From: Anthoceros angustus
Lineage: Eukaryota; Plantae; Anthocerotophyta
DNA length: 64,000 nucleotides
Assembly: GCA_010909165.1 (NCBI GenBank)
Contig: MU008175.1
Span: 124,001-188,000, forward strand
Direction of reading: 5' to 3'
Below the pieces are notes generated by a model, which was not told the origin of the DNA, did not search any database, and saw only the letters and a list, made by a program, of their open reading frames with translations. Positions within the stretch are counted from its first letter, which is position 1, and each line of letters starts with the position of its first letter. A program made the translations under genes and the position numbers. Positions 1 through 64,000 of the stretch are shown here, in pieces.

Positions 1-38
1 GTTTGAATCACATGATCTGACGTTTTCTGCCAATGCAG

Positions 39-344
39 GTGCCGGGATCTGTAGAGGTGGGAAGCGTGCAGGAAGCGGAGGCTCTGATGAAAGTGCAGGA
101 GGAAACCATTTACGGTCTAGGGCCGGGTGGTAATGTTCCTCTGAATGTGGAAGAGTCCGAGGAAGAGTCCTCTGAGGAAGAGGAAATCGAAGCTATTCAC
201 AACACAATACGAGGAGAAGCAGGTCCTGGTCGGGGAAGAGGTAGTGGCGGTCCGGGCAGAGGGAGGGGACGTGCATATGACAAGCATCATCAGAAAGATC
301 GTGCCTCCAAGAAACATTTCACCAGCCTAGGTGGTGGATATTAG
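39..344 (+). CDS. 3' terminal exon of an ASCC2-like (CUE-domain, ASC-1 complex subunit 2) gene
   Basis: Acceptor TTTTCTGCCAATGCAG ends at 38. The exon encodes VPGSVEV...ETIYGLGPGGNVPL, an acidic run, an RG-rich stretch and HHQKDRASKKHF, resembling the plant ASCC2 C-terminus (recalled similarity). Upstream exons lie outside the window. Confidence 0.7.
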   Translation: MPGSVEVGSVQEAEALMKVQEETIYGLGPGGNVPLNVEESEEESSEEEEIEAIHNTIRGEAGPGRGRGSGGPGRGRGRAYDKHHQKDRASKKHFTSLGGGY

Positions 345-1136
345 TCGTGTGGCTACATTTGAGCGCTTTCCGGGGCGTCTGCATCGACGCATGGTTGTCG
401 GAGGTGAGGTTCTTTTATTGTGCGAACAGATCTGGAATGGCTTTCTTTCAACATTGACAACTTTGACAGGCATCTTCATGCCTCACCATGACTGGTAGTG
501 TCCGAGTCGTCAAGCTTGTTCTTTGAACCTGAGTGGTAGAGTTCTCGATGCTGGTCAGATGGTTTGCAGGAGTAGAGCTCTTGGAATACCTTTGTTTTAG
601 CAATTTAACTTACGGTGTTCTGGATGATGCAGATGGACCGTCCCTCTTGCATTGTTATTGTTGTTGCTATTGTTGTAGCAAAACAGGAGTTGCCAAGCCA
701 TTGGTGTTCATGTCGCGATGCATGCACAGCTGCTGCTGCCCATCGCTTATGCTCTATCGATGCATCTGCAGCTACTTCCAATTGTTGTCGCTCTGATGCT
801 ACATGCGCAGCTGCTGCCCCTTGCTGTTGCTGTAGCAATGGATGCGTACTATTGCTGCCGAAATCTGTTTTGATACAGCAACTGCTGCCCATCGTTGTTG
901 TTGTTGTTGTTGTTGTAGCAATGCAGCTGCTGCCGCCCAGATATTTCTCCAACCTAACAACTGGACAACGTCTTCTGAACTGGACAAATTTTGAATGCTC
1001 GGCTGGGTAGAAGTGGAACACACCAGAAAACAATCCTACTTTGTTGGTTCTTTTTCTTGTTATGTCTTCCCTTGCGGTACTTCAATGTTATGGCCTCCAT
1101 TCAATGCTCCGCTGTGGAAGACGCGCATGTCACGTA

Positions 1137-1664
1137 CAGTCCACCCCCCCTAATTGGGACTGGTTCGGAGTGCCTTTAGAGGTCCCATTAAGGGAAGTGT
1201 CCCGATTGTATTTTTCCTGTTTAAAAATAATAAAAATGTTATAAACTTTAAAAAAATTGAAAAATACTCAAAAAAAAAGAAAATTTAAATTTTGATTGAT
1301 AGGTTTCACTAAAATTAATTTTACCAGTTCTTTATACAATTGTTTGAAAGCTAGCACTCTCTAAGCAGCATAAAAACCTCTACCTATCATAAAGGAAAAG
1401 CTTAGCTTAAGAGTCTTCAATCACACCTAAAAGTCTATTGTGCTCTCAAATAATGGATTCTTTTTCTTTCTTTTTAAATTTTTAGTAAAAATTAAAAATC
1501 CCATTTAGGAGGTGAAACTAACATGAATGTATGTTTCAAAAGGTCCCAATTACCATTTAGGAAAAGTCCCATTTATTACATTGTAAACTAAAGGGAGTAG
1601 GATGGCAGGTCCCATTTAGAGAGGAATCCCATTTATAGAATTCCCAATTAGGGGGGGCCGACTG
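1137..1664. mobile_element. Tc1/mariner (pogo-like) MITE, 528 bp
   Basis: TIRs CAGTCCACCCCCCCTAATTGGGA / TCCCAATTAGGGGGGGCCGACTG; TA on both sides (1135-36, 1665-66); AT-rich non-coding interior with repeated TCCCATTTA sub-terminal motifs. Confidence 0.9.
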
Positions 1665-2135
1665 TATGTGTCTCTGACGAGGAGCCTGTCCTCCTCCGGC
1701 AGCACCTGCATACATGTGTACTTAGAAGGCCCCTTGTCTGGGTACGTGGAAATTAGTACAGGTTAAATCACTGGCACACCAGAAGTAAAGTGTCAAGGTG
1801 TGGCCAAGAGTTCACATCATTGGTAAACTAGAAGCAAAGTGTGAGTTCTGAGGTGGCCTCTTTCTTTGGTGCCTCCGACTCCTTTGTGAGCCATCCCCTA
1901 CGGCTCTGGCTAATTTGCATTTTCATTCTGAACAGAATTTGGGCAACCTATGAAACTCAACTTCCGGACCTGTAGAACGTTTGTATTTCCTTCTATACAG
2001 AATCTAGGCAATCTAAGAAACTCTACGTCCGGATTTTCTATCATTTTTTATTAGATATTCTTCTGCTTGTGCCCCCATCCCGGTTTGATGCTTTTTGTAT
2101 GTGAGTCCCTAAGTACAAACTTGAGAATTTACAAT

Positions 2136-4948
2136 GGAAAAGGGAAAATAAGATTTTATTATAAAAAAGAGATGGGAAAAACCCATCTACCCCAAAAACA
2201 AAGGAGGAAAAACCCAACGAAGAGCACCATGCCAGGGGGACTAGCCCCCACGATCACACATTTCAAAACTACCAACCGCCCGAAGAACTTCGTGGTTAGA
2301 GATGTGAAAAGGCCTACTTACCACCGGTGTCGAAGAAGTTGCATCTCCTGTCGCGCTCGCTGTCATTTTGTACACTGCGTTGGCCAACACCCTCTGCAGA
2401 GCGATGGAAACCCTCTGCCGGAAGAAAGTAACAATACAAGAAAGGGGGAGGCTAATATTCTTGCGGCTATGATAAGCCTTGGCGCAGGCCTTGACGAACC
2501 TAGAGAAATCCTTGCCCATGGCTCCGTGAGTCTCAATGGCAAGGGGGACGAAGGCGTGGCCATCCTTCATAGGAGAATACTTGTGGACCTTAGCCGTCGC
2601 GCATCCCTCCGCCGCCCAACCTGGAGGGTTAAGAATAACATGTTCACCGACACTGTCCCGGGTGGGATCGGTTACAACCACATCAGCAACCGAAACTTGA
2701 TCCCCTTGGGTCAAAAATAGATCTGCCCTAAGCGAAACCCCGTTGAGCAGGATGTAAGGGCATTCCCTAAATGGAAGGAACCCGCCTTCCCTAGCAATAG
2801 AGAACATGACGTCCCAGACGGCGTCATGCGTAGCGATACGCTGCCCACCCGCGGGACAGCGAGCCAAGTGCGTCCCAAAGTCATCGAGAGGGGCCCTGCA
2901 GCTGCAAGTTGAAAGAGAGCAAGCCAGAGGATGGACCAAGCCAAGGCGAAAACGCATCGCGATGGAAAAAGTTGCTGGTGCGATACGTAACGCCTGAATA
3001 TTGGGTCGAGCCAAAAGCTAGGAACCTGCCCCCTTCCCCGAGCAAGAGCGGAGACGAGCCCGAGTGGGCTTAGGAATGGAGGAATCCCGGAGGAGGGCCA
3101 ACTGCACCTGCCCGTACTTTTTCTCCAAGAGGGACGCCTGAAGCCCCCGGAGCCCAACCTCGGGAAGCGAGGAAAAACACGGCATGGCAGCCCTCGCCTC
3201 GGAGGATAAAGTCCACGGCTAATCTTAACGAGGCCTGCATGGGAAAAGTCCCCTCCTCAACGCCCGCGACAAAAGCCTCCAGGATATGTGAATGCCGAAT
3301 TAAGAAACGAGAGGACAAGATGGGCGTAGAGAGCCCAGCCTTACAGGCCAGCCGGAGGCCTTCATGGCCAGCAAACCAGTGCCCCCCAAAGCGACGGGAA
3401 GGAGCGCCTGCCGCTTTGCAAGATCCCCAACCACACACTCGAAGGTGCCTGGGCCGATGATGTCACCTAAAAGCTGCATAAGCCGCTTGTCTTAAAGCTC
3501 TTCCGCCTCGATTTGAAGGTCAAAATCATTAAGTGCAAGGTTTGGTCTCCCTCTGGCGTTGTGCCTTTTCTTCGGTATCCAAAGGGAGATATTGCTTCTC
3601 CGCCGGGCTTCGGGTTCTTGGTGTCCCAATTGGGTCTCCTGCCTTCACCCAAGATTATGTGGATGCAGCTTTGGCTGAGGATTTGGCACATATCGACGAC
3701 CTTTCTCAACTGGGAGACCCGCAAGTAGCATTTGGGATCCTCTCCTTTTGTTTTGCGCGCCGACCAGGGTACCTTCTCCGAACGGTTGCCCCCTCCCCCG
3801 TTTTCTTATCTAGCCTAAGGAATTGAAGCGAAGAAATCAGACTCCACCTTAACCTTGTCTCCAGGCCCGAGGATATCGGTATCGTTGGCCACAGACGGAT
3901 ACAAACATTCCCACACCGAAGAGGCAATTGGAGACAAAGCCCTGAAATGTGCCATGGCAAAGAGAGCACCCCCTAGAGGCTCACCTTGCCTAGTGCCCAT
4001 CACCGAGCTCAGCACAGAAACCCCTCAAGAACCGCCTCCACCCCAAAAGCCACAAACTCGCAGCCCCCCGACGTAGCAATCCCAAGCTGATGAGGACTAA
4101 GATGGGCCTAGAACTGCTCCCGGAGCTGGATGGCAATACTACGGCCAATAAGCCGCAGGAACGCCTCCTCGACAGCAATAGGGCACACCCCTAGGATGGG
4201 CTTCTCCATCGCCAACAACCTGCTCGCACCCAATACTTGAGAGATCTGAGGAGGAGTCTCTCCCCTCGCCACAGCGGTAGCCAGAAGAAACAGCTTGGAA
4301 AAACCGCTAGAAGGATCCTCAGCAGTAAAATGGTCTCGAAGGTGGTCATAGACCGTTCCAAACAGGCCACCCGAAGAGAGGCGCAGGGCAGTGGTTAAGG
4401 CCTAACTGAAGATGGCTCTGTCAAGACAGAAGAGCTCCCCCAGGACGAAGTCCCGAATATCCTGCGAAGTGGAGCTCCTTGGACTCGGATGAAGGGCACG
4501 AAGAGCAACAATGGTCTCCTTGGAGGCAGCCGCTACCGGCACCGGGCGAAGAGCCCGAGCCGTCCTAGCATACTCCCCAGCGCGACCCAATAGGAGGCAC
4601 CGTTTGAGACGCGCCTTTGCAGGGTCCGGACGAACCCAATCCACCTTCGCAGAATCCAACAAAGACCTCGCGGCGCGCCCGGCCTCCTCTTGCAAAAGCT
4701 CGCAATCCCCCGCCCGGAAACGATGAAGACGGGAGGCGACCTCCCGATGCCCGAAAAAAACCACTATGGGAGCGACGGAGACACCACCGAAGGAGAAATA
4801 GGAACAATGCCCAGGCAGCCTCATTCCCCGGGTCCTGTGCGAGGCGGTCCAAGGGAAGGCGATAGTAAGGCGACGTCACTCCTGGGAGCGGACTGGAAGG
4901 CAGCATAAAGCTCAAGATGATCAGAGTGCCCCTAAAGCAATAGCCAAT
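2136..4948 (-). mobile_element. CRE-like (RLE-type) non-LTR retrotransposon, 5'-truncated and decayed, with an internal inversion
   Basis: RT motifs GEYAR..ALRALHP, VRPIAV and GTRQGEPLGGALF..ANDTDILG. C-terminal CxC..H..C..HD, RADL..DVVV, KVHKY, FVPLAIETHG restriction-like endonuclease (ORF 2241-3014). 11-bp direct repeat GAATTTACAAT at 2125-2135 and 4949-4959 as TSD. Confidence 0.85.
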
Positions 4949-5130
4949 GAATTTACAATAAGAACTTGAGAATTTTTTTCTTTACTATAATCCTTGAGGT
5001 CTCCCTTGATGTCTTTGAGTAGATGAGTTCACCCATCTCCATTTTACTTGAATTTACAATATAAATAGTTTACAGTTTATAAGCTTTCTCCATGTTGTTC
5101 TATTTGATGATGGTAGCTCAATTCCTCTAG

Positions 5131-5228
5131 AATAAGAAGAAGAAGAATTTTATTTAAGTCCACTAAGGACGGATTTCCGCCATGGGACTTGGTACTTAAC
5201 AACTTGTACCATGGTGTGCCTAAGCTAC
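5131..5228 (-). repeat. 3' tail of a dispersed SINE/LINE-like repeat ending in (TTC)n
   Basis: Reverse complement matches 60942-61038; the terminal TAGTGGACTTAAATAAA-TTCTTCTT also occurs at 49933-49970. Confidence 0.65.
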
Positions 5229-5830
5229 TAACCCAAAAGCACAAGTTCGCATAGGAACAAAATCGGAAAATAATTTTATTTTTCTATGATTTAATGAGTT
5301 ATTATTTTGATTTTTATTTTATATTATATATTTTATTTTATACAATTAGTTTTATTTATTATATGATTACATATTTTTAAATTTATGGGTCTAAATTTTT
5401 TCTATAATTTTATGAGCTAATATCTTTATTTTATTTTATGTTATCTCTTTTATTTTATATAATTATATCGAGGTTTTATATGATTATATATTTTTAATTT
5501 ATGGGTTTAACTTTTTTGTTCTCTTAATCATCATATAGCCCTATGAATAAACAAGTCACTCATATATAGATCAATAAAATTCATTTAATGCACCTCAAGA
5601 CTACCTTTCATCTATCCATAAATAAATTTGAGCTAATCATTTCCTATTAAAAATAAATTAAAAGTAGTTGTGAAAGTAAGTAGCTACATGAAAAGAGAGT
5701 TATAAGATTAGTCCCTTATAGGTATATTCAAGTAGAGGAGCTTTTCAATATTGTACTTAATTATTTAATAACCCTGAGACTCTGAGTATTTTGGCATTTA
5801 TGGTATGAGTTAACCTTATCAGTCTACAAG

Positions 5831-8800
5831 GTGGTAGCTCCCTGCACTTTTGATGCAAGGCACAATGAAACCTATTGTTGCAATCAAGAAGAAGAAGTAA
5901 GCTTTATATCCCTGTACTTTATTGATGTTGTGGATAAAAATTTCATTTTAATGGATAATACTTTTCCGTATATCTTACTTTCTCCAACTCATTGGACTAG
6001 GCTCCAAGAACTTAATAGTAAACTCTTGGAAAAGGCTTCTAATTATGCCAAAAGTACGGAAGTGTCCTTAAATCAATCTCAAAGATTCCAAGTACCTAGC
6101 AAGATCATATTTGCAAACGAATGTACACCTAAAATAGACAGTGATGTAATGATAGCACCCAATGGAAGTACAATAAACAAAGAAGAATTCAAAAAGCAGG
6201 GCGATTTGACTACAAGCACATTCCATCCAAAGTTGGAAGCAAATTCTGCAGAAGATAGCAAAGCATATCTAAATGTAATTTGTCCTTTGAAAACTACATC
6301 CAAGAATAGCTCATTTCATGGTGGATCAAAACGAGTTGAAAATTGTTCACAACAAGGATCAATTGGGAAAACTATGAGTATGTCGCATAGTAGAGAATCT
6401 GTAACAGATGGCAAAAAGTTAAAAAGTGCAGAAATCGATGACTGGATTAAAAGTCAGTTTGAATTGGGAGAAGAAGATTCCGCTATCATAAACAATGAAA
6501 CGATAAAAGATTCAAATGAATTCTTCAATATCCAATCAAGGCAAGACCTTTCTAATTGCACCAAATATGATGGAAAGAAGAGCAAATATCATCTCAAGAA
6601 AGGCACTTCAGATGGAGAAGAGCATACAACTTCACAAAACATGATAGATACTAGAAAGAAAATTAGAAATTGTTTGGAAGCAAAAGTTCCAAGCAAAACT
6701 ACACCAGCCGTGTTATCAAGACGAATTGGACATACAGGGCATCAAAGTTTATCCAATATAAATAATGATAAACTAAATGCTACATCTAAGCTTAGAGAAG
6801 GAGAAGAAAATATTGGTATTCTTGGAGCTGATCCAACAAATATTGGCCTAGTACACAAGGAATCGATTGTTCCGTCAAGCGAGGAAGAAGCAAAATACTT
6901 ATTTAAAAGCTCGGTGGCATCAATATGTAGTGATGAGGATGGTGATTTGGAATTGGACAACACAAAAGTTCATGAGCTTGTAGATTCTTCCAATCTTCCA
7001 ATGCAAGATGTACAAATGGGAATAATGCAAGAAATTGGTTCTCAGGATAGTGCAGTTTTGGGAAAAATCTATGACACACGGGATATTCAAATATTAAACA
7101 GTGACACATCTAAGATCAGAGTATCCTTAGATGCCCCAATGCTTTTCAAATCAGCCGTTGCATCAATTTGCAGTGACATAAGTGATGAATTGGATGAGGA
7201 TGAGCAATATCTAGATGTGCTAGTAGAACGAGATGAAGTTCAAACTAAGAAAATTAAAGCAAACATTAAACCAATACTGAACACAAAGTTTTTAAATGAT
7301 TATGCTCATGAAAAAACCAAAATTTTATGTAATATGAATGAAAGTTTATCTTCATCTTTGGGTAAAGAAATAAAATATTTGGAGTCCAACAATAATTTTG
7401 ATGAAACTCTTGACGGTAAGTAGTTATTTGAATTTATTGATTCTATTATTTTTTATATTTATGTTAGTTTTTTTCATGTATAATATGTCAACACAACCAA
7501 TTTGACATCTTTCAATTCTAAAGGTATTCATGGATCAAAAGAACTAGCAGAACTCCCATTCAACACTTTGGAGAAAGATTACGAAATGAGGGGTTCATCA
7601 AGTTCAATAATTATTGATGACGACGAAAGGAATGAAGTTATGTCTTATGTCAGTCATGAAGAGAACCACAACCATCTTTTTCAAAGTTATTCACATCCCT
7701 AAAATCTTCAAGGTTATATGATGAAAACTATGTGAAAGTATTTATATTTTTAAAACCCATTGGATATAAATAAGTGTATCATTACACATATAATAACAAC
7801 TTTCTTGATTCCTTGACTTAATCAGTAAATCTCATGGCTTAATTTCTAGCTTAACTCAGGTGATACAAAAAGAGGAGAAACAAAATTATGTGAAGTGCAT
7901 GCACAAAATATCCACACTAAGTCTTTAGAGACTATTGACGAATCAAACCAAAACTTCACTCAAATAAAAGTTGTGGTTCCCGGTAGTGTTGAGGTCAATG
8001 ATGGACCTCTCCACAACTTCACTCAAACAAAAGATGTGTGTCAAGGTATTGCAGAGAACTATGTACTTGAAACCTTGGAAAATTCTCGTGAACTTGATCT
8101 GTTTACAGCAAAGAAAATATTCAATGAATCAATGGAGTCGTTTTCTTCAAATATGCTCAAAGAGAACAATCTTACAAATATAGAAAACCATGAGAAAACT
8201 CAAGCACTATTTAGAAAATCATTGTCTTCACTTTGTTCAAATTTTCTTACAGAAGGTCAAGAAACTATAAGGAATGTGAATATAGTGTTGAAAGATTTAA
8301 GCTATCAAGATGAGTCATATGTGGCTAGAAATGTTGACAAACATTATAGTCACTTGCAATACGATCATGACTACCACAATGAAAATGACTTTGATAAATT
8401 AAATGCGGAGCAAGATGAGTTACGGGTGGCAAAAAATATTGATGAAAATTATAAAACTTTTCAGAATGATCATGGCTCCCACGATGAGTGTAATTTTCAT
8501 GAACTAGATTCAGAACAAATACAACTACTGAACATTAGCTCACAATGTGGAACTGGAAATGTTCTTAGTAGAGATATGAAAGAACCTTTTGTACAACCAA
8601 ATATGTCTCTGGGAAATGACGAAGCTAATAATCGTCCCAAGGAATCAAGGAATAAGAACATTGTGCACAGCCTGGAAGATACAACTTTGCTTGGCAAACT
8701 CTGGGTATCTGACGAAGAAAATTGCAACATGAACATCGAAAATAAAAAACTCAATGTGCTCATTAATGAAAATATTCCATGTGATGGAACTTTTATACAA

Positions 8801-9540
8801 TTAAGTACTACATCAAGTTTCAAATTAGATCTTCCTCATCTATCGAATAAATGTGATTCCACACGAACTTTCAAAAGTTCTGAAGATGTGGATAGTATTC
8901 CCATCTTATTTTCAAATAGAAGTTCATGCCCTGAGTCAATGAAAAATGCTACACTTCAAAATGATGTGGATGATGCCATATGTGATGAATTCTGGCATGA
9001 CATGAAAATGATTGTACAAAAACGTTGTAGCATATCAACGCCACATCTCGATCCCAGGATGAATACAAATGCAAAAGTTGATGAAGAATTCCTACAAGGT
9101 CCAAGTCTTTCTCAACAAAACGATGACTTATCTCTCATAAGAACAGAAGAAAACAAATTTGAAATTGAGTATCAGGTTTGTTTTCTTTGGAAGATATTAA
9201 TATATTTTAATTTATAATCATTTTAATTTAAATATTAATTATTTATCAAACTTAATTCTAGGATTATATGACGCCATTGACAACATTGTCCATGAAAATT
9301 ACGCCTAAGTAAGCAGATATATTTTATATTAGAATTTATGTAATTTTTTATCAACTAATAAACCCCTCTAATTCTTAAGGTACTCACATTGTCACTCATT
9401 TTGTCTATGTGCAGCACAAGACAACCTGTGGAAAATGCACAAATAGAAGAGGAAGATCCTCAACTTGATGTAGGAGTTGGTATTTCAAGGCTCATTAATA
9501 AAGAGTTTTGTAATCCTAATATTCTTAACTTTCTAAGGTA
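5831..9540 (+). CDS. AT-rich multi-exon gene or pseudogene of unknown function; acidic N/K/E/S-rich protein with internal repeats
   Basis: ORFs of 530 and 440 aa. In-frame phase-1 intron 7416-7523 (GTAAG...AAG); further acceptor at 7859, donor at 9176 and acceptors near 9261 and 9414. An in-frame stop at 7700-7702 suggests decay or a different splice. No family recognised. Confidence 0.5.
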
Positions 9541-12500
9541 TATTAATTAATCTTTTTATTTTTTACTATAATATATTTCTTATATTTCTTATAGTACTAT
9601 CAATCAATCAATTTCAATGCTCAAAAATTTTAAAATAAAAATCAATAAAAATATTTTGATATTTTAAATTTTGATTCTCTATATTCTCTAATGCCTAACT
9701 AGCACAGGAGAGAGAGGTTATCCAGAAAACGGGAAAATTCTCTGAAACGAACCATAGATAATCTAGATCATCTAGTGCCTCCACATAAAAGCAAAAGTGT
9801 ATACATATATCGAAATATTAAGCTAGGACCAAATGCCCGCTACTTCACACTTTCTGTAAGTAAACAAACCATACTCTTCAGTTCTCAGGAAGAGTAGATT
9901 CAACACGCGCTGTACTCAACATTCTGGGCTGATTGGACCGTCAGGAGGCTGAAGAAGCCTTGGTGGACGAAATCTTGTCACAACCAGATTTCGACGATGA
10001 TGCCAATGATGGCAGCAGTAGGGCTTCACAATCCACGGTGATCTCATGCCTCACATCTTCCTACTTCACCTTTCCCTCGTTCCATCATGAACGGCGATAA
10101 CATATGTGTGAATAGCAGGCTTTCGAGGTGGAGGGAGAAGAGGCGGAACGCTTGGCCGAGATTGATGCAAAACTGGAGCAGTACCGGCAACAAAGTTTGT
10201 GGAAAGATGAAGGTTTTGTGAGGAAGCTCTTCTGCTGCTTGCGTTGCTCATCGGTGATTTTCCCATTGTCAGCAAAGTTGTCTTATGTGTAACTTGCACA
10301 CCGTCCACCTCCACAGTGAAGGAGAAGGGAAGGAACAATCTGGCGCAGGACGCAGAAAACAGCTCCTCAAACGGCAGCTCAAAGAATCACAACACAGTTG
10401 CAAAGGCCTCCTCTTTGGCTTCCATGAGATCTGCCGTTGCAGACTATTTGACTGAAAGCAGGGAACGGAGGGAGTACCAGGCTAAGGCAGAGGTGAGACG
10501 GGATACCAACTGAGGCAAAGGTGGATTTACAGCATTGGCTCTTGTACTCCTCTCTTTGCAGCGTTAGGTCACCTCACCTCCCAGGCATGTGCAGGAGATT
10601 GATCGACGGATACGAGATATACATACATCCGCTTTGCCTCTGCCGATACCGAAGGAGGAGCTCGTTAAGCTTGTAATCAACCTCAGTATACTTGGAAGAA
10701 CTTTTACCTGCATCCTTTCCTTCTGGAAGTTGTGTCTACGTTCTAATTTGGATGGTGGAATCAGATCTCGGATTCAAGGAGGGAGCAACAGGTGGTGGTC
10801 AGGGAGCATATTGAGAAATCAGAGCACCCGCCAACCCTACCCTAGCAGGTAGCAAAGGTCTTGCAGAGAGGTTGGGTACACCTGGGGTCAGGAAGAGCAA
10901 GGTACAGTCCTTCACAAGGTCACGAGCAGATATGTGACATACGGCACCGAGCAGCACTAGAGCCACAGGTATTCCCACCTTCATTGAGTTTGGCAAATCA
11001 ACCTGCCATTTCTCGATCACACCTTTTTGCCTGGGAACTCTACTTGCCTCTAAGGTTCCAAAAGTCATTCTTAACTTTCAGACTTCATGAGAACCATGGC
11101 TCCAGCCTCCAGACAGAAATACTTGTCTCCGCTGGAAAAAGAGCCACAATGCTACCTGAAGCCGGTGAAACGAGAACCTCTGTACATCTGAAAATTTAAC
11201 ACCACAGCTCGACTGACTGTCTAAGAGGACATTACGTGCTAGACTTGGGCCCCCATAATGCAGACTGCAGAAGAAGTAAACACTGTTAGAAAATGTTCAA
11301 TTTAGTATATTTTGTTCTTCATGTCAAGACACAAACGTCGATACACATCCTAAGTAGGTACTTAGTGTTTTTTTAGAGTTTTTCAAGAGTTCTTTTTAGA
11401 GAATTTGAAGTACTGTTCGGTTGTCACAATAATAGGCTTCAGATTTATTTACTTCACTCCACTTTGTAACCCCAAATAGGGATTAATTGCTCTATCAAAT
11501 TGAACCAAAAAGCCTTGCCCGTGCCTTGCCGCGTCTCGTGGCCAAACTATGTAGAGTACTTAGGAACCAAACCCTTGAAGTCCTCAATTCTGAGCATAGG
11601 TTTAAATCCTCGGACAAAACAGAGCACAAACATATCACTCTAATTTTTACAGAAAGAAGGGATAATTCTATCTACTTTTTGGACATTGGAGGAACATCAC
11701 GGATATGAAAATGATGAGTTAGGTAGGCCACCACCATGGGGAGGGAGGCTACTGCGTTGTACCCTTGGAGTGGAGATTATCTTGTGGCTCCCAGCGCTCG
11801 TTACTCACCATGATGAGGTGACCGACCTAAGTGCCGGGATCTGTGTATCAGCTATCGGTCGAGTCAAGAAGATTATGTCAGGCAGCCCTGCCTAACATAA
11901 TCCTTTCGCAGCATAATATATTCGCAAGACCTCGTTTCCACAAGCATTTGCTTATCTCTTGCTGTGCATTTTTTGCATCAAATAGGATTGCAGTTGTTTA
12001 GGTGAGCACACTATTGTTCTGAGTATTTTGCAAGGATCTTAGAGTTTGTTTCTTGCTTATATGTTAGCAAGAATTGTTCTCTTGCTTAATTTTCGTGCTG
12101 GTTATAAGTCTTTGAGCATTCATAACCTTCCCTATTTCAATTGTAACTCTAATTGTCAGCCATCATCTTTCTACCGTTATATGATTGTAATCAGAACTAC
12201 TGGTCTTGAGATTTCCTCTTTCGAAAAGGGGTGCCAAGGTATGGCTATTTTCACTAGAATGACGTTTATAAGGATTTTGTGTAGAGCTGTATACCATAAA
12301 TGAGAGGACCGATAATCACCTATAATGGTTCCAGTATTAAATCGAGGAGATAGGCTATAAATAGACTATCGGGTACTTGAGGCAGTACTTTATGCACTCA
12401 AACCATCAAATTTAGTATGACAATAATACCACACATCTCTCTCTTCACTAGCTATAAAAAATCAAATCAAACTTCAATTTGCATAGTGAGAACTCGTCTA

Positions 12501-14086
12501 CATGTTTAATTGAAAAAATATTTAATAAGTTCCTCCAAGCATTATAACAACAAAGTTGTAATTAATGAGCAACAAAGCACATCTTCACAAGTGCATGAGG
12601 ATAACTGAGTTGGGAAAGCACGCGGGAGGGATCCCTCCGGAGTTGGTCATGAGGGCGTTGGCCTCCCTCACGAAAGGATGCTTGGCAACTGCCACGTACA
12701 TGTCTGCTTCTGCCCTAGCCGTTGTACAACTGATGGACCACCGATTTGTGTTGTAGAGGCATCCCTTTCATTTGTTTGGCTATAGGAATCAAGTGGTTTT
12801 ACTAATCCGCAAGAATTGTAGAGCAGTTCAAGATGCCATGTGCTTCATCTCCTCTGATAGCACGCTTGGGCATCGAGTGGCTATAAGAGTGGTCATTTAT
12901 GCTACCCCCTGTCAGCATCGGGAATCCTCATGTATTTCGTACTTTTTGTAGCATACTCATCTGATCACCCTGGTGCACGAACTCAAGCGTCGCTCGTATT
13001 GACAATTTGGTCAGGAAGAAAGGTTGATTGTGCATGAGCTCATCAGACTGTGTGTCCGACAACGCAGCCTGCAACTTTCTGCATCAATCCCAAAGGTCCA
13101 CGCTCTTCTTCCGTAGCTGGATGCTATCTTCATACATGGATCGCATCCACTGGGACAAGGCCTAGTCGGATGTCACATGGTGGGGACCGAATCGTCTCAT
13201 TGTGGAAGCTAACAGCTTGCTTCGCCACACTCCGCCTTTTCGTTTTTCCATATTGATGCCTTAGCCCTGGTAAACAATAGTTTGAAGATGCAGTAACTAT
13301 TTCAAGAACGGCTTATCTGACCTGGTCCTGTTCAGTTTCTGCGTGTTAGTCATGATGGAGAATTGCGGGATATTTGACCAAATCCCACAAGCATGGATTG
13401 CCTAGAAAACAAGAGTGAACATGCTTGAGGGAGCGAGGCATTCAAGTTGAAGAATAAATTAATTAAGAGTAGAAAAAAATTGTATTTATATGAAGTTCAA
13501 CTAAACCTAAATAATATTGGATGAATTAACCCTATAGATTATACAGGTTATACATAACTAAGAAGGTTATCCGAACACTCCCACTTAACCTGGAAGGATT
13601 ATAAAAGATAATAATAATAATCAGTAGAAGGCGTGATGACGCTGAATGAGTCCGTCTTCTCGAGTGTGCAGAATCGTACAAACATCATGCTTACAACGGG
13701 AGTGGAGACCGAAGTAATGACCAGCCAAAATATCCTTGTGATGATAATCACAGCTGCCGCCTTGGTTGTGATACTCGCTGCGGTGCAGAAGATGGCTAGA
13801 TTAAAGAGCCATAGACCGACAAAACGGCAGAAGAGGATATAGGAAATTGGAACTGGGGGTATGGAGAACAGGAACAACTCAGATGACAAGCCAATGTGGG
13901 ACGCCCGTCCTGGTTATGGCTTCCCAGCTCCGGAGCATGGCGAACAACCCTCTACGAGCAAGAAGCACCGCCCTACAAATGTAGACAAAAACATCGTATG
14001 GCACCTACAAGCTACCTTGGACAAGTGCATAGAACTTGAGGAGCTTCTGAAATCAGCAAGGGAAAGGGAGGAAGAGTGAAGACACT

Positions 14087-15092
14087 TGTGGAACTACTTT
14101 TGCTGGTGGCCAGTCGGGCGTGCACCGATCCCATGTTGTTGTGATATGGGGTCCGTTCCCAAGGGAATGACTATCCTACTCGCTTGCGATTTCCTACTCA
14201 GCGTGCCTATCTTACCCTTCGTTTACATTCGGCTACTTACCACAACAGCCCATTGCGCTCGACACTGCGCGCCTTTCTCATGTGGCTCTGGTTAAATCTC
14301 GCGGTTCCGTTACGTCTCACCGGTTCATCACCGTACACGCCCGGTATGGCCAAACGTTTAAGGATTCGTTCTCGTCCCAAGATTCTCTCTAACTCTCTCC
14401 CTTGGCTCCTTCACTCTTCCCCTCTTGTTGTCCTCGTCCGTACCCAAGGGTGCCTGGTTGAAATTGCGGGTCCGGTGGGTGTGGGTTGCAGCACCTCCGC
14501 GTTGCGTTCACCAGGCCGTCCAATCCAGGCTCTACACACCTTCCCTGACAACTGGCTAACTACACCCGCTCCGGTCCACCAGCTGTCGAGATCCTGCCCT
14601 GGAAGAGCAGGGGTCCTGAGTTCTCCACATCTGCACTCACCACCACGCGTTAGGGTTCGTCACCAGAACTTGGATCAGTCTCTTCGGATTAGTCCGCCCG
14701 CTCGGTGACTCGGGACTCGCGTTAATACTAGACTCACAAAGACCTGCAAGTGTAATGCGGCGTCAACCCCAAAAGAAAGATCACTTTACTGGAATGGCAA
14801 CCCCCCTCTTATACTACGTTCCGAGGTAGTGCCTTCATTACACTCCTAAATCGGCCTTATGGCCAGCTCACTATGCACGCGCGAGTGGCCCCCATTCCTC
14901 ACGTGGTCCTATCTACGTCTACGGCTGTGGGGCTGTTGCCAACTACGACTAACTCCTGATGTTGGCAGCCCAATCCCTAGCTATGGCGCTTGAGGAGCGC
15001 CTAATCGAATTATTCTTGTCCCCCGGAGTCCCGCGGAGGCCCTTCCCCTACCTCTAATCCTGTCAGACTGTGCCACTGGGGGTGGACTGACA
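14087..15092 (-). repeat. LTR-like repeat (~1 kb), possibly a solo LTR
   Basis: Bounded by TG (14087) and CA (15092); TATA-like TATAAGAG on the minus strand near 14806-14813; 14551-14854 recurs inverted at 21352-21654. No PBS/PPT or convincing TSD. Confidence 0.4.
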
Positions 15093-15097
15093 ACTGC

Positions 15098-15310
15098 TAT
15101 TACTATTAAGTCCTCCTCCTCGCTGTCCCCCGGTGCACTGGTGAGATCCCGTCCCTCAAGTCCGTCCGGGGCCCATTTGTCCTGGACTGGTCGAGCTTGA
15201 CCCTATTACTATTAAGTCCTCCTCCTCGCTGTCCCCCGGTGCACTGGTGGGATCCCGTCCCTCAAGTCCGTCCGGGGCCCATTTGTCCTGGACTGGTCGA
15301 GCTTGACCCT
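15098..15310. repeat. Two-copy ~106-bp tandem duplication followed by short CCGGAC-containing repeats
   Basis: CTATTACTATTAAGTCCTCCTCCTCGCTGTCC...GAGCTTGACCCT repeated at ~15098 and ~15204. Confidence 0.85.
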
Positions 15311-16032
15311 CTACCAAGTCCGCCTCTACCTCCAGAGTCCGGACCATTGGGTCCGTCTCCTCCTCCTAAGTCCGGACCACTGGGTCCATCTCCTCCTTGT
15401 CCGGATCACTGAGTCCGTCCTCTCTTCCTCAGTCCGGACCATTGGAATCGGACCCTCCTCGGGCATCCTAACTTCCAAGTCCGGAGCCGACCCCGATGCC
15501 CTGACTTCTTCGCTCGGACCCGCCTCCTGGGATCCCCCATCCCCCTACGCCATCTCTTGCTCTCTCTCTCCAGCCTCCCCTCCTCCGGACCATTTTCCTC
15601 TACACCCCCCATGCTGGGTGCTGGGTGCAACACGATAATTTTTGAAGGGGGTTAATAATCTCGAAGGGGGTTTTCCGCAAATAATCTCTGAAGGGGGTTT
15701 TTGATGGGCCCTAAAGCAGCGTTTGAAGGCATTCCGAAAGCGACTGAAAAAGGTGTCACCAAAATTACTACTTTCCATCTAGCAATGTTTGTGGCCAATG
15801 GTGGTCGCAAACTCCAACCTAGGGAAATAATGCAAAGTAGGAACGGTGAGGAAGGCCGTTCCTGCCGGGCAAGAACGACTGTAAACTCAGTAAACTCATG
15901 TTTGGGAGGAAAATGTGGTTTTGTTATGACATCACATAAGCCACGGACAGGGTATTTCCCTCGCACAGAAACATCAGCAACCGGACTTACAACGTTAACT
16001 CCGGGACCCCAGGAAAAAACGAGATTTCAGTT

Positions 16033-17078
16033 TCACTCATCCCCGGAGTTCAATCCTTCGTCACTTGGTCCAGCTTCTCCTGCATTGTCATCGCTATCTT
16101 CAGCGGCACTTTGACTCGCAGGTTGTATGAAGCCACGCAACTCGCAGAGCTTATCCCTTATCGCTTTTGTCCACCGCATACTGAGATGTTTCCGCATGCT
16201 CAACAAAACCCATAATGTGATGACGCCATTCACAAATACCTCCTGTATGTTTTTCGTAATGACCCTTATTCCCTTTTTTCTTGACATTGGACCAAATGGG
16301 TTACCACTCTGGCGGACTATGTATTCTCGCACATATCTCCTTCATACGACCGTGCTCATCCGATACTGTGGATAAGAAAGTGAGGTCGTGGTGCATTTAG
16401 CTTCACGCCAATGACCTCTCAATCCAAAATGGCCTGTTATGCATGTCCGTAGTGCACGCACGATAAACATCCCTCTTGATTTCCGTTATGTCCCCATTCA
16501 TCCGTGCCATTTCACTGTTGCCTTCCCGCATTTTGATATGCCCCAAGTACATATCCGTTGTGGGAGGTCCTCAATAATGCCTCATCCAACAAAGCTTCAT
16601 CCGGACTTGAAGTGGTCGGGTATGCTCCACCGCGTGAAAACCACTTCCAAGGATGTTCTAGCACTAGACCGATGTTATTCTCCACAATGACAGCAATCTC
16701 CTTCTGGTCCACCCAAAAGGCCTCCCACCACTTGTACTCTTCAGCAGTTACATATGGACGCAACCCTTTTAATCCTTCCTGCAAGTGGGCGACTCCTTCC
16801 GTGGGTGATGGGATACCTGCCGTTCCCTTCTTATCCCGGGCTCGCAGTGACAATAAAGGCGCAGCCGTTATTCCCTCAGAAGGAACAAAATTCAAAAACT
16901 CTAATCCAGCTTCGGTTTCCCATAGCGGGGATGTTGAATCTTGTTGCTCGATGATGTGACAAGGCCGGGTTTGTCTTCCGTAATTTTTGAACTGTGGCAG
17001 CAGTTGTTCGGTTTTGACAGTGCAACAAAACCGCTTGCTACCTCCTCGCGTTTTCACATATGTCCTAAAATCCGGGAC
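16033..17078 (-). pseudogene. C-terminal remnant of a putative transposase (DUF7869-like)
   Basis: VPDFRTYV..PQFKNY..LWETEAGLEFL..YKWWEAFW, then GDITEIK..NRPFWI and IQEVFVNG..AIRDKL, with frameshifts. Family resemblance is from memory; the catalytic core is missing. Confidence 0.45.
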
Positions 17079-17900
17079 CCCGAGGGAGGGCGCCGGCCGG
17101 CGCCTCCCCGCACCACCCGGAGGACGGCGGAGGGCGCGGCCGGCCGCCGTCCGCCACCGCCCGTCGGCCCATGGAGGGCGGGCGCCACCGGCCGCCTGCA
17201 CCACCAGACCCCCTCCGGGTGGTGCTCGGATGGGAGGGCGCCGGCGGCGGCGCCGGCGCCTCCCCGCACCACCATTGTGGCGATGGGTGGTGCGGGGAGG
17301 CGCCGGCGGCCGGCGCCTCCCCGCACCACCATTGTGCCGGGCCTCCGGGTGGTGCTCGGATGGGAGGGCGCCCGGCGGCGCCTCATCCGGCACCACCCGG
17401 GGTCTGGGTGGTGCAGGCGGCGGCCGCCGGCGCCCGCCCTCCATGGGCCGACGGTGGTGCGCGGGCGGCGCCGGCCGGCCGCCTCCCTCCGCCGTCCTCC
17501 GGGTGGCACGTGGAGGCGGGCGCCGGCCGGCCGGCGCCTCGGGGCGGATGGAGGCGGCCGGCCGGCGCCCTCCCTCCGCCCGCCTCGCCCGAGGGAGGTG
17601 TACGCGAGGCGGCGCCGGCCGGCGCCGCCTCCACGCGCCACCCGAGGGCCGACGGCAGCGCGAGGCGGCCGGCCGGCCGCCGTCCTCCACGCCACCGAGG
17701 ACGGGCCGACGGTGGTGCGCGGGCGCGCGGCCGGCCGGCGCCCGCCTGCGCACCCGTTGCCCACCCGGCAGGTACTACCGTCAGGCGCCACAGTGTGGTG
17801 CTCGAAGGGAGGCGCCGGCCGGCGCCCTCCCTCCGCCACACCACACTGTGGCCACAAATAATGGCAGATGGAGGGCGTCGGCCGGCCGGCGCCCTGAGTG
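17075..17900. repeat. Extremely GC-rich tract built from GGCGCCGGCCGGCGCC-type palindromes
   Basis: The 16-bp palindrome and variants recur throughout; long ORFs on both strands arise only from composition; hairpin with arms GCCACAGTGTGGTG / CACCACACTGTGGC at ~17787-17853. Confidence 0.9.
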
Positions 17901-17919
17901 TGGTGTACAGAGGGATGTC

Positions 17920-18830
17920 GCCGACGCATTGTTGCGATACCTGTTGCTTTCTTGCAAAAAGTAGGATAGTCTTCGCTGACCATTCGGATTGCGTGTAGCA
18001 ATTGAAAGATGTGGAGGTCTTGTCCAAACTTCCTGAGGAGTTTCGCCATTTCATATTTGAGATCAATAATTGGAAGGGCCTGGAGAATGAGCAGCGGGCT
18101 TTAGCAGACAAGGACTTGGAAGAGGGACTCCACGTTTTCAACGTTCCATCGGTGGCAGTCGATGCGGATCCAAGGCGTAATGTTCTTGACTTGCGTGGCT
18201 ACTGCGGGAAGGAGATACACTTTGCTTGTCATGGACGCCCCCGTGGGTTTGACATCGGTCCTATGGACAAGCGCATGGATTCGGCCATGATGGGTGTGTT
18301 TGAGTTTTGAAGAGAAGACCACCGGCGAGTTCGGGCTTATCGTCACGCATGGAGTTGAAGAAGCCCACGATCGAGTCTGCGGAAATTGTGTGGCAAGGGA
18401 GGCATGGTGTCCTTCATCTGGGACAAGACAAACATGAATAACGACAGAGGCGGATTTGAGACTGTCGAGTACGTGACAATAGGATGGTGTCTAAAAGCAA
18501 GTTGTGCGAGAGAATGGGTTCCTATGATGCCTAACGCCATGCATGGGACTTTCAACAATGGAAGGACAGTTATTGGGCACCCCACTGTCGTGAAGAAGCT
18601 GGTCCACCTATCACACGACAAGCTGGTAGTATGCCCTTACCAACGCCCGCTAGGCATTATGACAAAACTTGTCAAAACATTCTCCAGGGAAGGAGATTGG
18701 GTTGTGGATGCTTGTGTGGAGCGCACGACAACATTGGCGATTGTTGAGTGGCCGGAATGATTGCGATTGAAGCCGATTTGAGGTGCGGGTACATTGAACA
18801 ACGACACATGGTGTACAAGTCCTACGACGC
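17920..18830 (+). pseudogene. Beta-class N6-adenine/N4-cytosine DNA methyltransferase (N6_N4_Mtase-like), frameshifted
   Basis: Motifs in beta-class order: MDAP/GFDIGP (DPPY-like, 18231-18265, across a frameshift), FIWDKTN, CPYQRPLGIMTKLVKTFSREGDWVVDACV..TT (matching HPTxKP..L..LI...S..GDxVLDPFxGxGTT), IAIEAD (~18760-18778). Confidence 0.8.
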
Positions 18831-21317
18831 AGAGGAAGAGCTAACGCTCGAGCCGCATCGCAAGGGGTCCATCTCGCCTGGGCAAAGGAGGTTTGCATAA
18901 GTGAGAAGGATTGCCTTAAAGCCCAAGTGGTTGCATTAAGTGCCAGAAGGTTGAAGACCACGACTGGCGACCTTTTGGATGAGGGTGAGCAAACCCTAGA
19001 TGCTCTGTGGCAGTCGACACCGTCAGACGCTAGGCCCAGGAATGATACTATTGAAGACGAGCAAGCAATGGAGGAGAACGACAACTTTGAGGCGGACGAT
19101 GTGGACCGCCTCAGGAATATGGCGGTGGTTCTTGACTCAGTGTCGGTGCAAGGCATGGATGAGTCGCCAGGCCGCACTCTTCAATGACTTTGTCGATGCC
19201 GATGACCACTCCCTTCTTTAGCAGATGTTTGTTGCAATGTTCTCACGACCATTGAAATGAGACTCCCGCTAGTACAGGATTGTCTTCATTGTGTTCCACC
19301 ACTTCAAGTAAAAGTTTTTGCCAGAAAACATATGAAAATGGCAGCCCTCTAAAAATCTCTGACGACACCCCACACCCTCGTGCTCCGGTTCTAGGGTGTT
19401 GACTTGAAAACGATCTTTATCACAGGAATGACCTCGTAAAGGGTGTGCATTATCAAAGTAGGGCACATATGCTGTTTTAGGTAAGGTGTTCTTCGTGACA
19501 AGGGGTCTTGTCTCGTAGAAGGGGGTCGATATCCCCTTCAAAATTATCGTGTTGTGCGGCGGACCTACTTCTTGCTCTGTTGTTGCCGCTCCACCGTCTT
19601 CTCCCGGTCACCTCCCATCCGTCTGGCCCTCCTCGCTCACTCTCATCGAACAGATGCCCAATTCTCTGCAGCGCTTTTCGAGACCTTCCGGTCCCTCCGA
19701 CTCCTCTGGCAGTCCCGCAATCTCAGCAGCCTGGTGGACTGTCCCCACCGCTCTCAGGAGCTCCACATGATAGTACACGAAGTCCGGGTCGATCTGCTGG
19801 ATGGCCTCTTCTACGTGGGCTCGGAGCACTCTGTATTCGATCCGCCCTTGGAAAAGTCCGTTCCTTTCCTCCACCACATGGAGCCGTAGCTCCAGGGTCT
19901 CCTTCTGGCCTTCCATCTCCTGGCGTGCCTCTCCCACCTCTTGGAGCTGCAGTCGAAGATCCCCCAGCTCCCTCAGCCGCACTTCCATCTCCTCCCCATG
20001 GGCCGTGCGTGCTTACTCTGCAGCCGTCTACTCCTCCTTCAGGCATGCTGTGGCCGCTCCAGCCACCTCCCTCTAGCGATTCCGGTCCCTGCGGTAGTGG
20101 TCCTGGTCAGTCTTGGCCGTGGCCTCAGCTTCCTTGGCCCACTTCAGTTGAGCCTCTAGCGCCTAAGCCTCATAGGCGTGCTTCAACTGCTCATACAGCT
20201 GGAGCACCCGAGCCTTGTCTTGCTGGGTAGACCTCGCCTCCGTCTCCGCCGTCCAGAGCTTCTCCTCCTCGATCCTGGCGAGGGACTCCGCCTTCTTCCT
20301 GGCTACCTGAGCCGCCTCCGTTTCACCCTGAAGCTCCACCATTCGCCTTCGGGTGGCCTCCACTTCCTGGGTCTTCTCTGTAGTTCCGCGGAGCCCCCAC
20401 AACATGTCGTCCATGACGGCGGCCAAGACTCGCCGTGTCTCTTCCATGGCCACCGCCGTTGATGCTCCCAAGAATCCTGCCGATGACGCAGGCATCACCC
20501 GGTCCGTCAAGGACCGCCACACCGCACTCTGAAGTGAGTCCGGGTTGGGTACTCCGGACCCAATCAGGACCCGTAGGTCCTGTCCGTCCGGTGCAGGTCT
20601 GTCAACCTCCTTGGCCCATTTCGCGGCCAATTCCTTCTCCGTTCGTCTCCGCTTTAAGTCCGGTGGGGGGAAGGGGTCCGGGAGCTTGCTCGCTTTCCTC
20701 TCCTCGTAGGGGAGAGGACCGGCTCCGGGTGAGGCTGCTGCTATTGGCGTCACCGGGGCAGTGGAGTTGGGCGCCTGCTTCTTCTTCCGTGCCTCTGTTC
20801 TTGTCCGTCAGGGCCCAGGAGAAGGGAAGCGAGAATCTCTTCCCATACTTCCCTTGGTGGGGAGGGAGTCCGTTCCAGATGGATGGCATCTAGGATGCCC
20901 TCCCAATCTTCTTCCTCTTGGACGCGTCGGCCCTTGCCCGGGCGGCTGTCCTGGTCGTGCACTTCCCCCCCTCGCTCCCCCTCCGGTATGGTGGCCAGCC
21001 TCCTTCGGAGGGCTCGTTCCTCCTTCAGGAGATTGAGGTGTCCCTAGAAATGCACGATGAAAGGGGACAGTGTCGAAGGAGGAGGCCGCTCGTTGTGCAG
21101 CTTCCGAGCCTCCTAAGCTATCCGGGCGAAGATAATTTGCCCCCAATCCGCCCTCTTGCCCCTCTGGAAGGCGTGCAGGAAGACCAGCAGGTTATATCCT
21201 AGGTGGTCCACCTTGATGAGCATGTTCCATTGGACGATAATCTTCGCCACTGCCCTCACCCGTTGGTCCAGCAGGTCCAACATCAACCAGCCGTTGGAGG
21301 ACCTCCGCCTCCCGGGC

Positions 21318-21654
21318 TCTGCAAGTGTAATGCGGCATCAACCCCAAAAGACCGATTTAGGAGTGTAATAAAGGCACTACCTCGGAGCGTAGTATAAGAG
21401 GGGGTTGCCATCCCAGTAAAGTGATCTTTCTTTTGGGGTTGATGCCGCATTACACTTGCAGACTTTTGTGAGTCTAGTACTAACGCGAGTCCCGAGTCAT
21501 CGAGCGGGCGGACTACTCCGAAGAGAATTATCTAGGTTCTAGTGACAAAACCTAATGTGTGGTGGTGAGTGCAATTGTGGAGAACCCGGGACCTCTGCTC
21601 TTCCAAGGCAGGATCCCGACGGCCGGCGGACCGGAGCGGGCGTAGTTAACCAGT
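21318..21654. repeat. Inverted copy of 14551-14854 with a perfect 34-bp fold-back stem
   Basis: 21352-21654 is the reverse complement of 14551-14854 with substitutions; 21318-21351 pairs perfectly with 21429-21462. Confidence 0.9.
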
Positions 21655-21663
21655 CAGGCACGA

Positions 21664-21834
21664 TTTATAGGGCAGTGTATGGTGGGTTAACTCATATCGG
21701 TTAGATTAACTTGTAGTGTCTTTTGATAACTTGTATATTAGGTTGTAGGCCAGAGGTTTATAGTGTAGTGTGTGGTGGGCTAACTCACTGCGGTAGGATT
21801 GACTTGTAGTATCTTTTGATAACTTGTATATTAG
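21664..21834. repeat. Two-copy ~93-bp tandem repeat
   Basis: GGTGGG(T/C)TAACTCA...ACTTGTAGT(G/A)TCTTTTGATAACTTGTATATTAG occurs twice. Confidence 0.8.
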
Positions 21835-22561
21835 CTTATGGGCCCACTAGAGCTGGCATTAGAGAATCTCAAGATTGTAGAAATTAGATGAGACTAATAA
21901 TATGTGTGGAAGTTTATGATACAAATCATGTTTTTACGATGCATCATGCTCGAGAAGGAGGAAGAGCTTTGGAAAGTCGGAGGAGGAGGAGGTTTGGAAA
22001 GTCGGAGTCCGAGGAGGAGGTTTGGAAAGTCATCAAGGGACCACGTGATGGTTGGCATGGATGCCGCGATGGCTAGTGACTGGACCTGTTGAATGAATTG
22101 AGAGACAAAATGCGCAACCCGCAGATGGAGGGCCTAATGGCAAGGTAGAATACCACGAAAGAAACTCTACAACTTAAAACCCTAAGATGAAGGAAAAGAA
22201 TCTCCTGACAACATCCGAACCGTACACTCAAGTTGTGTGACAAGAAGGGTTTAGGGTCTAAGGTTTTTGTGCCCTTCCGTTGCCCGACTGACCCTGCCAT
22301 ACTGTTTTCAGGCCGAATACGTGGTTCAAGACCTATTCAACAATCCTCGAAAAAGGCAATACAATTCAAAGCGCCAAAGTAAATAAATGCCCTATCAAAT
22401 TGCCACGGAACCTAGTGGGAATCGCTGCTGCCCAACCACCAACCGAGAGGGAATGTGCTCTAGGACCATTACGTCCAGAGTCTTTGAGAAGTCTGTCCCA
22501 CGCAGAGTAGTCCATATGGCTTTTGCTGACGCAGAGAAAGATAGTCATTCCTACCCGACAC

Positions 22562-24188
22562 TCACTTGAGCACACTGCAAGAAAAGACAATTCCACAGAA
22601 ACGCGGTTCTTCAGACTTCCTATCCAGAGATATACCTGTAGCAACCAAGGCACATTCAGACGGCAGTACTTCACTTACTTGTACAAGTAAGCTGCTATGC
22701 CGAGCACAATGATGAGAAGGACAATATCAATGCAGAAGTTTCGAGTTGACCGCAACTGCAAAATACAGCAGATGATTGGTTTCAATACAATGGACGTCCA
22801 CCAAAACTTTAGGAGAACTTGGCAAGGTTGCTAATCTCAACATGAACAGATAAGGTACCACCTTGGTGACTGTGTCTCGCAGCCTTGTATTCGTGCTTTT
22901 CAGGTCGGAGGAGGCTTTGTCGACCTGCCACAGATTTATTCAATACAAAATCAAGTTGGATCCAGTAAGTCTAATACAAATGATACGAGTGAGCCACGTC
23001 TCCTCACCTTGGTGTCAATCTCGTCAAGGAGTCCTTCTTGCTTCCTCAGCTCCTGCACCGTAAGTACAGACATTCAGAATCCAAAAGTACAGCAGGCAAA
23101 AAGATTTGAGCCCCAACCTTGTCATGCTACAAAACAACACACCTCATTCATATCTCCTGCCAGGTTCGTCAAGGTTGAGAGTCCTTCTGCAATTACATCC
23201 AGATTCTGATCCTGCAGTATTCTCATTCAAGAGCAAACGAAGAAGACGGAGGTTATCTCAGCCAGAATTCGGAAAACTGACAGTTTTCCTCTTGAATTAT
23301 GAAAATAAGATAACCTACTTGCTTCCTTCTGCGATCTTCATATTCTTGGCGGAAATTACTAGACTCTTCGGTTTGCTCATAATGAGAAGCATTGAAGTCC
23401 TCTGCACGTCCCACCTATCAGGCTTAAATCTATGTTTGCTCACTTCTCACATAACGGTGAAATCTCCGGTACCTTCCGCAGAGGCCCACAGGTGCTTATC
23501 TAGAACATTAGCCTAATGCATCAGTAGACAGAAGAGCTGGGGCCCTGGCTCCAGTACCTGGGTTTACAGAATCAATGCGAATCTCGGATCGAGTGGGTCC
23601 TGCTCTCCCACCCCATGCACCTCTTCTGCCTGTGGTCACTCCATCCGGAATGGATTCAATCCTTTCCTCCAGGGCTAAGACCAAATCTGGTCGTGCCTCC
23701 TGCTCATCTCTGCTAAGTCCTTTTACCTGTCCGCATCAGGCACCCATATCTAGTTTGAGTCAGTGCCAGGCAATTCTCTCCAACCTTCAAAACCTGAAAA
23801 TCGCACCAAGATCACCCAACCTTCTTGAGCGCAAGCTTTTGCAGCTTAGGTATCTCATTCTTCAGAGCAGCTTTGGACCTCCGTATCTCTGCATTCAGCG
23901 TTGCTGCTGCTGCTCTGTTGGTCTCTACAGAGACATCATTTGCTTTCTGCACACACACAGATGCTAAGTACAGCAACAAGGAACCCTAACCCAAATACAA
24001 GAAGAGAAGCTGACATACATAAGAGAGCATACCTGAGCTATAGCTTGGATCTCAGCTTCCACCACTGTATACAACCTGAGGAACGGATCAGTGCCGGAGA
24101 CCTGCTGCTCCCTCTGCTTGTCGAGGTCATACTTGTCGTACTTTTTGCAAACAGCGTCCACTCGCGTTAGAATGTCAATTACACTCAT
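22562..24188 (-). CDS. SYP71: Syntaxin of plants 7 family (SYP71-like Qc-SNARE), 266 aa, 9 coding exons
   Basis: Exons 24188-24033, 23946-23821, 23726-23558, 23401-23319, 23211-23143, 23052-23008, 22924-22862, 22755-22679, 22574-22562; all GT-AG and in frame (801 nt). N-terminus MSVIDILTRVDAVCKKYDKYD, SNARE motif QDQNLDVIAEGLSTL, C-terminal anchor RNFCIDIVLLIIVLGIAAYLYNVLK. Confidence 0.95.
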
Positions 24189-24599
24189 CTCGTCGGTCTA
24201 GAAGCCCCGTGTGCACCAGTATCCGGACAGCGTCTTTCGTCGGACTAACGACCCCCTGCAGCAGTATCAGAACTGTGTCTTTCCTGTCACCCAGAGAATA
24301 CCTTTTAGAGGGCATTCCAGCTAAGCCACCGGAAACCTTCATAAAGATCCCAGCTTTCAAAGTACAAGCGGAACAGATCTCCAGCTTTGATAGCCGGCGC
24401 ATCTTACCAGACCAGGCCTGGCTCCAACCACAGATCTCCGGCCTGCGAATGGGCACAGTCGAATGTCACAGGAGCTCGCGGGAATCGGAGACTGGCCTGC
24501 GTACATAATAGGTAGTATGTATCCTTCTTCGCGCCCACCCAGCTCCAGATCCCACGGTCTGAAAGGAGAAGAGTATTATCTGGTTCCGTCTCTGTAGCG

Positions 24600-24781
24600 T
24601 TAATTGAAGTTAATATAAGATGCAACCTTGGATTGCTTAGCCTTCAAGTCCGGGAAGGGGCTAGGAAGGAGAAGGGCGAGGCCGCTTTAGAACCCAACAG
24701 ATCAATTAGTGGAGGCAGAGTAGCTCGCCTCGGTCGTGGTCGCGGCAGAGCGTCGTCTGCTGGCTTCGGTGCAAACTTCTG
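24600..24781. promoter_or_regulatory. Probable short bidirectional promoter shared by SYP7 and SF3B1
   Basis: Divergent genes with start codons ~0.8 kb apart; an SF3B1 5'UTR intron (24782-24989, GTAAG...TTTGTAG) and a probable SYP7 5'UTR intron fill most of the gap. Confidence 0.55.
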
Positions 24782-24995
24782 GTAAGCTGCTGCTGCTTCT
24801 AGGTCACATTGCTTGGGCATGTCGGTGCGTTGGTTCCTTTAGGTTTGTCCGTTTTCTATGCTTTTTGGTTCTGGAGGTGGCTGGCTGCGGGACGCCGCCT
24901 TTCTTGTCAGTGGGTGCAAGATACGTGAAACAACAAAATTCCGCGGAGTTTGGTTGGCTAATCAGCGGCGTGGTGTGTTCGATTTGTAGGTGGCC

Positions 24996-27900
24996 ATGGA
25001 GGTGGAAAATGAGATTGCTCGGGTTCAGGAAGAGCGGCGGAAGGCCAGCGCCGCTCTCACTTCAGTGAGCTTTGATAAGGACCTGTACGGTGCTGGAAAC
25101 CGGTTTGAGGGCTATGAGCAGTCCATTCCTGTGAACGAGGAGGATGAGGACACGGATGTGAATCAGCTGGATATCAATTCTAGGAAGCGGGCCTCTTACA
25201 CTGCCCCGAAGTCCGTGTTGCAGGATATTCCGAGGGGTGAAGTTGCGGAGGATGACGTTGTGAAGTCGCGGAAGATTATTGACAGGGAAGATGAGTATCG
25301 GAGGAGGAGGTTGGACAGGATCATTTCTCCAGATAGGAATGATGCTTTCGCTATGGGAGATAAGACTCCTGATCCTGCTGTTAGGACGTATGCGGATGTT
25401 ATGCAGGAGGAAGCATTGAAGCGGCAGAAGGAGGAAACGTTGAAGCTCATTGCGAAGAAGAAGCAAGATGAGTTGGAGAAAAGGGCCAAGGAGGAGTCCA
25501 GTGCCCCTACCAAAGCTCAGCAAGGAGCTAGTGCTGCTGCTGCTGCCGCCGCTGCGGCTGCTGCAGCCCAGGCTGCTGGCAAGCGCAGGAACAGGTGGGA
25601 TCTGTCCACTGAGCAGGAAGATGCCAAGAGGGCGAAGACATCGGAGTGGGATGCTCCAGATGCTACTCCCGGCCCTAGCCGGTGGGACGCGACACCAACT
25701 GCTGGACGTGCGGGTGTTGAATCCACTCCCAGTATTTCTAGAAGAAATCGCTGGGATGAGACCCCCACGCCTGGCCGACTGGCGGACGCTGATGCAACCC
25801 CTGCAGGAGCCGTGACGCCGGGTGCTACTCCGGCTGGGATGACCTGGGACGCCACACCTAAGGTGGGGGGCTTGGCTACTCCAACTCCCAAAAAGCAGCG
25901 GTCTCGCTGGGATGAAACTCCTGCGACTATGGGGAGTGCCACCCCTATGCTGGGAGCAACACCTGCAGCTTTCACACCTGGTGTTACTCCGGTTGGAGGG
26001 ATTGAGCTGGCAACACCTACTCCAACACAGATTGCCGCTCTGAGGGGGCCTATGACTCCGGAGCAATATAACATGCTGCGATGGGAGAAAGATATTGAAG
26101 AGCGGAATAGGCCTTTGTCAGACGAAGAGCTGGATGCCATGTTCCCCATGGATGGGTACCGAGTTCTGGAACCCCCTGCCTCCTATGTGCCCATCAGAAC
26201 GCCTGCTCGAAAGCTCCTAGCAACGCCAACTCCTTTGGGTGGCACACCCTTATATGCTATTCCAGAAGAAGATCGGGGTCAGCATTTTGATGTACCGAAG
26301 GAGGCCCCTGGGGGGCTGCCTTTTATGAAACCCGAAGATTATCAGTATTTTGGGGCTCTGTTGAATGAAAAAGAGGAGGAGGAGATGAGCCCGGAAGAAA
26401 GCAAGGAGAGGAAAATTATGAAGCTGTTGCTGAAGGTGAAGAATGGGACTCCACCCCAGAGGAAAACAGCCCTTCGACAGCTGACGGACAAGGCAAGAGA
26501 GTTTGGTGCGGGCCCCCTTTTTAACCAGATTCTACCCCTCCTCATGTCTCCCACCCTGGAAGATCAAGAGCGGCACCTTTTGGTAAAGGTGATTGACAGG
26601 GTGCTGTACAAGTTGGATGAGCTGGTCAGGCCGTTTGTGCACAAGGTTCTGGTGGTCATTGAACCTTTGCTCATAGATGAGGACTACTATGCACGAGTGG
26701 AGGGAAGGGAAATTATATCAAACTTGAGTAAGGCTGCAGGTCTAGCTACAATGATTGCTGCAATGAGACCTGATATTGACAATATTGATGAGTATGTGAG
26801 AAATACAACTGCCCGAGCTTTCAGTGTGGTTGCATCAGCTCTGGGTATCCCAGCTCTTTTGCCGTTTTTGAAGGCTGTTTGTCAGAGTAAGAAGTCATGG
26901 CAGGCAAGGCATACAGGTATAAAGATTGTGCAGCAGATTGCTATCTTGATGGGCTGTGCAGTCCTGCCACACTTGAGGTCTCTTGTGGAGATCATAGAAC
27001 ATGGACTCAACGACGAGAATCAAAAGGTCAGGACAATCACTGCTTTGTCTCTTGCAGCTTTGGCTGAAGCTGCAGCTCCATATGGTATTGAGAGCTTTGA
27101 CTCAGTGCTGAAACCCCTGTGGAAAGGTATCAGATCACATCGCGGTAAGGTGTTGGCAGCGTTCTTGAAAGCCATTGGATTCATTATTCCACTTATGGAT
27201 GCAATGTACGCCAGCTACTATACGAAGGAGGTTATGGTGATTCTGATCCGTGAGTTTCAGTCACCTGATGAGGAGATGAAAAAAATTGTGCTCAAGGTGG
27301 TCAAGCAATGTGTTAGTACCGAGGGTGTTGAAGCAGACTACATTCGAACAGAGATTCTTCCAGAGTTCTTCCGGAATTTTTGGGTGAGGCGGATGGCTCT
27401 CGATAGGCGAAATTATCGACAGCTTGTGGACACGACAGTGGAAATAGCAAATAAAGTGGGAGTTGCAGACATTGTCGGGAGGGTGGTTGAAGACCTCAAG
27501 GATGAGAGTGAGCCTTATCGCCGTATGGTGATGGAGACAATTGAGAAAGTGGTTGCAAACCTGGGAGCCTCAGATATTGATGCACGCCTTGAGGAGCTGC
27601 TCATAGATGGAATTTTGTATGCCTTCCAGGAACAAACTAGTGATGATGCGAATGTGATGCTCAATGGGTTTGGAACAGTTGTGAATGCCCTAGGACAGCG
27701 GGTAAAACCGTACCTGCCTCAAATTTGTGGTACAATCAAGTGGAGGCTAAACAATAAAAGTGCTAAAGTCCGACAGCAGGCTGCAGACCTTATTGCCCGA
27801 ATAGCTGTGGTCATGAAGCAGTGTCACGAGGAGCAACTCATGGGTCACTTGGGTGTTGTTCTCTATGAGTATCTCGGAGAGGAGTATCCAGAAGTGCTGG

Positions 27901-28844
27901 GGTCCATTCTTGGTGCATTGAAGGCCATAGTGAATGTCATTGGTATGACGAAGATGACACCACCGATCAAGGATTTGCTTCCACGTCTAACGCCAATTTT
28001 GAAGAACAGGCATGAGAAGGTGCAAGAAAACTGCATTGATCTTGTAGGTCGGATTGCTGACAGGGGTGCAGAGTTTGTTCCTGCTCGTGAATGGATGAGA
28101 ATATGTTTTGAGCTCTTGGAGATGCTAAAGGCTCACAAGAAAGGCATTCGTCGAGCTACAGTGAACACATTTGGGTACATTGCGAAAGCAATTGGCCCTC
28201 AGGATGTTCTTGCAACTCTCTTGAATAACCTCAAGGTGCAGGAGCGGCAAAACCGCGTTTGCACAACCGTGGCTATCGCCATTGTTGCAGAGACGTGCTC
28301 ACCCTTCACTGTACTTCCAGCTCTCATGAATGAGTATAGGGTGCCGGAGCTGAATGTGCAAAATGGAGTGTTGAAGTCTCTATCGTTTCTGTTTGAGTAC
28401 ATCGGTGAAATGGGGAAGGATTATATCTATGCAGTGACACCTCTTTTGGAGGATGCTCTTATGGACAGAGATCTTGTGCATCGGCAGACAGCAGCGTCTG
28501 CTGTTAAGCATATGGCTCTGGGCGTTGCTGGGCTGGGTTGTGAAGATGCATTGATCCATCTGCTTAATTATGTTTGGCCAAACATTTTTGAGACCTCTCC
28601 TCATGTCATCAATGCAGTGATGGAGGCTATCGAAGGCATGCGCGTCGCATTGGGACCTGCTGTCATTCTTAACTACTGCCTTCAGGGTCTGTTCCATCCA
28701 GCGCGCAAGGTCCGGGAGGTGTACTGGAAGATCTACAACTCATTGTATATTGGTGCGCAGGATGGCCTAGTCGCTGCGTATCCAGTTTTAGAGGATGACC
28801 CTAACAACGTGTATAGCAGGCCAGAGCTGATGATGTTTATCTAA
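24996..28844 (+). CDS. SF3B1: Splicing factor 3B subunit 1 (U2 snRNP), 1282 aa, uninterrupted CDS
   Basis: RWDETP ULM repeats, [34 protein letters not shown] repeats to [13 protein letters not shown] at 24996 follows the 5'UTR intron acceptor. Confidence 0.98.
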
Positions 28845-30349
28845 GTTCAGCCTGCAAACTCTATTAACGTTTCCGTTGTTCTTTGAATTCCACTGTTTCT
28901 TCTATTCCCGAACGTTCCTGTTCTTTTGCTCCTGTCGTTTCGCATGTCTAGTCTGTAGCAGGCCAGAGCTGCTGATGTTTATCAAAGTTCAGGCTGCAAA
29001 CTCTTTGACGTTTTCGTTGTACTATGAAATCCATGCGTATGCTATTCCCAAACATCTGTGCTTGGGCTCTTGGCGTTTCTCGCGCCATTTCCATTGTGGT
29101 ACTGTCAGCTCGTGTAGGGGTACCGATGTTTGATCTGATAAGTTGAAGTGCTCCGCATTCCACGTGTTGAAGCTGATCCCGTCACTTCCATTCTGCATCT
29201 TCCCTGTCAGTTGGGTGTCTGGTGATATGATGGACCGGAAGACCCTCCGATGATGTGCTCCGTAGCCCACGTCCTTAAGGTTTACGCGGCACTCCCATCT
29301 GGAAGTGCCCGATTTTGTTGGGTAGAGTAACATATGGGCTTCCGGACGCGGCACTTCATCCGGACACTCGTTTTTCAATGCAATAACCGGACGTTTTTGT
29401 AAGATTTCATCCATTTCTTTGGTTTCTACTCAAGTTTCTGGTCCTCGAAGCTAGTACCTGGTGAATATATTGAAATCCAATTCTGGTGGATTCTCCATCA
29501 AGAGCTGATAAAAAAGGATTGCAATAAACTCTTATTTTAAGCTTATGTACTTTGAATGTAAGGGGATTGGTGGTGTTTGGTTAGTGTCTTAATGCCTCCA
29601 AGTGCTCAAATTGAGACTCTTTAGGTGGCAAAAGACTCTTGCCGCCTAAATTCACAAGTGTTAATTATCGCAGCTCTTCACTCTTCTAATTGCCCTTTGC
29701 TCCCCCAAAGTCTACACGACCACAAGCGTGTAGTCAACAGAGATTCTGAAAGCTAGAGCTGGAATTGAGCTACTCCCTACATTCCATTGCACTTGCCCCA
29801 CCCCTTCTTCTGCAATTGCATCTGATTTTTTATGTATATATCTTCTCAGGTGAACTGAACACGGAGATAACCAGACCTCGTTATGAAATAGCAAAAAAAC
29901 CTATAGGCAATCCTTTGCCGTTGGCCGGTGCTCTTGTGATGTACTCGTGCTTGTCTATAGTGGTAACCATATTGATAGTCTCCCTCCCAACTACCACCCT
30001 TGCTACCACTTCTCTAGTACTCTGCCTTGCAGTCATTGCATTGTGTTGGTTTTTGTAAGTGCCCACTCTATTTGATCAAAGTACGTAACACGTCTCTCCG
30101 AGTGCAAGCGTTTCTGGCTCTTCCTCGTAATCACAAAAAATGCTAAACATACGTACACTTACATCCATGTATCTAGAAAGGAACAATCAAAACTACTGAC
30201 GATATACCAATACGATATGTCTCAATGGCACACACTATACCACAGGTGTGTCTGTTCTCCCAGCTACAAGCTCCATGAAAGTCGGCTGCTTCTTTTTGGT
30301 TGGAAGCTTCCAACTGCTCTTAGATTCCCAAAACACAAGCTTCCTTTTC

Positions 30350-32700
30350 AAGTTGTTGTCAGAATTGTGGGATCAGCCAAGATAGACAGTGTCGGCAGCA
30401 TGGTCTTCCCTTCTGCCTCCGCTCCTAGACTCTCTAGCTGCCTGATCATTTGTTGGAATAAACATGTTGCATGTTGTTGCAGAAAAGGCCACTTCTCTAA
30501 CACGGCTATCAAATGTTGGCACAAATTTCCTATGTTTGGAGTTGCATCCATTAATTTTCCTGCTGCCTGTGTGGTTGACTCTTCAAGAGTGTGCAAGAAG
30601 GTAGTGCACCATGGCTTACTGCCGCTACCCCTATGTCACGAGAGAGATAATTCTCCCACAAGTTCGTACCTGCATCTTGATTAATCCGCATGCAAGGTTG
30701 TCGAAATTGTGTTTGAGCCTGTGCAACCTCAGAGTACCTAGCAAGTAATTTGTGAGTGGGGACTACTTTGTCCATTACCATCATGACCTTCAACTGGTGC
30801 TTGCACATAAAGCCTCTTGTCCCTTGCTTACATGTGCAATACCCCCAGGGCGTTCCAGCACCACTGACTGTATACTAGCGCACTCTTCCACGGTCCTGAC
30901 TTTGCACATATGCAAGGTTAGGAGATGCTGTGGTTGGTAAGAACACATCATTGTCTACGATGCTCATTGCTTTTTGGAAGGCACTCTTTATTATTTGCTC
31001 TTGCTTCAAGTTCCTAATCATGCCAATTGCTTTACATTGTGCCATATACCAGAAATGTCTATTCACCTCCTCGAACAAAATGTGCAGGAGCCAATCTAAA
31101 CGCCGGTTATGAAGGGTTTTTTTGGAAAGCAAGCATCTGTACTTCAAATGCTTGTGGTATGCCTCAATGGACGAGTTGCAATCCTGCCCTGCATGTGGCA
31201 CTGTACGCATAGCTTTAATCCACTGATGCATGTTAGAGCCCCATTGATCCTTAAAGTACCTGACAAAATTACCAGCCAACTCATGAAAGGTAGCATTGAA
31301 GTGTCCCAACCTTTCCGTGCCAGCTCAATTCACATCTATGCTATCATCAAGGTCCATATGCATAATGTCGCCCAACGACTTTCATGATGGCATGTCTTGT
31401 GTAGGGTTCCTCTACCTTTTTCAACAATTTCTGTAACCAGGCTCTCCTAACATGCCACAAGCATAAACAGAGTTGCATAGATGTTCCAAACACAACTTGA
31501 ATGACATTAATTTCCGCCAAACAATCATCTACTAGAAAAGCAGTGGGCTGCCATTCAAACTTTTGTCGTACCATCTTTCCACGCAAGGAATGCAATCACT
31601 GTAAAATGTCGTGTGTTGTGGCCTTACTTGTGATGACCCAAGCCACAGGAATGCCGTTGAAGTGGTCATCAAAAACCAAAAGTGTGAAGAGCTGGAACTT
31701 CCATTTGTTGGTGCCAAATGTGGCATCCATAGCAATGATCGAGTTGTGACCCCAACGAAGCATTGCCTGCATTTGAAAATCACTCTGGATGCTTAACATG
31801 AAGTCTGTGGCATGGTCCTCTGTTCCAGGCAGTGGGTAGAACACTTCGGATCTATGGATATCCATCCATAACTTGACACTCACCTCATCTGTTGCATGGA
31901 AATGCCACACCCTGGCATCAAGTTCAGCTTGTAAATTCCTAATGTCCCTTGGAAGGAGAAAATCATCCCTCTCAAGGATTGCTTGTGGATCACGATGCTT
32001 CCGTAGGAAAACATCAGACTCATGATCTTTCAAGATCTGAAAGGCTGTTGTCTTACACAACAACTTGTACTTCACCCATTCCTTCTTGGCAGCAGAAAAG
32101 TAAGGAGCAAGGGTGCAGTTTGGATCTGAGTTACTGGCAAACAAACCATAACAATACTGCCCTGACGAATCAATGTGGTGCCCTTCATGTAATCTTAGTT
32201 CAGCCACATCACGGAACATTTCAATCTGGCTCACAAACACCAGAAATTGGCACCTTCGCCTCTTACTCTCCCCACACACTATCTTAGAGCGCCTGCTGCC
32301 AACGCCTGTCTTTGGCTTGTTAGTTAGATCAACACAAACTTCCGATTCAAGAGAACTGTACTTCCAGTAACTATAAGCACAACTGAACTTCATGTAATGG
32401 CAAGGAGTGGTAGGAGAGATTGCATTTTGCCTGATGCCTGACCTTGTCTACACATTTATTCTTATCAACTTTGTTGGAAAGAATTTTGATGACTCCTCAC
32501 TAAAGGTGAAATCTTGATGTATACACCAAGGAATGTAACAAGTTTTAACGAGACTGACTTTCTTCCGAACTGTGTGCACAACATCTTGTCATTCCAGGGT
32601 TTCCCTTGAGAAGGGATCCGAGCAGGGAGTTTGAACAATAAAAGGGCACACTTGGGGCTGAACAAGATAAGGTGCAATTGTACTCTTAGCTCCCACCATG
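30350..32700 (-). mobile_element. Mutator-like (MULE) transposase with SWIM finger, pseudogenised
   Basis: AMDATFGTNKWKFQLFTLLVFDDHFNGIPVAW, FLVDDCLAEIN, LCLWHVRRAW, NSSIEAYHKHLK..RRLDWL, CKH. In-frame stop at 31596 plus frameshifts; TIRs not found. Confidence 0.9.
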
Positions 32701-33459
32701 CTCCCTACAATCCACAATCAAGCCGATTCGACTGTTAGAGTGCACGGAAATTAAAACGCTCAATTGTGCAAGCATGAGACGCAATTGGGAAAAGAGTCAT
32801 GAGATAGGTGGGACGCCTACGGTCATCGCGGGCCGAACCCAAGCTCAACTTTTGGAAGGGAGTTGTGACATTTCCTCTTCCCGGAGTAGAGGTATGATGT
32901 TAAAGACGAGATCCGAGGTTTATGTTAGGAATACAGTCGATTACGGTGAATACAGTGACACGAGACGGACTGGATTACGGTGGCATGGGCGAAGCCTTGG
33001 CTTTCGTAATCGGAGCGTAATCAGAGCTTTGATGGGCAACGGTAGACATGTCATGGTGAACGGCGGAAAGGCCGTGTGGATGGTGACATGGCCGCTGCGG
33101 TAAAGAGGAGTGTGATGCGACCAATGACATGACCGTTGCGGATGTGGTATGGTGGCCATGTGGAGCTGTGCTTTGGATTCCGTGTCCACATTAACTTTGT
33201 AGTGACTAATAGCACCTGCGCCCGGGCTGGGTCTCGGGAAATGCGCACCGAGTCCTAATTTTAAGAAAGTATTTTAATTACTTTCATTCATCCAATCTAG
33301 GTACCTACATATCGTGCCCACGCTTCACCTCCCTTCGGTTTCTTTCATAATCCTGGCTTGCTCGCTATGTGCATCTAGCCGGATAGGGTTGTGGAGCTTA
33401 GGGGTCTTCTTGGATTCCTTTATTTTCGTATTTAATTTAGTTTTTTAATCTCTTATTTA

Positions 33460-34119
33460 TAGATAAGTTTTTATAGATGATGTTAACCATGCTTCTAAGG
33501 CTCGGGCGGAATCCGCAGAGCAGTTGGAACAGGTCCCGGGTAATGCAACAAACCCTGCGTGTTGCAGTGCAGCGAGCGGTGAGTATGCTCGCGCCAGGCT
33601 CTTCGACCCTCCCTAGCCCGCTTACGAGGAGAGCATTGTTGCCCTCCGTGCCCTCCATCCAGCACGCAAGGATGCCATCCCCCCGGACATATCTGACTAC
33701 ATCCCGGAGGATCCCTTCTCCCTGGATCGGGCAGCTTTTGCTCTGGCACTCTCTACGACCCCACGTCTTTCCTGCCGGGTTATCAGGAATGGTGTTTGAA
33801 CACCTCAGGGACCTTTTTCTCCCCGAAGATCCATCTAGTGGCTTCCCAGAGCTCTTTTCTCTGGCCGCTGCGGTGGCTCGGGGTGAGACGCCTCACCGGA
33901 TTTCCCATGTTCTTGCAGCTAGCAGGCTTGTCGCTATGGACAAGCCTGCCCCAGGCTCGGGCGTGCGCCCACTCGCGGTCGGGAAGCCTTCATGCGGCTA
34001 CTCAGCCGCACTATTGCCCTTCAGTGCCGCTCTCTTCTTCAGCAGCACCTCAACCCCCTTCAATTTGGCATTGCCACTCCAGGGGGCTGTGAATCTGTGG
34101 TGCTTGGAGTGAAGGCATG
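33460..34119 (+). mobile_element. CRE-like non-LTR retrotransposon copy 2, 5' part (interrupted at 34120)
   Basis: GEYAR, ALRALHP, GLSGMVFEHLRD, ASRLVAMDKP..GVRPLAVG, PLQFGIATPGGCESVVLGVKAC; continues at 47346. Confidence 0.9.
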
Positions 34120-34703
34120 TGTCGCGCCACGGCCGCATAGCGGACATGGCAGCATGCCATCCTATCAAAATCCGCAAAACAAAAAGTCTTTTAACTACTT
34201 GCTATCAACTCATAACCTTGGGCCACATGCGTCATCACCACCTCCGTCTCACTGCGTTTACAAATGTCTGGCTGTTCTATTGAATCAGACATCAACAATC
34301 CGTCCTCAATGACGGATTCTGGCCTTTGTAGCCTACACCGCCGATCTTAATTCGGCCCGAATTCAAGCCGTGATCACACCCGCACATGTCGGAGATCTTC
34401 GCCGAGCCGTAATTGCGCTTGTGATATTACGCTTGTATGGTCCACATAACCACGACACCATCCTATTTCCATACCCATGCCACTCATCATGCCACCACAC
34501 ACAGCACGCACACCATCACACTCGATTCTTATCTACCTCTTTCTACCACTGCGTGCCATGCGGTCATCGCCACGGCGCATAGCGGACATGGCGGCATGCC
34601 ATCCTATCAAAATCCACAAAACAAAAGTCTTTTAACTACTTGCTATCAACTCATAACCTTGGGCCATGCGTCATCACCACCTCGTCTCCTGCGTTTACAA
34701 ATG
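34120..34703. repeat. Terminal repeat block A1(34120-34266)-B1(34267-34560)-A2(34563-34703)
   Basis: A (GCCACGG..ATAGCGGACATGG..GCGTTTACAAATG) occurs twice here; B matches the far terminus 47041-47345. Confidence 0.9.
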
Positions 34704-37300
34704 GCCCCCGCCAAAGTTAATTGCTCGTATGGCGGCGTCATGTTGTAAGCACCACTTTGGCACTCTCAAATGCCGTAGAATCGTCGGTAAAACCTTGAAC
34801 ATGCCATCCCTTAGTTGTGGTTCCGGCGGTTTATCGTGATCCATTCTCCACAGTGCTAATAACGACCACCGTCGCTCTTCCGGATCGAAATACTCATCAA
34901 CTTGTGCTTTGCCCAACGTGCCCGTTCTTTGCTCGATGCGCGCCATGAGTTCTTCTTCTTCATCGCTATCTAGTTCGGTCTTCACCCTAGGCGGTTGCCA
35001 CCCATTCAAACCATTTACATAATCTTTTTCGATACATGCCCTCGGATAATCACCCACATTGTCGTTCGGAAGATACCAAGATTCGGTGGCTTCATCCCAT
35101 TCCAACACTCTGCACAAGCAAACAAACACCAGAAAGCTCGTGGGTGCAGGTGCGAAACGTCACCTTTTCTCTGCAAGTGACTTAGCCAAACTTTCGGACT
35201 TCAGGTCGCTGGTTTTCCTTGTGCACATTAAGAACCCTTGATGGGCGGTGATCAAACACGATGCATGAGCGGTGATGTTCCGATTTGAAAGGCCCTTCAC
35301 GATGGCGGTCCACACGAAGCTTTGCTGTTCATGCCCCTTCCGCCGACTCAAAAGATCTCTATGATCATAAGGAAAACTCTCTATGTTGCAGCCCTCATGG
35401 TGTGATTCCATATACAGCAAAAATGCTTGCAACTCGAATGTCTCGGTCGTTCGGGTTTACCGGTGATACTTCCTTACCAGCGGTGTTTTCCACTTGTCTT
35501 CCCATGGCACTAAAATTGCGGAACACTTGTGCTCATTCTCCGGAAGCATGATTTGCAAGTGTGGTGCCTTCCATATCCATGTCAACCACATGTTGTCCCC
35601 ACGAGAACCCTCTTTGATGCTCTCGAATTTGGAAAGCGGGTGTTGTTAGTGTTGGTCAAACAACCATATGGTGGTTGATTCACGGAAGACTACTATGTTT
35701 GCAATCGGCCTTGCAAAGCGAGTGTCTTGCTTGTTAGTCAACACAAGGCGATTGCAATGAATGTCACTTGGTCTTACACATGTCACCCTTGTCACTTGCC
35801 GTCTACATAACAAACATACCATGCACCCTCTCTCGTGCTCACATCCGGACACTTGATGCCATGACCACCTTCGCTTGTTCTTCACCCCAATTCTTACGTG
35901 ATCACCGCCTTTTCACTTTTGTCACTTGAGCTGCCTCTTATCCCTATCTACACCGCAACTACATACGTGCTTCGATTACCGCTCGATTCGTGCCGCTACG
36001 ATGTTCCATCGTCATCGCCTTCCTTCACCGCAACAACTCGTTGATGTCCCGGATCAGCCGCCTTCCTTGCTTCGCACCCACGCGGTCACCGCAATTAGCT
36101 TTCTCCCACATGCACCGTGATGACCGCCGTTCACCTTCTCGCACCCACACGCCGCTCTTCCGGATCGAAATACTCATCAACTTGTGCTTTGCCCAACGTG
36201 CCCGTTCTTTCGCTCGATGCGCCATGAGTTCTTCTTCTTCATCGCTATCTAGTTCGTCTTCACCCTAGGCGGTTGCCACCCATTCAAACCATTTACATAA
36301 TCTTGTTTTCGATACATGCCCTCGGATAATCACCCACATTGTCGTTCGAAGATACCAAGATTCGGTGGCTTCATCCCATTCCAACACTCCATGTAAGCAA
36401 ACAAACACCACAGAAAGCTCATTGGGTGAAAGCGTCGCCTTTTCTGCAGTGACTTAGCCAAACTTTCGGACTTCGTAGGTCGCTGGTTTTCCTTGTGTAC
36501 ATTAAGAACCCTTGGTGGGCGGTGATCAAACACGATGCATGAGCGGTGATGTTCCAGTTTTGAAAGGCCCTTCACGATGGCGGTCCACGAAGCTTTGCTG
36601 TTCATGCCCCTTCTCACCCGACTCAAAAGATCTCTATGATCATAAGGAAAACTCTCTATGTTGCAGCCCTCATGGTGTGATTCCATATACAAAAATGCTT
36701 GCAACTCGAATGTCTCGGTCGTTCGGGTTTACCGGTGATACTTCCTTACCAGGTGTTTTCCACTTGTCTTCCCATGGCACTGGAAATTGCGGAACACTTG
36801 TGCTCATTCTCCGGAAGCATGATTTGCAAGTGTGGTGCCTTCCATATCCATGTCAACCACATGTTGTCCCCAACGAGAACCCTCTTTGATGCTCTCGAAT
36901 TTGGAAAGCGGGTGTTGTTAGTGTTGGTCAAACAACCATATGGTGGTTGATTCTCGAAGACTACCTATGTTTGCAATCGGCCTTGCAAAGCGAGTGTCTT
37001 GCTTGTTAGTCAACACAAGGTGGCACGATTGCAACAGAATGTCACTTGGTCTTACACGTATCGTCACCTTCACTTGTCTACATAACAAACATGCCATGCA
37101 CCTCTCTCGTGCTCACATCCGGACTTGATGCCATGACCACCTTCGCTTGTTCTTCACCCCAATTCTTACGTGATCACCGCCTTTTCACTTTTGTCACTTG
37201 AGCTGCCTCTTATCCCTATCTACTGCACTACCGCCTTGTTAACAACTCGATTACCGCTCGATCGTGCCTCGGCTACGATGTTCCATCGTCATCGCCTTCC
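34695..37300 (-). pseudogene. Extra sense-strand ORF downstream of pol, unknown function, frameshifted, partly duplicated (period ~1280 bp)
   Basis: Fragments KRVLVGDNMWLTWIWKAPHLQIMLPE, QQSFVWTAIVKGLS, VLEWDEATESWYLPNDNVGDYPRACIEKDYVNGLNGWQPP; ~34873-36140 repeats at ~36153-37410. Confidence 0.55.
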
Positions 37301-37987
37301 TTCACAACAACTCGTTGTTCTGTCGGTCGAGCCTTCGCTTCGCACCCACACGCGGTCACGCACTATTTCTCTCCCACATGCACCGTGATGACCCCTGGTT
37401 CACCTTCTCGCCGCTACGGATCGATGCACTCACACTGTATTTCTCCGATTGTCGGGCCTTCTCCAATGGATCGCTGAATCCTCCAGTCTATTGTAGAATC
37501 CTCCTTTGTGCCCGCCAATCCTCCGTCCACACCTTTACTTCCCTTGCGCTCGCCAACTGTCGTCTCACACAACCCGCATATCGATAAGGCAAGTAACGGG
37601 TTTTATAGACCTTCCCTTTAGTGACTCTCTTCCGCACCCACACGCGGTCACCGCAATTAGCTTTCTCCCACATGCACCGTGATGACCGCCGTTCACCTTC
37701 TCGCACCGCCACCGCAGATCGATGCACTCACACCGTATTTCTCCAGATTGTCGCCTTCTCCAATGGATCAATCCTCCGCCTATTGTAGAATCCTCCTTCG
37801 TGCCCGCCAATCCGTCCACACCTTTACTTCCTTGCGCCGCCAACCCACTGACGTCTCACACAACCCGCATCGATAAGGCAAGTAACGGGTTTTATAGACC
37901 TTCCCTTTAGTGACTCTCTTCCCGCACGCCCACACCGTGAGTGCGCGTTTACAGCCCCAGCTTCTTTCCGCCTAACTTTTCCGTCGT

Positions 37988-38120
37988 GCATTTGTGACAA
38001 AACCATTCTCCTTCCGGATCGCTTTCAGCGGTCGAAGACAAAAGACATGATGTCCTTGGTTGCCTTTGGTCACACAACATTAGTTGGGTCGGTGATTTGA
38101 CCACGGTGTTCGCCGCAGCG
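37988..38120 (-). other. PHD zinc finger at the C-terminus of integrase
   Basis: Across two small frameshifts: QLMLCDQ(C)NQGHHVFCLRP-LKAI(P)EGEWFCHKC; not visible in the ORF track. Confidence 0.85.
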
Positions 38121-38479
38121 GATCAACAGGTGGCTTCCATGCTTGTGGTTGTATGCGTATCAAGATTCGGCAAGTGGCAGGCGGATGTCGCATGTGCTCC
38201 TTGCATCGGCGCCCATCTTGCCCTTCCAACTCGATGACCCCTTGCTCACCAACGCGTTCACCACTCTCAAAATCAACCGTCCGTGTTTACGTCCAAAGTG
38301 CGGAAGGGCGATGTTGAAGATACACGAAATCACCCACTTGAACTTTCTCCGGCTTCCATGACCTCCTCGTGTGAATGCATACCTCAATTGATCTACGTCA
38401 TGCGATGGCGGATTGTCCATCGCCATGGGTATCACTCGTTGTAACAACTTGGCCCGGTTTCGTAACTCGAGCAACACTC

Positions 38480-39200
38480 ATCCACATCTTGTGTCCGATC
38501 CCGGTTTGGAATATGTATGCGCCACTATGTTGGGCAAGATTCTCGCCAAACATTATGTAGTAGGGTGAAGTTGCCTGTGGCTGCACATGCGATCACAGCC
38601 CGGGGCAGCGTGGGTAGCAACTCATCCCAACAATTAGGCTCGATTTTGCGACTTGCGAAGTGAATCCTTGAAAGTTTGCACCACCTTTCGCTAAACCATC
38701 CGCACGAGGATGATCCGTGGCGTGCGTCTGTGATCTATCAAACTCCGATCCAACAACGCTTGGAACTCTCCTCTGAATTCGTTTCCTTGATCTGTCAGCA
38801 CCTCTGCACAGCTTCCATATCTGCTCAAAACGCACTGTAAGAAAGCTCGTGCTGTGACTTGGGAAGTTCTGACTGGAAGGAATGCCAATTCCACCCACTT
38901 GGAGAAGTGTTCTATCATGAGCATACAATGCTTGTTGCCTTGCTTGGTCAATGGTAGCTCTGGCATGAGGTCAACGGACCATCGAAAGAACAGAGACCCG
39001 AATAGGCGTGAATGCAACACCACATCACAGGTTGAACCTTGCTTTGAGCGCATCACAAGCGACATCTCGACACCACTCGCTCGACGTCGGAGTACATTCC
39101 GGACCAAAAATAGGCACTCTTGACATGATGCGTCCTTTTACCAAGTGCCCAAGTGTCTTGTGCACTTTACTCACTATCATTCCGTTCCTCTATGGGAGGG
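38480..39200 (-). pseudogene. DDE (rve) integrase
   Basis: HKTLGH; FFRWSVDL..ELPLTKQGNKHCMLMIEHFSKWVEL; RYGSCAEVLTDQGNEFRGEF; HPRADGLA. Confidence 0.92.
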
Positions 39201-39529
39201 ACCATTTTACACACTCCACGATCATCACTAACAATTTGCCATCCCTCCGTATACCTCATGACCTTCCGTCAGCTTTGAGCAGGCGCATCTAGTCCAACTA
39301 CTTGTCCTTCCTTCAATAGCTGAATAGCATGCCCATATTTCCATATGTCTCGTCCCCCTCATTGAGTTGTTTTCTTCCTTCACGACTTGTGGCCATGAGA
39401 GCCATATACATGCTTGGCATGTAACGAGCATGATCAAAATCTGCGCGCACAGTCCATCTTTGTCATCAAAATCTTGGGTTCTGCTAAGTCCATCCGCATT
39501 GTGATGTACTTTTCGCCTGCACTATGTGC

Positions 39530-42150
39530 ATATCATATTCGGCAAAGCCCACCTTGCGAGCTTGCCACTCAACTTCATGTTCGTCATTAACCGATTACAG
39601 CTGGTGATCGATCACGAGTTGGAAGCTCTGCCGAACAAATAAATTAAATGTAGAAGCGCCCACCGCGGCCAAACATTCACCCTCATCGACGAATAATTGG
39701 CTTCCAGCGGGTATTCGACTGCATCAATCACTCTTTCTTTTCCTTCCCGATCCACACAGCAAGCTGACTCGATTCCGTTGCACTCGGTCGGTATCTGAGT
39801 GAGCGGTTTTTCAAAATCGAGCCGTTTGAGCATGGGCCTTTCGACATTGATCCTTTAACTCCCAAGCATGTTCATGTTTTTGCTCCCCCATGCCCCCCTT
39901 TTCATCGGATCATACAATACCTTGCAAGTCGCTCATGTTCACGATGAATCGGCGATAATAGTTGACGAGTCCCAAGAATGCTCTCAAGCGGCTCGTCCCT
40001 TGGTCTTGGCATAAGATTGTGACTGCACCTTCGCCATGCGGCGGCCGCCTCTGGCACAATCTTGTGACCCAAGTATTCTATCTCCTTGTAAGCAAACTTA
40101 CACTTCTTTGGATGTGCCTTGACCCAGGCGGGCGGTCTGCGGCGCGTTTGAGGTCTGAATGTGTTCCTCAGCGTTGCTAAACACCAAAATGTCATCAATG
40201 TAACACCTCACGAATGGTAATCCTTGCAACTCCAAGTCTGCCACCCTCTGAAAGTAGATGGAAGCGTTTTTCAGCCCAAAAGGCATCGTCTCCCATTCCC
40301 ACAACTGTTCTTTGCCCCAGAAAGCCGTTTTACACTTGTCTTCTTCTTCGATGACAATTTGATTGAATCCAGAACGGAAATCCAACGTCGTAAAATACTT
40401 GGCTTCGCCAATCGCGTCAAAGATTTCATCTGGGGTAGGCATGGGATATCGCTCCATAGGCGTTACCTCATTCAGCGCCCGATAATCTCCACACATCCGT
40501 CTGTCCTTCCATTCGCCGTTTCATCTTTCTTTAGCGGAAGGACCGTGGCGACATCTTGTGAACTTGATTTCCGAATTAATCCAGTGCAGCAAGTTCCCTA
40601 CACCGTTTATCCACAATGTCCCTCTGCTGGGCTCAACTTGCCGTCTTGACCGGCTCATTGGTAGTAGTGATGATTTTGAACTTGATGCGCTCATAACGTC
40701 CAGCTCTTGCCGGTGAGCGAAGGTACCCGATTCTTCTCCGGCATCTCCGGATCACCGCATTGATCCTCGATATTCAAGTCCTCACATATTTGCCATACAT
40801 GAGTTGAATGCCCACTCGTGCTTTCCACTCGCGACGATACTTCTTACGCACTATTCGCAGATTTGGGTACTTGTCTGATTGTAAACTCTTCCCGTCACCC
40901 ATCATCGTGCGACCTTCCCTGTCTATCGACTTGCATTCATTGTGTGGCTATTCCCACACTCACCAACCATTGCACACAAGTCAGGTCAAATGCTTGTCCC
41001 AGAAGTTTGCATCTGAAAGCTTCTGACACACCTCGCGTATAGGTGCTGCCATCGTCAAAACCCATCGCTCGTTCCCGCTCTACAATCGTGGGTTCCCCCA
41101 TCTCCTCACCATTCATGTTCAATACCATGCCCGCACCACCTCGGCGAAAGGCATATGACTGAGCCGTACTGACCAGTGTGGGCCAAGCTCTCCTGGGTTC
41201 TCCCACAATATTGACAGGATAGTGTGGCAACCTATCCATCCTGCTCACCTGTTGCGATCGCCTGCCCTCCTCAAGGATCCCATCCAGGTTCCGCTTAGTT
41301 GACCAGTGTGGTTAAACCGATCTGAGTGAACGGTTTTTCAAAATCGAGCCGTTTGAGCATGGGCCTTCGACATTGATCCTTTAACTCCGCCAAGCATGTT
41401 CATGTTTTTGCTCCCACGCATCGTGCCCCTTTTCATCGATCATACAATACCTTGCAAGTCTTTCATGTTCGATGAATCGGCGATAATAGTTGAGTCCCAA
41501 GAATGCTCTCAACGTCCCTTGGTCTTGGCATAAGATTGACAACGCACCTTCGCCGGCGACGCCTGGCACAATCTTGTGCCCAAGTATTCTATCTCCTTGT
41601 AAGCAAACTTACACTTCTTTGGATGTGCCTTGACCCAATCGATCTGCAGCAACGCTTCGAGGTGCTGAATGTGTTCCTCCGCATGTGCTAAACACCATGT
41701 CATCAATGTAACACCTCACGAATGGTAATCCTTGCAACTCCAAGTCCACCCTCCGAAAGTAGATGGGCGTTTTCAGCCCAAAAGGCATCGCCTCCCATTC
41801 CCACAATCGTTCTTTGCCCCGAGCCGCTTTTACACTTGTCTTCTTCTTGATGACAATTTGATTGAATCGAATCTAAAGTCCAACGTCAGAAATACTTGGC
41901 TTCGCCAATCGCGTCAAAGATTTCATCCGGGGTAGGTAGGCATGGGATATCGCTCCATAGGCGTTACCTCATTCGCCCGATAATCTCCACATCCGCTTTG
42001 TCCTTCCATTCGCGTTTCATCTTTCTTTAAGGACCGTGGCAGACATCGTGAACTTGATTTCGAATTAATCCAGCAGCAAGTTCCCTACACCGCTTTATCC
42101 ACAATGTCCCACTCGGCTCAACTTGTGCCGTCTTCGGAAAACCGGCTCGT
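39530..42150 (-). pseudogene. Reverse transcriptase (two tandem copies, period ~1527 bp) and RNase H
   Basis: MCGDYRALN..YPMPTPDEIFD..FTTLDFRSGFNQI..MPFGLKNA..CYIDD (40098-40496, repeated ~41550-41990); RNase H GKERVI..EANYSS..YLFG..GKLARW. Confidence 0.93.
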
Positions 42151-42469
42151 TGGTAGTAGTGATGATTTTGAACTTGATGCGCTCATAACGTCCCAGCTCT
42201 TGCCAGCTGAACGCGAAGGTACCCCGATTCTTCTCCAGCATCTCCCGGATCCTGCACTGATCCTCGCTATTCAAGTCCTCACATATTTGCCATACATGAG
42301 TTGAATGCCCACTCGTGCTTTCCACTCGCGACGATACTTCTTCTGCACTATTTGCAGCATTTGGGTACTTGTCCTGACGGACTGTAAACTCTTCCCCGTC
42401 ACCCATCATCTGTACACGACCTTCCCTGTCTATCTGACTTGCATTCAGCTGTGTGGCTATTCCCACACT

Positions 42470-43335
42470 CACCAACCATTGCACACAGGTCGTCAAATGC
42501 TTGTCCCAGCAGTTTGCATCTGAAAGCTTCTGACACACCTCGCGTATAGGTGCTGCCATCGTCAAAACCCATCGCTCGTTCCCGCTCTACAATCGTGGGT
42601 TCCCCCATCTCCTCACCATTCATGTTCAATACCATGCCCGCACCACCTCGGCGAAAGGCATATGGTGAGCCGTCTTGACGATGTGGGCCAAGCTCTCGGG
42701 TTCTCCCACAATATTGACAGGATAGTGTGGCAACCTATCCATCTGCTCACTGCGATCGCCCGCCTCCTCAAGGATCCCATCCAGTTCCGCTTAGTTGGTG
42801 TGGTTAAACTGATCGCTGAGTGTTTCCACACTCAATGTTAAATCCAGCTGCGGAGGCGATGAGCATACGACCGCTTTGCACCGCGTCAATGATGAACTCC
42901 TCGCCCGACTCGACCTTTTCATAATTTTCTCTCACATGACCCGTTTGTCAAAGCTCCAAACATTCTCCAGCAAGTACCAACATGCGGATTGCATCGCTGC
43001 ACTTCTCTCGAATCCGTATCACTTCCCCGCCCGATCGCACTCCGTTGCCTTGACCACGTCCGGCCTTGGAAAAGGTCTTGCACTCCCATCCGCAATCGGC
43101 ATGTCAGCGGGCATCTCATTGCACATGCTTTTCCCACCCACATCACATCGGTGGGATTTGTGCACCCTCTTATGGCTTCCACACTCGGCAAGCTCGGATG
43201 CATTTTTGTAGCGATAATCCGGATTTGGCCAACGCCGAGTCTTCTCATCAATTTCTACACACGTATACTTCCGCACGAATCCCACATCGCACACACTCCG
43301 GTCCACTACTAATTCCACGAACACAACTCCATGAG
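42470..43335 (-). pseudogene. C5-cytosine DNA methyltransferase domain between protease and RT
   Basis: Motifs I/II VVFVEL..SG..VRKYTCVEID (~43245-43330); IV DM.IA.WEC.TFSKAG (~43060-43110); VI YLLENV (~42960-42978); VIII IDAVQ..YAHRLRSW (~42845-42890); IX-X ERERAMGFDDGST..RCKLLGQAFD (~42480-42600, duplicated at ~40980-41090). Confidence 0.88.
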
Positions 43336-43494
43336 ATGGATGCCTGTTCATGCACTCGCCACCGAATCACTTGGTTGTCGATTTGTAACCCGATTTCCTA
43401 TGATTGCTTTCATTGTGGCGGGCTTCTTCCGGACAATTGCGGTGATTCGCCATATTTGCATCCGCTGCGAATCGCTCTCTTTCCAAAGCTTCCT

Positions 43495-44061
43495 CTACGG
43501 GTGGTGACTCACGCGCACATCATTCGATGTCGTGCTTTCTTCGACACCTCGTGTCGTGCAGTCTTGTCTCTTCCACACCTCCCTCGGTGAACACTTCGGT
43601 ACGCCGTGAACGCCAAAGATACTTCTTGATCTTTCACCATGCCTCCTCATGTCCGGAGGAATTGCGACATGTGTGAAATCTCCATCTCGCCATTTTGGCC
43701 TATAAAATGCCACAGAGTGCAGCGGATCCACCCCCATTGCTGGCCCGTGCGTAGCATCTGCACCCAACAACACATCATAGTTTCGTGCATCTGAAACTAA
43801 ACAATGCACTTCCACCACACACGCATCTGCTGTTCCTGGCTTATACTCTATCCGAATCGGATCGCGAGTCATCCCCATCACCTGTTCTTTGGTGCCTGCA
43901 GATGTGGTGATCCGTACCTCACACGGCTTCAGCTTGTCTCCATACAGTTGCAGTGCTTCTTGCACCCGTGCCCCAAGCAACACTGGATCGGCACCAGTGT
44001 CTACTAACACACACTCCGGTGCAAAGCCATTGACGGTGACTTCTCGTTCGCGATTCTTCAC
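43495..44061 (-). pseudogene. Retropepsin-type aspartic protease
   Basis: VTVNG..VLVDTGADPVLLG..ITTSAG..NYDVLLG. Confidence 0.88.
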
Positions 44062-44139
44062 TAACGCTATTCCACCTTTCCCCCTAGCTGCGGCTTTAGG
44101 TGATCACCACGTAAGCTGACAAGCCCGGACACCATGTTC

Positions 44140-47070
44140 AACTCAGTGGCTTCCTTCTTAATCCATGCCCGCATTGCTTGCTTGAGCGGTTGTGTCCGGA
44201 TCCCGGTCCCGCAAACTTACCGGTACATCCATGGCTTTTTCCAACGAATCTACGTATTAGGAACAACCTCATCCTCGATGTGTGGCGTCGTCCGTCACGG
44301 ATCTGCACGAATGACTTGGGCATTCTCAATCGATTCTATCCCCATCGGCCTTCACTTTTACACCCTTGCGAAATCAATGCTTCCCACTTTGGTCTCGCCT
44401 TGACCTTTCGTCATCAACGCAAACACATCTTCGTCCGAATCATAGGTTTCTGCCGACGCACATGAGTCCTTGTTTATGCTTACGCTCATAGCCAGCTGCT
44501 CTTGCAGCCTGCACCTCACTAAGCGATGCTTCAGTGTAGCTTCCGATTCTGCTTGTCCATTGCTCGGTCTCCTAGGCCCTTGGGTTTGAGTTCGGGATGG
44601 GCTTGCCAAGCGGCTTCCGTATGTCGGTTTTACCACATGCCTGCGCCTCTTTCTCCTTTGACCCACCAACACGATGCTCACATTCATACGCCTTATGCGG
44701 CCCCTTGCACCGCAAACACTTTTACGGATGTCTTGAAGCTTACGGCGCTGAGCCACTTGATCCTTTGATGGCGACTCTCTGCGTTGGCGTTCACTGCACA
44801 TGCTCGCGATAATGTGACTTCCGGTGCCGAATGTTGAAGTCTTTGGTGTGACCTCGATCACATTGTGCTCCTCCCGATGGCATTGGTGGACATCTCCTTC
44901 ATAACTCTTTCGGCCATCTCGTCGCTGCTCCAACTCATAATCTGCCCCATGTAGCATGTCACGAGAAAGTTGGCGATCACCCTCCTCTGTCTTCCCGGCA
45001 GCAATGTATATTTGCGCTGCCTCCTCATGGTCTTCACCTTGGTGTCTTTCACCACCGCCTCAACCGTAGATGCGGATCTTAGAGGCTCATTGCTTGATCA
45101 CAAACTTTGACAACTCTTGGATTTTCTCAATGGAAGATCGGGAACATCTCACCAAACTTGGCGAACATCTCGTCCACCAAATAAGTGATGACCTCGGATT
45201 GCGATGAACCCGATGATCCTGGTTCTTCATCATCGACCTTGGAGCCTTTCCTTGCCCGCTTCATTCGCAGCGACATGTGTGCATCCTGCGGTATCTTTTC
45301 TTTGCGATCCACGATAGCGGGTTAAAGCTTCACCGGCTAGAAAGCGTGCTCATCTTTCGAGTGCCATCTCGGTGTGAACTCGGACTTGTATTTGAGCACC
45401 ATCTCATCAATCGCCCATCGAACTTCTCTTCAAAGTCGCAAGAGACATACTACCGTGTCTACACGAACACATCATTTTCTTTGGTGGTTCATAATCCATC
45501 CTGGCGCCACCACGATTTTCTTCAAAGTCAATGGATCGATAGTGTGACTCCTCAAGCGACCACTTGTCCTACGGACCGGAAGCCGTGCCCGGGATTGTAA
45601 GCTTAGTTGTCGGTGTGCTTCGTTCGTCCACCACGACCGTAACAACACCATCACTATCAATCCCTCCCCTGCGAGACTATGTAAGGCATTAGTCAAAGTT
45701 GGTGTCGATTCCTTCCAGCGTCGATCCGCCAACCATGCCGACTTGTCAATCACCTCACTCGAGGCGTTGCCAAAAATCGCTTCCGGCTCCACCGGATCGG
45801 CCCACTCGAATGGATGCACACATAAAGCGGCCGTGAATAATCCAAGGTGTTTTCTCGATCTACCATGGACTTATACGTGTCGTTCACCGGCTTGGGGTCA
45901 CCGATTGACTTCCTCTTCTCCGTCTTCCGCTCGAATCTGGGCCCTCTCTCGGACCCTTGAGTCGCGTTGCTACCTTGTGTGGCTTCACCGGCATGCGGAT
46001 TGTTGATGTGCAAAATTCTTGACTTGGGATGGTTGTCCTCTGCACACCACGGTGAAGCATCACAAGGTGCTCGCAAAATGCTTGGGATCCGTCTGCCGTT
46101 CTATTGAATCGGACATCAACAATCCGCCCTCAATGACGGATTGCGATGAACCCGATGATCCCGGTTCTTCATCATCGACCTTGAGCCTTTCCTTGCCCGC
46201 TTCATTCGCGACATGTGCATCCTGCGATCTTTTCTTTGCGATCACGATAGCGTTAAAGCTTCACCGGCTAGAAAGCGTGCTCATCTTTCCGAGTGCCATC
46301 TCCGGTGTGAACTCGGACTTGTATTTGAGCACCATCTCATCAATCGCCCATCCGAACTTCTCTTCAAAGTCGCAAGAGACATACTACCGTGTCTACCGTG
46401 AACACATCATTTTCTTTGGTGGTTCATAATCCATCCCGGCGCCACCACGATTTTCTTCAAAGTCAATGGATCGATAGTGTGACTCCACTCAAATCGACCA
46501 CTTGTCCTACGGACCGAAGGCATGCCCGGATTGTAAGCTTAGTTGTCGGTGTGCTTCGTCCACCCCGACCGTAACAACACCATCACTATCAATCCCTCCC
46601 CGCGAGACTATGTAAGGCATTAGTCAAAGTTGGTGTCGATTCCTTCCAGCGTCGATCCGCCAACCATGCCAGCTTGTCAATCACCTCACTCCAGAGACGT
46701 TGCCAAAAATCTGTCGCTTCCAGCTCCACCAGATCGGCCCACTCCTGAATGGATCTGCCTGCATAAAACAGCCGTGAATAATCCAAGGTGTTTTCTCGAC
46801 AGTCTACCATGGACTTATCTGTGTCGTTCACCGGCTTGGGGTCACTGATTCAGCTTCCTCTTCTCCGTCTTCCGCTCGAATCTCGGGCCCCTCTCTCGGA
46901 CCCTTCGAGTCGCGTTGCTACCTTGTGTGGCTTCACCAGCATGCGGATTGTTGATGTGCAAAAATTTACTGACTTGGGATGGTTGTCCTCTGCACACACC
47001 ATACCAAGCATCACAAGGTGCTCAAAATGCTTGGGATCCGTCTGCCGTTCTATTGAATCAGACATCAACA
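44140..47070 (-). pseudogene. Gag-like ORF1 region, frameshifted, partly duplicated (period ~940 bp)
   Basis: Lies upstream of the protease with coding-like fragments; ~45195-46136 repeats at ~46137-47090. No clear Gag motif, so the call is positional. Confidence 0.45.
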
Positions 47071-47345
47071 ATCCGCCTCAATGACGGATTGGACTTTGTA
47101 GCCTACACCGCCGCCGATCTTAATTCTGGCCCGAATTCGGCCGTGATCACACCCGCACATGTCGGAGATCTTCGCCGCCCGAGCCGTAATTGCGCTTGAC
47201 CGTATTCGCTTGTATGGTCCACATAACCACGACACCATCCTATTTCCATACCCATGCCACTCATCATGCCACCACACACATAGCACACGCACACCATCAC
47301 ACTCAGATTCTTATCTACCTCTTTCTACCACTGCGTGCCATGACA

Positions 47346-49325
47346 CATGCCTTGATACCCACCCGGAGTGGGTAGTCTTACAGGTTGATGTCGAGAACGC
47401 CTTCAATACCATTTCTAGGAGCGTCATCTTGAGGAGCTTAGGGATCTTTGGCGGCGTCACAGCCTTATACCTTTGTCCGGTGCTTCTACGGAGGTCCTCC
47501 AACCTCTACTACCGGCACAAGAACGTCTCTTGAGTTCTTTGTCTCTGTCTTGGAATCGGCCCGCAGTACGGGCAAGGCGACCCCTAGGTGGTGCTCTCTT
47601 CGCCATTGCTCACTATAGGGCCCTATCTAGGGCCGCCTTCTCAGCCTATGTCTTCCCTTGTTGTGGCGACTCTCACATCCTCGGGCCTGGGGACAAAGTT
47701 AAGGAGGCCTTTGAGCTCTTCTCTCATGAGCTTTCTTTGGTGGGCTTGAAGGTCAAGATGTCCAAGTGCCGCGTCTGGTCTCCGTCGGGATTCTACCTAC
47801 TTTGCGCCTCACTGGGAGATTGCTCCGGCTTTGGGACTGCGGATTCTAGGGGTCCCCTTCGGTTCCCCTGACTTCATCGGGAGCTTCCTGGACCAGGCTC
47901 TCGCAGAGGACCTCTCCCATGTCGAGGACCTCCCTTTCTTTGGAGGATGCAGTGGCCTTTGGAATTCTTTCCTCTGTTTTGCTAGGCGCCACAGTTACCT
48001 CATCCGTCTGTTGCCTCCGTCCCGACACTTTTGTCCGGTGCGGTTTGATAGGAAGATTATGGATACTCTCGGGGACATCCACAGGCTCGGGGCTTTTGAG
48101 TGCCCTATGGGCGTCGGCCCAGCAAGCGTCCCTACATGCAATTTGGAGGCCTGTGCACTCTCGGAGGTCTCTTCCCGGCGGCTTTCACAGGCGATTGGGC
48201 CCTCTGCCCTGCTTGGCTTCTCGGTTCATCCTCCATGACAGCCCTTCGAGGATCTCGTATCAGGTGTGGAGGAGGGAACCTTCTCTCTCCAAACGTCCTT
48301 GAGGCAAGCTAGGGACATGTTATCAGTGGATGCTCGGAAGGACTTCCCTCCTTTCTCGACATTTATTACTGATGGTTTCGGGGGGTTGCATCTCGCCGAG
48401 AAGCGGCTCGGCCGGGCTTTCGATCATCCTCCAGGACCCCTCCATCCCCAGGTCCACAAGAGCGCGGCTCCGCTCTTGTTCTGGGAAGGGCGCAGGTGCT
48501 TGGCTATTGGCCCGCCCATGCATACGGGGTTTTCACATCGCACCAACCACTCTGCGATGCGATTCCGTCTTGGCTGCTCCGGCTGTGGCTTCTTCGCTCC
48601 TTACTTGCAGTGCGGCTCGCCTCGATGATTACGGTACACCTTGCTCGTTGTCCCCCAGTCATCGCATTGCCACTCACGGCGCCATCCAGCGATGTCATGT
48701 TCGCCATCGCCGCGAAAGCGCTACATGGCATGGAGGGAGCGGATGTATACTCTCCGTCTGGTCGTTCAATCGGTGACTGTACCTTGTCCGTCAGACCGAG
48801 GTTTTGATGGCGGATGTGGTGGTTACCGATCCTACGAGACACCATCTCGCTCGGTCATCACTAAGTCGAGTTGGGGCTGCCGGGCGGCTCTCAAGGTCCG
48901 CAAATATAGCGGGATGCAAGCGGGCCACCTCTTTATTCCGATTGCACTAGAAACGTATGGGGCAATGGCTGAGGACTTTGACAAATTTGTCAAGTCTTGT
49001 GCCAAAGCTTACCATGCACGTAGACACGGTCTGTCCTCTCGTACTTCACGGCATACTTCCGACAAACGGGTTTCAATTGCCCTTCAACGGGCGCTCTCAA
49101 CGGCGCTCCTCCACAAGGCGGCGACAGGTGACGCATCTTCCTCTACCTCCGTGGTTTGCAGGCCGTTTATTCTTCCTGCATATGACATTGTGGGTGCAGT
49201 AGGTGACTTTAAGTAGGGAGCTTAGTTGCTCCTCTTCACCTCGACCCCCTGGTCCCCTTTGGTTGTCTCCTCCTAGATGGGCTTTTCCCATCGTTTTTTA
49301 CCTCAATAAAATCTCTTATTCCCTT
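47346..49325 (+). mobile_element. CRE-like non-LTR retrotransposon copy 2, 3' part
   Basis: VLQVDVENAFNTISR, PLGGALFAIAH, DSHILGP, GLRILGVPFGS, KVRKY..FIPIALETYG..RVSIALQR; 3'UTR hairpin and AATAAA shared with copy 1. Confidence 0.9.
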
Positions 49326-50203
49326 CTATGGTCCCCATCATGTCATTTTCCTTTACAAGAGAAGGATGATTTTATGTTATATTCCAGAATCATTGCAATT
49401 CACTTGTGTACTACAACTACAGCTTTGGAACAATTTTCCTTTAGGAAGCGGAAGAGATATTGGTGGAAGTTTCCTCGGGAAATCACATTGTGGAGAGATG
49501 TACATATGAGAGCTTGGCATGAGGGGTTAATAAAGTGTCTCCCATTTTTGGTGATAACCTTTGTTGGATGGGCCCATCTATCTCTTCCCTTTCATAAAGT
49601 CTTTGCTAGACAGGTTCACCCGTTAGGGGGTTATTAAAGTTTCTCCCATCTTTTGTGCTAACCTTTGCTAGATGGGGCCATACATCTCTTCTCCTTTGAT
49701 AAAGTCTTTGCTATTCGGGCTCACCCATTTCTTCTCCTCTAATAAAGTGTTTGCCAAATGGGCTCACCCACCTCTCATTCCTTAACAAAGTCTTTCCGAG
49801 TAGCATCTACTGCACAGCATTCAAGGTTCAGCCCTTTACCACCACTAGATTTGGCTTTTCTACTACTAAATCATATTTTATCACCGTTAATCAAGAAAAA
49901 GTCTCCAAACAATTCAGCTTAGTTGCTCTCTTCTAGTGGACTTAAATAAATTTCTTCTTCTTCTTCTTCTCGCATCAAACTCCGCCTAAAAAATATCCAG
50001 ATGGAAACAACACCCATCCAGGGGTCAGGCCTTCACCACCACCGATCCAAGAGATGGCTCAAAACACTTTGGCTAAGCCGTTCTTCGGCTCAAAATTTCC
50101 AGAATCCTGTTTTATCCATCAGACTTACAACAAGGCATATCAAAGATAGCAAAGTTCATAAAAAGACGCTCCCCATAAATTGCCTCCCAGAATAACACTG
50201 AGC

Positions 50204-51750
50204 TCAAAGCCCTGATGTTTTACAGGGGGGTGTACGCGAAAACCTTAGTTGCTGGCACGTGAATAATCTCTGGTCCAGTTGCTGGGGCACTTTGCTTCCA
50301 GATCGCAGCCTGAAATGCCTGCATCCCAGGTGGTTCCCACTCTCAACCGGGAGAACTCGAAATATGTGAACGCGAAACACCAGTTTCTTAGCATCCACCA
50401 ATTCGAAAACACAAACATCATGCTCCTCAAGAGAGCGATTGAGGGCAAAAGCTCGCCATCCGCCACTGATGCCCGGTGCATGCCGTTCGGCAAGGTACAC
50501 GACAGGTTGCTCCCTCCCCATTTCGTCCACTAAGCACAGCTTTGCGTTCTTCTTTGGCAAGTGGGGGGACAGGGCTCTTGGCATATTCTGTCCAGCAATG
50601 CCACCGTCAGTGCTACAACTAGGACAAGACAAAATTCAGGCCAGCCAGGAAACGATATCCATCCATACTCACCAGCCAGAATCCTCGATACACATTTGAT
50701 GGCATCATCTTGAGAATCGCCGACGGGAACTCTGTGCGAAAAGCCTGCGCAGCATCCATAGCCTGCTTGATCTGAGCTTCGGAAACCGGTCCCCGCTGAG
50801 AAATGAACTGCTCCGTGTGGTACTCTGTGTCCACATGGTGCCTTGCTTGCACAAGGCGTTTTGCAGCTTCCACAATTTGCTTGCCTCTCCTCTTGGCACA
50901 ACCTTTCCCTTTCTGCGAGTCCTCCACCTTTTTCTTGCACACAGACTTGCTCGGCTTAGCAGCAACGCCAGCGCCGAGTTTCTGCTTCTTGGCGCCAGTT
51001 GTAGTCCCTGCAGCTGAGCCTTTCCTCTTGCCACTTCCCAGACGTGAGGGCCTGGTAAGAACCGCTGCCTTGGAAGTCCTGGAAAGGACCGCTGCCTTGG
51101 CTACAGTGCAAGGTGCCTCTTCCGGCTCAAGCTTGACGCTCTTCTTTCCCTGGTCAACGCTTCTGTCCTCGCCTTCCTTCTTCGGGACAAGCAGCTCAGT
51201 GCTAGGGGCCAAGTGTACATGCTCAGGCTCAAACTCTTCCGTCGGAATCACAAATTCCTGTTTCACTGATACCGCCAGCGGGAACCAATCTTCAGCAGGC
51301 TTTTCCTTTGGCTTCACCAGCCGAGGGGCTGCACCCCGTCGGCTGACGCCCGGAGGTGCCCGAGGCTTATTGCAGCGGGGACAAATCGGCCCATCCCCGC
51401 ATTTCACAGATCCTGCCACATCTGCTGTAAAATTTACGGGCATTTTCCCGACCCAAAACTGGACTCAGCATCACGGGATGGACGGTGCCAAGAAGACTGC
51501 GACTATCTCATTCCATCAATCTCCGAGGAAACACCATTGCAGCTCCGAAACTGCCCAGCAACCATTTCCCAGAGAACAAGCAGAAGCAGAATTCTGCTGG
51601 CAACTGGTGCTCATCAGACAGCTAGCACATCCAGACACAGCTGACACAAGCTGATTGCCCTTGCCTACCGCTATCTCTCTCAGGCGCCGCCAAACCCAGC
51701 TCGAGGCGGGGAGCGGATGCGACACCTTGCTTAGGGCTGCCAGACTGCAT
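50204..51750 (-). CDS. B3-domain (REM-like) DNA-binding protein
   Basis: Probable exons 51750-51726, 51424-50673, 50587-50204, in frame. B3 motifs ILKMMPSNVYRGFWL|NMP..GISGGWRAFALNRSLEEHDVCVFELV..FRVHIFRV. First exon and 3' end less certain. Confidence 0.85.
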
Positions 51751-51905
51751 CCTTCCGTTGCGGATGGCCACAAACGGTAAGAACTACGTACAGCCACAGT
51801 CGTGCGTTGTAAATGGAACGGGAAAAAATGAATGTAACAATGTGGTATACACTAGTGATACACAAGCGCATCCCTGCTGATGATCAATCAGCAGGAATGG
51901 AAGAA

Positions 51906-52538
51906 TCAAAGACTACTCCACAGACTCGGGACGTCCTGCCTGGCATCGCCATTGGAACTGCTCCGGCAAGCCTGGCCAAGAAGCCGACCGCCCCAAGGTG
52001 CAGAGGGAGGGCTCACAGTCAGGGAATCGCAGATCTCTGTCTTGGTCAGGGTCCAGCTGATCCAGCCTCCTCTCTGCAATCGGTATTTCCTGGCGCTCAG
52101 CTCGGCGCTCATCCACATCACGTTGTCCTGGAGCTGCTGGCTCACAGCCTGTGCGGCTTTGTCCGGCAACTTCACGCCCGAATTCACCACCCTAACCACG
52201 TAAGAGACGACGCTGTGGTGGCCCTGCTGTATGCCGTCAAGCGAGCCCTGGCCGAGCCCGACGCCATTGAATCCACGGAGCTTCACGTTCGCGTAGCCGG
52301 ACTTCACCCGCACAAGGCCGTTGGGGTTGTGCACCGTCATCGTCACGTTCATGTCCAGCTTGAGGTAGCCTGTACTGTTGTCCATGGAGAGCTCGGCGAC
52401 GCTGATGTCGGCTAGAGACACCCGGACGGTGCGAGGGAAGCAGATGGCGAAGAGGAGGAGCAGGAAGATGAAACAGAGGAAGATCACCAAACTCCAGAGG
52501 AAACATTTGCACCAACATTTGTCCGTACAGGAAGCCAT
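51906..52538 (-). CDS. LEA_2/NHL-like membrane-anchored protein
   Basis: Cys-rich N-terminus, one TM helix, FP, and VTMTVHNPN motif; single 210-aa ORF. Confidence 0.75.
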   Translation of the reverse strand: MASCTDKCWCKCFLWSLVIFLCFIFLLLLFAICFPRTVRVSLADISVAELSMDNSTGYLKLDMNVTMTVHNPNGLVRVKSGYANVKLRGFNGVGLGQGSLDGIQQGHHSVVSYVVRVVNSGVKLPDKAAQAVSQQLQDNVMWMSAELSARKYRLQRGGWISWTLTKTEICDSLTVSPPSAPWGGRLLGQACRSSSNGDARQDVPSLWSSL

Positions 52539-52810
52539 GGCTGCCGATTGCTGTCACGGCAGATGCGCATCTCTGCCTTCAGAAAACCAAACAAGAAAGC
52601 TCAGCCTTCTCCTCCCTCCACGGCCTACAAGAGGGCTTGCCATCCACTTCCCTTCGCAGGGACGAAACCGCGTGGCCATCCCGGAGAAGACGGCGCCTTC
52701 ACACAGTAGAAGCATGTGGGAGTAAACGCGGCGAAACTCGCAGTCGTGCAAACCAAGTTATCCGCAGGTGGGAACTGTGTCACGTCTCAAGCGTTGGACG
52801 CGGTCGCGGG

Positions 52811-53962
52811 ATGGTGGATGTGGTTCAGCCGGTTGCCATGACGCTGCTGCGGCGTTGCGTGCTCGAGGTGGCGCGCAATCTGCCCGCCTTCGCTGGCCAG
52901 CTCCATGCCCTGCCTTTGGAGCTGGCGGTGATGGTTTTGCAAGAAATCGTGGAGCACCGGCCTAGTCACAGGAGGATTGTGGCGGAGTTGCAACTGTTCT
53001 GTCAGGTTTTCTGGTCTCCCAAGAGCATCTCCTTGGCTAATGTGGCACGGGTGAATGGTGCCGGGCTGTTTTGTCTGCACATGGCAGGGAGGGCACTGGA
53101 GAGCTTGGATTTGAGCGATTGTGTGTGGCTGGACAGTCTTTACTTCCTGCCGGGTCTGTCGCAGTTGCGGTGCCTGGATCTGCGAGGGTGCCGGCTCCTG
53201 CCTGGGGATTGTTTGGTGTCCATCAAGGCCCTGCCGCAGCTGGAGTGCCTTGATCTGGAGGATGTGGCGAGCATTAAGGATTCTGCGGCTGCTTACCATA
53301 TCGCAACCATGCGCAGGCTTCGTGCACTGAATGTTAGCGGGACAGGTGCCGGGGACCAGCTCATCGACGCACTCACGTACGGGGCCAGGTTGCGCAATTG
53401 GGCGGGCGACAAGGGTGGCGTTGCAGTGAGAGAGGGGGGAAATGTCGAAGGGGATGATGCTTCGTCTTCCAGCACGGGTTTGGATTATGTGCAGAGTTTG
53501 TTGCTCAGTTGGCCCACATCCCAGCTGGTGCATTTGAGAATGCAGGGCACTACAATTACCAAGGAATCTGTGGTGAAATTGCTAGCTCTGCCTAACTTGC
53601 TCCTCCTCGATGTGCGGAACACAAGCATTGCAAGTAGGTCTCTTGCTTCCCTTGCTGCAAAGTATGGCCTCACTGCCCTGCCCGAAAACCCTAAGTTGGT
53701 AGCTCGTTCCAACAGCGTCATGGCAGCCACTCTTCGAGGTGCTTGTGGGTGTCGCGCAATGGATAGCATTCAATCCAAACCTTGTAGATCGGATCAGGGG
53801 AAGGGGGATCATTTTGTGGAATGGGAGCGAGCAGGAGTTGTTATGTTGTTGCAAGAGGCGAGCTGCGTTATCGGGGGACCTTCCAGTGCTCGGGATTTTT
53901 GGAGGCCATGCCAGAGCTTGCACCCAGCCAATACCAGACGGGTGGTGAGTTACGGAGGCTGA
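52811..53962 (+). CDS. Leucine-rich-repeat (RNI-like) protein
   Basis: SxLxxxC-like N-terminus (TLLRRC..LPLEL) and repeats LESLDLSDC, LRCLDLRGC, LECLDLED, LRALNVSGT, LVHLRMQGT, LLLLDVRNT; likely ATG at 52811. Confidence 0.8.
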   Translation: MVDVVQPVAMTLLRRCVLEVARNLPAFAGQLHALPLELAVMVLQEIVEHRPSHRRIVAELQLFCQVFWSPKSISLANVARVNGAGLFCLHMAGRALESLDLSDCVWLDSLYFLPGLSQLRCLDLRGCRLLPGDCLVSIKALPQLECLDLEDVASIKDSAAAYHIATMRRLRALNVSGTGAGDQLIDALTYGARLRNWAGDKGGVAVREGGNVEGDDASSSSTGLDYVQSLLLSWPTSQLVHLRMQGTTITKESVVKLLALPNLLLLDVRNTSIASRSLASLAAKYGLTALPENPKLVARSNSVMAATLRGACGCRAMDSIQSKPCRSDQGKGDHFVEWERAGVVMLLQEASCVIGGPSSARDFWRPCQSLHPANTRRVVSYGG

Positions 53963-54636
53963 CGGCATCATACTGATGCTTCTGCAAGCTTTTCTTCCAA
54001 GAGTTCTGATAACATCATTGAAGGTATGCAGAGCTTTGTGTTGTAAATAGGTGGCAGCTTTGGACCGAACGCTGGCCATCAGCACTTTTCGTTGGCACAA
54101 GGCAATTGAGCAAGAGTAACGTTTGTAACCGTTTCAAGTCGAGATGGGAGTTGTTCTTGTGACTTATTGAACCCGAAGGGCAGTCTGGAGGTTACAACTT
54201 CCGTAGTCTGTACATGACGCTCACAAGGCAGGGCAGCGTTCTGACAGTTGTGGGCCAAAGATCAAGGTCCATTTGCGACACTACATGTCCTAGCAGAATC
54301 ATTGCCCAAACCATAGGAACTGGTGTAGCGTACTTGCTCAAACAAAATTGCCTTTTCTGTAAAAGAGGAGGATCAGCCTCAACAGATTTCAGTGCAAATG
54401 CATCAACTATCATACAAATCTGGGAGCTGCTACGACACCTGTAATTACTTCTCTCACACATCAGTGTTGCCCTTTCAGGAGGCCACGCCCGTTGATCGCC
54501 TCCAGTGCCCGTACCTTCGCCAACTGCTCTCCGTCCCTTCCCTTCCCTCTCCGGGTGACCAATAGCGAAGTAGTACCGTGAGGTTTCTTTCTTGTCGTTA
54601 ACTCAACTCTCGTCTAACCCAGATAATGCTGGGTCA

Positions 54637-57439
54637 TTACTGCTTCCGCCGGACCACCATATTCGGACTGAGCGCCTTCATTCTGTGAAGGTGGCAACTT
54701 CTCATATGGGCCTTCAGGGACTCTGGCTTGAAGCTTCTGCCGCATTGTCTGCAAGTCATGGGGCATACATGTCGGTTAAAGAAAAGGACACACGAAGAGT
54801 AAAGATCTGAAATGGCAGCGAACGTTATTCGCACGAGGTTCTTGGGTTCGGACACTTACAGGCAGTCCTGCTGCCTGAACTCCTGAGCAGGAAGCATGGA
54901 GTCTGCACTATCTTGAAGGGTTCTCCCGTCGACGCTGTTTCTGGACCAGTCGATGCTGCTTCGGGACCAATCGACACTGTGCCGTACACAATCCACACTG
55001 CTCCGTCCGGGAGTGTAAATCCTGCACGTAGGAAGGGCCGAGTCAGCTCTGTAGCACAAATCCTACATATCTGGCCCGAGAGTTGCATGTTGCACATACA
55101 ACAAATGGATGCCTACCTTTCTGGTCGAGGCTTCGAATCAGGCCTGGGAGAACTTGTGTCCTGCCACCACTCCAAAGTGGACTTGGGAGAAGCCTTGTCC
55201 GAAACATACTTGACCCCAGTGGATGTAGACAAGAGCTGCTTGGCCACAGCACGACTTACATTGGAGACTCTCGGACTGGCCAAGTCCTTGACTCCGTCCT
55301 TGGGAGTGGTCCTGACTCGCAGCTTGGTATCATTGAGGCCCTTGTGGAATCCTGGAGGTAGAACCTTGCTTGCGTTACCATCTTTTCCTTCAGAACCAAG
55401 CTTGCAGTCTAGCTCGAGGTAATCCCCCTCCAATCCACCAAAGGAGTGCCTTGAACTGCCACAAGGAAACAAGGAACACTTTCTGTCAGACTCAATTGAA
55501 CACACTCTAAACAAACACTGGAGCGATTGCGCTTGCCTTCAACAAAATAACATACCCGAAGGATGCTCTGGGAGTGCTGCTGATCTCTCCAGAGGACGAT
55601 GTCTGAGTTGCTGAGGTAGTCTGCACTGAAGCCCCGGAATTGCTGCCTTCGCATGAACCACTCTCCACTGCAGACGAAGAGTAAGATCCTGCAGGCGAAG
55701 TGCACGCCCCACCTGAAGACACCGACATGGTAGGGGAAGGGCAGGACTGAACCCGCCCGAGCCTGATGCTGGGTAGAGCTGGAGCATCGGTCTCTGTAGC
55801 CACGGTCGCTGACGTCTTCAATTCCGCCGGTGGGCAGGGAGCCACTGTCAGGGGCTGGCTCCGAGTCTGAAGAGGAGAAGATTGTCTGGCCTTCGGGGTC
55901 GAGTCCTCCTCCGCCCGCTCTGCATTCTGACGCTCATGGGCCACTGCTGCTGCTGCGGCTGCTGTTGCTGCCGCCGCCGCCTTGGCACTGGACTTAGACT
56001 TGCTTCTCCACAGCCAGCCCGGGGTGACAGGCGTTGAGGAAGGATGGTCCGGGGACAGAGTGGTGACTTGCGACCTGATATCCACCACCCCACAAAGCAT
56101 CTGACGGAAGGAGTGGTGCTTCCCTCTGGACCGGCTGGAGCTGACGGTCCCGGACCCAGAAGACTGCTCGTCCTCATCTCCGGCGAATCTCCCCAGCCGA
56201 ATTCGGGTGAGCATGTTCTTCTCCACGAGACCCGGACCAGCCGGGACGGACGCCTCGGGGGTGGAAGGAGGAGTGATAGCCCTGCTGGAGCCGGCGTGCG
56301 GAGTCCGGGGAGACTTGCAACCAGTCCCGCACTGGCTCAGGTGGGACAGACTCCCGATTCTGGAGATTGATCTGGACTTGAGGGGCGGCAGGTCATCCTC
56401 ATTGCTTCCCTCGTCCTGGGCCTCTGTCTGGGTTGCAGCGTCGGCCGCCTTGTCGGTTGGGGCAGGAAGCCTGGGCCTCTGGTACACTTTGCAGTCGGAG
56501 GAGTTGGAATCCTCCGACAGGTGGTGGTCGCTGGAGATGCTGATGCTGCACTCGTCCGCCTCCTTGGCCAAGGACAGGCTGTTCATCACCTGCTGGTTCA
56601 AGCTGTTGCTGAGGGAGTTGTTGGCGGCCAGCTTGCTGAGATCATTCACCAGGAGCATGGTGCGGGAGGATTTGGACTGGGAGTGCGGGCCGCGGTGGAG
56701 CTGGTAGTCCGGCCCACTGGAGGGAGCGCTGCAGGTAGCCCGCGGCCCCTCTCCCTTGAGCTTCTTGGAGAAGGAGGTGGCGGACTTGTCCTTGACCTGC
56801 TCCTTGTTGGCCTCAGCCTTGTCTGCAACAAAGGCAACAATGCATGCGAACCCGAATGAGGCTTCCGGAAGCAGACTGCGGAAGGGAAGCTACCAGAATG
56901 AGATCTATCTCGCTGGAAGTAGAAGAGATGCGATACCTTCGCATTCATCGTCGTAAATTTCAGAGCCCTTCATGATGCACTCCCCCGTGGGCACTGGCAG
57001 GATGGGGTCGTCATCGCTGGACAGGTCATTCCAGATGTAGTTGTTCTTGTAGAGCCTGGCGGAGAGAAGCAAAAGGAAGGAAGCAGCAGGAATTGTGTGA
57101 GAGCGCGCGGGGAAAGCGAGGGGAAACGATGAGGAATCAGGGAGGCTGGAAAAGTGAGCAACCTTTTGTAGGACCAGCAGAAGGAGTCGGCCATCCCCCT
57201 CCCACGGACCTGTGCAAGCCGCTTCTTGACATCTGCAAAACAATCCCGGACCGCCGGAAGTGAGGAAGCCAGCTTGCAGGCAGGGCAGCGGTGACAAGAA
57301 GGGGAATCCGGTGGCAACAGATCCCTTTACCTTGCAGCAGCACATGGTGCTGCTCTGCCGGGAACTTCACCTCAATCATATGAGGATGTTCCATCTGCCC
57401 GGCCCTGCTGAGGTAGTAGACAACCCGCACCATCTCCAT
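54637..57439 (-). CDS. SOK: SOSEKI polarity protein (DIX-like DUF966, CG motif, C-terminal zinc finger), 7 exons
   Basis: Exons 57439-57331, 57232-57163, 57055-56937, 56822-55556, 55455-55117, 55021-54860, 54748-54637, in frame. VVYYLSRAGQMEHPHMIEV..DVKKRLAQVRGRGMADSFCWSYKR.YKNNYIWNDL; FRQMLCG; CLQCGRSFKPESLKAHMRSC. Confidence 0.92.
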
Positions 57440-59709
57440 AGCACCGGCCGAGCTGACTCAGAATCCGAAGCTACAGAAAAAGGAAGGGGAATTGGAATCC
57501 CTGGGCGGCAGGAATTGCCCCTCCTCCCCCCACAGGAACAAAGACGCGAGCCGACGAGAAGCAGGGAGGGCAGTCAGCGGGCCTGGCAGCAGAGCGGGAA
57601 TGCCATGGGCAGCGAGTCGAATTGCAGGCCGAGAACAAAGGGCGAGAGCGATTGGCAGGGAAGGCGTCGCTGGAAAGCGCAGGAGGCGATAAATGCGCAG
57701 CAAGTTAAACGGGAATGGGTGTCGGCGGGGAGACAAGAATTGAATGCGGGAGGTGTAAAAATAGGCAAAGGCTGCAGCGCAGTGATGGCGAGGCAGCCTG
57801 AAGGCAGCGTGGAAATCGGGATTACGGCAATGATGTGGAGCCTCGGCTCACCTCGCCTCGCCTCGGCTGCGCGACGGGCAGTGTGCAACGACGGGATGCC
57901 GGAGTCCTGGCGCGGGACCCGGGAGAAGCAGAAGGAGATGCGGCGGCGAGGAGGAGGAAGCCGGAGGTGGGCGATGGCAGAACGGAGAGAGCCCGAGAGA
58001 GGGAGGAGAGCAGAGCAGAAAGAGGAGGAGAAGAGCTGATGGGAGGTTTGAAAGCAAGCCGGGGAGAGTTGCGTGATATATGGAGGGAAAGGGGAGGGGC
58101 GAGGCAGAGACGGCAGCAGCCGCAGCAGCGACAGGGCGGAGAGCAGAGCAGAGCAGAGAAGAGAAGAGAAGAGAAGAGAGGAGCTTCTCTCTTTGCAGCT
58201 GCTGCTGCTGTTGCTAGCTGCTACCTGCAAGCAGGCAGGCTGCAGCTAGCTGCTAGCTGCTGCAGTGCGTGAAGATCATCATTCCACGCAGGTGACGGTA
58301 AGGTCAGGCCAAGGCTGCCGCGGGCCGCGCCTCCCTTGCGGAAACGTTTACTCGGGGGAAACGGTGAAGGAAGAAAGGGCAGGCGCTTGCAATGGCAGTG
58401 ATGAAGCAGACTGCGTGCGTGCGCCTTGATCGGTGTGGAATTCGAACAACCCGGCCTCCTGGCTTCCGAATCATTCATTCCAGTTTCACGTTTCACGCTC
58501 CGTCGGTCGGACGCCGCGCGCCTGGTGTTGGTAAGGTTTGTATGTACGTAAACGCGTGTGTGTATATACGTACTGTACATGATATAAATACGGGAATACC
58601 CACGGGTGGTACAAGGTGAGAATTGCTTTCCTTACAACACCCGGGATGTGAGCGTGGCGGGTGAGGTCCGAGGGGAGGGCGTGTCAGGGAGGGGGACCTT
58701 TTTTCGAAAGGAGGAAATAAAAAAATGGTGGTCGCGGGGTCCGGACGGGAGTGCTCGTCAGCCCGGCCGGAAAATTGGAGACTGCAGACTGCAGAGGCGA
58801 AGGGGCATGTGGGGGTCCGCTCCGCGCCTTCGCAAGATGCAGCAGACAGCTTGCTCTGCTCGCCTTGCCTGCCTTGCCATGCCCTGCCCTGCCCTGCCCT
58901 GCCCTGCCCCGCCCTGCCTTGGGCCAATCCGCGGATCCGTCCTCGGGACTCGGGGCCGTCAGTCGGCAAAAGCAAGATGCAAAGAACGAGCAACGCAACA
59001 AGACGCAAAGGAAAGCAAAGCAAAGCAACAGCAGCCTGGCATGCACCGTTGTGCACGCAGCTGCACACACTGCCACAACACAAGACGGCAGCCCGGCTCC
59101 TACAGGCTACATGCTACATGCTACAGGCTACAGGCTACAGGCCGCTGGATGCACGCTTGGGGGATATCTATGCCGCCTGTGCTCACCCTAGTCTCCTTGT
59201 ACATACATATCTAGACAGTACATGTTTCTTCAACCCCAAATCTGCGCACCAGACTGCAGGGCTCCTCCGCTCTGCACTGGTACTGCCCGGTGCAGCGCTC
59301 CCTCCACATCTCCTCGGGTGGAAAGGAGCAGCACCAAGTCGAGGTGCCGATTTTGGAGGGAAACCAAACAAATTGAAGAAGACAAGTGCAGTCTGCTGGC
59401 CTGCTGCACAGTCCCAGAGAGCAAGTGCAGAGCAGACATTCATGGACAGGCCTGCGGGGCGTGGTTCCGCGCCCCGCGCCCCGCGCCCCGCTCCTCCCAG
59501 GAGCTTCTCGCACCATTTAATAATTCCTCTCGTACGCCCCGCTCTCGTAAATACTCCACGCCTACGGCAGCGCCATACCAATAATCATCCATCCAAAATT
59601 TCAAACCCGAATTCGAATTCCACCTCCAAACTCCCCGGGCAGGTATTGTACAGTACCCGTGTACATATGTACATATGTACATACAGTACATCGCACCGAT
59701 TGTACACCA

Positions 59710-59943
59710 GGTATGTACGTACATAACTCCGTCCGTCGTACCTCGTACATGCAGTAGTATGTAGGTACATTTCAGCTCCACCCAGGACGGTAACTCACAC
59801 GCAGGGACGTACGTGTGGTTGATTTTGGTATGTACGTACATAACTCCGTCCGTCGTACCTCGTACATGCAGTAGTATGTAGGTACATTTCAGCTCCACCC
59901 AGGACGGTAACTCACACGCAGGGACGTACGTGTGGTTGATTTT
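59710..59943. repeat. Perfect two-copy 117-bp tandem duplication
   Basis: GGTATGTACGTACATAACTCC...GTGTGGTTGATTTT starts at 59710 and 59827. Confidence 0.95.
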
Positions 59944-60514
59944 ACATATAAAGCTACATAAATAAATTATGTGGCAACATAGCAGTCACAGTAACAGGTA
60001 GGTGAAAGCCCCTGAGGCTGAGAGCCCAATGTGCCAGACTGCCAGTGCCGAGTGCGGTGCGAGAACGAGACGGAACGGTTGCAACGCCGTGCGCGTCACC
60101 CAATCATTGACCCCCCAATAAATAACAGGTAACAAAACAACATTACGGTCGGGTAAGTTTGTCGCTATGCTGCTGCTCCACCATGATGCCGGGCAGGCAC
60201 TCATGGCCATGGGCCATGGGCTGCCATGGGCTGCCATGGGCCACCCGGGCCAAACAAAAGGGGCAAGATTCTCTCCCCTCCTCTCCCCTCCTCTCCCCTC
60301 CTCTCCCCTCCTCTCCCCGTCGCACAGTGCACTCTAGTGCAGTGGAACGACATGATGGCATTTTCCCCCATTCCCGCATCCCCACGTCCCATGTCCGCTT
60401 TCGAGCTTGGCTTTGCACTTCACAAATTCCTATCCACCTATCCAATGTGTGTCCAAATGGCTTAGGCCAGATGGACCCACATTTATAAGAACGTAGCTAT
60501 TAAGCGCTTAGATC

Positions 60515-61038
60515 CATACTTAGATGGGATCCCTGAATTGAGATGGGATCCCTGAATTGAGATGGGATCCCTGAAGGGAGATGGGATGCCTGAAGGGAGT
60601 GGATACCCTTGGTGGAAATAGCTTGGGCATGCGCTTAGATCGATACTTAGATGGGATCCCTGAAGGGAGTGGATACCCTTGGTGGAAATAGCTTGGGCTC
60701 ACCATGGTGCAAGTTGTTAAGTACTTAGATGGAATCCTTGAAGGAAGTAGATACTCTTGGTGGAAATAGCTTGGGCACAACATGGTGCAAGTTAATAAGT
60801 ACTTAGATGGAATCCCCGAAGGAAGTGGATACCCTTGGTAGAAACACCTTGGGCACATCATGGTACAAGTTGTTAAGTACCAAGTACGCTTAGATCGATA
60901 CTTAGATGGGATCCCTAAAGGGAATGAATATCCTTGGTGGAAGTAGCTTAGACACACCATGGTACAAGTTGTTAAGTATCAAGTCCCATGACAGAAAAAT
61001 TCCCGTCCAAGTGGAGTGAAATATATTCTTTTCTTCTC
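60515..61038 (+). repeat. Minisatellite-like array (~75-bp units and sub-units) ending in the (TTC)n-tailed repeat
   Basis: TACTTAGATGG(G/A)ATCCCTGAAGG..GGATACCCTTGGTGGAAATAGCTTGGGC..CATGGTGCAAGTTGTTAAG repeated about 5 times. Confidence 0.85.
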
Positions 61039-62007
61039 TTCCCGCCGTTGGACGGCACGGCCATACAAATTGTTTTTCTGTGCACGGGGAGGGGAGGCGG
61101 CCACGAACTGCGGTGCGCGCCGTTGGTCGCTCGCCTCCTCCCCGGGTGGGCGCTGGGAAGCGTGCACTGGGAAATTGGAATGCGAAATTCCGGATGGGGA
61201 GGAAGTTGGAACCTGTGTGCCATTTACTGTAGTACGCACTGGCAGTGGCAGTGGCAGTGGCACCGGCGTCCCCGCTCCCACTCATTTTTTTTATTATTTT
61301 ATCCCCCACCCATTTTATTCCCCTCCCCGGCCTGCGCTGCAACAGCCTCCTGCAGTCCGTTCGATTTTCGAGACGTCCGTGAAACTGTGATGACAAAGCG
61401 TTCCGGGCTTCCGGCGCGCACTGGCGACATTAATTAACGGCAGGCGGTCAGTTAAGCCGCCGTTACGCTCTCGGGCACCCAACCGCTGGCCGAACTGTCC
61501 TGCTAGGTTCATCGTAGCGTCGTTTTCATGGATGCTCGGCTCGGGAGGAAGACTTGCACCTCATGGTCGCACACATTTATTTTATTTTATCTTTTTTAAG
61601 TATTATTCAAGAAGAAGAAGAAATATTTAAATATATTAAAATAAATTTTTGTCATGAACTAAAATATGATAACTAATAGATTGTGATAAAATAGTCAAGA
61701 GCTTGAGGTATGCATACAGTTACTTTATTTTATCTCGTTTAAGCGTGGGTGAGGGGGAGCGGTACGTTGGGTTCCACGTTGCGTTTGCAATGATATCGGG
61801 AGGTACAGCGGGTGCGAGCCTGCGCTTTCTGGCCAGCCAGCCAGCCAGCCAGCCTTCCCCGGTCACCAGCTGGCCGCCACTGATTGCTCCACCAGCTGCA
61901 AGGCTGGGTGGAAAATGTCACAATTATTTGGCCTGTCCGCCGGGGGATAGGGTAGGATATGGATAGCCGTGTCGCGCGCGGCCGTTGATATTTTCGTTTC
62001 CCGGCCG

Positions 62008-62085
62008 CGACGGGGACGGGGACGGGGACGGGAACGGGAACGGGAACGGGAACGGGAACGGGAACGGGAACGGGAACGGGGACGA
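62008..62085. repeat. Hexamer microsatellite (GGGGAC/GGGAAC)n
   Basis: About 12 tandem units. Confidence 0.95.
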
Positions 62086-62948
62086 TGGACGGGGGCCGAG
62101 CACAGCGGCCCGGAACGGGTCGCGTCCGGAGTAAAGACGAGACGCGACGCCATCCCCTCACCGGCCACCATCCTCGTCATGGCGATCATATGCAGCCCCA
62201 AACGGCCTGCTTTGCGAGGCCGGTTAGATGCACCAAACGGTCCGCACGTGCACACCGTCTTTCACTCCATGGAGACGTGCACTTCTCCGCCCGCCAGCTC
62301 TACCCCTTCACTCCCGGCCCGCGCAGCACCACGTCATCCACGGCCGGCGCTTTCACGGAAACTCCACATATCTTGCAAATGCAAGCGGATGCAAGCGGAA
62401 TCCCTCGCGAAAGTGATCGGTTGTGCAAGTGTTCGGCAAAGTAAAAATACGAGTCCTTTGATTTGTGAGAGTTTCTTTTTCGCGCAAGACAACTGTTATT
62501 ATCCTATCGTATTATATTGAAGCATTTTTTTTTTCACCTCTTCATCTTATCCACCCAATCCTCGTTGCACAGCGCATCACACATACATTCACTCCTGCAT
62601 CATGGAATGTCCGAAAATGGGAGTGAAAGCACAGCTTTTTTTTCAGGAAATAAGAGGAATTAAAATAAATATGCCAGACTACCGACACATTGTGATATTA
62701 CTCTCCATCGTAAACAGGATCCGAACATTGTCAAGATGAAAGGCGCCGAACGGACCGGACGGCTCATATAAATGTCTATTCTAACTTATCCATGGTCCGA
62801 AGATGTGCATTTGGGGTTGAGGATCGGCGTGAGGAGGAATACATTGTGTCCGACCTAGATTAGTCAATAGCCCATAGTGGCAAAGTACACTTGTGCTAGG
62901 ATGACCAGGCGAAGACCACTTATTATATCTGACAAGATTGCGTGCTGA

Positions 62949-63850
62949 CTAAACAGACCTAGCATGTTTCTGTCTAGCAGGGGTTATGTGTATTTGCAGT
63001 GTCAAGTTTAGCCTAGGTAGCTCATCATCGGAATCGAGCCCTGCACCCTCCTTGTCATCCGCAAAGACATTTGGTCCATTAAATTTCGATAAGTCAAGAT
63101 AAGGCATTAATCTCTCATTGCTAGATCGATCCAACCCGTCTTCCCCGATATTTTGTCTAGCAGTGTAGTTGAACAGGTTCTCCCGAATTTGCTCATGGGA
63201 CTCCTTCCTCGATTGTTTTCGACGAGTAGGTATGAAACCATATAATAGGATCATTGTTTCACTAACAAACAACTGCTAGAGGTTCGTTGGACTAGTTGCA
63301 CGTCATCTGGCACCTTTCCTACTCCCCTCCACAGTCGTAGAGCCGGTCCCAACCTTTACTTCTTGCATACATCAGCCCTCAAGGGCATCTGTATGATTCG
63401 TGATCCACCAATGCACCATTAAATATGACTTCTCGCAGCTGAAAGCCACTTCCTCTACTCTTGCGATCCAGAACAGCTATTCTGCACATTGGCTTCACAA
63501 AGAAAAAAGACCATCATGCTAGCACAAATCTCTTCCACATCTCCATTTATGGCCTCTTCCTCTCTCTTCAATCGCTTTATCTGCTGGTCAGGTTCGAGGT
63601 ACATGTTTCCAACAGGCATCTATCTGTGGAGGTATTCAAATACCTAGTCCAATAGCGTCTGTGTAGAAAGGGGTTTCTCCTGTCAAAAGGGGTTTTGGAA
63701 AAAATCCCAACCCTATTTCGCTGGAAATTGAAGTGGTTTGGTTTTTGTTGGTTTTTGTAGGTGTTCATCCATCGGTTTCGGGCATTCTCGGCTCCGGCAC
63801 CACTTCCTGTCGAGTCATTTACACCGCGCTGGCGCCTTGTACTCAGGTTC
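62949..63850 (-). pseudogene. Decayed ORF, possibly a transposase C-terminus related to 16033-17078
   Basis: Fragments LFWIARVEEV and ILLYGFIPT..EQIRENL followed by an acidic DSDD tail parallel PFWI..AIRDKL..EDSDD in the TIR element; many stops. Confidence 0.3.
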
Positions 63851-64000
63851 ATGGCGATTTAGACGGTGTGATGAAGGGCCAGTGACCTCATTGTTCCATA
63901 ATTTCCTCATATCCGTAGTTTCTGCATTTTGTGTGGTTTTATATGTTTTTGTATAAGAGGGGGGCCTAGGTGCGCATAAGTGCGCGCCTAAACAACGCTA

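Follow-up and report, generated by a model that had tools for sequence, protein, structure and literature searches.

A Ty3/gypsy retrotransposon of a likely land plant, with a DNMT3-like methyltransferase domain in Pol between protease and RT

The window, a stretch of DNA of 64,000 nucleotides, contains a Ty3/gypsy element in which a C5-cytosine DNA methyltransferase (DNMT) lies between the protease (PR) and the reverse transcriptase (RT). This had been proposed by the original prediction and is upheld, with PR, RT and the integrase (IN) recognized by Pfam and the DNMT by a frameshift-aware profile. The reading favored here, to which a probability of about 0.8 is given, is that the element has a Gypsy Pol with a DNMT3-like domain, is likely of the KnitGypsy-Dnmt3 kind, and encodes an enzyme that is likely packaged and methylates new cDNA before or at integration.

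Anatomy of the element

The features of the element are as follows.

34116..34119, no strand: 4-bp target-site duplication, left copy CATG
34120..47345, minus: whole Ty3/gypsy element with TGT...ACA ends and split direct repeats; starts TGTCATG, ends CGACA; element ends exact
47346..47349, no strand: 4-bp target-site duplication, right copy CATG
47040..47345, minus: repeat A1, 5' end, begins TGTCATG; 91% to A2, with 4 mismatches and 13 gap events
44558..44623, minus: weak match to the relatives' Gag region, likely a CCHC knuckle (iE 0.011)
43747..44058, minus: aspartic protease (DTG); Pfam Asp_protease_2, E 3e-6
42449..43347, minus: DNMT3-like C5-cytosine methyltransferase, motifs I-X, interrupted in the assembly by 14 indels and 1 stop; frameshift-aware profile alignment
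41572..42586, minus: DNMT-to-RT linker and first RT copy (broken); motif X into RT N-terminus stop-free over 42586-42095
40940..41308, minus: second copy of the DNMT C-terminus, 123 aa, break-free; E 4.5e-44 among 2349 six-frame pieces
40055..40520, minus: reverse transcriptase (YIDD); RVT_1, E 8.6e-18
39543..39993, minus: RNase H (RH), fragments
38029..39139, minus: DDE integrase, H2C2, core and C-terminal region; rve E 9e-11 at 39139-38715
37985..38089, minus: possible PHD finger at the integrase end; iE 0.08-0.2, equal to chance matches elsewhere in the window
34713..37950, minus: 3' internal region, partly duplicated, possibly with an extra ORF; no family matched
34704..34712, minus: G-rich run immediately 5' of B1, likely polypurine tract; same-place G-run in seven relative loci
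34561..34703, minus: repeat B1; self-BLAST and repeat-pair comparison
34266..34560, minus: repeat A2; self-BLAST
34120..34266, minus: repeat B2, 3' end, ends CGACA; self-BLAST

The element is about 9.2 kb long when each of four internal tandem duplicates is taken once. It lies within a multicopy LINE-like RT repeat, and the empty site is present in contigs from two related sequencing runs, X9 and X8, which fuse ~34115 straight to 47346. Self-BLAST of the element found no pair of equal LTRs; the layout is A1...B1-A2-B2 instead. These split direct repeats rule out a canonical LTR element with two equal LTRs and a primer-binding site. A TGG-starting primer-binding site was not seen 3' of A1 in the window or in four related loci, which were inspected by eye rather than with a tRNA library, and a tRNA gene search found none. 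The PR-RT-RH-IN order with a DDE integrase, the TG...CA ends and the short target duplication are those of Ty3/gypsy, and among the element pieces scanned in Pfam there was no match to a tyrosine recombinase, with rve present instead. The enzymes are of the Gypsy type, yet the element is not a canonical LTR retrotransposon. Ordinary LTR finders would miss such elements because they seek two equal LTRs.

Gag probably extends from ~44100 to 47000, as judged from its position. Weak Pfam matches on window pieces (E above 0.02) were counted as chance; the PHD finger is strong at the end of intact relatives. About 1.7 kb of unique sequence 3' of the integrase resembles an extra ORF and is missing from the loci of the relatives.

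A profile built from the DNMT domains of 14 relatives aligned to 43347-42449 with 163 bits, covering profile positions 6-328 of 331 (323/331). The scores of the controls were 12.5-18.2 bits for 12 shuffles and ~15 for the reversed sequence and the opposite strand. The motifs I, IV (GWEC), VI (ENV), VIII (HRLR), IX (ERERAMGF) and X (LLGQAFD) occur in the canonical order that had been described, hidden by frameshifts, and were aligned through 14 breaks and one stop. All the catalytic motifs are present in the window DNMT and methylating activity is predicted. The WEC at motif IV, said earlier to keep the catalytic Cys, is an ordinary variant in the family: of 108 scored domains, 34 have WEC and 58 WPC. 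The break-free copy is the 3' third of the domain and sits in a 1.5-kb tandem duplicate (39793-41328 / 41320-42822). Identity to the best relatives is ~35% in the bridged reading and 50% in the intact piece. The reading frame is stop-free from motif X into RT, and the stretch from protease to DNMT is unreadable in the window copy. Comparison with PF00145, which had been proposed as a check, gave a mixed outcome: the domain is recovered with the relatives' profile, but none of the 14 raw stop-free window pieces, taken unbridged, matched PF00145. In the relatives PF00145 covers the motif I-VI part alone, which is the most broken part of the window DNMT, and the intact relatives pass the Pfam gathering score.

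Breaks in the domain and the surrounding sequence

Gaps make up most of the differences between the four tandem duplicates and their partners (self-BLAST, pair comparison), and the duplicates are probably long-read assembly artefacts. When short-read contigs from the same sample were compared with the window over 8 listed pieces (~1.7 kb), 68 gaps and 36 other letters were counted. Because these pieces, from elsewhere in the element, differ mostly by gaps, the breaks in the DNMT likely also stem from long-read assembly, in a copy that would be fairly young, by extrapolation from pieces that all lie outside 42449-43347. The same-sample run X2 has zero cover over 42212-43663 and over one copy of several duplicates, and among the contig joints listed none skips the DNMT. 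Runs X8 and X9 cover the PR, RT and IN regions far deeper than the DNMT part, which may reflect faster divergence or relatives that lack the DNMT. Run X1, presumed to be RNA, yielded no contigs over the element, a result that carries no weight as to expression.

Two genes next to the element bear on the identity of the host.

55400-57457, minus: SOSEKI gene; two DIX exons at 56973-57457, PF06136 E 1.7e-7 and 1.6e-4
52616-53959, plus: leucine-rich-repeat gene, convergent with SOSEKI

The nearby SOSEKI gene had been taken as a sign of a land plant. This agrees with the PF06136 matches on two exons and with the description of SOSEKI as land-plant specific (PMC9915684, PMC8774072).

Is the window copy a decayed relic, with real breaks and a DNMT that is dead in this host? 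The 14 breaks and one stop within 900 bp of DNMT are what suggest it, along with the real stops found in many related loci, but it is considered improbable. The duplicated part of the DNMT is open for 123 aa without a break, A1 and A2 have only 4 mismatches in 310 nt, every repeat pair differs mostly by gaps, as do the same-sample contigs from the window, and adjoining single-copy exons are open over 460-545 aa. It is less probable still that the sequence comes from a contaminating alga, or that element or contig is chimeric, and that the host is no land plant. The assembly is noisy in this region and the land-plant claim rests on one gene family; however, SOSEKI is 8 kb away in the same window, the empty site in the LINE-like target repeat was found in runs with words in common with the host-gene region, and moss and liverwort assemblies independently carry the family. 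The preferred reading is of a fairly young copy in a likely land plant, probably broken by assembly.

Other sequences in the window were also characterized. The LINE-like RT target repeat spans 33400-34115 and 47350-49200, has a related copy at 2244-4981 (minus), is deeply covered by runs X2, X8 and X9, and had no Pfam match in its pieces. A 7.1-kb segment, 14551-21654, lies between inverted repeats of ~310 bp (89%). Inside it a broken reading at 17950-18760 (plus) has a weak Pfam match to N6_N4_Mtase (E 0.033), and its motifs were presumed by eye to be like those of beta-class amino-methyltransferases; PDB and NCBIfam scans of this reading gave no support. The segment may represent another mobile element that bears a methyltransferase. 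A MULE/ZSWIM-type transposase fragment is located at 31599-32444 (minus), and two long open frames (545 and 455 aa) at 5786-9214 (plus) have a GC content of 31-35%, compared with ~50% for the window, and no Pfam match.

Relatives and origin of the domain

The RT piece, used as a query, found P0004, a protein that has PF00145 together with RT, RH and IN, and its DNMT region used as a query found 14 long and 9 short relatives. The break-free 123-aa piece matched 491 clusters (50% identity) at E<=0.001 in a set of 1.84 billion representatives. Of the best 150 clusters, 58 combine the DNMT with PR, RT, RH or IN in one protein; another 91 consist of DNMT pieces only, and the last one matched no domain. 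Two layouts occur in the family, PR-DNMT-RT-RH-IN and RT-RH-DNMT-IN-PHD, and some relatives have the DNMT within Pol in a single ORF (P0146, P0130, P0220). The named carriers include the moss Sphagnum fallax (KAH8931579.1, PF00145 E 1.5e-11) and Closterium, both with the DNMT before RT, and the chlorophytes Scenedesmus and Hariotina, with the DNMT after RNase H. A liverwort fragment from Calypogeia fissa (CAM6104272.1) is the second-best match, 47% to the window piece. No entry from Klebsormidium nitens was present among 30 family proteins looked up. Proteins P0163 and P0164 of Hariotina reticulata have a weak Tudor-like (PF21743) match C-terminal to the PHD finger.

Judged by these sequences, the host range of DNMT-bearing Gypsy elements is wider than published and takes in several green algae as well as a liverwort and a moss. 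Self-methylating retrotransposons, their activity being predicted, would be extended from one alga to land plants, including tractable bryophytes. Why does a transposon bear the silencing enzyme of its host? In bryophytes, with their methylation mutants and methylomes, this question becomes directly testable.

The 34 related loci comprise 19 with PR-DNMT-RT, 7 with PR-DNMT, 3 with DNMT-RT, 4 with DNMT only and 1 with Gag-DNMT, counts that overstate independence because many are one insertion twice (for example L018/L019, L026/L027, L030/L031). Two cases that the original prediction had raised against itself, that other family copies lack the domain and that the segment has its own insertion boundaries, were not borne out by these loci. 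Because 19 of the 34 share the PR-DNMT-RT order, the DNMT is not a separate nested insertion; most of the other loci are truncated by the end of a contig or by a deletion.

The family profile matched DNMT3A in PDB at 4e-24, DRM-type enzymes at 5e-15 to 1e-11 and M.HhaI at 7e-9, and the structure model of the relative L001 (pLDDT 95.5) had DNMT3A/B as its best match (TM 0.72-0.73). By these profile and model comparisons the domain is assigned to the DNMT3-like family, ahead of DRM and bacterial enzymes, and its motif order is unrearranged, unlike that of DRM. The dN/dS comparison that had been proposed was done on four intact relatives and gave 0.07-0.12, or ~0.1, in five of six pairs, with one pair saturated; by this measure the DNMT of the intact relatives is under purifying selection.

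The proposed phylogenies were also built, with FastTree only. The DNMT tree contained 85 of 106 sequences (21 domains more than 85% identical were left out) and placed all domains labelled post-RH, those of Hariotina and Scenedesmus included, in one clade with support of 0.99. The branch of the window DNMT nests among retro-DNMTs; it is long and its placement is weak (support 0.79). The RT tree contained 72 of 168 domains (96 were left out as more than 80% identical or as surplus outgroup) and grouped the DNMT-bearing elements with support of 0.86. Its rows marked 'noD' were not scored as DNMT losses because many are truncated or lie behind a readthrough stop. The phylogenies cover the DNMT domains of the family, and RT domains including an outgroup. 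Viral contigs gave partial, weak matches only, with phage matches restricted to motifs near IV. The single match in a prokaryote genome is L064, a whole Gypsy-DNMT contig in a cyanobacterial metagenome-assembled genome, which is probably eukaryotic DNA that was mis-binned. As part of the best explanation, it is thought that a DNMT3-type gene was probably captured once, long ago, in the green lineage, and that the domain later came to lie before RT or after RNase H.

Replication, the substrate of the enzyme and known systems

Locus L018 has the same A1...B1-A2-B2 layout with a 4-bp duplication, and a 4-bp duplication is also present at L026, which is rearranged. The B/A junction 3' of pol reads GACA-2nt-TGTC in L001, L003, L018 and L064, and three of these four junctions are perfectly palindromic; the window B1/A2 junction, as assembled, departs from the CA-2nt-TG pattern. 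A G-run is located 5' of B1 in L001, L003, L006, L012, L015, L018, L064 and the window. The A2/B2 joint varies, being direct in the window, with one additional base in L018 and extra internal bases in L026/L027, and L006 and L015 have A...B only at their 3' ends. The shared junction, the G-run and the varying joints are the basis for a circle model. Reverse transcription would produce cDNA with B-A repeats at either end, the cDNA would become a circle, and the DDE integrase would cut the circle at the internal CA-2nt-TG junction and insert it, leaving A1...B1-A2-B2. The observed layout would follow from a circle with two repeats, and A...B only from a circle with one, although recombination between B1 and B2 explains the A...B ends of L006 and L015 equally well. 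The evidence suggests that a circle is opened by the integrase at an encoded junction, with less support than there is for the reading of the enzyme. The conserved repeat anatomy offers a natural test of circles as obligatory integrase substrates.

The DNMT frame is open in five loci, L001-L004 and L064, and in all five an in-frame TAG-CARYYA parts Gag-PR-DNMT from RT; the sub-lineage with this stop between DNMT and RT includes the Sphagnum protein. L004 has a second in-frame TAG, 5' of the DNMT and outside a CARYYA context. The TAG-CARYYA site is absent from the window copy. Stop-CARYYA is the plant readthrough consensus (PMC5397192), and the predicted readthrough would put the DNMT at Gag-level abundance in that sub-lineage. 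The purine run with the near-palindromic junction, and the TAG-CARYYA stop, look undescribed; they were not found reported in a literature search that had most subscription journals outside its coverage. A wider joint reading is offered tentatively, at somewhat less than even odds. A Gypsy clade spread through the green lineage, from chlorophytes to bryophytes, would package its own DNMT3; polypurine-tract priming, DIRS-like circularization and integrase opening at a mid-repeat att junction would make pre-methylated circles the true integration substrate; and one sub-lineage would overproduce the DNMT with Gag via the leaky TAG-CARYYA.

That the land-plant lineage of the window recently and independently captured a methyltransferase from its host or from bacteria is very improbable. 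The distance to the best relatives (~35% identity bridged, 50% in the intact piece) is in its favor, but the window DNMT nests among retro-DNMTs, the RT clade has support of 0.86, the phage matches lie near motif IV alone and the lone prokaryote match is itself a Gypsy contig. What the enzyme acts on is a closer matter. According to the favored reading, the Pol protease would release the DNMT, which would travel in the particle and methylate new cDNA. It is less likely, yet deserves some weight, that the DNMT is real and selected but acts elsewhere, on the insertion site or chromatin (steered by the integrase PHD finger), on RNA, or as a restraint that benefits the host. Such options are given in the Discussion of de Mendoza 2018 (PMC5890265), the intact relatives end in a PHD finger, and the CpG o/e of the element is 0.99, compared with 0.61-0.80 in adjoining sequence, so the window copy has no mutational footprint of long CG methylation. 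Against this, young age alone could give a CpG o/e of 0.99, the relatives having 0.28-0.82, and the site within Gag-Pol together with the Gag-level stoichiometry in the readthrough sub-lineage would fit co-packaging with cDNA.

DNMT-bearing Gypsy elements in land plants or chlorophytes were not found in the literature searched, although Repbase-type entries may already contain them; the earlier remark that no land-plant case had been characterized agrees with this, the published Gypsy case being that of K. nitens. The accessible text of PMC10952607 and PMC6317226 makes no mention of such elements, and that of PMC12344493 and bioRxiv 10.64898/2026.05.21.726589 still cites 'streptophytes' only. 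SymbioDIRS-Dnmt3 and SymbioLINE-Dnmt (PMC5890265), EpiLTRs and DAM-LTRs (bioRxiv 10.64898/2026.05.21.726589) are likewise retroelements with a DNA methyltransferase; they differ from the window element in RT class or methyltransferase clade, the EpiLTR DNMT being sister to DNMT4 (same preprint). De novo CG methylation has been demonstrated for SymbioDIRS-Dnmt3, a dinoflagellate DIRS enzyme and not a Gypsy one (PMC5890265). The Phygy, Selgy, Chlamyvir and Tcn1 lineages of REXdb have the Gypsy domain order in non-seed plants or algae, and 4-bp duplications occur (PMC6317226); set beside the window element by description, they come without a PHD or methyltransferase domain in the main text as far as accessible.

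The split direct repeats A1...B1-A2-B2 are shared with Ngaro, PAT and VIPER (PMC6681497), but the window element combines TG...CA ends and a duplicated 4-bp target with a DDE integrase, and its 3' region is unexplained. DIRS elements use a tyrosine recombinase, whereas the window element has a DDE integrase. Foamy-virus integrase cleaves the palindromic junction of 2-LTR circles, a precedent by analogy only, as that junction consists of joined cDNA ends and the one in the window family is encoded inside the element (PMC1180852).

The closest system is KnitGypsy-Dnmt3 of K. nitens, which has the DNMT in Pol and DIRS-like repeats and was called an acquisition of that lineage (de Mendoza 2018, PMC5890265). 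Both elements have Gypsy domains and an intronless Dnmt3-related domain in Pol, both have A1 and A2 flanking the ORFs and two B repeats flanking A2, as in DIRS, and purifying selection on the domain was published for KnitGypsy-Dnmt3 and is indicated for the relatives of the window element. The comparison is by description only, and the accessible text gives no target duplication, junction, polypurine tract, readthrough or domain position for KnitGypsy-Dnmt3. The host of the window element, unlike that of KnitGypsy-Dnmt3, is likely a land plant. Because the A1...B1-A2-B2 repeats match the published layout, the window element likely belongs to the KnitGypsy-Dnmt3 kind, and it therefore adds to a capture already known, a new capture being improbable.
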